Shown here: positions 1-64,000 of the stretch, one piece after another
How the letters are laid out: each line of letters opens with the position of its first letter
Position numbering within the stretch: position 1 is the first letter of the stretch
Assembly (NCBI GenBank): GCA_964057225.1
Contig: OZ059895.1
Span: 9,424,001 to 9,488,000, forward strand
Direction of reading: 5' to 3'
Length of the DNA: 64,000 nucleotides
Source: Auanema rhodensis
Taxonomy: Eukaryota; Animalia; Nematoda
Program-made: the position numbers and the translations under genes
Notes under the pieces: generated by a model
Seen by the model: the letters and a program-made list of their open reading frames with translations, nothing else
Told to the model about the DNA's origin: nothing
The model's database searches: none

Positions 1-569
1 TGAGAAAAGAAGCTAAAATCAAGAACGAAAATAACACTGAAAGGATTTTTCTTGTAAGATGTTCATCAAGGGGAGGTGGTGTGCTTCTTTTCATCAAAAA
101 ACATATTACTTTCCGTCTTCTTTCCTGCTCTTCTAATTCATCTACCATACAGTTTATAAATATTCTTATCACATCTTCCAATTCTATTTTCTCTGTTTGT
201 TATCGCTCTCCATCATCATCAAGCTCAGATTTTTTAAATTTTTTTTTGTGATCTTCAAAATCACCTAGTTAATCTGTCTCTTTATCTTACTGGTGATCTT
301 AATTTCCCTAAAATAAATTGGGATCTTGGTATATGTTCTCAACCTACTCCTTCTAGTAGAATTCTACTCCAATTTCTCAATCAAAACTGTCTAAACCAGC
401 TAGTCAACTTTCCTACCAGAGGTGAGAATATTCTTGATTATATCATTACAAATAACGTCTGTTGTGTAAACAATATCAACCGATCTGGTTCACTAGGAGC
501 TTCGGATCACTTTTCAATCACCTTTCAGATACTTTCTAAATCTGAGAATTTTCATCTCCAAGACTTACA
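1..569 (+). pseudogene. Non-LTR retrotransposon (LINE) ORF2 AP-endonuclease fragment, degraded
   Basis: Manual translation gives the motifs RGGGVLLFIK, YRSP, TGDLNFPKINW, FPTRGENILD and ASDHFSI of LINE APE domains. There is a frameshift in the poly-T at ~240. Confidence 0.8.
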
Positions 570-571
570 TA

Positions 572-1276
572 CACTCGTGGCCATAAATTCTCGGCAGGTG
601 GTGCCTCGACGAAAAAAATTTTTAAAAAATTTAAAAAAATATTTAAAATTTAATTTTCAGGATAATGTGGTTTGTAATAGTTCAGGCTTCTAGAATTTTC
701 AGTTTCAATGTCAAAGTATCGATGGGAAGAAAGTTATGAAAAAATATCTGACGTCCATATTTGGACTAAACTTACATTTTCATATCTTGAGTTAGGGAGC
801 ATGAACATTAATAATTATTTCGCTGAATTGTAGACAAAACCTTACTTTATCATTTTAGAACATGACAAGGGGTTTTTTTGTTTCCGAAGATCTAAGAAAA
901 TCAGTTTTACACGAAGATGCAAAGCGGTTATCGAAGCTAGATGACACGCCACACGATATTAAGTATTTTTTTTAGTTTCTCGATAGTTTAAAGTATTGTT
1001 TTTACGGAGAACTTTTTTATTTTTGTTCGGAAAATATTTTTTATGATTTTTTGAAATTTTAAAATTTTTTGGTTATCTGTTCATGCTTCATAAATCATTC
1101 TAATAAAAATTTTGGACTAAAAACGTGGGTAAAACCTTTTGAAGTTAGAGAATAAAGTTCAAAACAGTTAAATGAAGTAGATTATACTCGAATAATTGTG
1201 AAAAACAGAAAAACTTTTTTTAAAATAAGAAAAATTGAAAATTTTGGGGGGTGCCGAGAATTTATGGCCACGAGTG
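572..1276. mobile_element. Non-autonomous Tc1/mariner-type MITE
   Basis: Perfect 25-bp TIRs (CACTCGTGGCCATAAATTCTCGGCA at 572-596 and its reverse complement at 1252-1276). Flanked by TA at 570-571 and 1277-1278. No ORF. Confidence 0.9.
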
Positions 1277-1278
1277 TA

Positions 1279-2071
1279 GTTGTAATCGGACCACAATTTT
1301 CTTCTGGCTGATTATGAACTTATTAATAGACAACTTATCAACATTGATTTCTGTTCTGAACTTTCAATTATGAGAGGGCCAGGGGAATTAGATTTGAGAG
1401 TAGAACGTGCAATAGTAATTTGATTGCTATCGATCAGAGAAGACAGGGTGTTGTCTTGAGATTTCTCGATAATAAGTTTCAATAGCAACAGAGGTTCAGT
1501 TGGGAATTCTGTTGACGTTAATGGCACTCGGAAGCAAAGGGCTCTTTTGGCACGGTAGAGGTACTTTGTCTCCTCTGATCGTAATTTTTGGCAATGACAT
1601 GCTACATTGAGTTGGGAAGAAGTTGGGACACAGGTAGAATTAGAATTACTAGTGTTTTGAAATGAATTAAAAGTTTGCTCTAATTTATCTAAGCGGGATT
1701 TGAAATCCGTTTCGATAGTTTTTAAGCGAGCCTTATGCGATGTGATAGTAATTTTCATACAGTTAAGCTCATTTTTTATAGCATTTGACAATTTTGAAAA
1801 AGAGTTCTCAAGGGACTTTGAGAAATTTTGAAGAGCATTTGTAAGAAAATCATTAGTCACAAAAGACATATTGAAAAATGAAGAGCAATAAGAAAGAATA
1901 AGAATAAACACTGGAGTGAGAAATAGAGAGAGAAAAAAAATAGAGAAGAAATAATGATAAAAAAAAGAGATACGAGAAAGAGCGTACCTTGACAAAACCA
2001 GTCCGACAAAAATTCCTCGACAGAAGTGGATCCGGATCTGAACCGTGGGAGGTCAACTGACGAGTGGGAGG
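1279..2071 (-). mobile_element. LINE 5' end (5'UTR + ORF1-like coiled-coil protein fragment) inserted into the Maverick PZ-like gene
   Basis: ORF 1312..1995 is coiled-coil rich and followed by RAKRALCFRVP. Maverick sequence MKLNHK stops at 2072, whereas the intact copy at 44037 reads MKLNHKYRLIP. A near-identical duplicate lies at 54847-55640. Confidence 0.6.
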
Positions 2072-2085
2072 TTTATGATTGAGTT

Positions 2086-2394
2086 TCATCTTTTAAAACC
2101 AAAATAAGCAATTCCACATGTAACTATTGTTTTCAATTGTTTGTGTGAAAGCGTTGCCAACAAAGTTTTAGCCTTTTCGGGTGTGCGTATCAAAGCTATT
2201 TGACGTAATAATGAGGATATGGGCAAAAGGGTTTTATATTCCTTGTTAGTTAAGAGAAAATTATTATTTTTCACAATATTAAATACAATTTCAACAATAA
2301 TTTCAACTTGTGAAAAAGAAAATGAGGAAACAGAACAAGGGGTTTTGGCACAAGAAGATAAAAAGTTCTAATTTGACAAAATACGACCACTCAT
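2086..2394 (-). pseudogene. Polinton PW-like small protein (internal stop)
   Basis: Reading frame MSGRILSN*..QVEIIVEIVFNIVKNNNFLLTNKEYKTLLPISSLLRQIA. Homologues at 43736-44040 and ~55655-55960. The family name rests on position and recalled pattern only. Confidence 0.5.
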
Positions 2395-2406
2395 TGAACG
2401 TGCACA

Positions 2407-3054
2407 TTAAACACTGAATAGATTTTTGGCTACATAAACAATAGGGTGCTCCGCTGTTATATCTGATAGTATACGCTGTTTCTCATTTGTTAAAGGATGG
2501 TTGTCAATCAGTAAATGACTATAGGGTGTAGACATTGCATCATCATATGCTTCTAGAGCATTTTTGAAGCGGGGCCCAATTAATTGTTGCAGACAGTTAC
2601 GTATTTGTAATATATCCGAATGACTTTTCATCAGTATTATATATGTACTATTAATTCGACTGGTCCTGTCTAGCTGAAATGCAGCTTGCACAAGATTAAA
2701 CACTGCCAAATTCCAGTGATGTGCCCACACTGTAAAAATGTTGTTGAGTAATTATTTAGCCGCTTTATTCGATGAGAAAAAATTCATCAAATCATCCAGC
2801 ACTAGTATGGTATTTACTCCCTTTTGCTCTTTTATTATATCGGGATCAGGTGGTCCTTTAATAACTATTAAGCGCTCATCATTTAATGGAACACCTGACG
2901 ATGCTCCACATTGACTGAACCAGAATATTCTATCAATGGGGACGTTGAAAAACTTTACAGTATTTTCACATATACGTTTTATAAGGGTAGTTTTACCGCA
3001 TTGCGTTGCCCCTATTACAGTTGTCTGACTGGGTAGTTTGAAGCTGAAAACCAT
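2407..3054 (-). pseudogene. A32-like/FtsK-HerA packaging ATPase, premature stop at 2752-2754
   Basis: Walker A GATQCGKT, Walker B ILVLDD, and downstream LVQ and SRINSTYIIL motifs. Confidence 0.9.
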
Positions 3055-3133
3055 AATCAACCACTCGTAAATGTACCTATAATGCAAATGATTTCATTTA
3101 TACTAGTGTGCACGCATCAGGTGGTGGTCTGTG

Positions 3134-3991
3134 ATGGATGATTTTTACATTACTTTGCCGTCATCAGTTGACTCTGAAAAAAGTAATACCTCATCAGTGT
3201 TTCTCACCAGGTTACCTGAAACATTAAGGCTACGCAATAACAGATATTGCATTGGGCTGACAGACATAATTTTTCCGTGCTCGATATTAAATGTACAAGA
3301 AAATCTTTCTTATACACTACGTTTTTCCAACAGAAAGTTTATTCTGCACTTACCCAAAGGTAAATATGCGAATGGTGATGAAATAATACGCGGAATCAAT
3401 GCTGGAAAAGAACAATTTATTGCTAGCAGCACTAAACCTCTTGGAACTGAGGAAGAAGCACATATGAAGGGTTTGATAGATAAAGATGAAGATGTGAAAA
3501 AGTGGTATAATAATCGACAAGCTGAGGCTAAACTTGTCAAGGAAATGCTGGCAGACGCCACGTTTCGGTTTAACAAAACACTACAACGCATAGAGTTTGT
3601 AACAAGTAAGCGGCTATTATTGAATGCAACACTCGGTGATGCTCTCGCATATTTTCTTGGCTTTGAGAATAAAATTATCAACGACACGTTAATAGCCAGG
3701 CGCCCCATTGATTTTTCAAATAACATTAATACAATGTATATATATTGTGATATTGTAGAATATTCCATTCTCGGTAATGTGAAAACTAATTTACTTGCAT
3801 GTATACCTGTACCACTTCCCACTGAATTTGGTAAAATGATTGCCAAAACATTTAATCCTATTCGTTATGTACCAATCACTAAGCAAACACTCGATACTAT
3901 AAGTATTGAAATTTTAGATGAACTTTGTCGCCCTATGCAATTTAATTATGGTTCTACAGTTGTTACATTACATGTTAAAAATGTGAAATAA
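3134..3991 (+). CDS. Minor capsid (penton-like) protein
   Basis: N-terminal DFYITLPS and C-terminal MYIYCDIVE...LL..IP...YVP...ISIEILDE...TVVTLH pattern typical of Polinton mCP. Intact, 285 aa. Confidence 0.85.
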   Translation: MDDFYITLPSSVDSEKSNTSSVFLTRLPETLRLRNNRYCIGLTDIIFPCSILNVQENLSYTLRFSNRKFILHLPKGKYANGDEIIRGINAGKEQFIASSTKPLGTEEEAHMKGLIDKDEDVKKWYNNRQAEAKLVKEMLADATFRFNKTLQRIEFVTSKRLLLNATLGDALAYFLGFENKIINDTLIARRPIDFSNNINTMYIYCDIVEYSILGNVKTNLLACIPVPLPTEFGKMIAKTFNPIRYVPITKQTLDTISIEILDELCRPMQFNYGSTVVTLHVKNVK

Positions 3992-4007
3992 ATGTTTTAT
4001 TCAACAG

Positions 4008-4373
4008 TTATACAAGACCACATAACGATTTTCGAAGGTTTAAAAGGTAGTTCAGCGCCGTTTTGTTCGATGCGCGGCTCGTGTTGTGAATATTCTCGGT
4101 TACTATTGCAGCGGCATCGTTTTGGTTCTGTTGACTATACAAAGTCCTCAGTTTTTTCAGAGGGTTCGCTGGTATCATTTCCATCACCATCTTTACCATT
4201 CGTTCCATTACTATTATGAAGACGCCGAATATGACGCTGACAATTGAATCTTGTTCCAAAAGTTTCACTACAATAAGGGCACAAACGTCTACGAACACCA
4301 TCCAAATGTCCATATTTTTGAATAAAGTCAGCATTGCTGATATAACTGTTACATACGGGTTGAATCCCTTCAT
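4008..4373 (-). CDS. Hydrophobic overprinted protein (+1 frame of the ZnF gene)
   Basis: Open in all three copies. Substitutions between subfamilies are mostly synonymous in this frame (see findings). Confidence 0.65.
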   Translation of the reverse strand: MKGFNPYVTVISAMLTLFKNMDIWMVFVDVCALIVVKLLEQDSIVSVIFGVFIIVMERMVKMVMEMIPANPLKKLRTLYSQQNQNDAAAIVTENIHNTSRASNKTALNYLLNLRKSLCGLV

Positions 4374-4461
4374 GTCTTTTCAATACGTGATCACTAAAAT
4401 GCTTGATTGATGAAAATATTTCCTTGCACGTAACACAATACTTGTTACATAAAAGTTCCAT
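4135..4461 (-). CDS. Two-C2H2 zinc-finger protein
   Basis: CVTC..F.....F..HVLKRH and CPYC..TF..RFNC.RHIRRLH. Confidence 0.75.
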   Translation of the reverse strand: MELLCNKYCVTCKEIFSSIKHFSDHVLKRHEGIQPVCNSYISNADFIQKYGHLDGVRRRLCPYCSETFGTRFNCQRHIRRLHNSNGTNGKDGDGNDTSEPSEKTEDFV

Positions 4462-4502
4462 TAGAGGAAAATAAAAAACAACCACACACAGTCAACTCAC
4501 TT

Positions 4503-4673
4503 TTATATAATGAGTGGAATAATGACTAGTGTTGTACAAAAGCCTAGTCCCAGAGATATTCCTTTAATGAATGGCACTGAAATACGTTTCAAAATCTTTT
4601 TGTACAGAGGTGTTGGTACAGCTTGTTCCAACGTGTATCTTATACATAATTCACAGTGACAGGGAATATTCAT
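4503..4673 (-). CDS. 56-aa microprotein with CxCxxC and a C-terminal hydrophobic anchor
   Basis: Manual translation MNIPCHCELCIRYTLEQAVPTPLYKKILKRISVPFIKGISLGLGFCTTLVIIPLII. Same length in the copies at 25894 and 34062. Confidence 0.65.
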   Translation of the reverse strand: MNIPCHCELCIRYTLEQAVPTPLYKKILKRISVPFIKGISLGLGFCTTLVIIPLII

Positions 4674-4719
4674 AACTGACCACCTAATGTAGCAGGTGAC
4701 GTTTTAATGGCGAAGTTGA

Positions 4720-5177
4720 TCATATGCTAGATAATTTATAGTCGAATACTTTATGCATAAACGCTTTAATAAAGACATTATCGTTTTGTAATAGTTTAAA
4801 AAATGAACAAATGCTTTCAAATGTATTACCAGCTGACAACATTAGTATTACAAATATTGCATAACCACCACAAGTGTATTCAATTATGCGTTGTGGTTTG
4901 CAAGTATTAACTTTTACATTTTTATATTTGGCCAGATAATGACGAATGTACTTGTTCATTTTATAACCCAAGCTACAGAAAAAGTAGGCTTGATCATTAC
5001 GTACAAAGATGACTTGCCAATGTGTGCCCGGTTTATCGCGTGTGTGTCAGTATTTACAACAAGTGCAAAGTTCTTTCGACGTGTTTTGGGTAGAGTATCG
5101 GCGCTAAATACACCGTGGAATAGTTTTCGAGTGATGCGGACAGATCGCAATAGTGACGCTATTTCAGACGAATACAT
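4720..5177 (-). pseudogene. Adenain-like cysteine protease, frameshifted
   Basis: GVFSAD, VVNTD, (PG)THW and PQ..EYTCGGY motifs split across frames. Confidence 0.9.
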
Positions 5178-5227
5178 TTAGTAAAATGATCTAGTGTAAC
5201 TTTTGTATTGCGCACGTGCGGTTCAAT

Positions 5228-5680
5228 ATGCCACACCTCCTTCTAGACTTGAACTCAATTCAATGGACAACACTTTTGAATCAACAAATGGGTGGGGCAC
5301 CATTTAGTGGAATGATGTTTCAACGTGGAATGCAGAGGGGTCATGGCTTGGGTGGTATACTGGCAACTTTGGCATCGTTTTTACCACGCATTATTCAATC
5401 ACCTATAGCCCAAAATCTCATCAATGCTGGAAGGAATGCATTATCCAGTGCTGTAAGCAATAGTCCAGTTGTAAATTCACCGCTTGGTGGCCAGTTGCTA
5501 AAAACTAGCAATGAAATTGTTGATGGGGTGCTCAAGGACGATAATATCAAGCAAACTCTTAAAACAGCCGGCCGGCAGGCTATACGAGATCTTACCGGCT
5601 TGGGCAAGCGGCGACGACGCAAAACCACAAAACCTCATAAGCGTCTGTGCATAACTCGTGAGCGGTCGTATCGTATTTAA
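5228..5680 (+). CDS. Basic core/membrane-active precursor protein with xGxG cleavage-like sites
   Basis: QMGG, QRGHGLGG, amphipathic ILATLASFLPRII, and TGLGKRRRRK. Its stop codon abuts the MCP ATG. Confidence 0.75.
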   Translation: MPHLLLDLNSIQWTTLLNQQMGGAPFSGMMFQRGMQRGHGLGGILATLASFLPRIIQSPIAQNLINAGRNALSSAVSNSPVVNSPLGGQLLKTSNEIVDGVLKDDNIKQTLKTAGRQAIRDLTGLGKRRRRKTTKPHKRLCITRERSYRI

Positions 5681-7015
5681 ATGGCTAAATTGATAGATTC
5701 AAAATCAGCACAAGCCCTTTTACCTAATATTAATTATAGTGACATACCGGCGTCGGCATTAGGTGTTGAATCCACTCGTACTGTACAAGTTCCTTTAAAA
5801 AATACTTTTCTTCCTCAAGGACCATGGGAATTTGTTATAGCCCAAAATTCCAAATCATTTCTTAATCTGAGAAGGTGTTGGTTGAATGTAAAATTCAAAA
5901 TTGTAACCACAAACGGCGATCCAGTACCAGACAACCTTGTTTTTGCACCATGCCAACAATTTGCAGCCAGTTTGATACACTCGTATCATTTAAAAATTGG
6001 TGATGTTAGCGTGTATGACTCTACCGTAAATCATGCCTACAAAACATATATTGAGAATATTCTAATGTATAGCAACGATGTTAAAGAGAGCAAACTTGCC
6101 ATATCAGGCTATTATGCGGATAGATATATAGATAATACAGCCAGTCCTGGATTTAGAGCGCGACAAGGGCTTGTTAAAAATGGCATATTGTGTGAGATGG
6201 CTGCTCCCATCAGTATCGACTTATTCAATCAGGAACGACTGTTTGTAAACTATTCAAAAATGGAGCTAACTGCATATCCAAACCGTGATAATTTCTTAAT
6301 TGACACACTTGGATGGAATAATGAAAGCAAGGATGCTGCAATGTAGGAGGAGTTTCCAAACCTGAAAATAGATATCAACGATGTGCACTTGCTTATTCAA
6401 GAGTTTGATCTAAACGCTGGATTAGCTATGGCTATAGAAGATAAACTTGTAAAGGAACGAATACACTACCCCATGACGTCAGTGAAAATGCGATCTTATT
6501 TCATAGAAGGAGGTCGTTTGGATTCACCCAATAACATATTATTCACGTCGCATACACCGAAACGTGTTGTAGTAGGTCTTGTCGGCGCACACGCCTATAA
6601 TGGTACTTTTAAACATTCGCCATTCAACTTTAAACCGTTTGAATTGAAAAATATATACTTGACGCTCAACAATCGGGTAATACCTACCCGCCCTTATAAT
6701 TTAGAATGGCGTTCTTCCTATGTCACAGCATATATTGACATGTTGGAAGGTTTGGGCCTTGGTCGTACAGATTCATCCAATGGTATTACACCAGCAATGT
6801 ATAAAGCTGGGTTCACATTTTTTGTATTTGATATTTCACCGACTGTACACTCGTCCGAGTTATTTGATGTTATACGACAAGGTAATGTGGTCCTGAAATT
6901 GGAATTTGGTCAACAAACGCCGCAAGAGGGTTTATATGCTATTGTTTATGCAGAATATGACTCTATTCTTTCAATTGACAACAATCGTGCTCCATATATT
7001 GATACCAGTTTGTAA
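5681..7015 (+). pseudogene. Major capsid protein, premature TAG at 6344-6346
   Basis: Collinear with the intact 444-aa copy at 23558-24892. Motifs PKRVVVGLV, SPFNFKPF, GFTFFVFDISP and IVYAEYD. Confidence 0.9.
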
Positions 7016-7153
7016 TGTATGTAATAAACTCTTTAAAACATTTGATGAGAAGAATAAAATTTATTAATACAACTATACATAAAAATCTATAAATACAACC
7101 ATATACAAATATACACGCAATAATAAAATTTATAAATTCAAATATATTAAAAA

Positions 7154-10100
7154 TTATTCACAATAACCATAGGGTAAAGTACTAAAATCGTCTAGATAAC
7201 AAAGTTTATCCATTACGACCTTGGTACTCTTTGTCATGTCCATCGTGGATATGGCACCAAGCTGCCTCTTTAATAACGTTGTTTTGGTTTTTAAAACCAA
7301 TTTTTCTCCATCCATCACGAGTCCTCGAACCAATCGTTCCATACTTTGATAGTTTACCACGGTGGCTGCCGTGTGGTCCAGCGTCTGTAATTTTAAAAAG
7401 TTTCTCAATAATATATTTTTATACTTACCACTCCCTTTGCCTTGGTGATATACTTGACCTGACCAGCTGCATTTACTAGCTCATAACTATGAACTTTTGC
7501 AGCTGGTGAAACAAATTTGGTCATTGACCAACCATCGGGTATTTCTGAGGTTAGTTTACCTAACCATTCACCCTTCATATCCTCAATTGGATCAGGCTGA
7601 TCGAGGCATTTTAAATAAATTAGAGAATCGGTGTCTAAATGATGTACGTTTAAATTGTATACAAAGTATAAAATTACCTGTATACACCAAGTTCTTTCCA
7701 ATTTTTTCCATTGCCTTATACAATAGTAGCCTTGCATGAGCGGTTGTATAAGCCGCTATGGCTACATTTGTAAACGGCGCTGGTGCCAAGTGTGAGTCTT
7801 CTGGCACTGTTGTACAGTACGCCACATCGTCCACAATTTTGCAGCCCGTGAGTTCCCTTGCAGGATCAGTTATGATCCTACCAATTTCAGGATCCTCAAC
7901 ACCAATAATCTTGGTTTGGGCTTTATCCGGTCTTTGACCCATTTTACCCCATACACTATAAGCAAATTTGTAAATTTTTATTTTTAAAAGTTTACATACC
8001 TATTCAGCTGTAGTTTGGCAATGCTACGCATGGCCGCATTCTTTTCAATTTTGTTGCTCTCCAGACAACACCAGTGTTCTCCTCGTGCTCTTGGAGATAT
8101 TTTAGCTGTAAAATTCTATTTAATGCCATACTTTTCATGACACATACCTTTTCAGCCTCTGTCATATTTGGCTTAGGCCAGCCCGATGCCTCTTGCTTAA
8201 TTTTCATGTACTTTTGTACAAAATCCTTGAATAGGCCTCCTTGCTGCCATTCATCCCAGTGCCTAACCTCATAAACATGAAGCACTTTGTAGCCACGCTG
8301 TATGGCACATTCGAGCTCTACATGCGTTACAGTCAGATGCAGCTTTCGAGCGTCTTCATCATTTTGGTGCGGGCATGTTACATTTTTGCCTCTGTTTGCA
8401 CATGTGCGGCAGTTTGTAAAAATTAATTTACCGCCTATGCGTGTTCCTAATACAGGATACAACAAATTTGTGGGTGCAAGCACGTCACATTTCACAAGGC
8501 CCTTGTATGGGCAGCATGCCTCAAAACTCTCAAAGCCCTCAGTAATCACTTTAGGATTACCCACAGGGTAATAGGCATCAAATGCCGTTACATATGGATA
8601 AAGTGAACAAAAGTCCACATACTCTAGTGAGTATCTATCCGAAGCTTGGGCCAGAAGCTTATATGTTTGAGTTCGGCCGCCGGTGAAGGCATCTCGAGGT
8701 GCCAATCGAGTTACAACCTCAGTGTCCTTCATAAAATTTGCCATTTGCTCATTTGATGACATTTGAGCAGTAATTTCGTGTTCCCACACAGTGGTTACAC
8801 TAGTGCCCTGGCTTTGAAGCCTCAAGCCTTTTCATGGTTTTTTCATAAACATAAATGTTTCAGCTTAAAATGATTAAAAAAAGTATTGCTTACCTCTTCC
8901 ATTGTTTCACCATTTCTGCCTGGTGCAATAGCAGTCTTGTTGGTGCACTGGGGGCAACCATGATAAATACAGCCATTACACTACAAAATTTTATCATTTT
9001 TTACATTTATTACAAATTACTCACCTCATAGCCGTGATTAGCCACACTGTCATAAGCATCAAGTAGATAGCGTTGGCCATCTACTCTAACAACAAATTCA
9101 CCACCATTAAGCGTATGCATTAATGGGCGGCCTAATCCGTGTTCTAGACATTTTATGTATTTTATGGCAATTATACTCTGCTTCTGGCCGGCATAATAAC
9201 CAGTCTCAGGCAGAATACCCACTTGGTTCTCTTTAATGTGGTTCGTTTTCAACTGTAATATACTAGTTTTGAAAATGCTTGTATTTTAAAAAACTTGCCT
9301 GGAATAAAGAGAAACTGGCAAATGTCATACATTGTATGACAGGATTCCAGCCAGTGGTGGCGGTGGCCAACTTCATGTACACTTTCATACAGTTGGTTAA
9401 AATACGGACATCTGTCCTACAATATTCCAGAAGCTCCTCATCAAAATCAAACGCTCTTTGATTACGCTCTTCATACCAAATATTGAATGAAGCTAGGTCT
9501 TCTGCTTTCATTCTAGCAGTACAATAGTACTGTTTTGGTGGTAAAGATGGTAGCACTTTGCCATAATTTATTGGGTGGTTAAAGAGGTATGGGAATTGTC
9601 CTTTACTCATATCAGGTACACCAAATCCCTTGGGTAACGCTGATAAGGATAAAGGCACTAGTAAATAACTATCTTTAAAACATAAATGGTTAATGTTTTC
9701 TCTGCTCTTAAAGGCTTGACAACCATGCTAATAATCTTGGTCCCATTTAAAAAGGGGTCAGGATATATTCCACGGTTTATCAGCCTAGACACCAAGAAAT
9801 GTATGTCAAAGCGCGACCCGTTGTGCGCAATCAAAATTGCATTATCATTCTCAGAAAAGTTGAGTAACCAATCAAGGAAACGATCTGTTACAGACCATTC
9901 ACTATCACCTTGTTGGTACCCAAAATGGCCCTCCTTGGTTGTGCATTTTTCACAGGAATTGGCATCTATACAACTTTCACAAAATTTGTTATACACAACC
10001 ATATTGGGCCATTGTTCATCTGCATATTCATGAACATTTGTGCCGTTTTTTAACACAACTGTTTCAAAGTCATAAAATATAATCTTAAACAAGTAAGCAT

Positions 10101-12904
10101 TACACTTGTAAAGATGTTAAATACAAACCTTGAACTTTTCTTGCTTCTTTTTTAGCTGAGCCTTCTTCTTGTCGTTAGGTGGAACCCAACAACAAGAGTG
10201 CTCTTCAGGCTTTGTCTGACCGCACTTTTTGCAGAATTTTTCATTGCAATTGTGCGGTCTATCAGCACGGACCATGTGATAGTGATCACACGCCACACAT
10301 GTCTGAATTTAAGCTTGTTATGTACAACTTTAAATTTTCACAAAATACCTTGAATTTTCGGCAGGCTTTTCGCAAATGCCTATCGAAGCATTGATGAGTT
10401 TTAAACAAAACTCTACAACTATCACACCTCACGCTACTCTCAACCACATTCCCCATCGCATTACAATTATAGGTGTGGCATTTTTTACATTTGGCTTTAC
10501 ATCTATGCAACACTGTATTGTAAGATAACTTACAGTGTTGACATATAATACCATCAAAAATTTTCGAACGACTACCAGCTGTAATACAATCATAGTGATT
10601 ATTTCGGTAACCTAGTGTTACCAATTTGCTAGCCGCTTCATTAAATATTTTCTGGATAGTGTACATACGCTGTCCAGGCGGTCTAGCATATACTACAAAC
10701 TTATAGTTTGCATTACAGCTGGCAATAATGTTTAAATGAATTAAATTATAATTTGGTAAATCTACAGAAATACCACACCTATTTAATAAATTGATATGGT
10801 GTGGCTGATTTGGCAATAAGATGTAATTGCGACGAAGGTTTTGCAGCCTTCGCTTCTCATCGCCATCTTCAGTGGCCAGCTCGTCAGCTTTCCACATTCC
10901 CACAACTGCTGATCTAGCCAGACAATGTGAGTCAGTGTTGGCAATGGTTCCAGGTATTTTGAGTTCGGGGTCAAAATAAAACCCAACTCTACCTTCACCG
11001 GGCATCAGGCTTGGCTGCGCTGGCCTTTCATCAAACACATACATCTCAATATTCATTGCCTGGCTGATTACAGCCTCTCGTTTTGATTGCTGCACCTTGC
11101 TGATGGCATTCATAATGGCTACGCCATCCAGATGCTCCCTTCTACGAAAGTCCATAAATATGGAGCCCTTTTCAAAGGAAGGGTGCTCAATTGATAAACA
11201 AAATAAGGCTTTTTGTTTATCAGGCACACCGCTTTCAGCAAGACAACGATCAAGGAATTCGTTGAATAACCGCGGCATGATAACATGCATTGGTTCATCA
11301 ACATTTTCCAAGTGTGGGAACGTGAGCGATCGAACGACCACATTGGTAAAACGACCGGTGCGTTTTATGCGCCGGTGTGACCACTATAATAAACAACATT
11401 TATAACAGTTTACATGCTTTTTTATTTTTTTTAAAGTTTAAATAAAAATAGTTTTAAGAATATATATGAATTGTTTCATCTTTTGCTTATAATTATTATG
11501 TCTCTTTGTTTGTTATAGTCGTTATTTTTTATTTAATTGAAATGGTTTCAAATATATGTTTAGTTTGTTTCAAAACGATTAGAAAAATACAAAATATTTA
11601 AATGTTTCAGTTTTTGAGCATCAATTTTTTTTTTAATGTTTAAAAATTTAATAAATAAAAATTAAATAATAGTAGAATTATAAAATTGTTTAAAATATAT
11701 ATAAATGAAAGAGATGAAGTGAAATGGCTTAGAAAATACAAAATATTTAAATGTTTCAGTTTTTGAGCATCACGATATTGAAATTTAAATGTTTTTTAAT
11801 GATTAAAAATTTAATAAACGAAATTATGAAAAAGTGATAGAAATTTAAACTTGTTCAAGATATGTGATTAAATAAAAGAGATGAAGTGAAATGGCTTAGA
11901 AAATATAAATCTGTTTCATGTTTCAGTTTTTGAGCATCACAATATTGAAATTTAAATGTTTTTTTTTTAATGATTAAAAATTTAAAAAATGAAATTATGA
12001 AATAGTGGTAGAAATATACAATTGTTTAAAATAGATGGAGTGAAATGGTTTAGAAAAAACAAAATATTTAAATGTTTCTGTTTTTGCGCATCAAAATATT
12101 TAAATTTAAGTGTATTTTAATGATTAAAAATTTAATAAATAAAAATTAAATAATAGTAGACTAATAAAATTGTTTAAAATATGGGATTAAATAAAAGAGA
12201 TGAAGTGAAATGGTTTAGAAAATACAAAATATTTAAATGTGTCAGTTTTTGAGCATCAAAATATTTAAATTTAAGTGTATTTTAATGATTAAAAATTTAA
12301 TAAATGATATTATGGCATGGATTTGGGATAAGATTTAATTTTATTTTTCAAAAAGCCTCCAAATGTATGATGATTTGTTTAAAAATAGATGGCAGAATTC
12401 AAAATTGTTCAAGATATGTAATCAAATAAAAGATATAGAGTGAAAAGAATTGTAACATAAAAAAAAAAAAGTTAAAAGCTCGTACCTTTATTTGACAAAA
12501 ATCGTTGAAGGATGAACCGCCTCCTAATTGTTCTCCACTAGTTGATGGCATCTCGGGATTCCATTCTCTGAAAAAAAAAATCATGCTTTTTCATTATACG
12601 ATAGCTTACTCATTATCGCTGTCATCCAAGGTGATAACTTCAATAACCCTTGATTACGAGGGACCACTATTGGAAGTGGTTATTGCGGGGTCACAGAGCT
12701 CAACTCCACCACTCTCGGTAAGCTTTATGCGCTTACTAAAAAAAAACAACAAAGATGTATATTTTAAAAATATTGTTAAATTACCTGAGTTGATAAATTT
12801 CCTCATAATCGAACCCCAACTCTTCACATACACGCTTATAACTGAAAATAAATATTTTAATTAAAAAAAAAAGCTAGGAAAAAACACAACCTGTTAGCAG
12901 CCAT
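7154..12904 (-). pseudogene. Protein-primed DNA polymerase B (intron-containing), frameshifted
   Basis: ExoI FYDFET, ExoII AHNGSRFD, ExoIII YCRTDV, motif A DFCSLYP, motif B KLQLN|SVWGK, motif C YT|DTDS. Exons reconstructed from GT/GC-AG sites starting at ATG 12904 (MAANS...). Confidence 0.92.
11570..12305. repeat. About four degenerate ~170-bp tandem units in pPolB intron 4
   Basis: Repeated core tttcagtttttgagcatc...attaaaaattt...gatgaagtgaaatgg. Same unit as the satellite at 60440-64000. Confidence 0.85.
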
Positions 12905-13529
12905 TGTATCTTGTTAGAATAAAATTATGCAAACTCTGAGAGGTAGTTATCCATATTTCATTCTACACATTTATATTACACTTCATTGCAAGAACAGTCA
13001 GTTGTTTTATTGTCACGTATCAATGTTGCCAACACTCAACATTGTATCATATTGCAGCTGTCAACAGTGGCAGTTGCCAATCCGTTGTTAATAAATACGC
13101 ATGTATTGTTGTGGTCAGCGTACCGGTTTCAACAATCTTATCGAATTAATCTTCGATATGTGTTCTTTGAGTTAGGGTATTAGAATATTAGTAATATACA
13201 CACTAAAACATTTTCTATATACTCTTCTTTCCACGTAATTTGAGAATATTAGAAATCTTGATGCATATGCTATACAGCTATTTGTTATACTTTAATGAAC
13301 AAGTGCTTTGCCATTTGGTTCATTGTAGGTCAACGTATCTGTTTCACCAATCTTATCGAATTGATATTCGATATGTGTTCCATTAACATTTTTGATACTA
13401 AAAAGTATATACCCATGACCCCTTGGCATAGTAAGTATTCTTTAGCGTTATGGGTACTTGTGCTGCACAACTATTTATCATATTTTTATGAACAAAACTT
13501 TTGCCATGTGGTACATGTGTGGGTCAGCG

Positions 13530-14742
13530 CACCTGTTTTAACGATCTTATCGAATTAATCTTCGATATGTGTTCCATTGGAAACAACACAATTGTTTGTG
13601 AATCCTATCGAATTAACCTTCGATATGTGTTTTATTGAGTTAGTATATTAGAATATACTAATATAAAATTTAAAAAAAATTTCTTTAAACTATTCTTTCA
13701 TGTAATTTGAAAATATTAGACAACTTGGTACATGTGGTGTACAGCTATTTATCATATTTTAATGAACAAAACGTTTGCCATGTGGTTTTTGTGTGGGTCA
13801 GTGCACCTGTTTTAACGATCTTATCGAATTAACCTTCGATATGTGTTCCATTAACTTTTGTATTCCATATCGTTCTTATCGAATTAACCTTCGATATGTG
13901 TTTCATTATTTTTTGTATTCCATATCGTTCTTATCGAATTAACTTTCGATATGTGTTCCATTGATTTACCCATAAGAGGTACGGTGAACAAAATGGTTCG
14001 CCTAGATAAACAACAAACTTTTTAAAAGTTAAATTAATAATTATAAACTATAATAAACACAAACTATAAACAATGTAAACAAATAAAATTAAAAAATAAA
14101 TATATAAAATATATCTTATCGAATTAACCTTCGATATGTGTTTCATTAAATTTAGTTTAAATATTTATTACTTCTTATCGAATTAACCTTCGATATGAGT
14201 TCCATTGATTAACCCATAAGAGGTACGGTGAACATATTGATTACCTTTTAAAAATATTTAAATAAATAAAAAACAATATATATGAGAAATAATTTATTCA
14301 GTTTTAAAGATACAATTAAAAAATATATAAATATTGAAATACATTTAAAAAGAAATATTATTAAAAACACATTCAAAAAGAAATAATTAAGTAATAATAT
14401 TTAAAACATATACAAATATTAAAAATACATTTAAAAAGAAATAATTTTAAAAATATTTACAAATACAATTAACAAATATATAAATAATAAAAATTCATTT
14501 AAAATAATACATTAAAAAATAATTTTAAAAATGATTTTAAAAAAAATCATGCATTTCGATCCATGCGCAGGCTCGAGAGCCTGCCTCGGGAGGAAAAGTA
14601 TATTTTTGACAGCTGACGCCGAAAATATGATTTTGACAGCTGACGCCCCCAAAAGTATGTTTTTAGCAGCTGACGCCCTCAAAAGTATGTTTTTAGCAAC
14701 TGTTTGGGGGCGTGGTTAGTAAATTGGGCATGGCTCTCTACT
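13530..14742. repeat. Subfamily A subterminal repeats and terminal inverted repeat
   Basis: Repeated TTATCGAATTAACCTTCGATATGTG motif, ~30-bp CAGCTG-containing units, and terminal CTCTCTACT. Confidence 0.85.
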
Positions 14743-17700
14743 GAGGTCATGGCCTGGGTGGTATACTGGCAACTTTGGCATCGTTTTTACCTCGCATTAT
14801 TCAATCACCTATAGCCCAAAATTTCATCAATGCTGGAAGGTATGCATTATCCAGAGCTGTAAGCAATAGTCCAGTTGTAAATTCACCTCTTGGCGGCCAG
14901 TTGCTAAAAACTAGCAATGAAATTGTTGATGGGGTGCTCAAGGGCGATAATATCAAGCAAACTCTTAAAACAGCCGGCCGGCAGGCTATACGAGATCTTA
15001 CCGGCTTGGGCAAGCGGCGACGACGCAAAACCACAAAACCTCATAAGCGTCTGTGCATAACTCGTGAGCGGTCGTATCGTATTTAAATGGCTAAATTGAT
15101 AGATTCAAAATCAGCACAAGCACTTTTACCTAATATTAATTATAGTGACATACCGGCGTCGGCATTAGGTGTTGAATCCACTCGTACTGTACAAGTTCCT
15201 TTAAAAAATACTTTTCTTCCTCAAGGACCATGGGAATTTGTTATAGCCCAAAATTCCAAATCATTTCTTAATCTGAGAAGGTGTTGGTTGAATGTAAAAT
15301 TCAAAATTGTAACCACAAACGGCGATCCAGTACCAGACACCCTTGTTTTTGCACCATGCCAACAATTTGCAGCCAGTTTGATACACTCGTATCATTTGAA
15401 AATTGGTGATGTTAGCGTGTATGACTCTACCGTAAATCATGCCTACAAAACATATATTGAGAATATTCTAATGTATAGCAACGATGTTAAAGAAAGCAAA
15501 CTTGCCATATCAGGCTATTATGCGGATAGATATATAGATAATGCAGCCAGTCCTGGATTTAGAGCGCGACAAGGGCTTGTTAAAAATGGCATATTGTGTG
15601 AGATGGCTGCTCCCATCAGTATCGACTTATTCAATCAGGAACGACTGGTTGTAAACTATTCAAAAATGGAGCTAATTGCATATCCAAACCGTGATAATTT
15701 CTTAATTGACACACTTGGATGGAATAATGAAAGCAAGGATGCTGCAATGAAGGAGGAGTTTCCAAACCTGAAAATAGATATCAACGATGTACACTTGCTT
15801 ATAACGAATACACTACCCCATAACGTCAGTGAAAATGCGCTCTTATTTTATAGAAGGAGGCCGTTTGGATTCACCCAATAACATATTTTTCACGTCGCAT
15901 ACACCGAAACGTGTTGTAGTAGGTCTTGTCGGCGCACACGCTTATAATGGTACTTTTAAACATTCGCCATTCAACTTTAAACCGTTTGAATTGAAAAATA
16001 TATACCTGACGCTCAACAATAGGGTAAAACCTACCCGTCCTTATAATTTAGAATGGCGTTCTTTCAATGCCACAGCATATATTGACATGTTGGAGGGTTT
16101 GGGCCTTGGTCGTACAGATTCATCCAATGGTATTACACCAGCAATGTATAAAGCTGGTTTCACATTTTTTGTATTTGATATTAGTCCTACTGTGCATTCG
16201 TCAGAGTTATTTGATGTTATACGACAAGGTAATGTAGCCTTGAAATTGGAATTTGGTCAACAAACGCCGCAAGAGGGTTTATATGCTATTGTTTATGCAG
16301 AATATGACTCTATTCTTTCAATTGACAACAATCGTGCTCCATATATTGATACCAGTTTGTAATGTATGTAATAAACTTTTTAAAACATTTGATGAGAAGA
16401 ATAAAATTTATTAATACAACTATACATAAAAATCTATAAATACAACCATATACAAATATACACGCAATAATAAAATTTATAAATTCAAATATACTAAAAA
16501 TTATTCACAATAACCATAAGGTAAAGTACTAAAATCGTCTAGATAACAAAGTTTATCCATTACGACCTTGGTACTCTTTGTCATGTCCATCGTGGATATG
16601 GAACCAAGCTGCCTCTTTAATAACGTTGTATTGGTTTTTGAAACCAATTTTTCTCCATCCATCACGAGTCCTCGAACCAATCGCTCCATACTTTGATAGT
16701 TTACCACGGTGGCTGCCGTGTGGTCCAGCGTCTGTAATTTTAAAAGTTTCTCAATAATATATTTTTTATACTTTACCAGCTGCATTTACTAGCTCATAAC
16801 TATAAAGTTTTGCAGCTGGTGAAACAAATTTGGTCATTGACCAACCATCGGGTATTTCTGAGGTTAGTTTACCTAACCATTCACCCTTCATATCCTCAAT
16901 TGGATCAGGCTGATCGAGGCATTTTAAATAAATTAGAAAATCGGTGTCTAAATGATATACGTTTAAATTGTTTACAAAGTATAAAATTACCTGTATACAC
17001 CAAGTTCTTTCCAATTTTTTCCATTGCCTTATACAATAGTAGCTTTGTTTCTTGTTAGAACTAGATACGCCTTTACTGGCTAAAAACTTTGACAAGACTG
17101 AAAATCCATTGGGCTCCGTTTTTGTTTTATCCAATACAAAATCTAAAATTTTTGTAATATTGGTGTTTGGTACAGCCTCATTATTAATCAAAAGGTATGT
17201 GTCATGAAAAGTATGGCATTAAATAACATTTTACAGCTAAAATATCTCCAAGAGCACAAGGAGAACACTGGTGTTGCTCTGGAGAGCAACAAAACTGAAA
17301 AGAATGCTGCCATGCGTAGCATTGCCAAACTACAGCTGAATAGGTATGTAAACTTTTAAAAATAAAAATTTACAAATTTGCTTATAGTGTCTGGGGTAAA
17401 ATGGGTCAAAGACCGGATAAAGCCCAAACCAAGATTATTGGTGTTGAGGATCCTGAAATTGGTAGGATCATAACTGATCCTGCAAGGGAACTCACGGGCT
17501 TCAAAATTGTGGACGATGTGGCGTACTGTACAACAGTGCCAGAAGACTCACACTTGGCATACCAGTTTGTAATGTATGTAGTAAATTCTTTAAAAGATAT
17601 AAGAATAAAATTTATTAATACAACTATTTTTAAAAATAAATACATGTACAATAATAAAATTTTATAAATACAAATATATACAAGATGATAAAAATTTATA

Positions 17701-19356
17701 AATTCAAATATATTAAACACAATAACCGTGGGGTAAAGTACTATAATCTTGTAGATAACAAAGTTTATCCATTACAACTTTAGTACTTTTTGTCATATCC
17801 ATTGTGGATATGGCACCGAGTTGCCTCTTTAACAAGGTTGTATTGGTTTTTAAAACCAATTTTTCTCCATCCATAACGAGTCCGCGAACCAGTCGCTCCA
17901 TACTTTCAAAGTTTACCACTGACGCTGCCGTGTGGTCCAACGTCTGAAAATTATAAAATTATTTGAAAAGTCAAAGCTCGTACTTACCACTCCCTTTGCT
18001 TTTGTTACATATTTTACATCACCAGCTGCATTTACAAGTTTATAACTATAAACTTTTGCCGCTGGTGACACAAACTTGGTCATTGACCAACCATCGGGTA
18101 TTTCAGAGGTTAGTTTACCTAACCATTCACCCTTCATATCCTCAATTGGATCTGGCTCATCCAGGCACCTTTGATAAATTAGTGAATCCGTGTCTAAATA
18201 ATGTAAGTTTAAATTGAATACAAAGTATAAAATTACCTGTATTCACCAAATTCTTTCCAATTTTCTCCATTGCCTTATACAATAGTAGCCTTGCATGAGC
18301 GGTTGTATAGGCCGCAATAGCTACATTTGTAAAAGGCGGTGGTGCCAAATGTGAATCCTCTGGTACTGTTGTGCAGTACGCAACATTATCCACAATTTTG
18401 AACCCAGTGAGTTCCCTTGCAGGATCAGTAATGATCCTACCAATTTCTGGGTCCTCAACACCAATAATCTTGGTTTCGGCTTTATCTGGTCTTTCACCCA
18501 TTTTACCCCATACACTATAAGCAAATTTGTAAATTTTTGTTTTTAAAAGTTAACATACCTATTCAGCTGCAGTTTGGCAATGCTACGCATGGCAGCATTT
18601 TTTTCAATTTTGTTGCTCTCCAGAGCAACACCAGTGTTCTCCTCGTGCTCTTGGAGATATTTTAGCTGTAAAATGTTATTTAATGCCATACTTTTCATGA
18701 AACATACCTTTTCAGCTTCTGTCATATTTGGCTTAGGCCAGCCTGATGCCTCTTGCTTAATTTTTATGTACTTTTGTACGAACTCTTTAAACAGGCCGCC
18801 TTGTTGCCATTCGTCCCAGTGCCACACCTCATGCACATGAAGTACTTTATAGCCACGTTTTATGGCACACTCGAGCTCAACATGTGTCACAGTTTGATGC
18901 AGCTTTCGAGCGTCTTCATCATCTTGGTGCTCACATGTTACATTTTTGCCTCTGTTTGCACATGTGCGGCAGTTTGTAAAAATTAATTTACCGCCTATGC
19001 GTGTTTCTAATACAGGATACAACAAATGTTTGGGTGCAAGCACGTCACATTTCACAAGGCCCTTGTATGGGCAGCATGCCTCAAAACTCTCAAAACCCTC
19101 AGTAATCACTTTAGGATTACCTACAGAGTAATAGGCATCAAATGCCGTTACATATGGATAAAGTAAACAAAAGTCCACATACTCTAGTGATTATCTATCC
19201 GAAGCTTGGGCCAGAAGCTTATATGTTTGAGTTCGGCCGCCGGTGAAGGCATCTCGAGGTGCCAATCGAGTTACAACTTCAGTGTCCTTCATAAAATTTG
19301 CCATTTGCTCATTTGATGACATTTGAGCAGTAATTTCGTGTTCCCACACAGTGGTT
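14743..19356. mobile_element. Rearranged Maverick fragments (partial core, MCP, several pPolB pieces, PZ piece)
   Basis: Begins mid-core gene directly after the copy-1 terminus and ends mid-pPolB at the next terminus. Internal deletions and inversions at ~16772, ~17040, ~17190 and ~17559. Confidence 0.9.
15087..16362 (+). pseudogene. Major capsid protein, deletion/frameshift at ~15801
   Basis: Near-identical to the other MCP copies. Confidence 0.9.
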
Positions 19357-21410
19357 AGTAGAGAGCCATGCCGAATTTACTAACCACGCCCCCAAACAGT
19401 TGCTAAAAACATACTTTTGAGGGCGTCAGCTGCTAAAAACATACTTTTGGGGGCGTCAGCTGTCAAAATCATATTTTCGGCGTCAGCTGTCAAAAATATA
19501 CTTTTCCTCCCGATGCAGGCTCTCGAGCCTGCGCATGGATCAAAATGCATGATTTTTTTTTTAAATCATATTTAAATTTCTTTTTTTTTAAAATATTTTT
19601 AAAATTATTTCTTTTTAAATGTATTTTAAAATTTTTTTTTTTTAAATGTATTTTTAATAATACTTCTTTTCAAATGTATTTTAATATTTATATGTTTCTT
19701 AATTGTATCTTTAAAACTGAATAAATTATTTCTCATGTATATTTTTTTTTATTTATTTAAATATTTTTAAAAGGTAATCAATATGTTCACCGTACCGTTA
19801 CATATTGTTTCTTCCCGTCTTTTCATTGTCGGAAGATATATGTACTTCTACCTTGTTCCTTAGGTAGGCAGACCCGAACGCCCCGATTTCCTTATTAAGA
19901 CAAATACTTAAAGAGAAAAGGATTCATTATCAGATAACAAGAAAATACAATATAAGAATTACATCAAGAAAGAATATAAAGAGATATAATTAAGTATTAA
20001 ATAGAGTATATATATAGATGATATAGAGATGAGATTCACATGACTATAAGACAACCTATCTGGGTTAGGCCAGAAGCAAGAGTGCCATGTGTGTCCCATG
20101 TTGTAGGCGGGGCTTGTTCAGGCTCACGCTATTTGAATAGCGCGCACATGTTTACGATGTTCTTGCAGATGTGACAGTACCTCTATGGGTTAATCAATGG
20201 AACTCATATCGAAGGTTAATTCGATAAGAAGTAATAAATATTTAAACTAAATTTAATGAAACACATATCGAAGGTTAATTCGATAAGAAGTAATAAATAT
20301 TTAAACTAAATTTAATGAAACACATATCGAAGGTTAATTCGATAAGATCGTTAAAACAGGTGCACTACACATGTACCACATGGCAAAAGTTTTGTTCATT
20401 AAAATATGATAAATAGCAGTACAGAACAAGTACCCATAACGCTAAAGAATACTTACTATGCCAAGGGGTCATGAGTATATACGAATATTTTCAAACTTTT
20501 TTAGTATCAAAAATGTTACTTTAAAGTAATTGTTGTTGTATCCTTAATAGTTTATAAATGTTCTGATAGCTAATGTATTTCATAACTATGGCTAAGAATA
20601 GAATAAATATTTCGTAATATATTTATTGAACAATAAATTTTCAATTAAAATTAGAACATGTGTTAACATTTTGTAAGAGTTTCTTTTTTACAAAGTGTCT
20701 GGAAATGTTGTACTTGTAATCGGATGTGTACAAGTCTGTTTTTCGCAACAATCCTGTGTTTCCTCAGTAGGATCCAACACTTTGAATTAGTGTTTCCTAA
20801 ACTATAAAAATAAGAGTGTACCACAGCTGTTATAATAAAAATATGGATACAATATTAAACGATCCTATTGTAATCTTTCACAATTTTGGATGACAGTTGT
20901 TATTGTATAGGGACTTGTCACAAATGAGTTGAATTATTGTTAAATATTTGGACTTACGAAATCGAATGCTGTAACAAGTAATTAATAAGCGGATAGTTTA
21001 CAGGTTGTTAATCCGGCAACTGTTGGCGCAATCGGTGTATTTTAGCGCATTCGGCAGCTGTTTGCGCAACAAACTGCTAATTAATGTATAAATGCATATA
21101 TTTGTTGTAATATATAACAAATAGGAAAGCCGCATACAGCAGTGCCATGTGGTACATGTGTAGTGCACCTGTTTTAACGATCTTATCGAATTAACCTTTG
21201 ATATGTGTTCCATTGATTAACCCATAGAGGTACGGTGAACATATTGATTACCTTTTAAAAATATTTGAAAAAATAAATAAAAATATACATGAGAAATAAT
21301 TTATTCAGTTTTAAAGATACAATTAAGAAACATATAAATATTAAAATACATTTGAAAAGAAATATTATTAAAAATACATTTAAAAAGAAATAATTTTGAA
21401 AATACATTTA
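19357..21410. mobile_element. Internally deleted mini-Maverick (subfamily A), right TIR truncated
   Basis: AGTAGAGAGCCATGCC at 19357. Inverted TIR sequence at ~21150-21410. No coding genes. Confidence 0.75.
19796..20176 (-). mobile_element. Solo LTR (381 bp) with GTAC target-site duplication
   Basis: Interrupts the Maverick TIR sequence CACCGTACCTCTATGGG, with GTAC at 19792-19795 and 20177-20180. Minus-strand termini TGTCACA...TGTAACG. Matches 29137-29517. Confidence 0.88.
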
Positions 21411-21989
21411 TACTGTAACGCATGTAGAGCTCGAATGTGCCATACAGCGTGGCTACAAAGTGCTTCATGTGCATGAGGTGTGGCACTGGGACGAATGGCA
21501 ACATGGCGGCCTGTTTAAAGAGTTTGTACAAAAGTACATAAAAATTAAGCAAGAGGCATCAGGCTGGCCTAAGCCAAATATGACAGAGGCTGAAAAGGTA
21601 TGTTTCATGAAAAGTATGGCATTAAATAACATTTTACAGCTAAAATATCTCCAAGAGCACGAGGAGAACACTGGTGTTGCCGGAGAGAGCAACAAAATTT
21701 CTGGAGAGCAACCAAATTGAAAAGAATGCGACCATGCGTAGCATTGCCAAACTACAGCTGAATAGGTATGTTAACTTTTAAAAACAAAAAATTACAAATT
21801 TGCTTATAGTGTATGGGGTAAAATGGGTCAAAGACCGGATAAAGCTCAAACCAAGATTATTGGTGTTGAGGATCCTGAAATTGGTAGGATCATAACTGAT
21901 CCTGCAAGGGAGCTCACGGGCTTCAAAATTGTGGATGATGTGGCGTACTGTACAACAGTGCCAGAAGACTCACACTTGGCCCCAGCGCC
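21411..21989 (+). pseudogene. pPolB fragment
   Basis: KIKQEASGWP and WGKMGQR motifs. Ends at a B-type terminus. Confidence 0.85.
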
Positions 21990-23557
21990 AGTAGAGAGCC
22001 GTGCAAAATTTACTAACCACGCCCCCAAACAGCTGTCAAAAACATACTTTTGGGGGCGTCAGCTGCTAAAAACATATTTTGGAATCATGGTTCATGGATT
22101 CTCCTTTTTTAAATTTAAAAATCATGATTTAAAGCATGATTTTTTTTTAAATCAAATTTTAAATTTGTTTTTTCGAATGTATGTATATGTTTTTAATTTT
22201 TAAATATATTAAGTGAAAAAAAAATCTAAATTTTAAATATTTAAATTATATTTAAATTTTATATTTATAAATTATATTTAAATTTTAAATATTTAAATTA
22301 TATTTAACCTTTATATATATAAATTATATTTAAATTTTAAATATATTAATTTGTTTTAAAATTTTATTACTTTATTCATTTATTATATTTATTAATTATG
22401 TTTGTTTACTTATTTTGTTTATTATTTTATAATATTTTTTACTGTTTTTATTTTTAAAGATCAATAAAATTTTTGCATGTAGATAATTTTCTTCACCGTA
22501 CTTGTTATGGGTAATTCAATGGAACACATATCGAAAGTTAATCCGATAAGAACGATATGAAATACCAAACTTTAATGGAACACATATCGAAGGTTAATTC
22601 GATAAGAACGATATGAAATACAAAATTTAATAAAACACATATCGAAGGTTAATTCGATAAGAACGACATTAAATTATTATTTTTTGAAATTGCGAATTGT
22701 TATTAATTATATTTATTGTAACAAGTAAAGGTTTCAAATTATAATAAAAGATTAGTTTTAAACTTTATTTTACTAATATAACAATACAATAACTAAATAG
22801 AGCACACATTGAAGGTAAATACGACGGGATTAACAAACAGTTGCGCTGACCTCAATGAAACGCATAAAGTTAATTTAATAAGAACTAATAACAAAAATTA
22901 ATCCGACGGGGACAATAAAAACAGATGTATTCAATATGCTTATTTATTTAAGCAATAAAATTGAAAAGAATGCTGCCATGCGTAGCATTGCCAAACTGCA
23001 GCTAAATAGGTTTGTAAACTTTTTAAAACAATACATTACAAATTTGCTTATAGTGTCTGGGGTAAAATGATCCAATTGAGGATATGAAGGGTGAATGGTT
23101 AGGTAAACTAACCTCTGAAATACCCGATGGTTGGTCAATGACCAAGTTTGTGTCACCAGCGGCAAAAGTTTATAGTTATAAACTTGTAAATGCAGCTGGT
23201 GATGTAAAGTATGTAACAAAGGCAAAGGGAGTGGTAAGAACGAGCTTTGACTTTTCAAATAATTTTATAATTTTCAGACGTTGGACCACACGGCAGCATC
23301 AGTGGTAAACTTTGAAAGTATGGAGCGACTGGTTCGCGGACTCGTTATGGATGGAGAGAAATTGGTTTTAAAAACCAATACAACCTTGTTAAAGAGGCAA
23401 CTCGGTGCCATATCCACAATGGATATGACAAAAAGTACTAAAGTATCTTGTATATATTTGTATTTATAAATTTTATCATTGTACATGTATTTATTTTTAA
23501 AAATAGTTGTATTAATAAATTTTATTCTTAAATCTTTTAAAGAATTTATTACATACA

Positions 23558-24892
23558 TTACAAACTGGTATCAATATATGGAGCACGATTGTTGTCAATT
23601 GAAAGAATAGAGTCATACTCTGCATAAACAATTGCATATAAGCCCTCTTGCGGCGTTTGTTGACCAAATTCCAATTTCAAGGCTACATTACCTTGTCGTA
23701 TAACATCAAATAACTCTGACGAATGCACAGTAGGAGAAATATCAAATACAAAAAATGTGAAACCAGCTTTATACATTGCTGGTGTAATACCATTGGATGA
23801 ATCTGTACGACCAAGTCCCAAACCTTCGAGCATGTCAATATATGCTGTGGCATAGGAAGATCGCCATTCTAAATTATAAGGACGGGTAGGTATTACCCTA
23901 TTGTTGAGCGTCAAGTATATATTTTTCAAATCAAACGGTTTAAAGTTGAATGGCGAATGTTTAAAAGTACTATTATAGGCGTGTGCGCCAACAAGACCTA
24001 CTACAACACGTTTCGGTGTATGAGACGTGAATAATATATTATTAGGTGAATCCAAGCGGCCTCCTTCTATGAAATAAGAGCGCATTTTCACTGATGTCAT
24101 GGGGTAGTGTATTCGATCCTTTGCGAGTTTATCTTCTATAGCCATAGCTAATCCAGCGTTTAGATCAAACTCTTGAATGAGCAAATGTACATCGCTGATA
24201 TCTACTTTCAAATTTGGAAACTCCTCCTTTAATGTAGTATCCTTGTTTTCGTTATTCCAGCCTAGAGTGTCAATTAAAAAGTTATCACGGTTTGGATATG
24301 CAGTTAGCTCCATTTTTGAATAGTTTACAAACAGTCGCTCTTGATTAAATAGGTCGATACTGACGGGAGCAGTCATCTCACACAATATGCCATTTTTTAC
24401 AAGCGCTTGACGCGTTTTAAATCCAGCACTGGATGCATTATCTATATATCTATCAGCATAATAGCCTGATATGGCAAGTTTGCTCTCTTTAACATCGTTG
24501 CTATACATTAAAATATTCTCGATATATGTTTTATAGGCATGATTCACGGTAGAGTCATACACGCTAACATCACCAATTTTCAAATGATACGAATGTATTA
24601 AACTGGCAGCAAATTGTTGACATGGTGCAAAAACAAGGGTGTCTGGTACTGGATCGCCGTTTGTGGTTACAATTTTGAATTTTACATTCAACCAACACCT
24701 TCTCAGATTAAGAAATGATTTGGAATTTTGGGCTATAACAAATTCCAATGGTCCTTGAGAAAGAAAAGTATTTTTTAAAGGAACTTGTACAGTACGAGTG
24801 GATTCAACACCTAATGCCGACGCCGGTATGTCACTATAATTAATATTAGGTACAAGTGCTTGTGCTGATTTTGAATCTATCAATTTAGCCAT
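23558..24892 (-). CDS. Major capsid protein (double jelly-roll type), intact 444 aa
   Basis: Uninterrupted ORF with Polinton MCP motifs, located next to the core and protease genes. Confidence 0.92.
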   Translation of the reverse strand: MAKLIDSKSAQALVPNINYSDIPASALGVESTRTVQVPLKNTFLSQGPLEFVIAQNSKSFLNLRRCWLNVKFKIVTTNGDPVPDTLVFAPCQQFAASLIHSYHLKIGDVSVYDSTVNHAYKTYIENILMYSNDVKESKLAISGYYADRYIDNASSAGFKTRQALVKNGILCEMTAPVSIDLFNQERLFVNYSKMELTAYPNRDNFLIDTLGWNNENKDTTLKEEFPNLKVDISDVHLLIQEFDLNAGLAMAIEDKLAKDRIHYPMTSVKMRSYFIEGGRLDSPNNILFTSHTPKRVVVGLVGAHAYNSTFKHSPFNFKPFDLKNIYLTLNNRVIPTRPYNLEWRSSYATAYIDMLEGLGLGRTDSSNGITPAMYKAGFTFFVFDISPTVHSSELFDVIRQGNVALKLEFGQQTPQEGLYAIVYAEYDSILSIDNNRAPYIDTSL

Positions 24893-25345
24893 TTAAATGT
24901 GAAACGACCGCTCACGAGTAATGCACAACCGCTTATGAGGTTTTGTGGTTTTGTGTCGTCGCCGTTTGCCCAAGCCGGTAAGATCTCGTATAGCTTGCCG
25001 GCCGGCTGTTTCAAGAGTTTCCTTGATATTACCGCCTTTCAGCACCCCATCGACAATTTCATTACCAGTTTTCAACAACTGTCCGCCAAGAGGTGAATTT
25101 ACAACTGGACTATTGCTTACAGCACTGGATAAGGCGTTTCTTCCGGCATTGATGAGATTTTGGGCTATAGGTGATTGAATGATGCGTGGTAGAAATGATG
25201 CCAAAGTTGCCAAAATACCACCCAAACCATGACCCCTCTGCATTCCACGTTGAAACATCATTCCGCTAAATGGGGCGCCACCCATTTGTTGATTTAAAAG
25301 TGTTGTCCATTGAATAGAGTTGACATCCAAAAGGAGGTGCGGCAT
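24893..25345 (-). CDS. Basic core precursor protein
   Basis: Homologue of 5228-5680. Confidence 0.75.
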   Translation of the reverse strand: MPHLLLDVNSIQWTTLLNQQMGGAPFSGMMFQRGMQRGHGLGGILATLASFLPRIIQSPIAQNLINAGRNALSSAVSNSPVVNSPLGGQLLKTGNEIVDGVLKGGNIKETLETAGRQAIRDLTGLGKRRRHKTTKPHKRLCITRERSFHI

Positions 25346-25396
25346 ATCGAACCGCACGCGCGCAATACAAAAGTTACACTAGATCATTCTACTAAA

Positions 25397-25852
25397 ATGT
25401 ATTCGTCTGAAATAGTATCACTATTGCAATCTGTCCCCAGCACTCGGAAACTATTCCTCGGTGTATATAGCGCTGATACTCTACCCAAAACGCGTCGTAA
25501 AAACTTTGCACTTGTCGTAAATACTGACACACATGATAAGCCAGGCACACGTTGGCAGGTTATCTTTGTCCGTAACAAGCAAGCCTTTTTTTTCTGTAGC
25601 TTGGGATATAAAATAAACAAGTACATTCAAAATTATCTGGCCAAATATAAAAAGGTAAAAATTAATACTTGCAAACCACAACGTTTAATTGAATACACTT
25701 GTGGTGGCTATGTGGTATTTGTAATACTAATGTTGTCGGCTGGTAATTCATTTGAAAGCATTTGTTCATTTTTCAAACTATTGAAAAATGATGATGTCTT
25801 TATTAAAGCATTTATGCATAAAGTATTCGACTATAAATTGGCTACTATATAA
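25397..25852 (+). CDS. Adenain-like protease, catalytic His replaced by Arg (PGTRW)
   Basis: Full-length ORF. The other two copies have THW at this position. Confidence 0.88.
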   Translation: MYSSEIVSLLQSVPSTRKLFLGVYSADTLPKTRRKNFALVVNTDTHDKPGTRWQVIFVRNKQAFFFCSLGYKINKYIQNYLAKYKKVKINTCKPQRLIEYTCGGYVVFVILMLSAGNSFESICSFFKLLKNDDVFIKAFMHKVFDYKLATI

Positions 25853-25893
25853 GAAATTTGTCATTAATAACCTGCTACATTACGTGATCAGTT

Positions 25894-26064
25894 ATGAATA
25901 TTCCTTGTCACTGTGAATTATGTGTCAAATACACGTTGGAGCAATCTAAATCAGCGCCTTTATACAGGAGAATGTTGAAATGTATTTCAGTGCCATTTAT
26001 CAAAGGTATAGCATTGGAATTGGGCTTTTGTACAACACTAGTCATATTATTGCTCATTATATAA
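25894..26064 (+). CDS. 56-aa CxCxxC microprotein with hydrophobic C-terminus
   Basis: Homologue of 4503-4673. Confidence 0.6.
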   Translation: MNIPCHCELCVKYTLEQSKSAPLYRRMLKCISVPFIKGIALELGFCTTLVILLLII

Positions 26065-26105
26065 AAGTGGGTTGATTGCGTGTGGTCGTTTTTCATTTTC
26101 CTCTA

Positions 26106-26435
26106 ATGGAACTTTTATGTAACAAATATTGTGGTACATGCAAGGAAATATTTTCTTCAACCAAGCATTTTAGTGATCACGTTTTGAAAAGGCATGCAGG
26201 GATTCAACCCATATGTAACAATTATATCAGCAATGCTGACTTTATTCAAAAATATGGACATTTGGATGGTGTTCGTAGACGTTTGTGCCCTCATTGTAGT
26301 GAAACTTTTGGAACAAGATTCAATTGTGAGCGTCATATTCGGCGTATTCATAATAATAATGGAACGAATGGTGAAGATGGTGATGGAAATGATACCAGCA
26401 AACCCTTTGAAAAAGCTGAGGAGTTTGTACATTAA
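26106..26435 (+). CDS. Two-C2H2 zinc-finger protein
   Basis: CGTC...H...H and CPHC...H...H. Confidence 0.75.
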   Translation: MELLCNKYCGTCKEIFSSTKHFSDHVLKRHAGIQPICNNYISNADFIQKYGHLDGVRRRLCPHCSETFGTRFNCERHIRRIHNNNGTNGEDGDGNDTSKPFEKAEEFVH

Positions 26436-26532
26436 ACCCAATCAAAAAGATGCCGCAGCAATAGTGACGGAGAACATTTACAACACGAGCCGAGCGACAA
26501 ACAAACCTGCCCTAAACTATCTTCGAAAATAA
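26194..26532 (+). CDS. Hydrophobic overprinted protein
   Basis: Homologue of 4008-4373. Confidence 0.65.
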   Translation: MQGFNPYVTIISAMLTLFKNMDIWMVFVDVCALIVVKLLEQDSIVSVIFGVFIIIMERMVKMVMEMIPANPLKKLRSLYIKPNQKDAAAIVTENIYNTSRATNKPALNYLRK

Positions 26533-26566
26533 AAATGTGGTCTTGTATAACTGTTGAATAAAACGT

Positions 26567-27424
26567 TTATTTCATATTTTTAACATGTAATGTAACAATT
26601 GTAGAACCATAATTAAATTGCATAGGACGACCAAATTCATCTAAAATTTCAATACGTATGGTATCGAGTGTTTGTCTAGTGATTGGTACATAACGAATAG
26701 GATTAAATGTTTTGGCAATCATTTTACCAAATTCAGTAGGAGGTGGTACAGGTAAACATGCAAGTAAATTAGCTTTCACATTACCAAGAATGGAATATTC
26801 TACAATATCACAATATATATACATTGTATTAATGTTATTTGAAAAATCAATGGGACGCCTGGCTATTATTGTATCGTTAATGTTTTTATTTTCAAAACCA
26901 AGAAAATATGCAAAATCATCACCAAGTGTTGCATTCATTAATTGTCGCTTGCTTGTTACAAACTCTATGCGCTGCAATTTTTTATTAAACTGAAATGTGG
27001 CGTCTGCGAGCATTTCCTCCACTAGCTTAGCCTCAGCCTGGCGATTATTATACCATTTTTTTACATCTTCATCTTTATCTATTAAACTTTTTATACGTGC
27101 TTCTTCCTCAGCTCCAAGAGGCTTTGTATTGTTGGCGATAAATAATTCTCTTCCAGCATTGATTCCGCGTATTATTTCATCACCATTTGCATAGTTGCCT
27201 TTAGGCAAGTGTAGAATAAATTTTCTATTGGAAAAACGTAGTGTATAAGATAATTCTTTTTGAACATTTAATATAGAACAAGGAAAAATGATGTCTGTCA
27301 GCCCAATGCAATATCTATTATTGCGTAGCCTTAGTGTTTCAGGTAATCTGGTAAGAAACACTGATGATGTATTACTTTTTTCAGAGTCAACTGATGATGG
27401 AAGAGTAATGTAAAAATCATCCAT
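26567..27424 (-). CDS. Minor capsid protein, intact
   Basis: 285 aa, homologue of 3134-3991. Confidence 0.85.
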   Translation of the reverse strand: MDDFYITLPSSVDSEKSNTSSVFLTRLPETLRLRNNRYCIGLTDIIFPCSILNVQKELSYTLRFSNRKFILHLPKGNYANGDEIIRGINAGRELFIANNTKPLGAEEEARIKSLIDKDEDVKKWYNNRQAEAKLVEEMLADATFQFNKKLQRIEFVTSKRQLMNATLGDDFAYFLGFENKNINDTIIARRPIDFSNNINTMYIYCDIVEYSILGNVKANLLACLPVPPPTEFGKMIAKTFNPIRYVPITRQTLDTIRIEILDEFGRPMQFNYGSTIVTLHVKNMK

Positions 27425-27503
27425 GACAAACCACCACTTGATACGTGTACACTATTGCAAATGAAATCATTTGCATTTTAGGTACATTTACGAGTGGTTG
27501 ATT

Positions 27504-27904
27504 ATGGTTTTCAGCTTCAAACTACCCAGTCAGACAACTGTAATAGGTGCTACCCAATGCGGTAAAACAACCCTCATAAAGCACATATGTGAAAATACTG
27601 AAAAATTTTTCAACGTCCCCATTGATAGAATATTCTGGTTCAGTCAATGTGGGTCATCGTCAGGTGTACCAATAAATGATGAGCGTTTAATAATCATTCA
27701 AGGGCCGCCTGATCCTGATTTGATAAAAGAACAAAAGGGAGTAAATACTATACTAGTGCTGGATGATTTGATGAACTTTTTTCTCATCGAATAAATCATT
27801 TTTACAGTATGGGCTCATCACTGGAATTTGGCAGTGTTTAATCTTGTGCAAGCGGCATTTCAACTGGACAGGACCAGTCGAATCAATAGTACATATATAA
27901 TACT
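27504..27904 (+). pseudogene. Packaging ATPase, 5' part (split by the nested element)
   Basis: GATQCGKT and LVLDD. Ends at STYIIL and continues as MKSHSD after 43495. Confidence 0.9.
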
Positions 27905-29136
27905 AGTAGAGAGCCGTGCAAAATTTACTAACCACGCCCCCAAACAGCTGTCAAAAACATACTTTTGGGGGGCGTCAGCTGCTAAAAACATACTTTTGGG
28001 GCGCGTCAGCTGTCAAAAACATATTTTTGAGCGTCAGCTGTTAAAATCATATTTTGGGATAATGGTTCATGGATTCTCCTTTTTTAAATTTAAAAATCAT
28101 GATTTAAAGCATGATTTAAATTTTTTTTTTTAAATCAAATTTAAATATGCTTTTTTAAATGTACTTTAAAAATCATGATTTATAGTATGATTTTTTTAAA
28201 AATTAAATTTTAAATTTGTTTTTTCAAATGTATGTATATGTTTTTAATTATTTTTAAATATATTAAGTGAAAATAAAAATTATAAATTTTAAATATATAA
28301 ATTTGTTTTTAAATTTTATTTATTTATCATATTTATTAATAATATTTGTTTACTTTTTGTTTATTTTTTATTGTATTGTGTTTGTACTTTTTTATTTGTA
28401 TTTTGAAGAACAATAAAATTTTTGCATGTATATCGTTTTGTTCACCGTACTTGTTATGGGTAATTCAATGGAACACATATCGAAAGTTAATTCGATAAGA
28501 ACGATATGAAATACCAAAATTTAATGGAACACATATCGAAAGTTAATTCAATAAGAACGATATGAAATACCAAAATTTAATGGAACACATATCGAAGGTT
28601 AATTCGATAAGAACGACATTAAATTATTAATTTTTGAAATTACAAATTGTTATTAATTATATTTATTGTAACAAGTAAAGGTTTCAAATTATAATAAAAG
28701 ATTAGTTTTAAACTTTATTTTACTAATATAACAATACAATAACTAAATAGAGCACACATTGAAGGTGAATACGACGGGATTAACAAACAGTTGCGCTGAC
28801 CTCAATGAAACGCATAAAGTTAATTTAATAAGAAGGAATAACAAAAATTGATCCGACGGGGACAATAAAAACAGATGTATTCAATATGCTTATTTATTTT
28901 AAAGTTTATCGCAACTGCTAGTTTTGACAGCTGTACCTAAATCCATGTTACATAACAAATTACAATGCCAACAGCAATGTGTAGACTGATGTATTCATTA
29001 TATCAAGGTACAATGGCTGCTAATAGGTTGTGTCTTTTTGATTATTTGTTTGTAAACTTTTTCTTTTTTTAGTTATAAACGTTTATGTGAAGAGCTAGGA
29101 TTTGATTATGAAGAGATTAATCAGCTCAGGTAATTT

Positions 29137-29517
29137 TGTCACATCTGCAAGCACATGGTAAACATGTGCGCGCTATTCAAATAGCGAGAGCCTGAACAAG
29201 CCCCGCCCACAACATCGGACACACATGACACTCTTGCTTCTGGCCTAACCCAGATAGGTTGTCTTATAGCCATGTGAGTCTCATCTCTATATCATCTATA
29301 TATATACTTTATTTAATACTTTATTATATCTCTTTATATTCTTTCTTAATGTAATTCTTATATTGTATTTTCTTGTTATCTGATAATGAATCCTTTTCGC
29401 TTTAAGTATTTGTCTTAATAAGGAAATCGGGGCGTACGGGTCTGCCTACCTAAGGAACAAGGTAGAAGTACATATATCTTCCGACCATGAAAAGACGGGA
29501 AGAAACAGTATGTAACG
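29137..29517 (+). mobile_element. 5' LTR of an LTR retrotransposon
   Basis: 381 bp, TGTCACA...TGTAACG. Roughly 96% identical by eye to the solo LTR at 19796-20176. Followed directly by a PBS. Confidence 0.88.
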
Positions 29518-29530
29518 TGGAGGTTCCACC
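29518..29530 (+). promoter_or_regulatory. Primer-binding site, tRNA-Gln
   Basis: TGGAGGTTCCACC is the reverse complement of the eukaryotic tRNA-Gln 3' end (GGTGGAACCT-CCA). It lies immediately after the LTR. Confidence 0.85.
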
Positions 29531-30218
29531 TTGCTTACTTTACTGTTAATTTATTGACAGCAAGTTTACGAGACTTTTGGACTTAATTACCCAACAGTGA
29601 GGAGTAACCGAGCCGTGCACCATTATTTCCCCAAAAATTATTTTGGCTACCACTTCTCCTCCGCTCAACAAAAACTGGGAGGTGTCTGAGACGTTTGGGG
29701 AAACTATCAGACAATAGTTTTGACGAGCGTTACCTTTTTGTTATGCACGCGTGCTATTTTGATTTATTACTTTATGATGTGAATGTCCAGTGTGGCAACA
29801 GAGCTCACTTTTTAGCTGAGTTATTTGGAAGCTGGAGGCTGTTGGGATAATTTTATTTACGATTTTTGATTTTGATTCACATCCAAGGGTTCATCAGGGT
29901 TCCACTCCTGTTAACTCTTTTCTTATTAGTTCAGAGATAATAAGAACATTTAAATTCCTACCCACCCAAGTCCACCTTACGTCTGCCAACGTTTCCTTTT
30001 TCCTATATTATTGACAGATTACTGAATTTAAATTCCTATATCAATCTTAAATTGTCTTCTAAATCTTTTGAAATTAAAATAAAAATTATCTTTAATTACA
30101 CACACACTCGACTGGTCGACCGTTTAGGTTGTCTTGTCGTTGTCGTAGGGTAGCTTGAGGGTTAATATCTGTCTTCTGCCTCGTTGCGCACTCGTTTCCC
30201 CTTGGGAATCGTACCGCG

Positions 30219-31379
30219 ATGATGGAGTTGACCAACTTCTTCATCTGTGATGAAGAACACCCTATTTCTACCTGGACGAAAGAAAATTACGAACATGCTA
30301 TTGCTGAATTGGTCCAAAAAATCAAGTTAGGTCCAGACGACGTTCACTTTGACCATGTCACAAGTGAACCTTTCCTTAAACGTCTAACCTTACTTGCTGC
30401 GAGCGACCTACGCAAAAAACTATGCAATTCTTCCCGTCTTACCATCCGACTGAAACAACGATTGTCGGATGAAGAACTTTCTTACCTCAATGAAAATTTT
30501 TCGATGTTTAACATTGAAGTTGCTGGTAACGATCGAGGTCCGCATTACGAACTACGTGCCCTACGAACCATCTTGGGTCATTATATACGTTACCAGCTGA
30601 TTGAAACATCAATCGGAAACAATAACATCCAATTGTCAAAAAAGTACCACGTTTTGCTAAAGGATATAGGAAGTAATCCGTTACAACTTATAAACTCTGG
30701 TTGGACTTCTTTTCATTCTTGTAGCCCAGTTGTCAATGCAGCAGATATTCATCGTAACTGTTCGCAAAATACCCAGCTACAACGTATTCTTGACTTTGAC
30801 CCTGAAATGTTGGAAGTAAGAACTAAAATTTCCGATAGGATTCTGAAAGGAGATCAAATGTACACTTGTAAGAACATGTCGCAACATTGTCAGATAACAG
30901 CCCCATACATGACGTTTATCCACTCCATTTACGATATTTCCCCGGCTGATTTGTTGAAAATGTTAGAAAATACCAATGTGAAGAAGGCGTCCGGAGTAAT
31001 TTTATTTGATCCGATCGTTTTGTTCCAACAATCGGGAAAATTTTCGGAACTAACAGGAGTAAATTTTACTCGATACAAATCACACGGCGTTCAGTGGATA
31101 AAATTTCATTTCGACAACGATTCTCAAGATTCATATATTCATCGTTGGGACACGTACATTGCTATAATTGTATCGTTTGCGATGAGATCGCTTTCCACGG
31201 ACACAATGTACTCAATAATGTGTGCATTGTACATTCGCAATCATCTTGTATTTGATGTTGTCAGAAGCGACTATACTTTACCTAAACATAACGTGTCACG
31301 ATGCCTTCCGTTTGTGTCGCCCACAAACAAATTTTTACTTATGAGCCGTGTGATACAACAATATATGGATATAAAGTAG
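30219..31379 (+). pseudogene. Endogenous (+)RNA virus replicase, part 1: alphavirus-supergroup methyl/guanylyltransferase
   Basis: Motifs GPHYELRALR (His), KDIGSN, HSCSP..NAADIHR, CKN.SQHC and HSIYDI, as in virga/nege/kita-like capping enzymes. Intronless, with higher GC than the flanks. Confidence 0.88.
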
Positions 31380-32795
31380 TCATTGTTCCGATATATAATA
31401 ATTTATTTGAAAGAGTTTTATCCTATGCAATGATGGCTCCGGAAGAGAAATTCACATTTAGACAAGTGTTTACCATCGCTGGTTCGATGAATGTCCGAAC
31501 AATTATTAACGGTCAAACGGTTGAAAGTCGCCAACAACATTCGTATCGCGAATTGTTGTTAATTTCAGTAGCGGCGTATGCGACGGTATATTACGATAGG
31601 TACCAAACGTCACAGACAACACGAGAATTCACCGATTCAGCTTCTGATGGCCGTCACAGTATCCTTAGACGTATAGTCTCCCCTACATTTTATTCCGGAC
31701 TAAAGAGAATAACTCAGACGCATACTGTAGAACTGATGTCCGAAGACTGTAACAAATTTTCCTCTAAGGAAAAGTTAGATCCACTTGAGTTATCTGCCGG
31801 AGACACATTTATTGATAAGATAGTTGACTATCTTTGTACCGACAAAGGAGCATTTCCAATTAAAACTGCTGAACTTCTCGATTACGTTGAGTTTTCTGAC
31901 GTTATCCCTGAGGTGATCAGAGATGATACTACTCTCCTTGAAGATGATCCATGCGTGAAATTAATTTTTCCAGATTCTATCAACCCGACGGTCGTGAAAC
32001 CGAAGTTGCTTCCAGATATACACATTCCGGTACACAAAGTTGTTAACCCAACTGTCATCTCTTGCAATATTACATCTTGTGCCGAAGATTTGGAGACCGT
32101 TCCAACACCGGGTGATGGAGACTGTTTATATCATTCTCTTAGATTATCAGGTGCAACGAATGATTCGGTCGTTGTCATCAAACGTAAACTTGCGTCATCA
32201 GACAAAGCAACGCCAGAGCAAGCTAAACGGCTACTAAGTGCAGGATCTTGTATCGACGAGGAAACTTGGGGTACCTCAGATGACGTACCATTATTTTGCG
32301 GCGCCTATAATGTGGCTGTCTGTTTACATTCGTCAAACGGAAGTTGTATTTTGTATAAACCTGAATATTATACTTCAGACAAGCCTGTGTACCACATCGT
32401 TCATACGGTTAACCACTTCTCCGCGCTTGAAAAGAAAAGACCAAGTTCTAATGGTGTACAACTATCGAAGATATCCGATAATGTTCAAACCGGTGATTAT
32501 CCCACACAGCGAGTGAACGATTTAACAAAAGCGTACGGGACGTTTTTTGAATCCCTTCCAGCAGTCGTATATCGCAGACTAAAAGACGTAATATGTCCAA
32601 CCCACCCTTTAGAGAAAGGAGGCTTTGTTTGTAGATCCGCCATAAAACTATGTGAGTTATACGCTTTAGGGAGTATTGACCTCTATCACGATAAAATCTT
32701 TGATTTATGTAGCGGTCCGGGCGGATTCATTGAATTCGTACTTCAAAATTCTGCAGCCGATATACACACACTGTATGGAACAATTCCCGTGCAGC
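31301..32795 (+). pseudogene. Endogenous (+)RNA virus replicase, part 2: OTU-like protease + truncated FtsJ/RrmJ 2'-O-methyltransferase
   Basis: OTU: TPGDGDCLYHSL...WGTSDD...HTVNHFSAL. FtsJ: CRSAIKLCEL...IFDLCSGPGGF. Joins Maverick mCP sequence at 32796. Confidence 0.85.
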
Positions 32796-33380
32796 GAAAT
32801 AATACGCGGAATCAATGCTGAAGAGAATCATTTATCGCCAACAATACAAAGCCTCTTGGAGCTGAGGAAGAAAAACGTATAAAAAGTTTAATAGATAAAG
32901 ATGAAGATGTAAAAAAGTGGTATAATAATCGCCAGGCTGAGGCTAAGCTAGTGGAGGAAATGCTCGCAGACGCCACATTTCAGTTTAACAAAACATTGCA
33001 GCGCATAGAGTTTGTAACAAGTAAGCGGCTATTGTTGAATGCAACACTCGGTGATGCTCTCGCATATTTTCTTGGTTTTGAAAATAAAAACATCAACGAT
33101 ACAATAATAGCCAGGCGCCCCATTGATTTTTCAAATAACATTAATACAATGTATATATATTGTGATATTGTAAGCTAATTTACTTGCATGTTTACCTGTA
33201 CCACCTCCTACTGAATTTGGTAAAATGATTGCCAAAACATTTAATCCTATTCGTTATGTACCAATCACTAGACAAACACTCGATACCATACGTATTGAAA
33301 TTTTAGATGAATTTGGTCGTCCTATGCAATTTAATTATGGTTCTACAGTTGTTACATTGCATGTTAAAAATATGAAATAA
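32796..33380 (+). pseudogene. 5'-truncated minor capsid gene
   Basis: Resumes at GAAATAATACGCGG (EIIRG). Small deletion at ~33172. Confidence 0.88.
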
Positions 33381-33385
33381 ACGTT

Positions 33386-33850
33386 TTATTCAACAGTTAT
33401 ACAATACCACATTTTTATTTTCGAAGGTTTAAAAGATAGTTTAGGGCAGTTTTGTTTGTCGCTTGGCTCGTGTTGTGAATGTTCTCCGTCACTATTGCTG
33501 CGGCATCTTTTTGATTGGGTTGAATGTACAAACTCCTCAGCTTTTTCAAAGGGTTTGCTGGTATCATTTCCATCACCATCTTCACCATTCGTTCCATTAT
33601 TATTATGAATACGCCGAATATGACGCTCACAATTGAATCTTGTTCCAAAAGTTTCACTACAATGAGGGCACAAACGTCTACGAACACCATCCAAATGTCC
33701 ATATTTTTGAATAAAGTCAGCATTGCTGATATAATTGTTACATATGGGTTGAATCCCTGCATGCCTTTTCGAAACGTGATCACTAAAATGCTTGGTTGAA
33801 GAAAATATTTCCTTGCATGTACCACAATATTTGTTACATAAAAGTTCCAT
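33386..33850 (-). CDS. Two-C2H2 zinc-finger protein (longer C-terminus)
   Basis: Homologue of 26106-26435. Confidence 0.72.
   Translation of the reverse strand: MELLCNKYCGTCKEIFSSTKHFSDHVSKRHAGIQPICNNYISNADFIQKYGHLDGVRRRLCPHCSETFGTRFNCERHIRRIHNNNGTNGEDGDGNDTSKPFEKAEEFVHSTQSKRCRSNSDGEHSQHEPSDKQNCPKLSFKPSKIKMWYCITVE
33415..33762 (-). CDS. Hydrophobic overprinted protein
   Basis: Homologue of 26194-26532. Confidence 0.65.
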   Translation of the reverse strand: MQGFNPYVTIISAMLTLFKNMDIWMVFVDVCALIVVKLLEQDSIVSVIFGVFIIIMERMVKMVMEMIPANPLKKLRSLYIQPNQKDAAAIVTENIHNTSQATNKTALNYLLNLRK

Positions 33851-33891
33851 TAGAGGAAAATGAAAAACGACCACACGCAATCAACCCACTT

Positions 33892-34062
33892 TTATATAAT
33901 GAGCAATAATATGACTAGTGTTGTACAAAAGCCCAATCCCAATGCTATACCTTTAATAAATGGCACTGAAATACATTTCAACATTCTCCTGTATAAAGGC
34001 GCTGGTTTAGATTGCTCCAACGTGTATTTGACACATAATTCACAGTGACAAGGAATATTCAT
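33892..34062 (-). CDS. 56-aa CxCxxC microprotein with hydrophobic C-terminus
   Basis: MNIPCHCELCVKY...GIALGLGFCTTLVILLLII. Confidence 0.65.
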   Translation of the reverse strand: MNIPCHCELCVKYTLEQSKPAPLYRRMLKCISVPFIKGIALGLGFCTTLVILLLII

Positions 34063-34103
34063 AACTGACCACGTAATGTAGCAGGTTATTAATGACAAAT
34101 TTC

Positions 34104-34560
34104 TTATATAGTAGCCAATTTATAGTCGAATACTTTATGCATAAACGCTTTAATAAAGACATCATCATTTTTCAATAGTTTAAAAAAATGAACAAATGCT
34201 TTCAAATGAATTACCAGCCGACAACATTAGTATTACAAATACCACATAGCCACCACAAGTGTATTCAATTATGCGTTGTGGTTTGCATGTATTAATTTTT
34301 ACCTTTTTATATTTGGCCAGATAATTTTGAAAGTACTTGTTCATTTTATATCCCAAGCTACAGAAAAAATAGGCTTGCTTGTTACGGACAAAGATGACCT
34401 GCCAATGTGTGCCTGGCTTATCATGTGTGTCAGTATTTACGACAAGTGCAAAGTTTTTACGACGCGTTTTGGGTGGAGTATCAGCGCTATATACACCGAG
34501 AAATAGTTTCCGAGTGCTGGGGACAGATTGCAATAGTGATACTATTTCAGACGAATACAT
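34104..34560 (-). pseudogene. Adenain-like protease, late frameshift
   Basis: PGTHW and YTCGGY present. Stop at 34180 after a poly-T indel. Confidence 0.88.
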
Positions 34561-34611
34561 TTTAGTAGAATGATCTAGTGTAACTTTTGTATTGCGCGCG
34601 TGCGGTTCGAT

Positions 34612-35073
34612 ATGCCGCACCTCCTTTTGGATGTCAACTCTATTCAATGGACAACACTTTTAAATCAACAAATGGGTGGCGCCCCATTTAGCGGAATGAT
34701 GTTTCAACGTGGAATGCAGAGGGGTCATGGTTTGGGTGGTATTTTGGCAACTTTGGCATCATTTCTGCCACGCATCATTCAATCACCTATAGCCCAAAAT
34801 CTCATCAATGCCGGAAGAAACGCCTTATCCAGTGCTGTAAGCAATAGTCCAGTTGTAAATTCACCTCTTGGCGGACAGTTGCTGAAAACTGGTAATGAAA
34901 TTGTCGATGGGGTGCTGAAAGGCGATAATATCAAGGAAACTCTTGAAACAGCCGGCCGACAAGCTATACGAGATCTTACCGGCTTGGGCAAACGGCGACG
35001 ACGCAAAACCACAAAACCTCATAAGCGGTTGTGCATCACTCGTGAGCGTTTCACATTTAAATGGCTAAATTGA
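34612..35073 (+). CDS. Basic core precursor protein
   Basis: Homologue of 5228-5680. A small 3' deletion alters the last codons. Confidence 0.7.
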   Translation: MPHLLLDVNSIQWTTLLNQQMGGAPFSGMMFQRGMQRGHGLGGILATLASFLPRIIQSPIAQNLINAGRNALSSAVSNSPVVNSPLGGQLLKTGNEIVDGVLKGDNIKETLETAGRQAIRDLTGLGKRRRRKTTKPHKRLCITRERFTFKWLN

Positions 35074-36397
35074 TAGATTCAAAATCAGCACAAGCCCTTT
35101 TACCTAATATCAACTATGGTGATATACCAGCGTCGGCATCAGGTGTAGAGTCTACTCGTACTGTACAAGTCCCTTTGAAAAATACTTTTCTTCCTCAAGG
35201 ACCATGGGAATTTGTTATAGCTCAAAATTTCAAATCATTCCTCAATCTGAGAAGATGTTGGTTGAATGTAAAATTTAAAATTGTAACCACAAACGGTGAT
35301 CCAGTACCAGACAACCTTGTTTTTGCACCATGTCAACAATTTGCTGCCAGTTTAATACATTCGTATCATTTAAAAATTGGCGATGTTAGCGTGTATGACT
35401 CTACCGTGAATCATGCCTATAAAACATATATCGAGAATATTTTAATGTATAGCAACGATGTTAAAGAGAGCAAACTTGCCATATCAGGCTATTATGCTGA
35501 TAGATATATATATATAATGCATCCAGTGCTGGATTTAGAACGCGTCAAACGCTTGTAAAAAATGGCATATTGTGTGAGATGGCTGCTCCCGTCAGTATCG
35601 ACCTATTTAATCAAGAGCGACTGTTTGTAAACTATTCAAAAATGGAGCTTACTGCATATCCAAACCGTGATAACTTTTTAATTGACACTCTAGGCTGGAA
35701 TAATGAAAACAAGGATACTACATTAAAGGAGGAGTTTCCAAATTTGAAAGTAGATATCAGCGATGTACATTTGCTCATGCAAGAGTTTGATATAAACGCT
35801 GGATTAGCTATGGCTATAGAAGATAAACTCGCAAAGGATCGAATACACTACCTCATGACATCAGTGAAAATGCGCTCTTATTTCATAGAAGGAGGCCGCT
35901 TGGATTCACCTAATAATATATTATTCACGTCTCATACACCGAAACGTGTTGTAGTAGGTCTTGTTGGCGCACACGCCTATAATGGTACTTTTAAACATTC
36001 GCCATTCAACTTTAAACCGTTTGATTTGAAAAATATATACTTGACGCTCAACAATAGGGTAATACCTACCCGTCCTTATAATTTAGAATGGCGATCTTCC
36101 TATGCCACAGCATATATTGACATGCTCGAAGGTTTGGGACTTGGTCGTACAGATTCATCCAATGGTATTACACCAGCAATGTATAAAGCTGGTTTCACAT
36201 TTTTTGTATTTGATATTTCTCCTACTGTGCATTCGTCAGAGTTATTTGATGTTATACGACAAGGTAATGTAGCCTTGAAATTGGAATTTGGTCAACAAAC
36301 GCCGCAAGAGGGTTTATATGCTATTGTTTATGCAGAATATGACTCTATTCTTTCAATTGACAACAATCGTGCTCCATATATTGATACCAGTTTGTAA
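35061..36397 (+). pseudogene. Major capsid protein, frameshift in an AT dinucleotide run at ~35505-35516
   Basis: ORFs 35061..35558 and 35570..36397 are collinear with the intact MCP. Confidence 0.9.
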
Positions 36398-37260
36398 TGT
36401 ATGTAATAAACTTTTTAAAACATTTGATGAGAAGAATAAAATTTATTAATACAACTATACATAAAAATCTATAAATACAACCATATACAAATATACACGC
36501 AATAATAAAATTTATAAATTCAAATATACTAAAAATTATTCACAATAACCATAAGGTAAAGTACTAAAATCGTCTAGATAACAAAGTTTATCCATTACGA
36601 CCTTGGTACTCTTTGTCATGTCCATCGTGGATATGGAACCAAGCTGCCTCTTTAATAACGTTGTATTGGTTTTTGAAACCAATTTTTCTCCATCCATCAC
36701 GAGTCCTCGAACCAATCGCTCCATACTTTGATAGTTTACCACGGTGGCTGCCGTGTGGTCCAGCGTCTGTAATTTTAAAAGTTTCTCAATAATATATTTT
36801 TTATACTTTACCAGCTGCATTTACTAGCTCATAACTATAAAGTTTTGCAGCTGGTGAAACAAATTTGGTCATTGACCAACCATCGGGTATTTCTGAGGTT
36901 AGTTTACCTAACCATTCACCCTTCATATCCTCAATTGGATCAGGCTGATCGAGGCATTTTAAATAAATTAGAAAATCGGTGTCTAAATGATATACGTTTA
37001 AATTGTTTACAAAGTATAAAATTACCTGTATACACCAAGGGCTTATATGCAATTGTTTATGCAAAGTATGACTCTATTCTTTCAATTGACAACAATCGTG
37101 CTCCATATATTGATACCAGTTTGTAATGTATGTAATAAATTCTTTAAAAGATTTAAGAATAAAATTTATTAATACAACTATTTTTAAAAAATACATGTAC
37201 AATGATAAAATTTTATAAATACAAATATATACAAGATAAAAATTTATAAATTCAAATATA

Positions 37261-40200
37261 TTAAACACAATAACCGTAGGGTAAAGTACTATAATCTTGT
37301 AGATAACAAAGTTTATCCATTACAACTTTAGTACTTTTTGTCATATCCATTGTGGATATGGCACCGAGTTGCCTCTTTAACAAGGTTGTATTGGTTTTTA
37401 AAACCAATTTCTCTCCATCCATAACGAGTCCGCGAACCAGTCGCTCCATACTTTCAAAGTTTACCACTGATGCTGCCGTGTGGTCCAACGTCTGAAAATT
37501 ATAAAATTATTTGAAAAGTCAAAGCTCGTTCTTACCACTCCCTTTGCCTTTGTTACATACTTTACATCACCAGCTGCATTTACAAGTTTATAACTATAAA
37601 CTTTTGCCGCTGGTGACACAAACTTGGTCATTGACCAACCATCGGGTATTTCAGAGGTTAGTTTACCTAACCATTCACCCTTCATATCCTCAATTGGATC
37701 TGGCTCATCTAGGCATCTTTGATAAATTAGAGAATCCGTGTCTAAATAATGTAAGTTTAAATTGAATACAAAGTATAAAATTACCTGTATACACCAAATT
37801 CTTTCCAATTTTCTCCGTTGCCTTATACAATAGTAGCCTTGCATGAGCGGTTGTATAGGCCGCAATAGCTACGTTTGTAAAAGGCGGTGGTGCCAAATGT
37901 GAATCCTCTGGTACTGTTGTGCAGTACGCAACATTATCCACAATTTTGAACCCAGTGAGTTCCCTTGCAGGATCAGTAATGATCCTACCAATTTCTGGGT
38001 CCTCAACACCAATAATCTTGGTTTGGGCTTTATCAGGTCTTTGACCCATTTTACCCCAGACACTATAAGCAAATTTGTAATGTATTGTTTTTAAAAAGTT
38101 TACAAACCTATTTAGCTGCAGTTTGGCAATGCTACGCATGGCAGCATTCTTTTCAATTTTATTGCTCTCCAGAGCAACACCAGTGTTCTCCTCGTGCTCT
38201 TGGAGATAAATCACCTGTAAAATTCTATTTAATGTGATACTTTTATTAAAACATACCTTTTCTTCCTCTGTCATGTTTGGCCTTGGCCAGCCCGACGCCT
38301 CTTGTTTAATTTTTATGTACTTTTGTACAAACTCTTTAAACATGCCGCCTTGTTGCCATTCTTCCCAGTGCCACACCTCATGCACATGAAGCACTTTATA
38401 GCCACGTTGTATGGCACACTCGAGCTCAACATGTGTCACAGTTAGATGCAGCTTTCTAGCATTTACATCATTTTGGTGCTCACATGCTACATTTTTACTC
38501 TTGACTGCACAAGTGCGGCAGTTTGTAAAAATTAATTTACCGCCAATACGTGTGCCTAATACAGGGTACAGCAAATTTGTGGGTGCAAGCACGTCACATT
38601 TTACTAGCCCCTTGTATGGGCAACATGTCTCAAAGCTTTTGAAACCCTCAGTAATAACTTTGGGATTACCTACAGGGTAATAGGCATCAAAAGCGGTGAC
38701 ATATGGATATAGTGAACAAAAGTCCACATACTCGAGCGAGTATCTATCCGAAGCTTGTGCCAAAAGCTTATATGTCTGGGTGCGGCCACCGGTAAAGGCA
38801 TCTCTAGGTGCCAAGCGTGTAACAACATTTGTTTCACGCATAAATTTCGCCATTTCTTCATTGGCCGAAATTTGAGCATTAATTTCGTGCTCCCACACAG
38901 TGGTAACACTAATGCCTTGGCTTTGAATTGCTTCAAGCCTTTTCATGGTTTTATCATAAACCTAAATTTTTCAAATTAAAATGATTAAAAAAGTCACAAT
39001 TACCTCTTCCATTGTTTCACCATTTCTGCCTGGTGCTATAGCGCTCTTGTTGGTGCACTGGGGGCAACCATGGTAAATGCAACCATTAATCTACAAAAAT
39101 TTGCATTTTTTACATTTTTTACAAATTACTCACCTCATAGCCATGATTGGCAACGGGGTCATAAGCATCGAGTAGATAGCGATGGCCATCTACTCTCACT
39201 GCAAATTCGCCACCATTAAGCTTATGCATTAATGGGCGGCCCAATCCTTGTTCTAGCCATTTTAGATACTTTATGGCTATTATACTCTGCTTTTGACCGG
39301 CATAATAACCAGTCTCGGGCAGAATACCCACTTGGTTCTCTTTAATATGATTCATTTTCAACTGTAATATACTAGTTTTGAAAATGCTTGTATTTGAAAA
39401 AACTTGCCTGGAATAAAGAGAAACTGGCAAATGTCATACATTGTATGACAGGGTTCCAGCCAGTGGTGGCGGTTGCCAACTTCATGTAAACTTTCATACA
39501 GTTGGTTAAAATACGGACATCTGTCCTACAATATTCCAAAAGCTCTTCATCAAAATCAAACGCTCTTTGATTACGCTCTTCATACCAAATATTGAATGAA
39601 GCTAGGTCTTCTGCTTTCATTCTAGCAGTACAATAGTACTGTTTTGGTGGTAAAGATGGCAACACTTTGCCATAATTTATTGGATGATTATAAAGGTAAG
39701 GAAACTGTCCTTTACTCATATCAGGTACACCGAATGCCTTGGGTAATGCTGATAAGGGTAAAGGCACTAATAAATAACTATCTTTAAAATATAAATGATT
39801 AAATTTTTGACCTCTTAAAGGCTTGACAACCATGCTAATAATCTTGGTCCCATTTAAAATTGGATCAGGATATATTCCACGGTTTATCAGCCTAGACACC
39901 AAGAAATGTATGTCAAAGCGTGAACCATTATGCGCAATCAAAATTGCATTATCATTCTCAACAGAGTTGAGTAACCAATCAAGGAAACGATCTGTTACAG
40001 ACCATTCACTATCACCTTGTTGGTACCCAAAATGGCCCTCCTTGGTTGTGCATTTTTCGCATGAATTGGCGTCTATACAACTTTCACAAAATTTATTATA
40101 CACAACCATATTGGGCCATTGTTCATCTGCATATTCATGAACATTTGTACCGTTTTTTAACACAACCGTTTCAAAGTCATAGAATATAATCTTAAACAAG

Positions 40201-42318
40201 TAAGCATTACACTTGTAAAGATGTTAAATACAAACCTTGTATTTTTCTTGCCTCTTTTTTAACTGATCCTTCTTCTTGTCGTTAGGTGGTACCCAACAAC
40301 AAGAATGATCTTCAGGCTTTGTTTGCCCACACTTTTTGCAAAATTTCTCATTGCAATTGTGCGGTCTATCAGCACGTACTCTGTGATAATGATCACAGTT
40401 TTCACATGTCTGAATTTAGTCTTGTTAAATTTTATATAAATTTTTTAAATTACCTTAAACATTCGACATGTTTTTCTAATATGCCTGTCAAAGCATTGAC
40501 GAGTTTTGAACAAAACTCTACAACTATCACATCTTATGCTACTTTCAACCACATTTTCCATCGAATTACATTTTAAGGTGTGGCATTTCTTACACTTGGC
40601 TTTACATCTATGCAACACTGTTTTGTAAGATAATTTACAGTGTTGGCATATATCACCATCAAAAACCTGTGATCTACTACAAGTAGTAATACAGTCATAA
40701 TGATTATTTCGGTAGCCTAGTGTTACCACTTTGCTAGCCGTTTCATTAAAGATACGCTGAATAGCGTACATACGCTGTCCAGGTGGCCTAGCGTATACTA
40801 CAAACTTATAGTCTGTATTACAACTTGCAATAATATTTAAATGGTTCAAATTATAATTTGGTAAATGTACAGAAATACCACACCTATTCAATAAATTGAT
40901 ATGATGTGGTTGATTTGGCAACAAGATGTAGTTGCGACGAAGATTTTGAATCCTCCGCTTCTCAATTACATCTTCTGCTGCCTCTTCATCGGCTTTCCAC
41001 ATTCCCACAACTGCTGCTCTAGCCAGGCAATGTGTATCAGTGTTCTCAATTGTGCCAGGTATTTTGAGTTCGGCATCAAAATAGAAACCAACTCTACCTT
41101 CACCAGGCATCAGGCTTGGCTGCACTGGTCTCTCATCAAACACAAAGGATGGGTGCTCTATTGATAGACAAAATAGCGCTTTTTGTTTATCTGGCACACC
41201 ACTTTCAGCAAGGCACCGATCAAGGAACTCATTAAATAGCCGCGGCATGACAACATGCATTGGCTCATTAATGTTTTCCAAATGTGGGAACGTGAGCGAT
41301 CTAACGACCACGTTGGTAAACCGACCAGTGCGTTTTATGCGTCGGTGTGACCACTATAATACACACTTTTTATAATGGTTATTTAGTTTAGATATTTAGT
41401 TTAAATATAAATAATTTTTGTTTATAACTTTTAATAAATTTACTTTTCTTTAAATTATTTTTATATTCTTTTATTAAAAATAAATGGCATTTGATTTTTA
41501 AATATAAAGTTTTTTCTTTTATAAACATTTGTTAATGTTTAAAAATAAATGAAAAGGTCAAGATGGTGTTTTATTATTTTACTAGTTCAAAATGTTTGAA
41601 ATATTTATAATTTGTAAGAATTCAAAATTGGTTGAAAGAAAGATATATAGTGAGATGAAATGTAAAGATTTTAAAATGAATGCTGTTCAAAAGAATGAAT
41701 ATATAAGTTTCAAAATACTTGCAATTTGTTTGATAAAAGATATAGATTGAGATGAAATGTAAAGATGAGAGAGAGAGAATTTTATGAATGCAATTGAAAA
41801 AGAGATATAAATTTCAAAATGTTTTCAAAATATGCAATTGGAGCAAGAGAAAATTTCATGTTTCAAAAGATATTTTATGAAATGATATGTAAATAAAAGA
41901 TCGCACCTCTATTTTACAGACATCGTTGAATGCCGCTCCATATCCGACTTGCCCTCCACTGGTTGATGGGGTAGCAGGATCCCATTCGCTTAAAAAGAAA
42001 AAACTAAATGTTATAATTTTAATATCGCTTACTCATCACTGTCATCCAAGGTTATTACTTCAATAACCCTTGATGATGAGGGCCCACTGTTAAAAGTGGG
42101 TGATGTGGGCTCACAGAGCTCGATCCCACCAGCCTCGGTAAACTTTATACGTTTACTAAAAAACAAAATATATATAAAGATTCAAAATATTGTTAAATTA
42201 CCTGAGCTGATTGATTTCTTCATAATCAAATCCTAGCTCTTCACATAAACGTTTATAACTAAAAAAAGAAAAAGTTTACAAACAAATAATCAAAAAGACA
42301 CAACCTATTAGCAGCCAT
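37261..42318 (-). CDS. Protein-primed DNA polymerase B, 14 exons. Appears open after splicing apart from a ~45-codon in-frame deletion at ~41143
   Basis: All exo and pol motifs are restored by GT-AG/GC-AG splicing. Start MAANS at 42318. Confidence 0.85.
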
Positions 42319-43501
42319 TGTACCTTGATATAATGAATACATCAGTCTACACATTGCTGTTGGCATTGTAATTTGTTATGTAACATGGATTTGGGTACAG
42401 CTGTCAAAACTAGCAGTTGCGATAAACTTTAAAATAAATAAGCATATTGAATACATCTGTTTTTATTGTACCCGTCGGATTAATTTTTGTTATTAGTTCT
42501 TATTAAATTAACATTATGCGTTTCATTGAGGTCAGCGCAACTGTTTGTTAATCTTATTGTATTTACCTTCAATGTGTGCTCTATTTAGTTATTGTATTGT
42601 TATATTAGTAAAATAAAGTTTAAAACTAATCTTTTATTATAATTTGAAACTTTTACTTGTTAGAACAAATATAATTAATAACAATTTGTAATTTCAAAAA
42701 TTAATAATTTAATGTCGTTCTTATCGAATTAACTTTCGATATGTGTTCCATTAAATTTTGGTATTTCATATCGTTCTTATCGAATTAACCTTCGATATGT
42801 GTTCCATTAAATTTTGGAATTTTATATCGTTCTTATCGAATTAACCTTCGATATGTGTTCCATTGAATTTTGTATTTCATATCGTTCTTATCGAATTAAC
42901 CTTCGATATGTGTTCCATTGAATTACCCATAACAAGTACGGTGAACAAAACGATATACATGCAAAAATTTTACTGTTTTTTAAAATAAAAACAATACAAA
43001 CACAATACAATAAAAAATAAACAAAAAAAGTAAACAAACATTATAAATAAATATAATAAAGAAATAAAGAAATAAATAAAATTTAAAAACAAATTTATAT
43101 ATTTAAAATTTAAATATGATTTATATATAAAATTTAAAGTTTAAATATAGTTTATATATATAAAATTTAAATATAATTTAAATATTTAAAATTAAGATTT
43201 TTATTTTTACTTAATATATTTAAAAATAATTAAAAATATATACATACATTTGAAAAAGCATATTTAAATTTGATTTTAAAAAAAAATCATGCTTTAAATC
43301 ATGATTTTTAAATTTAAAAAAAGAGAATCCATGAACCATGATCCCAAAATATGATTTTAACAGCTGACGCTCAAAAATATGTTTTTGACAGCTGACGCGC
43401 CCCAAAAGTATGTTTTTAGCAGCTGACGCCCCCAAAAGTATGTTTTTGACAGCTGTTTGGGGGCGTGGTTAGTAAATTTTGCACGGCTCTCTACTAATAC
43501 T

Positions 43502-43723
43502 GATGAAAAGTCATTCAGATATATTACAAATACGTAATTGTCTGCTGCAATTATTTGGGCCACGTTTCAAAAATGCTCTAGAGGCGTATGATGATGCAAT
43601 GTCTACTCCCTATAGTCATTTACTGACAATCATCCTTTAACAAGTGATAAGCAGCGTATACTATCTGATATAACAGCGGAGAACCCTATTGTTTATGTTG
43701 CCAGAAATGTGTTTAGTGTTTAA
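43502..43723 (+). pseudogene. Packaging ATPase, 3' part
   Basis: MKSHSDILQIRNC...AYDDAMSTPYSHLL. Confidence 0.88.
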
Positions 43724-43735
43724 AGTGCTTGTTCA

Positions 43736-44040
43736 ACGAGTGGTCGTATTTTGTCAAATTTCAACTTTTTGTCTTCTTGCGCCAAAACTCCTTGTTCTGT
43801 TTCCTCATTTTCTTTTGCACAAATTGAAATTATTGTTGAAATTGTATTTAATATTGAAATAATAATTTTCTTTTAACTAACAAGGAATATAAAACCCTCT
43901 TGCCTATATCTTCATTATTACGTCAAATAGCTTTGATACGCACACCGGAAAAGGCTAAATCATTATTGGCAACGCTTTCACACAAACAATTGAAAACAAT
44001 AGTTACATGTGGTATTGCCTATTTTGGTTTTAAATCATGA
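43736..44040 (+). pseudogene. PW-like small protein, degraded
   Basis: Homologue of 2086-2394. Start codon mutated and small indel. Confidence 0.5.
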
Positions 44041-44746
44041 AGCTCAACCATAAATATCGACTAATTCCTGTCGACGAGGAAACAATTAATATAGACAAGT
44101 TTGATGCAGAGCTCAAGCTTTTACGAGAAAATAGAGCTATACCCGACTATAAAAAGGCTGAACTATACGAAGACTTGATTACTCGTCTCAAAAACTATAG
44201 AGAAAGTATAGATGCGCCCATATCAGTACAAGTGGAAAATGCTGATCCACCTCTATTGCCAGAATACAAGTTGCCAAGAAAGTATAACAATTTGTGGGAG
44301 AAATTTCCAGAGGTGCACAAACAAGAGTAATCAACTTGTGATTAATAATGAGGCTGTACACGAATATTACAAAAATTTTAGATTTTGTATTGGATAAAAC
44401 AAAAACGGAGCCCAATGGATTTTCAGTCTTGTCAAAGTTTTTAGCCAGTAAAGGCGTACCTAGTTCTAACAAGAAACAAACTAGAAGAGAGTTGGCTGAC
44501 AATGATTCAGTTGACGTTGTAACTAGAGCTGAACCGGCTGTTACAGACTTGGACTCTACTATATTACCTAGAACGCCTCGTCATCGTAAAGCTGTTATTC
44601 GATATTCACCATCACCGGTTCGTAAACTCAAAAGTAAAAGGTCAAAGACTTTTGATACTGCCGCCGAATCATATTACACACCACAAGAAGGAGACTCACA
44701 GAATGGCCAAGGTCGTAAAAGGTTCTACATTAGATTATGGAATTGA
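44037..44746 (+). pseudogene. PZ-like protein, frameshifted
   Basis: MKLNHKYRLIP...KAELYEDL...LVINNEAV..TNITKILDF..EPNGF, ending QNGQGRKRFYIRLWN. Lies upstream of the integrase. Confidence 0.6.
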
Positions 44747-45770
44747 TATTTTGGCGAGCATTTATTACGATATAAAACATCCAGCTTCATATACATCAGC
44801 CAAGAATTTATTATCGCAAGCACGAAAACATGGCATTTCAAAGGTACAAGTTGATGATTTTTTGCAAGATTCTGAAACTTTTACACGGCATAAACCAACC
44901 AGAATGCGTATGCAGACTAGAAAGACTAGAGGATGTGGTCGATTTCTAACAGTGCAAGCAGATTTGGTTGATATGCAAAAATATAAAAAATTAAACGACG
45001 GCTATGCTTACATGTTGACCATGATTGATGTTTATACACGCATGTTATATGTTAGGCCTTTGAAAACTAAAGGTGGTATAGAGGTTGCTAGTGCATTTGA
45101 AAGTTTGTTCAAGAATTTTATACCAATTCAGTTGATTACTGATAATGGCATAGAGTTTTATAATAATCATTGTGAAAAACTATTCAAAAAGTTTGCCATA
45201 CTGCACGGATCTACAAGTTCACCACAAAAGGCTGCAATGGTGGAGCGAGCAAATAGAACTTTAAAAACACGCATGATGAAATATCTCTATTACAAGAATA
45301 ATCATCGTTGGATTGATATCCTAGATGATTTGGTTGAAGGAATAAACAAATCTTATAACCGCTCCATAAAAATGCGGCCCATTGATGTTAAAGCAAATAT
45401 ATTCATTGAAGAATATGCACCAGCTGTTAAAAGCCGCTTTAAAATTGGTGATACTGTTCGCATAAGTAAAAATAGGCGTACTTTTGAAAAAAGCTACGAG
45501 TCTGGATATACAATGGAGCTATTCACAACTGATGAGGTTGTAACCGGAAACCCAACCGTGTATAAACTTGTAGATTATAATGGTGAACGTATAAAGGGAA
45601 TATTCTACGAACCTGAACTTGTCTTGGCTACTAATAAAAGCAACCAGTACTATATAGAAAAAGTTTTAAAAGAGCGTACTCGAAGCGGTAAACGTCAAGT
45701 ATTTGTAAAATGGAGTGGATATCCCGACAACTTTAATGAATGGATAGATGCAGAAAATTTAAATGTATAA
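44652..45770 (+). CDS. Maverick DDE integrase (rve) with C-terminal chromodomain, intact
   Basis: QADLVDM, ITDNGIEF and MVERANRTLK (D-D-E). Chromodomain YYIEKVL...VKWSGY...NEWI. Confidence 0.95.
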   Translation: MILPPNHITHHKKETHRMAKVVKGSTLDYGIDILASIYYDIKHPASYTSAKNLLSQARKHGISKVQVDDFLQDSETFTRHKPTRMRMQTRKTRGCGRFLTVQADLVDMQKYKKLNDGYAYMLTMIDVYTRMLYVRPLKTKGGIEVASAFESLFKNFIPIQLITDNGIEFYNNHCEKLFKKFAILHGSTSSPQKAAMVERANRTLKTRMMKYLYYKNNHRWIDILDDLVEGINKSYNRSIKMRPIDVKANIFIEEYAPAVKSRFKIGDTVRISKNRRTFEKSYESGYTMELFTTDEVVTGNPTVYKLVDYNGERIKGIFYEPELVLATNKSNQYYIEKVLKERTRSGKRQVFVKWSGYPDNFNEWIDAENLNV

Positions 45771-46225
45771 TTTTTCAATGTTATAAACAATTGTAATTAT
45801 AATAAATGATTTATTTGATATATCGCATAATGTAACAATAAAAAACCAGCAAAATACAAACAACAATTCAACCTGCAAAAAAAAAAAAAAGTAGACTATT
45901 CAAATTTTCAAATTCTTACCAGTTGGTTGATCATTCGTCCTCAATTAATGAGCCATTGATGAATATTCGCAAGAGCTGGAAAAAAAAATGTTACGGCTGA
46001 GAATATAAAAATGCCACATAACAAAACAAGAATAAAACGCCAATTGTACTATTTGTGCTTGTTGTAGTCAAAATGAAGGATCAAAGCGGATAAACATGTT
46101 CAGGTTGAGTGCTTCTGGACTTAGTTTAAAGTAGAATACATTCTGCTTATAACCAAAAGTCTTTACAGTAGCCTCATTTGCATATATAACAATATAGCCC
46201 ATATTGTTCAACAATTGCTTGCACG

Positions 46226-46652
46226 TCATGGTGTTATAAGAGCGCATCTAAAAAATGATAACATTGAAAATAAATAAATATGCAAGCTTATATTTATAGA
46301 CAAATTTTCGGGCTTATAATGACAAAACTCCTTCAAAAGACCCAACGCATCATTCCTTCCTCTACACTTTATACAGAGGCTGAAACAGTGATACTCGTCT
46401 ATAACCTGCAATGATTCCCTACAAGTTTTGCAGAGACAAATTGGTCTCATTAATACACTCCTTGGTGGAGTGCTCTCTCTCAGAATCTCCATCTGCTTTA
46501 TTGGTGAATCTAAACTAAAGATTTAAAAAATACAAGTTAAGGTTCATACCAAAACTTGTGAAATTTGGAGCTGGTGTGGGTGGTCGTGGTACTTCAGGTT
46601 CAGGCGATTTGCGCACAACATTTGTCACATCAGCAAGTACAGCACGCTTCAT
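46226..46652 (-). CDS. Accessory Cys-rich protein with an N-terminal D-box-like motif (one intron, 46510-46549)
   Basis: Spliced translation MKRAVLADVTNVVRKSPEPEVPRPPTPAPNFTSF|DSPIKQMEILRESTPP...CLCKTC...HCFSLCIKC. Confidence 0.55.
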
Positions 46653-47287
46653 TTCCGCTAAAGATCCAACTTTCTAAAATATAAGGCAAACTTGCAGAGA
46701 GCAGCAGTCTATGGCGATTGGCGAAGAGTGGCAGAAGATGGTGAAACGTCGGATCCTCGGATAGTTGGCAGAGCTGAAATGTAAATGAAGCAAAATTGCC
46801 AACCTTTTATACAAAGATTTTTGTAAAGTACAACCCATTGTGTTACAATCAAGTTTGCTGATGAAATTCTTTTATTAATTAGATTTTACAGCATATTTAT
46901 GCAGATATACTCATCTCATCGACAGTTGCCAGCAGTTGGCGCACTCTGAACCTGTAAACAATCTGCATATTAATTAGTTTTTACATCTCTTTAAACATTA
47001 TTGTTTACCGTTTGTCCCATAAACAACAGCCATCTCTGTAAAACATTTAGGCTTTTTAAACTTTGCTTAATAGCTCATATATTATTCATAGTATACTTTT
47101 AAACCCATATTGTAGCACAAAACATATGACTGCCAACGTTTTATATGTGAAAAATATTTCATTCTTGAATATTTAATAATGATTATATTACGAAACTAAA
47201 ACTTTTGATATGTTAAAATGTTTATACTATATTTAAACCCCCACAGTGCAGTTATTAGTGTTTATTAACCATCGATATGCGTGGCGT

Positions 47288-48232
47288 TGAGGTCAGCGCA
47301 ACTGTTTGTTAATCTTATTGTATTTACCTTCAATGTGTGCTCTATTTAGTTATTGTATTGTTATATTAGTAAAATAAAGTTTAAAACTAATCTTTTATTA
47401 TAATTTGAAACCTTTACTTGTTAGAATAAATATAATTAATAACAATTTGTAATTTCAAAAATTAATAATTTAATGTCGTTCTTATCGAATTAACCTTCGA
47501 TATGTGTTCCATTAAATTTTGGTATTTCATATCGTTCTTATCGAATTAACCTTCGATATGTGTTCCATTGAATTTTGGTATTTCATATCGTTCTTATCGA
47601 ATTAACTTTCGATATGTGTTCCATTGAATTACCCATAACAAGTACGGTGAACAAAATTATCTACATGCAAAACTTTTATTGATCTTTAAAAATAAAAACA
47701 GTAAAAAAAAAACACAATATTATAAAATAATAAACAAAATAAGTAAACAAACATAATTAATAAATATAATAAATGAATAAAGTAATAAAATTTTAAAACA
47801 AATTAATATATTTAAAATTTAAATATAATTTATATATATAAAGGTTAAATATAATTTAAATATTTAAAATTTAAATATAATTTATAAATATAAAATTTAA
47901 ATATAATTTAAATAGTTAAAATTTAGATTTTTTTTTCACTTAATATATTTAAAAATTAATTCAAAATATATAATTATATATATACATTTAAAAAAGCATA
48001 TTTAAATTTGATTTTAAAAAAAATCATGCTTTAAATCATGATTTTTAAATTTAAAAAAGGAGAATCCATGAACCATGGTCCCAAAATATGATTTTAACAG
48101 CTGACGCTCAAAAATATGTTTTTGACAGCTGACGCGCCCCAAAAGTATGTTTTTAGCAGCTGACGCCCCCAAAAGTATGTTTTTGACAGCTGTTTGGGGG
48201 CGTGGTTAGTAAATTTTGCACGGCTCTCTACT
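47288..48232. repeat. Subfamily B TIR at the integrase end (~945 bp)
   Basis: Homology with the pPolB-end termini starts at TTGAGGTCAGCGCAAC (47288). Confidence 0.85.
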
Positions 48233-49264
48233 GCTGTTGTACACTCTTATTTTTATAGTTTAGGAAACACTAATTCAAAATGTTGAATCCTACTGAGGAA
48301 ACACAGGATTGTTGCGAAAAACAGACTTGTACACATCCGATTACAAGTACAACATTTCCAGACACTTTGTAAAAAAGAAACTCTTACAAAATGTTAACAC
48401 ATGTTCTAATTTTAATTGAAAATTTATTGTTCAATAAATATATTACGAAACATTTATTCTATTCTTAGCCATAGTTACATTAGCTATCAGAACATTTATA
48501 AACTATTAGGGCTACAACAACAATTACTTTAAAGTAACATTTTTGATGTTAAAAAGTTTGAAAATATTTGTATATACTCTTGACCCCTTGGCATAGTAAG
48601 TATTCTTTAGCGTTATGGGTACATGTGGTGTACAGCTAGTTATCATATTTTAATGAACAAAACTTTTGCCATGTGGAACATGTGTAGTGCACCTGTTTTA
48701 ACGATCTTATCGAATTAACCTTCGATATGAGTTCCATTGATTAACCCATAAGAGGTACGGTGAACATATTGATTACCTTTTAAAAATATTTAAATAAATA
48801 AAAAAAATATATATATGAGAAATAATTTATTCAGTTTTAAAGATACAATTAGAAAATATATAAATATTAAAATACATTTAAAAAGAAATAATTTTAAAAA
48901 TATTTACAAATACAATTAACAAATATATAAATAATAAAAATTCATTTAAAATAATACATTAAAAAAATAATTTTAAAAATGAATTAAAAAAAAAAATAAT
49001 GCATTTTGATCCATGCGTAGGCTCGAGAGCCTGCCTCGGGAGGAAAAGTATATTTCTGACAGCTGACGCCGAAAATATGATTTTGACAGCTGACGCCCCC
49101 AAAAGTATGTTTTTAGCAGCTGATGCCCTCAAAAGTATGTTTTTAGCAACTGTTTGGGGGCGTGGTTAGTAAATTCGGCATGGCTCCCTTAAATTTAGTT
49201 TAAATATTTATTACTTCTTATCGAATTAAATTTGATATGAGTTCCATTGATTAACCCATAAGAG
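48233..49264. mobile_element. Subfamily A subterminal/TIR fragment with truncated terminus
   Basis: Reverse complement of the 19357-20830 region. Terminus ends CATGGCTCCC at ~49188. Confidence 0.75.
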
Positions 49265-50403
49265 CTTCCCCTCATCGTTCTGCCATCGCTCACTTCGCAG
49301 CTCAAGGCCTCTCTGCAGCTGAAATATCTCGAAGATTGGAAATTCCATATTCAACATGTCACAGGATCGTGAAACAATTTAAGGACACTGGTGATGTTAC
49401 TACAAAGCCGAAACCTGGAAGAACCCGTACTGTCAACGTTCCGGCCGACAGAAAAAAAATTTCGTAGCGAATTGAGAGAGATTCAACTGTGAGCATGCGG
49501 AAGATGGCTCATGAGCTCAATATTTCTACTGAACGTGTTCGTTTTATCGTAAAAAACAAACTTCATCTCAAAAGTTATCGGATAAGACGCGGACAAGCAC
49601 TCACAGAAACATCAAGAAAAAATAGATTTGAAAAATCTGTCAAAATCCGAGAATTGTTACGTTCCGGTCAACTGTCGAACATCCTATTCACAGATGAAAA
49701 AATTTTCACGATTGAAATGCTGCCCATTCGACAAAACTTTCGCCAGCTACTGACAAAAGATCAAGCTCACAGTAGCAGCAGGATTATAGCTACTCGTTCT
49801 CTTTTTTCTGAATCCGTAATGGTTTGGGGCGGCATAACCGCTAATCGCAAAACGCCGCTTGTTTTCATTGATAGAAATGTTAAGATCAATGCAGCAACAT
49901 ATCAGAAGGATATTTCGGAGAATGTACTGATACCGTGGATGCAACAAAACTACACAATTGGTCAAATGATTCTTCAACAGGATTGGGCACCAGCTCATAG
50001 CGCGAAGAGTACCATCATGTTCTGTCAAGAGCATTTTCCTGGATACTGGGGCAAGGACTTATGGCCTTCAAACTCGCCCGACCTAAATCCTTTTGATTTC
50101 TCAGTCTGGGGAGTGTTAGGAGCAAAACTGGAAGGTAAAACATTCACTAATTTGAATGACTTGAAAAGAGCTCTACTCCAAGCGTGGGACGAATTAGATG
50201 ACGACTATCTTCAAAACACTATAAACAGCTTCCGGAGGAGGATTTCAGCCGTTATCAGAGCCAAAGGAGGACATTTTGAAAAATCTTTGTAAATTAACTT
50301 TGTAAAATAATACCCTATGTATAAATAAAATTTGATTAAAAAAAACTGTTTTTGTTCCAAATATTAACATTCGAGAATCTCTCAATACTTCTCACCCACC
50401 CTG
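49265..50403 (+). mobile_element. 5'-truncated Tc1/mariner element, DD37D (maT) transposase pseudogene
   Basis: LFTDEK...QQDWAPAH...NSPDLNPFD, with 37 residues between the second and third D. Right end ...CACCCACCCTG followed by TA. Stop/frameshift at ~49466. Confidence 0.9.
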
Positions 50404-52048
50404 TATATAAGAAATAATTTATACAATTAAAAAAATATATAAATATTAAAATACATTTAAAAGAGATATTGTTAAAAATACATTTAAAAATACATTTAAA
50501 AAGAAATAATTTTAAAAAGACATTTAAAAAGAAATATATCTAAAAATACATTTAAAAAGAAATAATTTAAAAAATATTGAAAAAAAATAACTTTAAAAAT
50601 GATTTTAAAAAAAAATCATGCATTTTGATCCATGAGCAGGCTCGAGAGCCTGCCTCGGGAGGAAAAGTATATTTTTGACAGCTGACGCCGAAAATATGAT
50701 TTTGACAGCTGACGCCCCCAAAAGTATGTTTTTAGCAGCTGACGCCCTCAAAAGTATGTTTTTAGCAACTGTTTGGGGGCGTGGTTAGTAAATTCGGCAT
50801 GGCTCCCTTAAATTTAGTTTAAATATTTATTACTTCTTATCGAATTAAATTTGATATGAGTTCCATTGATTAACCCATAAGAGCTTTTTCCTCTTATGGG
50901 TTAATCAATGGAACTCATATCGAAGGTTAATTCGATAAGATCGTTAAAACAGGTGCCCTCATGTACCACATGGCAAAAGTTTTGTTCATTAAAATATGAT
51001 AAATAGCTGTACACGACATGAGTAGAGAGCCATGCCGAATTTACTAACCACGCCCCCAAACAGTTGCTAAAAACATACTTTTGAGGGCGTCAGCTGCTAA
51101 AAACATACTTTTGGGGGCGTCAGCTGTCAAAATCATATTTTCGGCGTCAGCTGTCAAAAATATACTTTTCCTCCCGAGGCAGGCTCTCGAGCCTGCTCAT
51201 GGATCAAAATGCATGATTTTTTTTTAAAATCATTTTTAAAGTTATTTTTTTTTAATATTTTTAAAATTATTTCTTTTTAAATGTATTTTTAAATATATTT
51301 CTTTTTAAATGTCTTTTTAAAATTATTTCTTTTTAAATGTATTTTTAAATGTATTTTTAATAATATTTCTTTTAAATGTATTTTAATATTTATATATTTT
51401 TTTAATTGTATAAATTATTTCTTATATACAGGGTGGGTGAGAAGTATTGAGAGATTCTCGAATGTTAATATTTGGAACAAAAACAGTTTTTTTTAACAGA
51501 AAGTTCTTTTTTGGGCACTGCATATAAATCTAATACAGCGGGAGTGCCCAATGTCAAACCCGGGGGGTCTGGGGGGGTATCCCCCCCAGATGTATAGAAG
51601 CATACTTAAATATCAAAATAAGATTCATTCTTAAAACTATTTCATTTTTCGAATTAATGACAATATTTTAAACTAACGACATTTTTTAAAATTTTTCTAC
51701 TGCGTGCAGATTTATTTTGAATGCAAAAGAAGTGAAAAGACGCCGTTTTTACATTAGCGCAACATCATTTGCATATAGCATACCCTAGCAAGCTAAATGG
51801 TGACGGTTATAGCGCAGTCGGTAGTGGTATGGGTTATTAATCCTAACTTATAAGATCGGATTCCGCTACCGTCGCAAATAGCCCTGGGAACACATAAAAA
51901 TGGGTGGTGGCAACTACTAAACCAGCCCCATAATTTTAAAAATATTAAAAAAAAATAACTTTGAAAATGATTTTTTAAAAAAATCATGCATTTTGATAAG
52001 TTATGTTTTTAGCAGCTGACGCCCCCAAAAGTATGTTTTTAGCAGCTG
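50404..52048. repeat. Cluster of subfamily A Maverick termini forming an inverted duplication
   Basis: 50340-50796 is mirrored at ~51027-51494. Terminus AGTAGAGAG at 51021. Confidence 0.8.
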
Positions 52049-54846
52049 AGTAGAGAGCCATGCCGAATTTACTAACCACGCCCCCAAACAGTTGCTAAAA
52101 ACATACTTTTGAGGGCGTCAGCTGCTAAAAACATACTTTTGGGGGCGTCAGCTGCTAAAAACATACTTTTGGGGGCGTCAGCTGTCAAAATCATATTTTT
52201 GGCGTCAGCTGTCAAAATCATATTTTTGGCGTCAGCTGTCAAAAATATACTTTTCCTCCCGAGGCAGGCTCTCGAGCCTGCTCATGAATCAAAATGCATG
52301 ATTTTAAATCTTTTTTAAAATCATTTTTTAATGTATTTTTAAATAAATTTTTATTATTTATATATTTGTAAATATTTTTAAAATTATTTCTTTTTAAATG
52401 AATTTTTATTATTAATATATGTTTTAAATATTATTATTTAATTATTTCTTTTTAAATGTATTTTATATATTTTTAAAATATTATTAAAATTATCTCCTTT
52501 TAAATGTATTTTTAATATTTATACATTTGAATAAACTTTTTAATATATATTGTTTTTCTTTTAATTTATAAAATTTGAATATATATAAAAGCTAATAAAT
52601 ATGTTAACCGTACCTCTTATGGGTTAATTAATGGAACTCATATCGAAGGTTAATTCGATAAGATATATTTTATATCTTTATTTTTTAATTTTATTTGTTT
52701 ACATTGTTTATAGATTGTGTTTATTATAGTTTATAATTATTAATTTAACTTTTAAAAAGTCTGTTGTTTATCTAGGCGAACCATTTTGTTCACCGTACCT
52801 CTTATGGGTAATGGAACACATATCGAAGGTTAATTCGATAAGAACGATATGAAATACAAAAGTTAATGGAACACATATCGAAGGTTAATTCGATAAGATT
52901 GTTAAAACAGGTGCGCTGACCCACACATGTACCACATGGCAAAAGTTTTGTTCATAAAAATATGATAAATAGCTGTACAGCACAAGTACCCATAACGCTA
53001 AATAATACTTACTATGCCAAGGGGTCATGGGTATATACTTTTTAGTATCAAAAATGTTAATGGAATACATATCGAATATCAATTCGATAAGATTGGGGAA
53101 ACAGATACGTTGACCTACAATGAACCAAATGGCAAAGCACTTGTTCATTAAAGTATAACAAATAGCTGTATAGCATATGCATCAAGATTTCTATTATTCT
53201 CCAATTACGTGGAAAGAAGGGCAACTGCCACTGTTGACAGCTGTAATATGATACAATGTTGAGTGTTGGCAACATTGTTACGTGACAATAAAACAACTGA
53301 CTGTTCTTGCAATGAAGTGTAATATAAATGTGTAAAATGAAATATGGATAACTACCTCTCAGAGTTTGCATAATTTTATTCTAACAAGATACAATGGCTG
53401 CTAACAGGTTGTGTTTTTTCCTATCTTTTTTTTTAATTAAAATATTTATTTTCAGTTATAAGCGTGTATGTGAAGAGTTGGGGTTCGATTATGAGGAAAT
53501 TTATCAACTCAGGTAATTTAACAATATTTTTAAAATATACATCTTTGTTTTTTTTTAGTAAGCGCATAAAACTTACCGAGAGTGGTGGTGTTGAGCTGTG
53601 TGACCCCGCAATAACCACTTCCAATAGTGGTCCCTCGTCATCAAGGGTTATTGAAGTTATCACCTTGGATGACAGCGATAATGAGTAAGCTATCATATAA
53701 TGAAAAAGCATGAAATTTTTTTTTTTTTCAGAGAATGGAATCCCGAGATGCCATCAACTAGTGGAGAACAATTAGGAGGCGGTTCATCCTTCAACGATGT
53801 TTGTCAAATAAAGGTACGAGCTTTTAACTTTTTTTTTTTTTTTTCATGTTACAATTCTTTTCACTCTATATCTTTTATTTGATTACATATCTTGAGCAAT
53901 TTTGAATTCTGCCATCTATTATTAAACAAATCATCATACATTTGGTGGCTTTTTGAAAAATAAAATAAAATCTTATCCCAAATCCATGCCATAATATCAT
54001 TTATTAAATTTTTATTCATTAAAATACACTTAAATTTAAATATTTTGATGCTCAAAAACTGACACATTTAAATATTATGTATTTTTTAAATTATTTCATT
54101 CCATCTCTTTTATTTAATTTCATATTTTAAACAATTTTAAATTTTTACCACTACTTTATAATTTTTATTTATTAAACTTTTTAATCATTAAATTACACTT
54201 AAATTTAAATATTTTGATGCGCAAAAACAGAAACATTTAAATATTTTGTTTTTTCTAAACCATTTCACTCCATCTATTTTAAACAATTTTATATTTCTAC
54301 CACTATTTCATAATTTCATTTTTTAAATTTTTAATCATCAAAAAACATTTAAATTTCAATATTGTGATGCTCAAAAACTGAAACATGAAACAGATTTATA
54401 TTTTCTAAGCCATTTCACTTCATCTTTTTTATTTAATCACATATCTTGAACAAATTTAAATTTCTATCACTTTTTTCATAATTTCGTTTATTAAATTTTT
54501 AATCACTAAAAAAACATTTAAATTTCAATATTGTGATGCTCAAAAACTGAAACATTTAAATATTTTGTATTTTCTAAACCATTTCACTTCATCTCTTTTA
54601 TTTATATATATTTTAAACAATTTTATAATTCTACTATTATTTAATTTTTATTTATTAAATTTTTAAACATTAAAAAAAAAATTGATGCTCAAAAACTGAA
54701 ACATTTAAATATTTTGTATTTTTCTAATCGTTTTGAAACAAACTAAACATATATTTGAAAACATTTCAATTAAATAAAAAATAACGACTATAACAAACAA
54801 AGAGACATAATAATTTTAAGCAAAAGATGAAACAATTCATATATAC
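52049..54846 (+). mobile_element. Subfamily A pPolB-side end (TIR, pPolB exons 1-4 from ATG 53394, intron-4 repeats)
   Basis: Inverted near-copy of 11460-14742. Confidence 0.88.
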
Positions 54847-55640
54847 TAGTTGTAATCGGACCACAATTTTCTTCTGGCTGATTATGAACTTATTAATAGA
54901 CAACTTATCAACATTGATTTCTGTTCTGAACTTTCAATTATGAGAGGGCCAGGGGAATTAGATTTGAGAGTAGAACGTGCAATAGTAATTTGATTGCTAT
55001 CGATCAGAGAAGACAGGGTGTTGTCTTGAGATTTCTCGATAATAAGTTTCAATAGCAACAGAGGTTCAGTTGGGAATTCTGTTGACGTTAATGGCACTCG
55101 GAAGCAAAGGGCTCTTTTGGCACGGTAGAGGTACTTTGTCTCCTCTGATCGTAATTTTTGGCAATGACATGCTACATTGAGTTGGGAAGAGGTTGGGACA
55201 CAGGTAGAATTAGAATTACTAGTGTTTTGAAATGAATTAAAAGTTTGCTCTAATTTATCTAAGCGGGATTTGAAATCCGTTTCGATAGTTTTCAAGCGAG
55301 CCTTATGCGATGTGATAGTAATTTTCATACAGTTAAGCTCATTTTTTATAGCATTTGACAATTTTGAAAAAGAGTTCTCAAGGGACTTTGAGAAATTTTG
55401 AAGAGCATTTGTAAGAAAATCATTAGTCACAAAAGACATATTGAAAAATGAAGAGCAATAAGAAAGAATAAGAATAAACACTGGAGTGAGAAATAGAGAG
55501 AGAAAAAAAATAGAGAAGAAATAATGATAAAAAAAGAGATACGAGAAAGAGCGTACCTTGACAAAACCAGTCCGACGAAAATTCCTCGACAGAAGTGGAT
55601 CCGGATCTGAACCGTGGGAGGTCAACTGACGAGTGGGAGG
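54847..55640 (-). mobile_element. Duplicate LINE 5'/ORF1 fragment
   Basis: Near-identical to 1277-2071, with the same junction into the Maverick gene. Confidence 0.65.
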
Positions 55641-58600
55641 TTTATGATTGAGTTTCATCTTTTAAAACCAAAATAAGCATTTCCACATAAAGCTATTGTT
55701 TTCGATTGTTTGTGTGAAATCGTTGCCAATAAAGTTTCAGCCTTTTCGGGTGTGCGTATCAAAGCTATTTGACGTAATAATGAGGATATGGGCAAAAGGG
55801 TTTTATATTCCTTGTTAGTTAAGAGAAAATTATTATTTTTCACAATATTAAATACAATTTCAACAATAATTTCAATTTATAAAAAAGAAAATGAGGAAAC
55901 AGAACAAGGGGTTTTGGCACAAGAAGATAAAAAGTTGTAATTTGACAAAATACGACCACTCATTGAACATGCACATTAAACACTGAATATATTTCTGGCT
56001 ACAGCGAGTCTTGCAAAAAACTTTCAACTTGTGCTTTTGCGATGCCATGCTTTCGCGCTTCCAATAATAGATTTTTGGCAAACGTATAAGAAGCTGGATG
56101 CTTAATATTATAATAAATGTTCTCCAAAACATTACTTCCATGATCTAATGTAGAATCGTTCACGGCCTTTGCCATTCTGTGTTTCTTCCGCCTGAGGTGT
56201 GTAATATGATTTACCAGTGTCAGCGGGTTTTGCCTTTTTATTTATAGCTTTGGATTTGAATGTACGACGCGGAGAGGGTGAATATCGAATAACAGCCTTA
56301 CGATGACGTGGTGTTCTAGGTAATATATTAATAGTAGCATCCAAAATCTAATCAATGCCGGAAGAAACGCCTTATCCAGTGTTGTAAGCAATAGTCGGCG
56401 CGGCGAAGAAAAAACGGCGACGACGCAAAACCACAAAACCTCATAAGCGGTTGTGCATCACTCGTAAGCGGTCGTTTCACATTTAAATGGCTAAGTTGAT
56501 AGATTCAAATTCAGCACAAGCCCTTACCTTACCTAATATCAACTATGGTGATATACCAACGTCGGCATTAGGTGTTGAATCCACTCGTACTGTAAAAGTC
56601 CCTTTGAAAAATACTTTTCTTCCTCAAGAACCATGGGAATTTGTTATAGCTCAAAATTCCAAATCTGTCCTCAATCTGAGAAGATGTTGGTTGAATGTAA
56701 AATTCAAAATTGTATCCACAAACGGTGATCCAGTACCAGACAACCTTGTTGTTGCACCATGTCAACAATTTGCTGCCAGTTTAATACATTCGTATTATTT
56801 GAAAATTGGTGATGTTAGCGTGTATGACTCTACCGTGAATAATGCCTACAAAACATATATTGAGAATATTCTAATGTATAGCAACGATGTTAAAGAGAGC
56901 AAACTTGCCATATCAGGCTATTATGCGGATAGATATATAGATAATGCAGCCAGTCCTGGATTTAGAGCGCGACAAGGGCTTGTAAAAAATGGCATATTGT
57001 GTGAGATGGCTGCTCCCGCCAGTATCGACCTATTTAATCAAGAGCGACTGTTTGTAAACGTAAGAGCTAACTGCATATCCAAACCGTGATAACTTTTTAA
57101 TTGACACTCTAGGCTGGAATAATGAAAACAAGGATACTACATTAAAAGAGGAGTTTCCAAATTTAAAAGTAGATATCAGCGATGTACATTTGCTCATTCA
57201 AGAGTTTGATCTAAACGCTGGATTAGCTATGGCTATAGAAGATAAACTCGCAAAGGATCGAATACACTACCCCATGACATCAGTGAAACTGCAATCTCAT
57301 TTCATAGAAGGAGGCCGCTTGGATTCACCTAATAATATATTATTCACGTCTCACATACCAAAACGTGTTGTAGTAGGTCTTGTTGGCGCACACCCTTATA
57401 ATGGTACTTTTAAACATTCGCCATTCGACTTTAAACCGTTTGATTTGAAAAATATATAGTTGACGCTCAACAATAGGGTAATACCTACCCGTCCTTATAC
57501 TTTAGAATGGCGATCTTCCTATGCCACAGCATATATTGACATGCTGGAAGGTTTGGGACTTGGTCGTACAGATTTATCCAATGGTATTACACCAGCAATG
57601 TATAAAGCTGGTTTCACATTTTTTGTATTTGATATTTCTCCTACTGTACACTCGTCCGAGTTGTTTGATGTTATACGACAAGGTAATGTAGCCTTGAAAT
57701 TGGAATTTGGTCAACAAACGCCGCAAGAGGGCTTGTATGCAATTGTTTATGCAGAGTATGACTCTATTCTTTCCATTGACAACAATCGTGCTCCATATAT
57801 TGATACCAGTTTGTAATGTATGTAATAAAATTTTTTAAAAGTTAGAAGAATAAAATTTATTAATACAACTATTTTTAAAAATAAATACAAGTACAATAAT
57901 AAAGTTTATAAATACAAATATATTAAAACTTATTTACAATAACCGTAGGGTAAATTACTATAATTTTGTAGATAACAAAGTTTATCCATTACAACTTTAG
58001 TACTTTTTGTCATATCCATTGTGGATATGGCATCGAGTTGCCTCTTTAACAATGTCGTATTGGTTTTAAAACCAATTTCTCTCCATCCATAACGAGTCCG
58101 CGAACCAGTCGCTCCATACTTTCAAAGTTTACTACTGATGCTGCCGTGTGGTCCAACGTCTGAAAATTATAAAATTATTTGAAAAGTCAAATCTCGTTCT
58201 TACCACTCCCTTTGCCTTTGTTACATACTTTACATCACCAGCTGCATTTACAAGTTTATACCTATAAACTTTTGCCGCTGGTGACACAAACTTGGTCATT
58301 GACTTTTTTTTTGACCTTTTGAACCCGGTGAGTTCCCTTGCAGGATCAGTAATGATCCTACCAATTTATGGGTCCTCAACACCAATAATCTTGGTTTGGG
58401 CTTTATCTGGTCTTTGACCCATTTTACACCAGGCACAATACGCAAATTTGTAATATATTGTTTTAAAAAAGTTACAAACCTATTTAGCTGCAGTTTGGCA
58501 ATGTTACGCATGGCAGCATTCTTTTCAATTTTATTGCTCTCCAGAGCAACACCAGTGTTCTCCTCGTGTTCTTGGAGATATGTCATAAGCATCAAGTAGA

Positions 58601-60440
58601 TAGCGTTGGCCATCTACTCTCACAACAAATTCACCATCATTAAGCTTATGCATTAATGGGCGGCCTAATCCTTGTTCTAGCCATTTTATGTATTTTATGG
58701 CAATTATACTCTGCTTCTGGCCGGCATAATAACCAGTCTCAGGCAGAATACTCACTTGATTTTTTTAAAAGTGGTTCATTTTCAACTAAAACACATTTGT
58801 TTTAAACAATGCTCGCATTTTTGAAAACTTGTATGACAGGATTCCAGCCAGTGGTGGCGGTAGCCAACTTCATGTATACTTTCATACAGTTGGTTAAAAT
58901 ACGAACATCTGTCCAACAATATTCCAGAAGCTTCTCATCAAAATAAAATGCGCTTTGATTACGCTCCTCATACCAAACATTGAATGAAGCAAGGTCTTCG
59001 GCTTTCATTCTAGCAGTACAATAGTAATGCTTTGGTGGCAGGAATGGTAGCACTTTGCCATAATTTATTGGATGGTTAAAGAGGTAAGGAAACTGTCCTT
59101 TAATCATATCAGGTACACCAAATGCTTTGAATAACGCTGATAAGGGTAAAGGCACTAATAAATAACTATCTTCAAAATATAAATGATTAATATTTTGACC
59201 TCTTAAAGGCTTAACAAGCATGCTAATAATCTAGGTCCCATTTACAATGGGGTCAGGATATATTGCACGATGTATAAGCCTAGACACCAAAAAATGTATG
59301 TCAAAGCGGGGGCCATTATGCGCAATCAAAATTGCATTATCATTCTCAGAAAAGTTGAGCAACCAATCAAGGAAACGATCTGTTACAGACCATTCATTAT
59401 CACCTTGCACACCTCACGCTACTCTCAACCACATTCTTCATCGCATTACAATTATAGGTGTGGCATTTTTTACATTTGGCTTTACATTAGCAACACTGTA
59501 TTGTAAGATAACATACAGTGTTGACATATAATACCGTCAAAAATTTTTGAACGACTACCATCTGTAATACAATCATAGTGGTTATTACGGTAACCTAGTG
59601 TTACCAATTTGCTAGCCGCTTCATTAAATATTTTCTGGATAGTGTACATACGTTGTCCAGGCGGACTAGCATATACTACAAACTTATAGTTTGTACTACA
59701 GCTGGCAATAATGTTTAAATGAATCAAATTATAATTTGGCAATTTTTCGGAAATGCCACACCTAGTTAATAAATTGATATGGTGTGGCTGGTTTGGCAAT
59801 AAGATGTAATTGCGACGAAGGTTTTGCAGCCTTCGTTTCTCATCGCCACCTTCAGTGGCCAGTTCGTCAGCTTTCCACATTCCCACAACTGCGGATCTAG
59901 CCAGACAATGTGAGTCAGTGTTGGCAATGGTTCCAGGTATTTTGAGTTCGGGGTCAGAATAAAACCCGACTCTACCTTCACCAGGCAGCAGATTTGGTTG
60001 CGCTGGCCTTTTATCAAACACATACATCTCAATATTCATTGCCTGGCTGATTACAGCCTCTCGTTTTGATTGCTGCACCTTGCTGATGGCATTCATGATG
60101 GCAACGCCATCCAAATGCTCCGTTTTACGGAAACCCATAAATATGGAGCCCTTTTCAAAGGAAAAGTGCTCAATTGATAAACAAAATAAGGCTTTTTGCT
60201 TATCAGGCACACCGCTTTCAGCAAGACAACGATCAAGTTGTTGAATAACCGCGGCATGATAACATGCATTGGTTCATCAATAGATTCCAACTGTGGGAAC
60301 GTGAGCGAACGAACGACCACGTTGGTAAAACGACCAGTGCGTATTATGCGCCGGTGTGACCACTATAATAAACAACATTTATAACAGTTTACATGCTTTT
60401 TTTATTTTTTTTAAAGTTTAAATGAAAATAGTTTTAGTTT
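55641..60440. mobile_element. Heavily deleted Maverick copy (PW, INT/PZ scraps, MCP and pPolB pseudogenes)
   Basis: MCP 56487-57816 with frameshift and stop. pPolB pieces 57930-60364 on the minus strand with several deletions. Confidence 0.88.
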
Positions 60441-63400
60441 TTTTTTAATGTTCAAAAATTTAATAAATAAAAATTAAATAATGGTGGAAATATAAAATTG
60501 TTTAAAATATGGGATTAAATAAAAGAGCTGGAGTGAAATGTTTCTGTTTTTGAGCATCACAATATTGAAATTTAAATGTTTTTTTTTTAATGTTTAAAAA
60601 TTAAATAAATAAAAATATTAAATAATAGTAGAATTATAAAATTGTTTAAAATATGGAATTAATAAAAATAGATGAAGTGAACTTGCTTGGAAAATATAAA
60701 TCGGTTTCATGTTTCAGTTTTTGAGCATCACAATATTGAAATTTAAATGTTTTTTAATGATTAAAAATTTAAAAAATGAAATTATGAAATAGTGGTAGAA
60801 TTATAAAATTGTTTAAAATATGGAATTAAATAAAACAGATGAAGTGAACTTGCTTGGAAAATATAAATCAGTTTCATGTTTCAATTTTTGAGCATCACAA
60901 TATTGAAATTTAAATGTTTTTTTTTTAATGTTCAAAAATTAAATAAATAAAAATATTAAATAATAGTAGAAATATAAAATTGTTTAAAATATGGAATTAA
61001 ATAAAACAGATGAAGTGAACTTGCTTGGAAAATATAAATCAGTTTCATGTTTCAATTTTTGAGCACCACAATATTGAAATTTAAATGTTTTTTAATGATT
61101 AAAAATTTAAAAAATGAAATTATGAAATAGTGGTAGAAATATAAAACTGTTTAAAATATGGAATTAAATAAAATAAATGGAGTGAAATTGCTTGGAAAAT
61201 ATAAATCAGTTTCATGTTTCAGTTTTTGAGCATCACAAAATTAAAATTTGAATGTTTTTTAATGATTAAAAATTTAAAAAATGAAATTATGAAATAGTGG
61301 TAGAAATATAAAATTGTTTAAAATATGGAATTAAATAAAATAGATGGAGTGAAATTGCTTGGAAAATATAAATCAGTTTCATCTTTCAGTTTTTAAGCAT
61401 CACAATATTGAAATTTGAATGTTTTTTCAATGATTAAAAATTTAAAAAATGAAATTATGAAATAGTGGTAGAAATATAAAATTGTTTAAAATATGGAATT
61501 AAATAAAATAGATGGAGTGAAATGGCTTGGAAAATATAAATCAGTTTCATGTTTCAATTTTTGAGCATCACAATATTGAAATTTAAATGTTTTTTAATGA
61601 TTAAAAATTTAAAAAATGAAATTATGAAATAGTGGTAGAAATAAAAAATTGTTTAAAATATGGAATTAAATTAAATAGATGAAGTGAACTTGCTTGGAAA
61701 ATATAAATCAGTTTCATGTTTCAATTTTTGAGCATCACAATATTGAAATTTAAATGTTTTTTAATGATTAAAAATTTAAAAAATGAAATTATGAAATAGT
61801 GGTAGAAATATAAAATTTTTTAAAATATGGAATTAAATAAAATAGATGAAGTGAACTTGCTTGAAAAATATAAATCAGTTTCATGTTTCAATTTTTGAGC
61901 ATCACAATATTGAAATTTAAATGTTTTTTAATGATTAAAAATTTAAAAAATGAAATTATGAAATAGTGGTAGAAATATAAAATTGTTTAAAATATGGAAT
62001 TAAATAAAATAGATGGAGTGAAATTGCTCGGAAAATATAAATCAGTTTCATGTTTCAGTTTTTGAGCATCACAATATTGAAATTTGAATGTTTTTTAATG
62101 ATTAAAATTTAAAAAATGAAATTATGAAATAATGGTAGAAATATAAAATTGTTTAAAATATGGAATTAAATAAAATAGATGGAGTGAAATTGCTTGGAAA
62201 ATATAAATCAGTTTCATGTTTCAGTTTTTGAGCATCACAATATTGAAATTTGAATGTTTTTTAATGATTAAAAATTTAAAAAATGAAATTATGAAATAGT
62301 GGTAGAAATATAAAATTGTTTAAAATATGGAATTAAATAAAATAGATGGAGTGAAATTGCTTGGAAAATATAAATCAGTTTCATGTTTCAATTTTTGAGC
62401 ATCACAATATTGAAATTTAAATGTTTTTTAATGATTAAAAATTTAAAAAATGAAATTATGAAATAGTGGTAGAAATATAAAATTGTTTAAAATATGGAAT
62501 TAAATAAAATAAATGGAGTGAAATTGCTTGGAAAATATAAATCAGTTTCATGTTTCAATTTTTGAGCATCACAATATTGAAATTTAAATGTTTTTTAATG
62601 ATTAAAAATTTAAAAAATGAAATTATGAAATAGTGGTAGAAATATAAAATTGTTTAAAATATGGAATTAACTAAAATAGATGGAGTGAAATTGCTTGGAA
62701 AATATAAATCAGTTCCATGTTTCAATTTTTGAGCATCACAATATTGAAATTTAAATGTTTTTTAATGATAAAAAATTTTAAAAATGAAATTATGAAATAG
62801 TGGTAGAAATATAAAATTGTTTAAAATATGGAATTAAATAAAATAGATGGAGTGAAATTGCTTGGAAAATATAAATCAGTTTCATGTTTCAATTTTTGAG
62901 CATCACAATATTGAAATTTAAATGTTTTTTAATGATTAAAAATTTAAAAAATGAAATTATGAAATAGTGGTAGAAATATAAAATTGTTTAAAATATGGAA
63001 TTAAATAAAATAGATGAAGTGAACTTGCTTGGAAAATATAAATCAGTTTCATGTTTCAATTTTTGAGCATCACAATATTGAAATTTAAATGTTTTTTAAT
63101 GATTAAAAATTTAAAAAATGAAATTATGAAATAGTGGTAGAAATATAAAATTGTTTAAAATATGGAATTAAATAAAATAGATGGAGTGAAATTGCTTGGA
63201 AAATATGAATCAGTTTCATGTTTCAATTTTTGAGCATCACAATATTGAAATTTAAATATTTTTTAATGATTAAAAATTTAAAAAATGAAATTATGAAATA
63301 GTGGTAGAAATATAAAATTGTTTAAAATATGGAATTAAATAAAATAGATGAAGTGAACTTGCTTGGAAAATATAAATCAGTTTCATGTTTCAATTTTTGA

Positions 63401-64000
63401 GCATCACAATATTGAAATTTAAATGTTTTTTAATGATTAAAAATTTAAAAAATGAAATTATGAAATAGTGGTAGAAATATAAAATTGTTTAAAATTTAAA
63501 TATTTTTTAATGATTAAAAATTTAAAAAATGAAATTATGAAATAGTGGTAGAAATATAAAATTGTTTAAAATATGGAATTAAATAAAATAGATGAAGTGA
63601 ACTTGCTTGGAAAATATAAATCAGTTTCATGTTTCAATTTTTGAGCATCACAATATTGAAATTTAAATGTTTTTTAATGATTAAAAATTTAAAAAATGAA
63701 ATTATGAAATAGTGGTAGAAATATAAAATTGTTTAAAATATGGAATTAAATAAAATAGATGAAGTGAACTTGCTTGGAAAATATAAATCAGTTTCATGTT
63801 TCAATTTTTGAGCATCACAATATTGAAATTTAAATGTTTTTTAATGATTAAAAATTTAAAAAATGAAATTATGAAATAGTGGTAGAAATATAAAATTGTT
63901 TAAAATATGGAATTAAATAAAATAGATGGAGTGAAATTGCTTGGAAAATATGAATCAGTTTCATGTTTCAATTTTTGAGCATCACAATATTGAAATTTAA
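60440..64000. repeat. 167-bp tandem satellite (~21 units, runs off the window) derived from pPolB intron 4
   Basis: GAGCATCACAATATTG recurs at 61563, 61730 and 61897 (167-bp period). The array starts just inside the intron acceptor at ~60365. Confidence 0.95.

Follow-up and report, generated by a model that had tools for sequence, protein, structure and literature searches.

Overprinting is well documented in small viruses; in the annotation of Mavericks/Polintons the core genes are named and other ORFs are deemed possibly spurious. MAAP of AAV is a same-strand +1 overprinted ORF of ~100-120 aa with a hydrophobic or leucine-rich product. Polyomavirus ALTO/Middle T and adabscovirus Arnao are also same-strand +1 frames, hydrophobic or leucine-rich, placed in an older gene (PMC11071296, in part). 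In the D/E pair of phiX174, the high third-position T of the ancestral frame falls on the second position of the new frame and results in a hydrophobic TM protein, and a codon-structure origin of hydrophobicity is described for +1 de novo proteins in general (both in the available part of PMC8227390).

Zinc-finger genes (Ziftr) are present in some adintoviruses (PMC11071296, in part), and the membrane-active accessory proteins of adintoviruses include PLA2X, GasderminX, and Cupiennin (PMC8502044, in part). All of these are stand-alone captured genes with recognisable relatives, unlike the orphan +1 ORF described below. The term "overprint" occurs 0 times in the available part of PMC8502044, whose accounts of adintoviruses describe no overprinted gene, and the available part of PMC11071296 contains a +1 overprinted ORF in adabscovirus but no overlap like that of the zinc-finger (ZnF) and +1 frames. 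Nematode Polintons, in the available parts of 10.1101/2023.08.22.554363 and 10.1101/2022.07.12.499685, have a core set of pPolB, integrase, ATPase, protease, and two capsid proteins, and they carry a fusogen. Copy B of the present study is without room for one, as the ~1.5 kb between its integrase and terminal repeat is too little for an 866-aa fusogen. The available main text of 10.1101/2023.08.22.554363 contains neither "C2H2" nor "overlap". A search of the open-licence literature gave no report of overprinting in Mavericks/Polintons.

The locus analyzed here, from the nematode Auanema rhodensis, is on balance best read as a nested pair of a likely ancestral C2H2 gene and a conserved orphan +1 gene, which likely arose through overprinting, is likely read from an ATG of its own, and encodes a predicted membrane protein. 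It resembles phiX174 D/E in the third-position T of the ZnF frame (51/115). Unlike that pair, which provides a phage lysis protein with a bacterial target, it belongs to a eukaryotic dsDNA element, has a C2H2 host frame, shows no sequence relation, and is known from sequence alone. The host genes of ALTO/Middle T, Arnao, and MAAP are replicase or capsid genes, whereas here the host is a zinc finger; no homology was found and the virus class is another one. Overprinting itself is known, and the novelty consists in its occurrence in a Maverick, with an apparent newcomer which is more conserved than its parent.

Nested Maverick copies and geometry of the locus

The window, that is, the whole stretch of 64,000 nt analyzed from A. 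rhodensis (GC ~33%, 0 N), contains decayed Maverick/Polinton copies which are nested within one another. The overprinted locus is present three times, as copies A (4461, -), B (26106, +), and C (33850, -) (table 1). Identity at the locus is 97.5% for B versus C and 87.5% for A versus B, and thus two subfamilies (A; B + C) are distinguished. Near-identical sequence was found in 14 public runs of four organisms from four studies.

Protein-primed PolB is recognized in three ORF pieces by Pfam DNA_pol_B_2 above cut-off (E 1e-15 to 8e-23), and an rve integrase with a C-terminal chromodomain is located at 44703-45770 (Pfam; rve E 2e-8, Chromo E 3e-8). Maverick C sits in the ATPase gene of Maverick B, where 6 bp of target sequence are duplicated. 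Mavericks have long inverted repeats at their termini, ends of the type AG...CT, and target duplications of 6 bp, and element C fits this description. The candidates for the jelly-roll major and minor capsid proteins, the adenain protease, and the packaging ATPase fit in ORF size, order, and motifs, with weak P-loop matches. The capsid-like and protease-like ORFs gave 0 significant matches in Pfam, PHROG, and PDB, and the labels capsid, penton, and protease are presumptive, being based on size, order, and motifs. The named matches of the capsid-like protein are from a nematode (28%) and a moth (27%), and its other relatives are at 48-72%.

Table 1. Coordinates of the nested frames, their neighbors, and Maverick element C in the window
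Feature	Position	Strand	Length	Remarks
ZnF frame, copy A	3997..4461	-		other subfamily; single premature stop at codon 109 (4135-4137)
ZnF frame, copy B	26106..26570	+		premature stop at 26433-26435; end coordinate approximate
ZnF frame, copy C	33386..33850	-	154 codons	open
+1 ORF, copy A	4008..4373	-	121 aa	
+1 ORF, copy B	26194..26532	+	112 aa	9-nt in-frame deletion
+1 ORF, copy C	33415..33762	-	115 aa	whole length within the ZnF ORF
56-aa ORF	25894..26064	+	56 aa	CxCxxC near N-terminus
56-aa ORF, further copy	4673-4503	-		
56-aa ORF, further copy	34062-33892	-		
Adenain-like protease (by motif)	25397..25852	+		upstream neighbor; dN/dS 0.26
Likely minor capsid/penton	26567..27424	-	285 aa	convergent, downstream; dN/dS 0.15
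Antisense ORF	26157-26432	-	91 aa	shares third positions with +1
Maverick element C	27905..43495	.		~1.2-kb inverted terminal repeats; AG...CT ends; 6-bp target duplication

The ZnF frame of copies A and B continues past one stop near codon 109-110 to the same terminal stop as in C, which in copy B is beside an AATAAA near 26558-26563. The premature stop and the 9-nt deletion of copy B are absent from the contigs of 4/4 public runs, and the absence of the premature stop of copy A from public contigs was deduced from tallies of change kinds. Both premature stops look like copy-private decay; on this basis the +1 ORF is nested wholly inside the ZnF ORF, spanning codon 30 to ~145-151. The overlap is longer, and the selection signal stronger, than in a previous sequence-only reading of this DNA, which had used the varying ZnF stop as an argument for the +1 ORF; this use was wrong. 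Its statement that the +1 ORF is open in all three copies is accurate; the position of the +1 stop varies (115 aa in C vs. 121 aa in A).

The ZnF protein has two C2H2 fingers (residues 9-30 and 61-82), a degenerate middle finger, and a polar tail. The C-x2-C...F...H-x4-H spacing of the two fingers and their ligands are conserved in 3/3 copies, and the zinc ligands show no change between A and B, as had been noted.

Selection in the two reading frames

The alignment of A and C is gap-free over 465 nt and includes 44 differences, that is, 8 before the +1 ATG, 31 in the overlap, and 5 after it. In the overlap, 21/31 changes are silent in +1 and 3/31 in ZnF, with an expected +1-silent share of 21-26% (about 23%; binomial p between 3e-8 and 1e-6 with kappa set to 1-4). 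The +1 frame shows 21 silent changes at 81.0 sites versus 10 replacements at 264.0 sites (dS 0.32, dN 0.039, dN/dS 0.12, Fisher p 4e-8). The five neighboring genes have dN/dS values of 0.15, 0.26, 0.08, 0.14, and 0.11, and the constraint on +1 is like that of these core genes (0.12 vs. 0.08-0.26). Through nucleotide 87 the silent frame is ZnF; with the +1 ATG, at nucleotide 89, it becomes +1 and stays so. A sliding scan gave the correct third-position class for each neighbor and the +1 class across 26260-26560. Residues 11-54 of +1 are identical in 3/3 copies. Purifying selection acts on +1 along its length, as seen in one subfamily pair and not in a deep alignment, and the +1 frame is very probably a real, strongly selected hidden gene.

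The counts of the sequence-only reading for A versus B were reproduced: upstream of the +1 ATG, 5/7 changes are ZnF-synonymous, and in the first overlap stretch 12/12 are ZnF-non-synonymous and 8/12 are +1-synonymous, the remaining +1 changes being K/Q, V/I, V/I, and T/S. The synonymous bias is also seen in the public contigs: of the subfamily differences listed for them, 18/25 within the +1 span hit +1 third positions (p 9e-5), and upstream 5/7 hit ZnF third positions (p 0.045). This count was chosen to avoid copy-private decay; the listing comprised the best-supported differences, and any difference that set every contig apart from B was regarded as private to B and left out. The overlap counts, dN/dS, and the contig differences support the earlier proposal that a +1 gene under selection overlaps a C2H2 gene in a Maverick.

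In the ZnF frame, codons 1-29 are under selection (dN/dS 0.14, 8 changes). For codons 30-83 constraint is less firmly indicated. The +1-silent divergence is 4/37.6 sites in these codons versus 17/43.4 sites in the tail (p 0.005), so that the rate over the fingers is ~1/4 of that in the tail; the neighbors are at 0.22-0.27 (p 0.01-0.05 vs. codons 30-83). The four informative ZnF changes in codons 30-83 (V/I, Y/H, Q/E, and L/I) are more conservative than the null (p 0.012). The constraint on these codons rests on 4-6 changes, and 2/18 control blocks of 54 codons in neighboring genes are as quiet. Local RNA structure is not the explanation of the quiet stretch (folding z -0.67). The tail (codons 84-144) drifts, with a dN/dS of 2.2 and a BLOSUM score of -0.57 versus -0.53 for the null. 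The earlier claim of selection on both frames stands, on moderate evidence, for ZnF codons 1-83 and fails for codons 84-144, which behave neutrally. If ZnF constraint extends to codon 83, as it appears to, dual coding covers ~54 codons, and +1 is the only governing frame beyond them.

Several observations concern the divergence among copies in this region. A contig of run X9 (26095-26406) has a B-type 5' part and an A-type 3' part, which is due either to subfamily recombination or to an assembly chimera, and recombination of this kind could mimic suppressed divergence. Copies A and C are nearly identical over 26249-26288. Contig pieces of run X5 have loose ends immediately ahead of 26249 and after 26288, and a contig of the same run at 26090-26207 shows 11 differences; these pieces probably represent a third, more diverged subfamily.

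Origin of the overlap and its possible products

The ZnF frame is very likely the ancestral one and +1 the newcomer, as judged from codon choice, third-position T, openness odds, and family-level look-alikes. The synonymous-choice z is +0.2 for ZnF, which matches the element, and -3.6 for +1. Third-position T is 51/115 in ZnF and 21/115 in +1, with 38% in the neighbors. The probability that +1 is open given the ZnF protein is 0.28, versus 4e-5 for ZnF given +1. The ZnF protein matches Pfam zf-C2H2_4 (E 5e-5) with 24.1 bits, below the curated cut-off of 27, its residues 9-88 match a three-finger PDB chain (E 0.003), and small viral C2H2 clusters were matched (0.96). Its 109-aa form gave 0 word-index homologues and 0/7 confirmed viral pattern matches, and a single-sequence structure model (pLDDT 43), in which the fingers are not formed, was uninformative. 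In the search for syntenic outgroup loci through the capsid-like protein, 0/6, 0/63, and 0/163 matches were confirmed, and a 20-nt pattern gave 0 matches in metagenomes.

If ZnF came first, its T-rich third positions would have become +1 second positions and supplied Val, Ile, Leu, Met, and Phe for free. The peak hydropathy of +1 is reached in 21% of 3000 random recodings (p 0.21). With this value and the openness probability of 0.28, neither argument carries weight alone; the openness and the hydrophobicity of +1 are by-products of the ZnF codons. Among reviewed asymmetric overlaps whose genealogy is known, the de novo frame varied more than its partner in 23/23 cases (PMC8227390, in part). 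The apparent newcomer +1 is less variable than its parent, contrary to this regularity, which either counts against the proposed genealogy or makes the locus an exception. The reverse genealogy, in which an old hydrophobic ORF was covered by an extension of the ZnF frame so that Val/Ile codons gave Cys/His, is highly improbable, since codon choice, third-position T, and openness odds point to ZnF as the older frame, and look-alikes at the family level exist for ZnF and not for +1.

The ZnF ATG has a pyrimidine at -3 and the +1 ATG, which is kept in 3/3 copies, has a purine; one or two short out-of-frame ATGs are located between them. It is fairly probable that +1 is made as a separate protein, whether by leaky scanning, with ribosomes passing over the ZnF ATG, or by use of a shorter mRNA. 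In three putative RNA runs, contigs with a depth of 2-6 cover parts of 26053-26460, and no splice or fusion joint was found in these low-depth contigs. A possible splice acceptor precedes the +1 ATG; one putative-RNA contig starts 2 nt beyond this acceptor and another one spans it; contigs show neither start nor strand, and this edge is therefore no evidence.

A GTG-rich motif is found 13-42 nt upstream of nine Maverick ATGs (e.g., 26079-26088, 25881-25890, and 27491-27500), with a score of 100.6 versus 78-88 in 12 shuffles (above 12/12). It is possibly a viral promoter or initiator element. The match to this motif upstream of +1 is equalled in 13/141 internal-ATG windows. Rfam gave 0 matches over 25000-35000.

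A dual-coding pair with two products seems a rather likely description of this arrangement. The silent frame changes directly after finger 1 and an A-rich run follows the last +1 stop and precedes the +1 ATG, which would suit a shift into +1 near ZnF codon 27-30 (or a splice), joining finger 1 to the hydrophobic domain as a membrane-tethered zinc finger beside the in-frame ZnF; for the Penton ORFs of adintoviruses, isoforms with a frameshift have been suggested (PMC11071296, in part). Such a fusion is nevertheless improbable, as the +1 ATG is kept in all copies with its purine at -3, the room for a shift is <10 nt, no downstream stimulatory structure was found (z -0.67), and the low-depth contigs of the three putative RNA runs have 0 joints. 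It is also doubtful that the take-over is complete, with ZnF codons 1-29 and +1 being the parts that matter and finger 2 and the tail remaining as relics frozen by +1. This would agree with the ZnF-silent changes (0/6 in codons 30-83 and 3/23 in the tail), with a probability of ~0.2 that the tail stays stop-free by chance through ~16 changes, and with the quiet blocks that occur in the capsid gene too. However, the reduced +1-silent rate over the fingers and the conservative changes in the ZnF frame there argue against it, and a lone 29-codon piece would be useful only if fused.

The chance is very slight that the signal stems from mutation bias, from RNA structure, or from the antisense frame whose third positions coincide with those of +1. 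The antisense frame is open across part of the overlap with a dN/dS of 0.29, but it contains 3-4 stops where the third-position bias peaks (14/17 changes), is without an ATG in copy A, and fits more poorly than +1. The folding z value (-0.67) and the correct frame given by the same method in each neighboring gene also speak against this reading. The reading with two separate products, in which +1 starts at its own ATG, is followed below.

The +1 protein and its neighbors

The +1 protein is an orphan with no true homologue in the databases searched. The word-index search, which covered lengths of 61-196, gave two candidates, 0 of them at E <= 0.01, there is no usable Atlas match and none in Pfam, PHROGs, or PDB, and 0/16 pattern matches in viral contigs were confirmed. 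A HMMER match, P0011 (E 1e-8), the sole one among 1.84 billion representatives, is a bacterial cadherin-like repeat protein and was rejected because eight weak repeats of 25 bits each sum up.

The protein has a GRAVY of 0.50 and a peak 19-residue hydropathy of 2.13 at ~22-40, with a second peak at 43-64. In copy B the hydrophobic residues are 7-17, 22-39, and 44-57, followed by an amphipathic stretch (57-67, hydrophobic moment 0.71), and the C-terminus is polar. The +1 frames of neighboring genes are equally hydrophobic (GRAVY up to 0.61); the hydrophobicity is inherited from codon structure, yet it is preserved by selection. The AlphaFold model, of low confidence (mean pLDDT 48), places helices at 6-39 and 44-66 with a turn at 40-43, its single Foldseek match has an E of 5, and charged residues are located within the predicted membrane segments. 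The suggestion that +1 is a membrane protein remains a prediction, as hydrophobicity is expected of +1 frames here. A small membrane protein is somewhat favored, in which a helical hairpin in the membrane, made up of residues 22-57, would plausibly precede an amphipathic helix and a soluble tail.

The 56-aa ORF upstream is intact in 3/3 copies and has a hydrophobic C-terminal tail with a peak hydropathy of 2.2-2.4. Its dN/dS is 0.23 (Fisher p 2e-4), versus 0.70 and 1.34 in the other two frames. It shares its frame with the +1 ORF, is separated by 41 nt from the protease on one side and from ZnF on the other, and has 0 Pfam or PHROG matches. It is likely a tail-anchored membrane protein. With this ORF, the frame scan of a subfamily pair has revealed two hidden genes within ~650 bp, and Mavericks hide selected genes which are dropped by ORF callers.

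The label adenain-like protease for the upstream gene is presumptive, with no significant family or PDB match, and the convergent downstream gene is likely a minor capsid/penton from its size and position, with 0 family matches. A 150-aa Gly-rich basic ORF (24893-25345, -) has an amphipathic segment and a weak Pardaxin match (E 0.009). Its dN/dS of 0.08 is the lowest in the block. It is presumably comparable to adenain-cleaved core or membrane-lytic proteins.

A tentative role for +1 would be to permeabilize or remodel host membranes so that a non-enveloped particle gets out, with ZnF as a nucleic-acid-binding regulator. The exit function is a guess, based on analogy and on the fact that copy B is too short of space to hold a fusogen. 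In a broader and equally speculative scheme, a de novo +1 membrane protein would now be essential and dominate selection over its ZnF parent, the take-over being midway, with the fingers constrained and the tail given up, and +1 and the 56-aa protein would compose the egress module of a fusogen-less Maverick. If +1 were a membrane-active exit factor, it would bear on how fusogen-less animal Mavericks leave cells and spread, and a true egress module would be evidence that Mavericks exit cells as particles.

Further observations concern the rest of the window. At 14742 and 19356, other Maverick ends adjoin Maverick sequence. An AT-rich 167-bp satellite array (60430-64000, 11579-12314, and 53990-54727) also occurs in a short form, which in Maverick copies is located in the interval from pPolB to the terminal repeat, and the array may be derived from a Maverick subterminal repeat. 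A stretch at 30219-32821 (+) contains a viral methyltransferase (Pfam E 1e-18), an OTU-like motif, and a fragment of FtsJ (E 3e-6), and looks like the front part of an RNA-virus replicase, presumably negev/virga-like. It is located inside the terminal repeats of Maverick C, at the place expected for integrase/ATPase, and adjoins a truncated penton-like gene near 32796, so RNA-virus cargo carried by Maverick C is possible. A DDE_3-like transposase (E 0.005) is found at 49495-50292 (+). A coiled-coil ORF which belongs to another mobile element is repeated, at 1312-1869 (-) and 54882-55658 (-).

Follow-up and report, generated by a model that had tools for sequence, protein, structure and literature searches.

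In the 64-kb stretch of DNA analysed here (the window), we found a Maverick unit of 15,591 bp (positions 27905-43495, ends AGTAG...CTACT), which lies inside the ATPase gene of a surrounding Maverick and holds one end of an LTR retrotransposon fused to part of an RNA virus. Its features are the following.

27899-27904, no strand: left target-site duplication (TSD) AATACT, inside the ATPase gene of the surrounding Maverick
27905-29136, plus: left arm; family terminal inverted repeat (TIR) to about 28816, then about 320 bp normally found on the polymerase side only
29137-29517, plus: 5' LTR of a high-copy retrotransposon, 381 bp, TG...CG
29518-29530, plus: primer-binding site, 13 nt matching the 3' end of tRNA-Gln
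29531-30053, plus: retrotransposon leader, high copy, fused to the virus at 30053/30054
30054-30218, plus: likely viral 5' untranslated region, 165 nt, no ATG
30219-32795, plus: first third of a nege/virga-like (Martellivirales-type) replicase, truncated at 32795
32796-33383, plus: 3' remnant of the minor capsid gene (mCP), adjoining the virus end, its 5' part gone
33386-34659, minus: zinc-finger ORF and adenovirus-type protease (zf-C2H2_4 and Peptidase_C5, both below the gathering cut-off)
34612-36397, plus: putative core protein and major capsid gene, the latter with a frameshift near 35510
36309-37797, no strand: tandem duplication of about 730 bp, two copies 82% alike
37273-41353, minus: protein-primed DNA polymerase B (pPolB), nine predicted introns of 42-46 nt
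42195-43495, minus: right (polymerase-side) arm with TIR
43496-43501, no strand: right TSD AATACT, beyond which the surrounding ATPase gene continues

The boundaries of the unit are well marked. An uninterrupted ATPase paralog at 2434-3100 provides the empty-site counterpart of the insertion site, the chance of a given 6-mer match is about p = 6.6e-4, and among the five left and three right ends found in the window matching flanks occur in one of the 15 left-by-right pairs. The arms measure 1,232 and 1,301 bp with AG-starting ends, within the published Polinton ranges (length 13-25 kb, terminal inverted repeats of 100-1,500 bp, AG-starting ends), and the 6-bp duplication is also that of a Maverick/Polinton. 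The integrase and packaging ATPase, both present in the surrounding copy, are absent from 27905-43495, where no similarity to the integrase/ATPase/PW-PZ stretch was found. The unit is thus a Maverick/Polinton derivative that lacks the integrase, the ATPase and the intact capsid genes of an autonomous Maverick. An earlier note on this DNA had described a non-autonomous element of exactly this length and without that stretch, splitting the ATPase gene with a perfect AATACT duplication and combining three mobile classes between its TSDs, and all of this was borne out, the LTR, the primer site and the virus ORFs being present. The note had also given meaning to a genome-like length of about 15.5 kb. 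A size match as a packaging signal was rejected, since gains and losses that have nothing to do with each other make up the length (4,891 + 729 bp gained, 5,457 bp lost); the 'outer copy' used as its reference has unmatched flanks (AGCGCC and GCTGTT) and is therefore not one insertion. The idea of two insertions at one 6-bp site was discarded as well, the eight flanks showing no sequence preference.

The two arms do not form the expected pair. A full-length comparison gives 66 differences in 1,212 aligned sites plus 13 gaps, and the outermost ~200 bp show 2 differences in 199 columns, so that the intact termini previously reported hold for this outer part and not beyond it. The left arm corresponds to a polymerase-side arm of a different haplotype and not to an integrase-side arm; both arms being polymerase-side, and of different haplotype, the unit is recombinant. 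The haplotype signal is mixed: within 28401-28816, 11 sites of the left arm side with the left arm of the surrounding copy instead of the unit's own right arm, and 12 side with that right arm. Copying of the left arm solely from the unit's own right arm was rejected because of letters common to another copy and absent from the right arm. At 28089-28240 the left arm carries a private 76-nt tandem duplication of two types, which, judged from about three diagnostic letters, resembles the scar of a crossover. Contig depth was read from Logan contigs of four of 14 runs (X1, X3, X5 and X6, the assembly possibly having been built from X1) and is a rough measure, not a copy number; it halves beyond the left-arm TIR, from 5567 to 2989 in X1 and from 1274 to 680 in X3.

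Next to this arm lies the retrotransposon end. A solo LTR of the same family at 19796-20176, inside another Maverick arm, is 96% identical to the 5' LTR and is flanked by a 4-bp GTAC duplication. An LTR followed by a tRNA primer site, the 4-bp TSD of the solo copy and the different flanks seen in contigs are together those of an LTR retrotransposon. The LTR terminates in CG, where the usual LTR terminus is CA. The identity of the primer site comes from its match to the tRNA-Gln(CTG) reverse primer in PMC7744096. The gag-pol region, on which a choice between Ty3/gypsy and Bel/Pao depends, is absent from the 64-kb window, and an exact metagenome scan for the LTR-primer join gave no match. LTR and leader carry ten or more listed differences from the common family form over 917 nt; the leader at 29535-30035 is without contig cover in X5 and X6, which we deem uninformative.

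The virus follows the leader in sense orientation to the LTR. High-depth contigs stop at 30053 in X1 and the low-depth viral contig begins 30 nt earlier, an overlap that would be a k-mer overlap; we infer that 30054 is the true viral 5' end. The replicase piece encodes, in this order, a capping methyltransferase (Vmethyltransf, E 1.3e-18), an OTU-like stretch, so labelled because its best PDB match is weak (E 0.058), and the start of an FtsJ-like methyltransferase (E 2.8e-6), with one frameshift near 31340-31380. At 31340-31430 there is a related viral sequence in multiple copies. A full HMMER search with the viral methyltransferase gave 293 matches, and a word-based protein search with it gave no match among 3,146 candidates. 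The closest relative of the piece, at 35%, is a replicase of 2,488 aa with helicase and RdRP_2; among the top relatives scanned, helicase and RdRP_2 occur in 6 of 6 and FtsJ in 3 of 6. An alphavirus-type capping methyltransferase followed by an FtsJ-like domain is the Martellivirales-type order; helicase and RdRP_2 are seen in the relatives only. From this domain order we loosely take the piece to be nege/virga-like, the RdRp not being in the fragment. Public read contigs bear out both fusions, of retroelement to virus and of virus to mCP, and in X1, the deepest run, 30024-32849 is a single unbranched contig with 0 differences that crosses the virus-mCP junction, so no longer version of the virus branches off there.

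The earlier note had listed capsid, protease, core and pPolB genes as kept; for the capsid this was not confirmed. Besides its truncation, the minor capsid remnant is broken twice more, near 32820 and 33173 (by its features, the intact neighbour is similar to Preplasmiviricota proteins), the putative core and the protease genes are broken at their ends, near 35049 and 34188, and the major capsid gene is about 96% like its intact neighbour, yet frameshifted. That neighbour folds as a double jelly-roll and matches the capsids of iridovirus, PBCV-1, mavirus and Sputnik (E down to 6e-16). Five breaks in the 3.7 kb of the capsid block are private to the inner copy. The pPolB (PF03175, E 1e-22 and 6.5e-17; 37% to Caenorhabditis pPolBs) is better preserved than it appears, because every stop and frame change lies within predicted introns; an in-frame gap near 41144 separates it from two A-type neighbours. 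In the tandem duplication, copy 1 is 99-100% like 16100-17020 and copy 2 is 100% like the surrounding copy over 376 nt, and this near-identity to neighbours suggests that the 729-bp duplication is probably local and recent.

By contig depth the viral stretch lies at the floor in all four runs. Its contig compares with low-copy variant contigs as 52.4 against 39.9 in X1 (1.3 times), 8.39 against 8.8-8.9 in X3, 2.8-5.2 against 10.2-10.8 in X5 and 3.1-6.6 against an expected 2.3-3.5 in X6 (about 2 times for one contig), and family contigs are 55-175 times deeper. These depths suggest about one copy of the viral piece, compared with some 90 Mavericks and 130-175 retroelements, all as rough contig-depth figures. 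The virus-mCP junction occurs once in the window and has 0 exact matches in the metagenome and viral collections, a poor test for an animal locus, and neither a donor nor a longer version of the viral piece was seen in the read contigs. Among 26 of 46 contigs, none crosses the left TSD junction, and the depth just left of it equals that of non-junction contigs in 4 of 4 runs; this is uninformative because private letters of the same copy, beside the confirmed virus contig, are likewise missing from the contigs.

We consider it probable that this is a broken Maverick in which the LTR end and the RNA-virus part were joined in place by retro-capture, integration, recombination with a Maverick copy nearby and one large deletion, and which has likely not spread since. 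Several steps are read directly from the locus: the integration of a Maverick into the ATPase gene with a 6-bp duplication, the foreign polymerase-side left arm, the sense-oriented fusion of LTR, primer site and leader with the 5' third of the replicase, and the virus adjoining the minor capsid remnant. The left arm may have come from a second Maverick nested in the left part of the first, or from ectopic conversion, and would have been joined by a crossover between direct-repeat TIRs. Reverse transcriptase would have returned from a co-packaged viral RNA template to the leader of the retroelement, the retroelement integrase would have placed the LTR-virus hybrid into the non-coding arm, and one end-joining deletion would have removed the integrase-to-ATPase block together with the 3' LTR and all further viral sequence, the unit then decaying as a single-locus relic. 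The processes invoked recur in the window: Mavericks lie within Mavericks, a solo LTR with a 4-bp duplication lies in a Maverick arm, some ends have unmatched flanks, and near-0% patches are common to neighbours. This in-situ reading needs three or four events, and the mixed haplotype signal of the left arm and the few letters of the scar also count against it. Moreover, a composite transposon would likewise show arms of two copies, and a cut-and-move event also leaves one copy. Over about 4 kb of pPolB every stop and frameshift is accounted for, whereas the capsid block has its five breaks in 3.7 kb, a contrast that could reflect selection during replication after capsid loss.

Such a composite, carrying the LTR-virus cargo and with both polymerase-side arms pointing outward, might have been built elsewhere and moved here once by a helper integrase, with or without capsid, its donor being excised or lost. 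We regard this as unlikely, even though a perfect TSD encloses the whole unit, the arms come from two haplotypes as a composite predicts, and the polymerase is frame-consistent once its predicted introns are removed. The length also falls inside the published Polinton range of 13-25 kb, nematode Mavericks do bear cargo beside the left TIR, and about 90 family copies (a rough figure) could provide helpers. At the same time, the depth of about one copy, the single occurrence of the virus-mCP junction and a read set in which no donor or longer form was seen all speak against a move; the length hinges on the 729-bp duplication, the unit has no integrase-side arm, and its terminal 200 bp agree with its own right arm, which a swap confined to the interior would produce. 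It is doubtful that a helper-dependent composite of two polymerase arms, with a frame-intact and intron-bearing polymerase, carried the retro-captured RNA-virus fragment to a new site; if it did, a DNA-virus-like element would be a second-stage carrier of RNA-virus sequence. The earlier note had taken the unit for a helper-dependent packageable vector that may have moved with its cargo, a claim left unsupported by the viral depth of about one copy and by the broken capsid genes; its own alternative of in-situ events fits better and had missed the left-arm swap as an extra step.

Still less likely, the cargo rode on another Maverick copy, inserted in its polymerase arm, which nested into or was copied onto the resident and was fused to it by TIR crossover and deletion. 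The LTR does lie where the left arm is foreign and of polymerase-side type, and LTR and leader diverge at least as much as the Maverick parts, but these divergence counts are too small for ordering events, and a second virus copy was not seen in the read contigs. That an assembly or polishing error among the about 90 near-identical copies explains part of the structure (the arm swap, the 730-bp duplication, the 0% patches) is very improbable, for although 0%-divergence patches to neighbours exist and none of the contigs listed crosses the left TSD junction in 4 of 4 runs, the TSD matches with the ATPase continuous on both sides and a single read contig covers the retroelement-virus-mCP stretch.

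Nematode cases of RNA viruses captured by retroelements, and retroelements in polinton-like elements, are each already known. The locus shares with eBxnv-1 of Bursaphelenchus xylophilus, a nodavirus fragment in a Bel/Pao LTR element for which copy-choice reverse transcription was proposed (PMC5177903), a single-copy positive-strand RNA virus inside a nematode LTR retroelement; eBxnv-1 is reported there without differences between strains. Here, in contrast, the virus is nege/virga-like and represented by its 5' methyltransferase third instead of the RdRp, only the 5' LTR is left, the parent family is high-copy and the hybrid lies inside a Maverick. In Aedes, vDNAs and nrEVEs include LTR-virus hybrids, some joined in the viral 5' UTR, at transposon-dense loci (PMC6797480); the present virus is in sense to the LTR. 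The nematode Mavericks of Widen et al. (10.1101/2022.07.12.499685) similarly carry foreign sequence beside the left TIR, as host-gene cargo between the TIR and an intact integrase in several species and with intronless core genes, unlike our unit, in which the integrase block is gone, the cargo came via a retroelement and nine introns are predicted in pPolB; a scan of ORFs, not targeted at fusogens, showed none. The best named hits and the intron size point to a probable nematode host here too. Ngaro insertions in endogenous mavirus-like elements, often in TIRs or intergenic DNA, are likewise retroelements nested in integrated polinton-like elements, and their use as a vehicle was left open (PMC8547959), but these are tyrosine-recombinase retroelements of a protist, in largely intact host elements and, in that account, with no RNA-virus cargo. 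Galileo, another long-TIR element, has TIRs grown by the internal sequence of one arm and patches from other subfamilies (PMC3573991); it is a P-type cut-and-paste element whose two-TIR chimeras mostly lack the matching TSDs that our unit keeps. TIR rearrangements of Polintons themselves are treated in 10.1101/2024.01.15.575659. An RNA-virus/LTR hybrid inside a Maverick was not found in the mostly open-access literature searched; the family may be among those tabulated for nematode Polintons in 10.1101/2023.08.22.554363 and by Widen et al.

The locus offers a clean snapshot of RNA-virus entry into an animal genome, with LTR, primer site and leader still attached, the retroelement-virus join placed at single-base resolution shortly before the viral ORF and an abundant parent retroelement, and the fragment, 35% like its closest relative, comes from a virus lineage not sampled before. 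Nested Maverick arrays can reshuffle their arms and yet keep the TSD, a caution against using TSD and TIRs to date what they enclose. Should the unit turn up at another site, Mavericks would gain a new cargo class.

As a separate observation, the polymerase of this Maverick family carries nine predicted spliceosomal introns, unlike the core genes of vertebrate and Caenorhabditis Mavericks, which are described as intronless. Introners inside polinton-like elements have been reported in dinoflagellates; the pPolB introns are no more alike than shuffles, and an introner origin was rejected. An intron-rich Maverick pPolB was not found in the mostly open-access literature searched. If the splicing is real, this family would depend on nuclear splicing and would have been long-lived as a genomic element, which may outweigh the main finding.

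Maverick (Polinton) copies, mutually nested and recombined, fill most of the window. The inner element (27905-43495) carries one AATACT on each side, and this target site duplication (TSD) is real, as the earlier note had claimed: for a given 6-mer p is ~6.6e-4 here, the flanks match in 1 of 15 pairs of Maverick ends found in the window, and the paralogous ATPase is uninterrupted at the equivalent position. The note was also right that integrase and ATPase are missing, since nothing in the element resembles these genes or the ORFs between them in the surrounding copy, whose ATPase gene it splits, and that three mobile classes are joined in one unit, a three-layer nest. Among named proteins, Caenorhabditis pPolBs (protein-primed DNA polymerase B) are the best match of the pPolB (37%), and an Aphelenchus protein that of the capsid. 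Together with predicted introns of just 42-46 nt, these matches suggest a nematode host.

The ends of the surrounding copy (21990 and 48232) have unmatched flanks, from different targets; this copy is a recombinant of two insertions rather than one insertion and therefore a weak size yardstick. By coordinates, the inner copy lacks 5,457 bp of Maverick and has gained 4,891 bp (arm, LTR, virus) and a 729-bp duplication. Its length of 15,591 bp, read previously as genome-sized, stands, but as the sum of losses and gains it does not establish a match to a complete element. The duplication has halves 82% alike, one 99-100% like the copy at 16100-17020 and the other 100% like the surrounding copy over 376 nt, a near-identity that points to recent local exchange.

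It had been proposed that the element keeps the capsid; its minor and major capsid genes are broken, and it supplies none. By comparison with two to four neighbouring copies, these breaks are private to it (PW, PZ and core being putative labels, as in the earlier note):

near 32820 and 33173, minor capsid gene, also 5'-truncated
near 34188, end of the protease gene
near 35049, end of the core gene
near 35510, major capsid gene

The identity of the capsid gene holds in the structural model: with a pLDDT of 75, the unbroken neighbour capsid has a predicted double jelly-roll fold, for which the best Foldseek match has E 6e-16. A C2H2 zinc-finger ORF (33386-33850, minus strand) separates the minor capsid gene from the protease gene and is common to both subfamilies, A-type and B-type (the inner copy is B).

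Against Caenorhabditis pPolBs, the inner pPolB shows additional stretches, stops and frame changes, all explained, by length, by nine predicted introns:

37492-40453, minus strand, nine predicted pPolB introns of the inner copy
7385-10341, minus strand, predicted pPolB introns of a neighbour copy

The nine are AT-rich stretches of 42-46 nt (eight GT-AG, one GC-AG), with AG preceding the donor in eight. In the neighbouring subfamily, GT..AG is retained at seven of the eight GT-AG sites, as is the GC donor of the ninth; overall, two subfamilies ~88% alike have most of the predicted introns in common. An intron scan gave 16 overlapping matches in 4,061 nt of pPolB (three, at 39830-39767, lie in open frame and were excluded from the intron count), one in 3,261 nt of the neighbouring capsid and integrase genes, where no introns are predicted, and none in the virus. 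We predict that the nine introns are spliceosomal, whereas intact Mavericks of vertebrates and of C. plicata are reported to lack introns (PMC8097293; 10.1101/2022.07.12.499685).

Both arms of the inner element are polymerase-side arms, which the first reading had overlooked. Inner position 28816 is where the integrase-side arm of the surrounding copy diverges from the common TIR; beyond it, contig depth roughly halves in both well-covered runs, and the inner left arm matches the right as far as 29136 (66 of 1,212 sites differ, with 13 gaps). Between 28401 and 28816 the left arm shares 11 sites with that of the surrounding copy, shares 12 with its own right arm and has four private ones; it also carries a private 76-nt duplication, of which unit 1 resembles the right arm and unit 2, at about three letters, the other haplotype. 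The outermost 200 bp are nearly identical across all four arms. Given the mixed haplotype sites and the two-type duplication, we conclude from sequence comparison that the left arm is a recombinant. Galileo elements are reported to extend their TIRs and to form chimeras (PMC3573991), and Polinton-driven rearrangement is described for C. elegans (10.1101/2024.01.15.575659).

Two LTR copies lie in the window, both in Maverick arms:

29137-29517, 381 bp, LTR, 96% like a solo LTR in another Maverick arm
19796-20176, minus strand, solo LTR belonging to the same family, flanked by a 4-bp GTAC duplication within an A-type Maverick TIR

Sister TIRs show the empty site of the solo LTR. Directly after the inner LTR, a 13-nt primer site matches the 3' end of tRNA-Gln (sequence from PMC7744096). 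The viral part starts with 165 nt without ATG, followed by two ORFs linked by one frameshift, which match Vmethyltransf (E 1.3e-18) and FtsJ (E 2.8e-6). In a relative, a replicase of 2,488 aa with helicase and RdRP_2 domains, residues 51-826 align collinearly with the two ORFs (35% and 26% identity). We take the virus to be nege/virga-like. Since the join of LTR leader and virus is sense-strand and just upstream of the viral ORF, it may have arisen by copy-choice, reverse transcriptase joining retroelement leader to viral RNA, as proposed for virus-retroelement joins (PMC5177903, PMC6797480). The locus is a well-kept record of RNA-virus capture.

Public sequencing runs containing the stretch or part of it number 14 (four studies), six with at least half its words; four were examined (X1, X3, X5, X6). 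In X1, a single contig without differences spans 30024-32849 and crosses by 54 nt the junction between the viral fragment (ending at 32795) and the minor-capsid remnant. Of the viral pieces listed for the four runs, all 10 are free of differences. An assembly error behind part of the structure is very improbable. In X1 the viral contig had a depth of 52.4 and a low-copy variant 39.9; the corresponding values were 8.39 and 8.8-8.9 in X3, and 2.8-5.2 and 10.2-10.8 in X5. In X6 the viral depth was 3.1-6.6, with 2.3-3.5 expected. Relative to that level, family contigs reached ~55-93 times for Mavericks and ~130-175 times for the retro leader; LTR and leader are high copy to 30053, then a single low-depth contig follows. 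The viral stretch is present in about one copy, a rough estimate, since contig depth does not measure copy number and the assembly may itself derive from X1. The left TSD junction was not seen in the read contigs listed for the four runs, which is uninformative because the inner copy's private letters are equally dropped there. At 31340-31430, contigs of all four runs hold another viral sequence, related to the first but differing upstream, whose depth exceeds that of the viral contig by a factor of 3 to 13; this points to a related endogenous virus elsewhere in the genome, possibly in several copies.

The unit was probably assembled in place, because there is one copy, no longer form of the virus was seen in the read contigs of the four runs, the capsids are broken, and local examples of each process required exist. 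We found no evidence for the packaged vector proposed earlier. We assume an excision model of Polinton transposition. A composite unit that moved once and then lost its donor would account for the two-haplotype arms within one TSD, and for a pPolB without unexplained lesion against five lesions in the capsid block; we consider it unlikely beside assembly in place. Less probable still is that the cargo came on a second Maverick, later fused with the resident copy. Retroelements within polinton-like elements are described from Cafeteria (PMC8547959); related literature includes 10.1101/2023.08.22.554363, PMC6431247, PMC12770441, PMC12166617 and PMC5718144.

Elsewhere in the window, 19357-21411 and 48233-49267 hold small elements derived from Mavericks, in which A-type TIRs accompany an internal stretch without long ORF, except a 126-aa one nearby; the right end of a B-type copy interrupts one of this pair. 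The 167-nt repeat that A-type copies carry upstream of pPolB (60430-64000, 11579-12314, 53990-54727) has expanded at the window end to a satellite array of >20 units, a Maverick-born satellite. Within a Maverick remnant, an ORF at 49495-50292 (plus strand) with a weak, Tc1/mariner-like DDE_3 match (E 0.005) adjoins 486-nt inverted arms (50323-50808 and 51024-51509). By eye, ~1-570 looks like a LINE endonuclease fragment, followed at ~571-1276 by an apparent small element with ~25-bp terminal inverted repeats.

Follow-up and report, generated by a model that had tools for sequence, protein, structure and literature searches.

A nege/kita-like RNA virus whose 5′ third probably survives as DNA behind a retrotransposon LTR, inside a Maverick element of the nematode Auanema rhodensis

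Introduction

The capture of RNA viruses by LTR retroelements is already accepted. In the nematode Bursaphelenchus xylophilus, the element eBxnv-1 is such a case, a gene of a positive-strand RNA virus lying in an LTR retrotransposon with a primer-binding site (PBS); its authors propose copy-choice recombination and describe the insertion as recent and near-invariant among carriers (Cotton et al., 2016, PMC5177903). In Aedes and Drosophila, LTR-associated endogenous viral elements (EVEs) and chimeric viral DNAs are likewise fusions of virus and LTR element, mostly of the same polarity; they lie in repeat-dense loci, and chimeric reads map mainly to LTRs (10.1101/127498; PMC5857290). Shared polarity of LTR and EVE is a known signature of copy-choice capture (10.1101/127498). 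Nematode Mavericks with cargo carry foreign DNA near the integrase-side terminal repeat (Widen et al., 10.1101/2022.07.12.499685), as does the locus presented here. Among nematode EVEs, our literature search found some derived from nodaviruses, from orbi-like viruses and from partitiviruses, and none of the nege/kita-like group, whose replicases have the common order vMet–FtsJ (followed by Hel–RdRp in full-length relatives; PMC7412485; PMC7154061).

The window analyzed here is a stretch of 64,000 nucleotides of A. rhodensis DNA, in which positions are counted from the first letter. In our reading, the unit at 29137–32795 holds, as a broken DNA copy, the 5′ third of a positive-strand RNA virus of nege/kita-like type, placed in sense behind the LTR, PBS and leader of a retrotransposon, probably by template switching of reverse transcriptase (RT) in the nematode germ line (probability roughly 0.8).

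Results

The unit lies inside a Maverick/Polinton element, copy C, as the earlier note had held, with Maverick homology on both sides (Table 1). Copy C has the termini AGTAGAGAG, inverted, at both ends, the 6-bp duplication AATACT on either side, and an empty site for its insertion in copy A; its terminal repeats are 86.5% alike, and matches to pPolB and an adenoviral-type protease fall within it. The features that identify Mavericks/Polintons were found (terminal inverted repeats, 6-bp duplication, pPolB, integrase, ATPase and protease); copy C has lost integrase and ATPase and kept both termini, and no search confirmed Maverick capsid genes. Homology of the left repeat to 43495–42195 and to two other copies ends exactly at 29136, beyond which the empty sites continue. 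At the right joint, 32795/32796, there is neither a 3′ LTR nor a duplication and at least 3.0 kb of Maverick is missing; this end of the unit is a later deletion. The window as a whole is crowded with nested, rearranged elements and is highly repetitive.

Table 1. Features of the unit and its surroundings (positions in the window).
Feature	Position	Strand	Basis
Solo LTR, same family as the 5′ LTR, in another Maverick terminal repeat	19796..20176	-	4-bp duplication and empty sites
Maverick/Polinton copy C, holding the insert, nested in older Maverick copy B	27905..43495		termini, duplication, empty site
Left terminal inverted repeat of Maverick C, broken by LTR insertion after 29136	27905..29136		end of homology
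5′ LTR of high-copy retrotransposon family	29137..29517	+	381 bp, 96% to solo LTR
PBS, tRNA-Gln type, 13 nt	29518..29530	+	sole match in window
Retrotransposon leader, non-coding, to at least 30053	29531..30053	+	high contig depth, no long ORF
Zone holding the leader–virus boundary	30054..30169	+	includes (CA)5 tract at 30098
Likely 5′ untranslated region of the virus, of uncertain extent on the left	30098..30218	+	CpG-rich like viral part
Replicase piece 1, alphavirus-superfamily capping methyltransferase	30219..31379	+	Pfam PF01660 stretch 30648–31343
Two-frame overlap containing the frame break	31292..31379	+	ORF list and replicase alignments
Replicase piece 2: linker, OTU protease domain (~32075–32437), first quarter of FtsJ (from ~32624)	31292..32821	+	collinearity, PF01728
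Deletion joint between viral FtsJ and the interior of a Maverick ORF	32795..32796		homology resumes at 32796

The 5′ LTR and the minus-strand solo LTR differ by substitution at 15 of 381 aligned bp and require no gaps. The solo copy is flanked by GTAC on either side and the empty sites in the window carry one GTAC, which upholds the limits first drawn from this copy and its target-site duplication. A 5-bp duplication can also be read at the solo site; because a contig of one DNA run (X6) terminates exactly at 29517 and loose ends with mixed flanks precede 29137, a 381-bp LTR with a 4-bp duplication is favored. The LTR ends in TGTAACG, without the usual CA. A third LTR-like 15-mer, at 46623, was judged to be a chance match. 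The adjoining PBS, taken from the start to be of tRNA-Gln type, is the only such match within the window (chance 0.03 at one mismatch) and is identical to the first 13 nt of a PBS made complementary to tRNA-Gln1, the comparison tRNA being human and not the host's (sequence as printed in PMC1592299).

Contigs of four DNA runs from two studies, out of 14 runs listed, were compared (X1, X3, X6 and X10, the last two from one study). Taking contig depth as a rough proxy for copy number, the leader exceeds the viral part ~100-fold in X1 and ~185-fold in X3; the leader is a high-copy repeat and the viral part is not. In X6 and X10 the LTR is present at high depth and the leader is uncovered, as is the viral part in X10 (filtered contig records). 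The solo LTR, the PBS match and the high-copy leader contigs agree with the retrotransposon origin proposed for this part of the unit. The leader, put at ~570 nt in the earlier note, is of retrotransposon origin at least to 30053 and is not AT-rich overall: its GC content is 38%, against 40% in the viral part, and only 30000–30099 drops to 18%. Shuffled sequences fold as well as its 5′ part (z −0.7), a metagenome scan with the leader pattern was empty, and Rfam gave no match in 29100–32850 at E up to 1. The 64-kb window holds no retrotransposon coding sequence, and with it the RT and integrase that would separate Ty3/gypsy from BEL/Pao are absent.

The boundary between leader and virus is bracketed, between 30054 and 30169. 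A single-copy contig begins at 30024 in both X1 and X3, from which it follows that the paths diverge at 30054, and the depth in X3 requires high-copy cover up to ~30095–30165, with single-copy sequence from 30170. The bracket allows the junction at ~30098 (switch at 30097) that had been proposed, as one of several positions. The stretch 30054–30230 folds better than shuffles (z −2.5). N-terminal length counted from the ATG at 30219 agrees with that of relatives; the switch zone lies 50–165 nt upstream of this length-matched start codon, which is where an RT that ran off the end of the viral template would leave it. A template switch near the viral 5′ end stands as the likely route.

Replicase sequence fills the rest of the unit as two overlapping ORFs in different frames, 30159–31379 (ATG 30219) and 31292–32821, the final codons of the second lying in Maverick DNA. 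Together they give ~373 + 485 = ~858 codons with no internal stops and one frame break, matching the ~860 sense codons and single frameshift noticed at first; alignments to the same replicases pass from piece 1 to piece 2 within the overlap. Pfam returned Vmethyltransf (PF01660, E 1.3e-18) and FtsJ (PF01728, E 2.8e-6, covering only profile positions 1–45 of 181), that is, the methyltransferase followed by the start of FtsJ, in the same order as in relatives. HMMER with piece 1 gave 293 matches, the best of those listed at 35% identity, and its first match in the Atlas was a Kitrinoviricota Vmethyltransf cluster. Both pieces are collinear with the N-terminal third of replicases of 2200–2550 aa, piece 2 with P0003 (344–825) and P0005 (383–849); in the ten top full-length matches scanned, a viral helicase and RdRP_2 were present in every one and FtsJ in seven. 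The viral OTU protease domain of piece 2 is confirmed by alignment and fold: the catalytic Cys and His are invariant in 17/17 alignment rows, and the best Foldseek matches of the region are viral OTU domains (E 1.3e-6). Profile searches thus recovered two of the three domains sought, Vmethyltransf and FtsJ, and alignment and fold supplied OTU. The best BFVD fold matches are nege-like viruses and a blunervirus. A word-based homologue search with piece 1 gave nothing among longer proteins, an IMG/VR scan with it found no relative, and a PDB sequence search gave none for piece 1 and weak OTU matches only (E 0.06 and above) for piece 2. Pfam, HMMER, collinearity and fold matches all lead to RNA-virus replicases, the origin first suggested for the ORFs.

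On these comparisons the fossil is the putative N-terminal third of the replicase of a nege/kita-like virus (Martellivirales), of an undescribed lineage. A quick tree set it on a long branch beside an unnamed sequence, outside the named kitavirus (cile/higre), bluner and Tanay virus groups; the rows were 60 of the 150 listed matches plus named relatives, with P0033, P0161 and P0162 left out and no named nelorpivirus. The RdRp of the nearest relative matches kitaviruses and Tanay virus at 29–36%.

An assembly chimera or contaminating viral sequence, in place of a chromosomal insertion, would be conceivable in so repetitive a region with support from short-read contigs only; we consider it barely credible. 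The viral pieces listed in three of the four runs (X1, X3 and X6, from two studies) show no difference from the window, and in X1, which may be the window's source sample, a 2826-nt contig without differences crosses both the leader–virus and the virus–Maverick joints; a frame break and truncation would also be atypical of a replicating virus. The X3 contig likewise crosses the leader–virus zone. The joints said to be real are borne out by short-read contigs in X1 for the leader–virus junction and for 32795; among the contigs listed, none crosses 29136|29137 and none spans the whole unit. By these short-read contigs, the viral segment is chromosomal DNA with host-repeat flanks.

The same pieces bear on a second possibility, that the gene was retained for its protein, with a fragment of the capping enzyme or a deubiquitinase serving as a dominant-negative form or modulating immunity. 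Their identity to the window in X1, X3 and X6, the ~858 codons without stops and the intact OTU catalytic residues speak for it, and the frame break ahead of OTU and the truncation in FtsJ speak against it, making it very unlikely. Zero stop codons requires no selection: at 1.3–2% divergence, 0.8–1.9 stops are expected and P(0) is 0.16–0.43, which is unremarkable. A working or dominant-negative protein, the latter suggested by the earlier note, is accordingly improbable, since the frame is broken before OTU and the gene is cut inside FtsJ. The unit is most likely a decaying fossil. If active at all, its role would be, hypothetically, that of LTR-driven RNA feeding host small-RNA silencing. The capture, first described as recent, is so in a relative sense, the LTR and leader of the unit differing by at least 1.3–1.6% from the family majority (read contigs).

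A second viral copy is present in three of the four runs, 85.5% identical to the first over 30702–31300 and gap-free, at ~7–17 times its depth. It too is fused in sense to an LTR of this family, at a joint of just 24–30 LTR letters at 85% likeness, obtained with a search setting prone to repeats. It probably stems from a separate capture, of another strain. Counting gaps gave a weak test of when the two copies diverged, as virus or as genomic DNA: the P of 0 gaps with 87 substitutions was <0.001–0.12 over six Maverick pairs. A doubtful but possible extension is that one LTR family caught the 5′ part of the same virus lineage twice, that the second chimera, with virus joined inside the LTR, spread as a non-autonomous retroelement to ~7–17 near-identical copies, and that the first rides a Maverick with two intact termini, movable in trans. 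If so, the chimera would be a heritable trace of infection that amplifies itself and might provide antiviral small RNAs.

Discussion

LTR, PBS and high-copy internal region are directly joined to viral sequence, all in one polarity. In the mechanism we propose, viral and retrotransposon RNA would have come together during reverse transcription, and minus-strand synthesis would have passed to the viral plus strand, run to or near its 5′ end and moved back onto the retrotransposon leader, leaving the virus in the slot where gag would begin. The chimera would then have entered the Maverick terminal repeat, cleanly at the first base of the LTR as seen at the left end; a later deletion took what remained of the insert, with any 3′ LTR, along with at least 3 kb of Maverick, and the methyltransferase and OTU parts are now split by the frame break. 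No second LTR, polypurine tract or enclosing target-site duplication was found around the insert, the right end being the deletion joint, and with 3′ LTR and polypurine tract missing the full chimeric structure is unreadable. As the parent gag-pol was not seen, we only infer that the virus replaces gag, and likewise the retrotransposon superfamily.

A deletion at this locus could also have created the leader–virus joint. Viral cDNA would then have integrated alone, by break repair or LINE activity, with an LTR element landing upstream before deletion joined leader to virus, an account that the deleted right end, the missing 3′ LTR and the nested, rearranged elements packed into the window would suit. 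Against it, the joint coincides with the 5′ end of the virus, in sense and just where the leader would finish, and a second viral strain sits on the same LTR family, also in sense; separate integration is in our view unlikely, and capture by template switching is preferred.

Such capture is known, and this locus is an unusually legible case of it: few germ-line fossils still show an LTR followed in turn by the primer site, the leader and the start of the virus while the parent family is abundant. It records an undescribed nege/kita-like lineage in a nematode germ line, and two strains of one virus seemingly caught by the same element bear on element-specific capture and on continued movement of the chimera. 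If small RNAs arise from the unit, it would open a way into antiviral memory based on EVEs in hosts other than insects.

Set beside its viral relatives, which have replicases of 2200–2550 aa and among which Brejeira virus and Bemisia tabaci nege-like virus 3 gave fold matches, the fossil shows at most 35% identity among the matches listed and, unlike them, is without helicase, RdRp and structural genes. The cargo of nematode Mavericks consists of intact host genes in largely complete elements (Widen et al., 10.1101/2022.07.12.499685), whereas here it is broken viral cDNA. The Aedes and Drosophila cases come from insects in which piRNA or siRNA output has been demonstrated (10.1101/127498; PMC5857290); the present one comes from a nematode and is known from DNA alone. 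Finally, in eBxnv-1 a nodavirus RdRp, accompanied by pol remnants, lies between the two LTRs; the element is single-copy and its parent family is gone (PMC5177903). The present unit lies in a Maverick and has the 5′ end of a nege/kita-like replicase right behind the leader, its parent family remains high-copy, and another strain appears to have been captured and to be multi-copy.

A truncated RNA-virus replicase behind an LTR

The insert in Maverick copy C is a real and unusually legible fossil of an RNA virus, captured by an LTR element. Two overlapping viral open reading frames, pieces 1 and 2 (see table), bear out the earlier description of some 860 sense replicase codons with one frameshift and no stops, the single frame break lying inside 31292-31379. 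A HMMER search across 1.84 billion representatives returned 293 relatives; among the matches listed, the best is 35% identical and most are 2100-2900 aa long. The domain scan of the 11 best relatives left out P0007, a fragment; the other ten all carry a viral SF1 helicase and RdRP_2, with FtsJ in seven and Vmethyltransf in six.

Piece 1 matches Vmethyltransf (E 1.3e-18) and aligns to 53-336 of the replicase P0003; piece 2 aligns to 344-825 of P0003 (E 6e-37) and 383-849 of a second replicase, P0005 (E 1e-45). Since these end-to-end alignments involve the same proteins for either piece, the two represent the N-terminal third of one replicase, which terminates within FtsJ (first 45 of 181 positions, E 2.8e-6). 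From the ATG to the first aligned point there are 56-74 residues, compared with 41-88 in relatives, so the fossil retains the genuine beginning of the viral gene. The lack of stops is unremarkable, because 0.8-1.9 would be expected at 1.3-2% neutral change (P 0.16-0.43). The OTU domain, predicted earlier together with Vmethyltransf and FtsJ, was recovered by alignment (catalytic Cys and His invariant in 17 of 17 rows) and by structure: the structural model has a mean pLDDT of 61.7 overall, mostly 80-90 within the domain, and its best Foldseek PDB matches there are viral OTU domains (E 1.3e-6). An OTU between vMet and FtsJ is common to all 17 rows of these nege/kita-like replicases (alignment A2).

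Table. Features of the window.
Feature	Coordinates	Strand	Remarks
LTR	29137-29517		381 bp
Solo LTR	19796-20176	-	GTAC on either side
TGTAACG ends of LTRs	29511-29517; 19796-19802		
Putative primer-binding site	29518-29530		13 nt
SL1-like motif	29581-29601	+	16 of 21 letters; 12-nt exact core
(CA)n, leader-virus zone	30098-30107		
(CA)n, LTR side, joint of second copy	29220-29225		
Piece 1 ORF	30159-31379	+	ATG 30219; ~373 codons, no internal stops
Piece 2 ORF	31292-32821	+	~485 codons, no internal stops
OTU domain	~32075-32437		
Maverick copy C	27905-43495		AGTAGAGAG at both termini, inverted; 6-bp duplication AATACT on either side; empty site in copy A
Maverick termini (at least eight in 1277-60449)	14742, 19357, 21990, 27905, 43495, 48232, 51021, 52049		mutually nested
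Near-perfect palindrome	50323-51509		486-nt arms, 98% complementary; 215-nt spacer
Tc1/mariner-like (IS630 family) DDE transposase ORF	49468-50292	+	
167-bp tandem repeat	60430-64000 (window end); 11600-12420		at least 20 copies; few copies, within Maverick
ORF fragments resembling a non-LTR retrotransposon	238-693, 1312-2052, 54882-55661		endonuclease-like, ORF1-like by eye

Virus affinity

The best BFVD matches are Brejeira virus, Bemisia tabaci nege-like virus 3, Ohio negev-like virus 1 and blueberry necrotic ring blotch virus, and the named matches to the RdRp of the closest relative are kitaviruses, Apis virga-like virus and Tanay virus (29-36%). A quick midpoint-rooted tree built from 67 rows of the methyltransferase region places the fossil on a long branch beside P0003 (support 86), inside a 27-row clade (support 96) that holds no named row. 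The order vMet-FtsJ-Hel-RdRp is the one described for negeviruses and for nege/kita-like viruses (excerpts of PMC7412485, PMC7154061). The OTU is conserved in the aligned nege/kita-like replicases, whereas the negevirus papers name, in the portions available, four domains only. Nematode samples have yielded exogenous virga-like Martellivirales, one with FtsJ (excerpts of PMC12770441, PMC11445058, PMC5563155).

LTR, primer-binding site and leader

The 381-bp length proposed for the LTR fits the solo copy, which differs by 15 substitutions and no gaps, has a GTAC duplication and is matched by empty versions of its site elsewhere in the window; that site is also compatible with a 380-bp LTR and a 5-bp duplication. 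In favor of 381 bp, a contig of sequencing run X6 terminates at 29517, and mixed loose ends precede 29137 in runs X3 and X6. Maverick homology ends exactly at 29136, the expectation for an integrase-made left end. Both LTR copies end in TGTAACG rather than the canonical CA; the family is nonetheless high-copy and the solo duplication clean.

The putative primer-binding site (PBS) occurs once in the window (chance 0.03) and equals the first letters of a PBS designed complementary to human tRNA-Gln1 (excerpt of PMC1592299), in agreement with the earlier tRNA-Gln assignment; LTR elements of C. elegans use such LTR-adjacent sites, as in Cer1 with tRNA-Pro (excerpt of PMC3315495). No long ORF was found in the leader. 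Its depiction as ~570 nt of AT-rich sequence fits the final 100 nt only, the whole being 38% GC. In the main test set beforehand, leader contigs reached ~100x (X1) and ~185x (X3) the depth of the viral part, depth being a rough proxy; the test was passed, the leader belonging to a high-copy element. Relative to the family majority among the rows listed, the insert in copy C (hereafter the first copy) has a 2-nt indel and substitutions at no fewer than 6 positions of the LTR and 7 of the leader (at least 1.3-1.6%). The leader also holds a motif resembling the SL1 primer in the accessible part of PMC3315495; found post hoc, it is the best site in 64 kb and is equaled by 7 of 2000 leader shuffles, and it could be captured SL1 or a translation signal.

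Junctions and read support

Fourteen runs from four studies contain the stretch or part of it, and contigs of four were compared with the window. A 2826-nt X1 contig (30024-32849, depth 52) runs through the leader-virus zone and across the right joint without a difference; X1 may be the sample behind the window sequence. An X3 contig (30024-32602, depth 8.4) and the four X6 pieces listed for the viral segment likewise show no differences.

The single-copy path leaves the high-copy path at 30054 in X1 and X3 alike. No high-copy contig extends beyond 30053 in X1; the depth in X3 requires more high-copy cover, ending at ~30095-30165 depending on contig overlap. Path split and depth thus bracket the leader-virus boundary at 30054-30169, with 30097 a permitted value: the switch earlier placed at ~30098 lies inside the bracket, and the contigs give the bracket only.

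Between 32795 and 32796, FtsJ passes directly into the interior of a Maverick ORF, with neither a second LTR nor a duplication at this end. Compared with copy B, the older Maverick into which copy C inserted, at least 3.0 kb is lost, including integrase, ATPase and ~90 codons of the interrupted ORF; the right end is a later deletion.

A second, probably amplified viral copy

X1, X3 and X6 each contain one contig ~85.5% identical to 30702-31300 (X6: 30778-31300), with no gaps and 87, 88 and 74 differences, respectively. Its depth of 357 (X1), 143 (X3) and 32-48 (X6) is ~7, ~17 and roughly 7-15 times that of the first copy, the X6 single-copy depth of 4 being a by-eye estimate from pieces at 3.1-6.6. 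A single long contig at such depth indicates that the second-copy sequences are near-identical to one another; they may have multiplied by retrotransposition, tandem amplification or carriage in Mavericks.

In all three runs, the second copy adjoins the LTR in sense at 29225, 89 nt from the LTR start, with 10 other letters intervening, a joint supported by no more than 24-30 LTR letters. The viral sequence may be embedded in the LTR; alternatively, an internal deletion may have moved it there. A (CA)n tract occurs in both junction zones, that of the first copy and that of the second, a possible microhomology or slippage site for template switching. LTR copies share 96-99% identity but the two viral segments only 85.5%; the divergence therefore likely arose in the circulating virus, which points to two separate captures; a gap-count test of virus versus genome as its place of origin was weak.

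Maverick setting

Nested Mavericks (Polintons) fill the window in many direct and inverted copies (85-98% identity by self-BLAST) encoding pPolB, integrase-chromodomain, ATPase and adenoviral-type protease; their contigs reach ~100x single-copy depth (a rough proxy). The best named matches of the integrase are proteins of Caenorhabditis remanei and C. brenneri (up to 46%), and a 47-row FastTree analysis groups it with all four Caenorhabditis rows and five others in a 10-row clade (support 99), the two fish rows lying outside. On this evidence, from a single gene of a mobile element, the host is likely a nematode. Maverick terminal repeats are the target of both LTR insertions, and two Maverick termini make up the palindrome. 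The 167-bp repeat is strongly G-skewed and appears to have expanded from Maverick sequence. Two of the non-LTR-like fragments were scanned, with no family match.

Mechanism and comparison with known systems

Minus-strand synthesis by reverse transcriptase (RT) proceeds right to left. RT would have transferred to the viral plus strand, copied up to the viral 5′ end and returned to the retrotransposon leader; this double switch would yield LTR-PBS-leader-viral 5′ end-ORF, a copy-choice logic that is established and presumably applied at this locus. C. elegans silences LTR elements and integrated viral genes via ADAR and ERI-6/7-dependent siRNAs (excerpt of PMC7084138); by analogy, if the fossil has any function, a role through RNA would be likelier than one through protein.

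LTR capture of an RNA virus is an already known kind of event, and the aspect that merits attention here is its probably repeated, amplified form. No nege/kita-like endogenous viral element (EVE) in a nematode or inside a Maverick appeared in the literature searched (few subscription papers, no supplements). According to the accessible parts of the sources, the other EVEs described from nematodes belong to orbi-like and partiti-like viruses (PMC12548735, PMC11445058), insects are known to carry virga/nege-like EVEs (cited in PMC7412485), LTR elements reportedly captured and spread chuvirus genes in mosquitoes (PMC7642597), and eBxnv-1 is a nematode precedent for capture by an LTR element (PMC5177903). 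In Aedes, LTR and EVE running in the same polarity is described as the signature of such capture (543 of 614; excerpt of 10.1101/127498), and virus-LTR chimeras arise during infection of Drosophila cells (excerpt of PMC5857290); the fossil has LTR and virus in the same orientation, as do most of the Aedes EVEs, whereas the cloned Drosophila chimeras are in opposite orientation.
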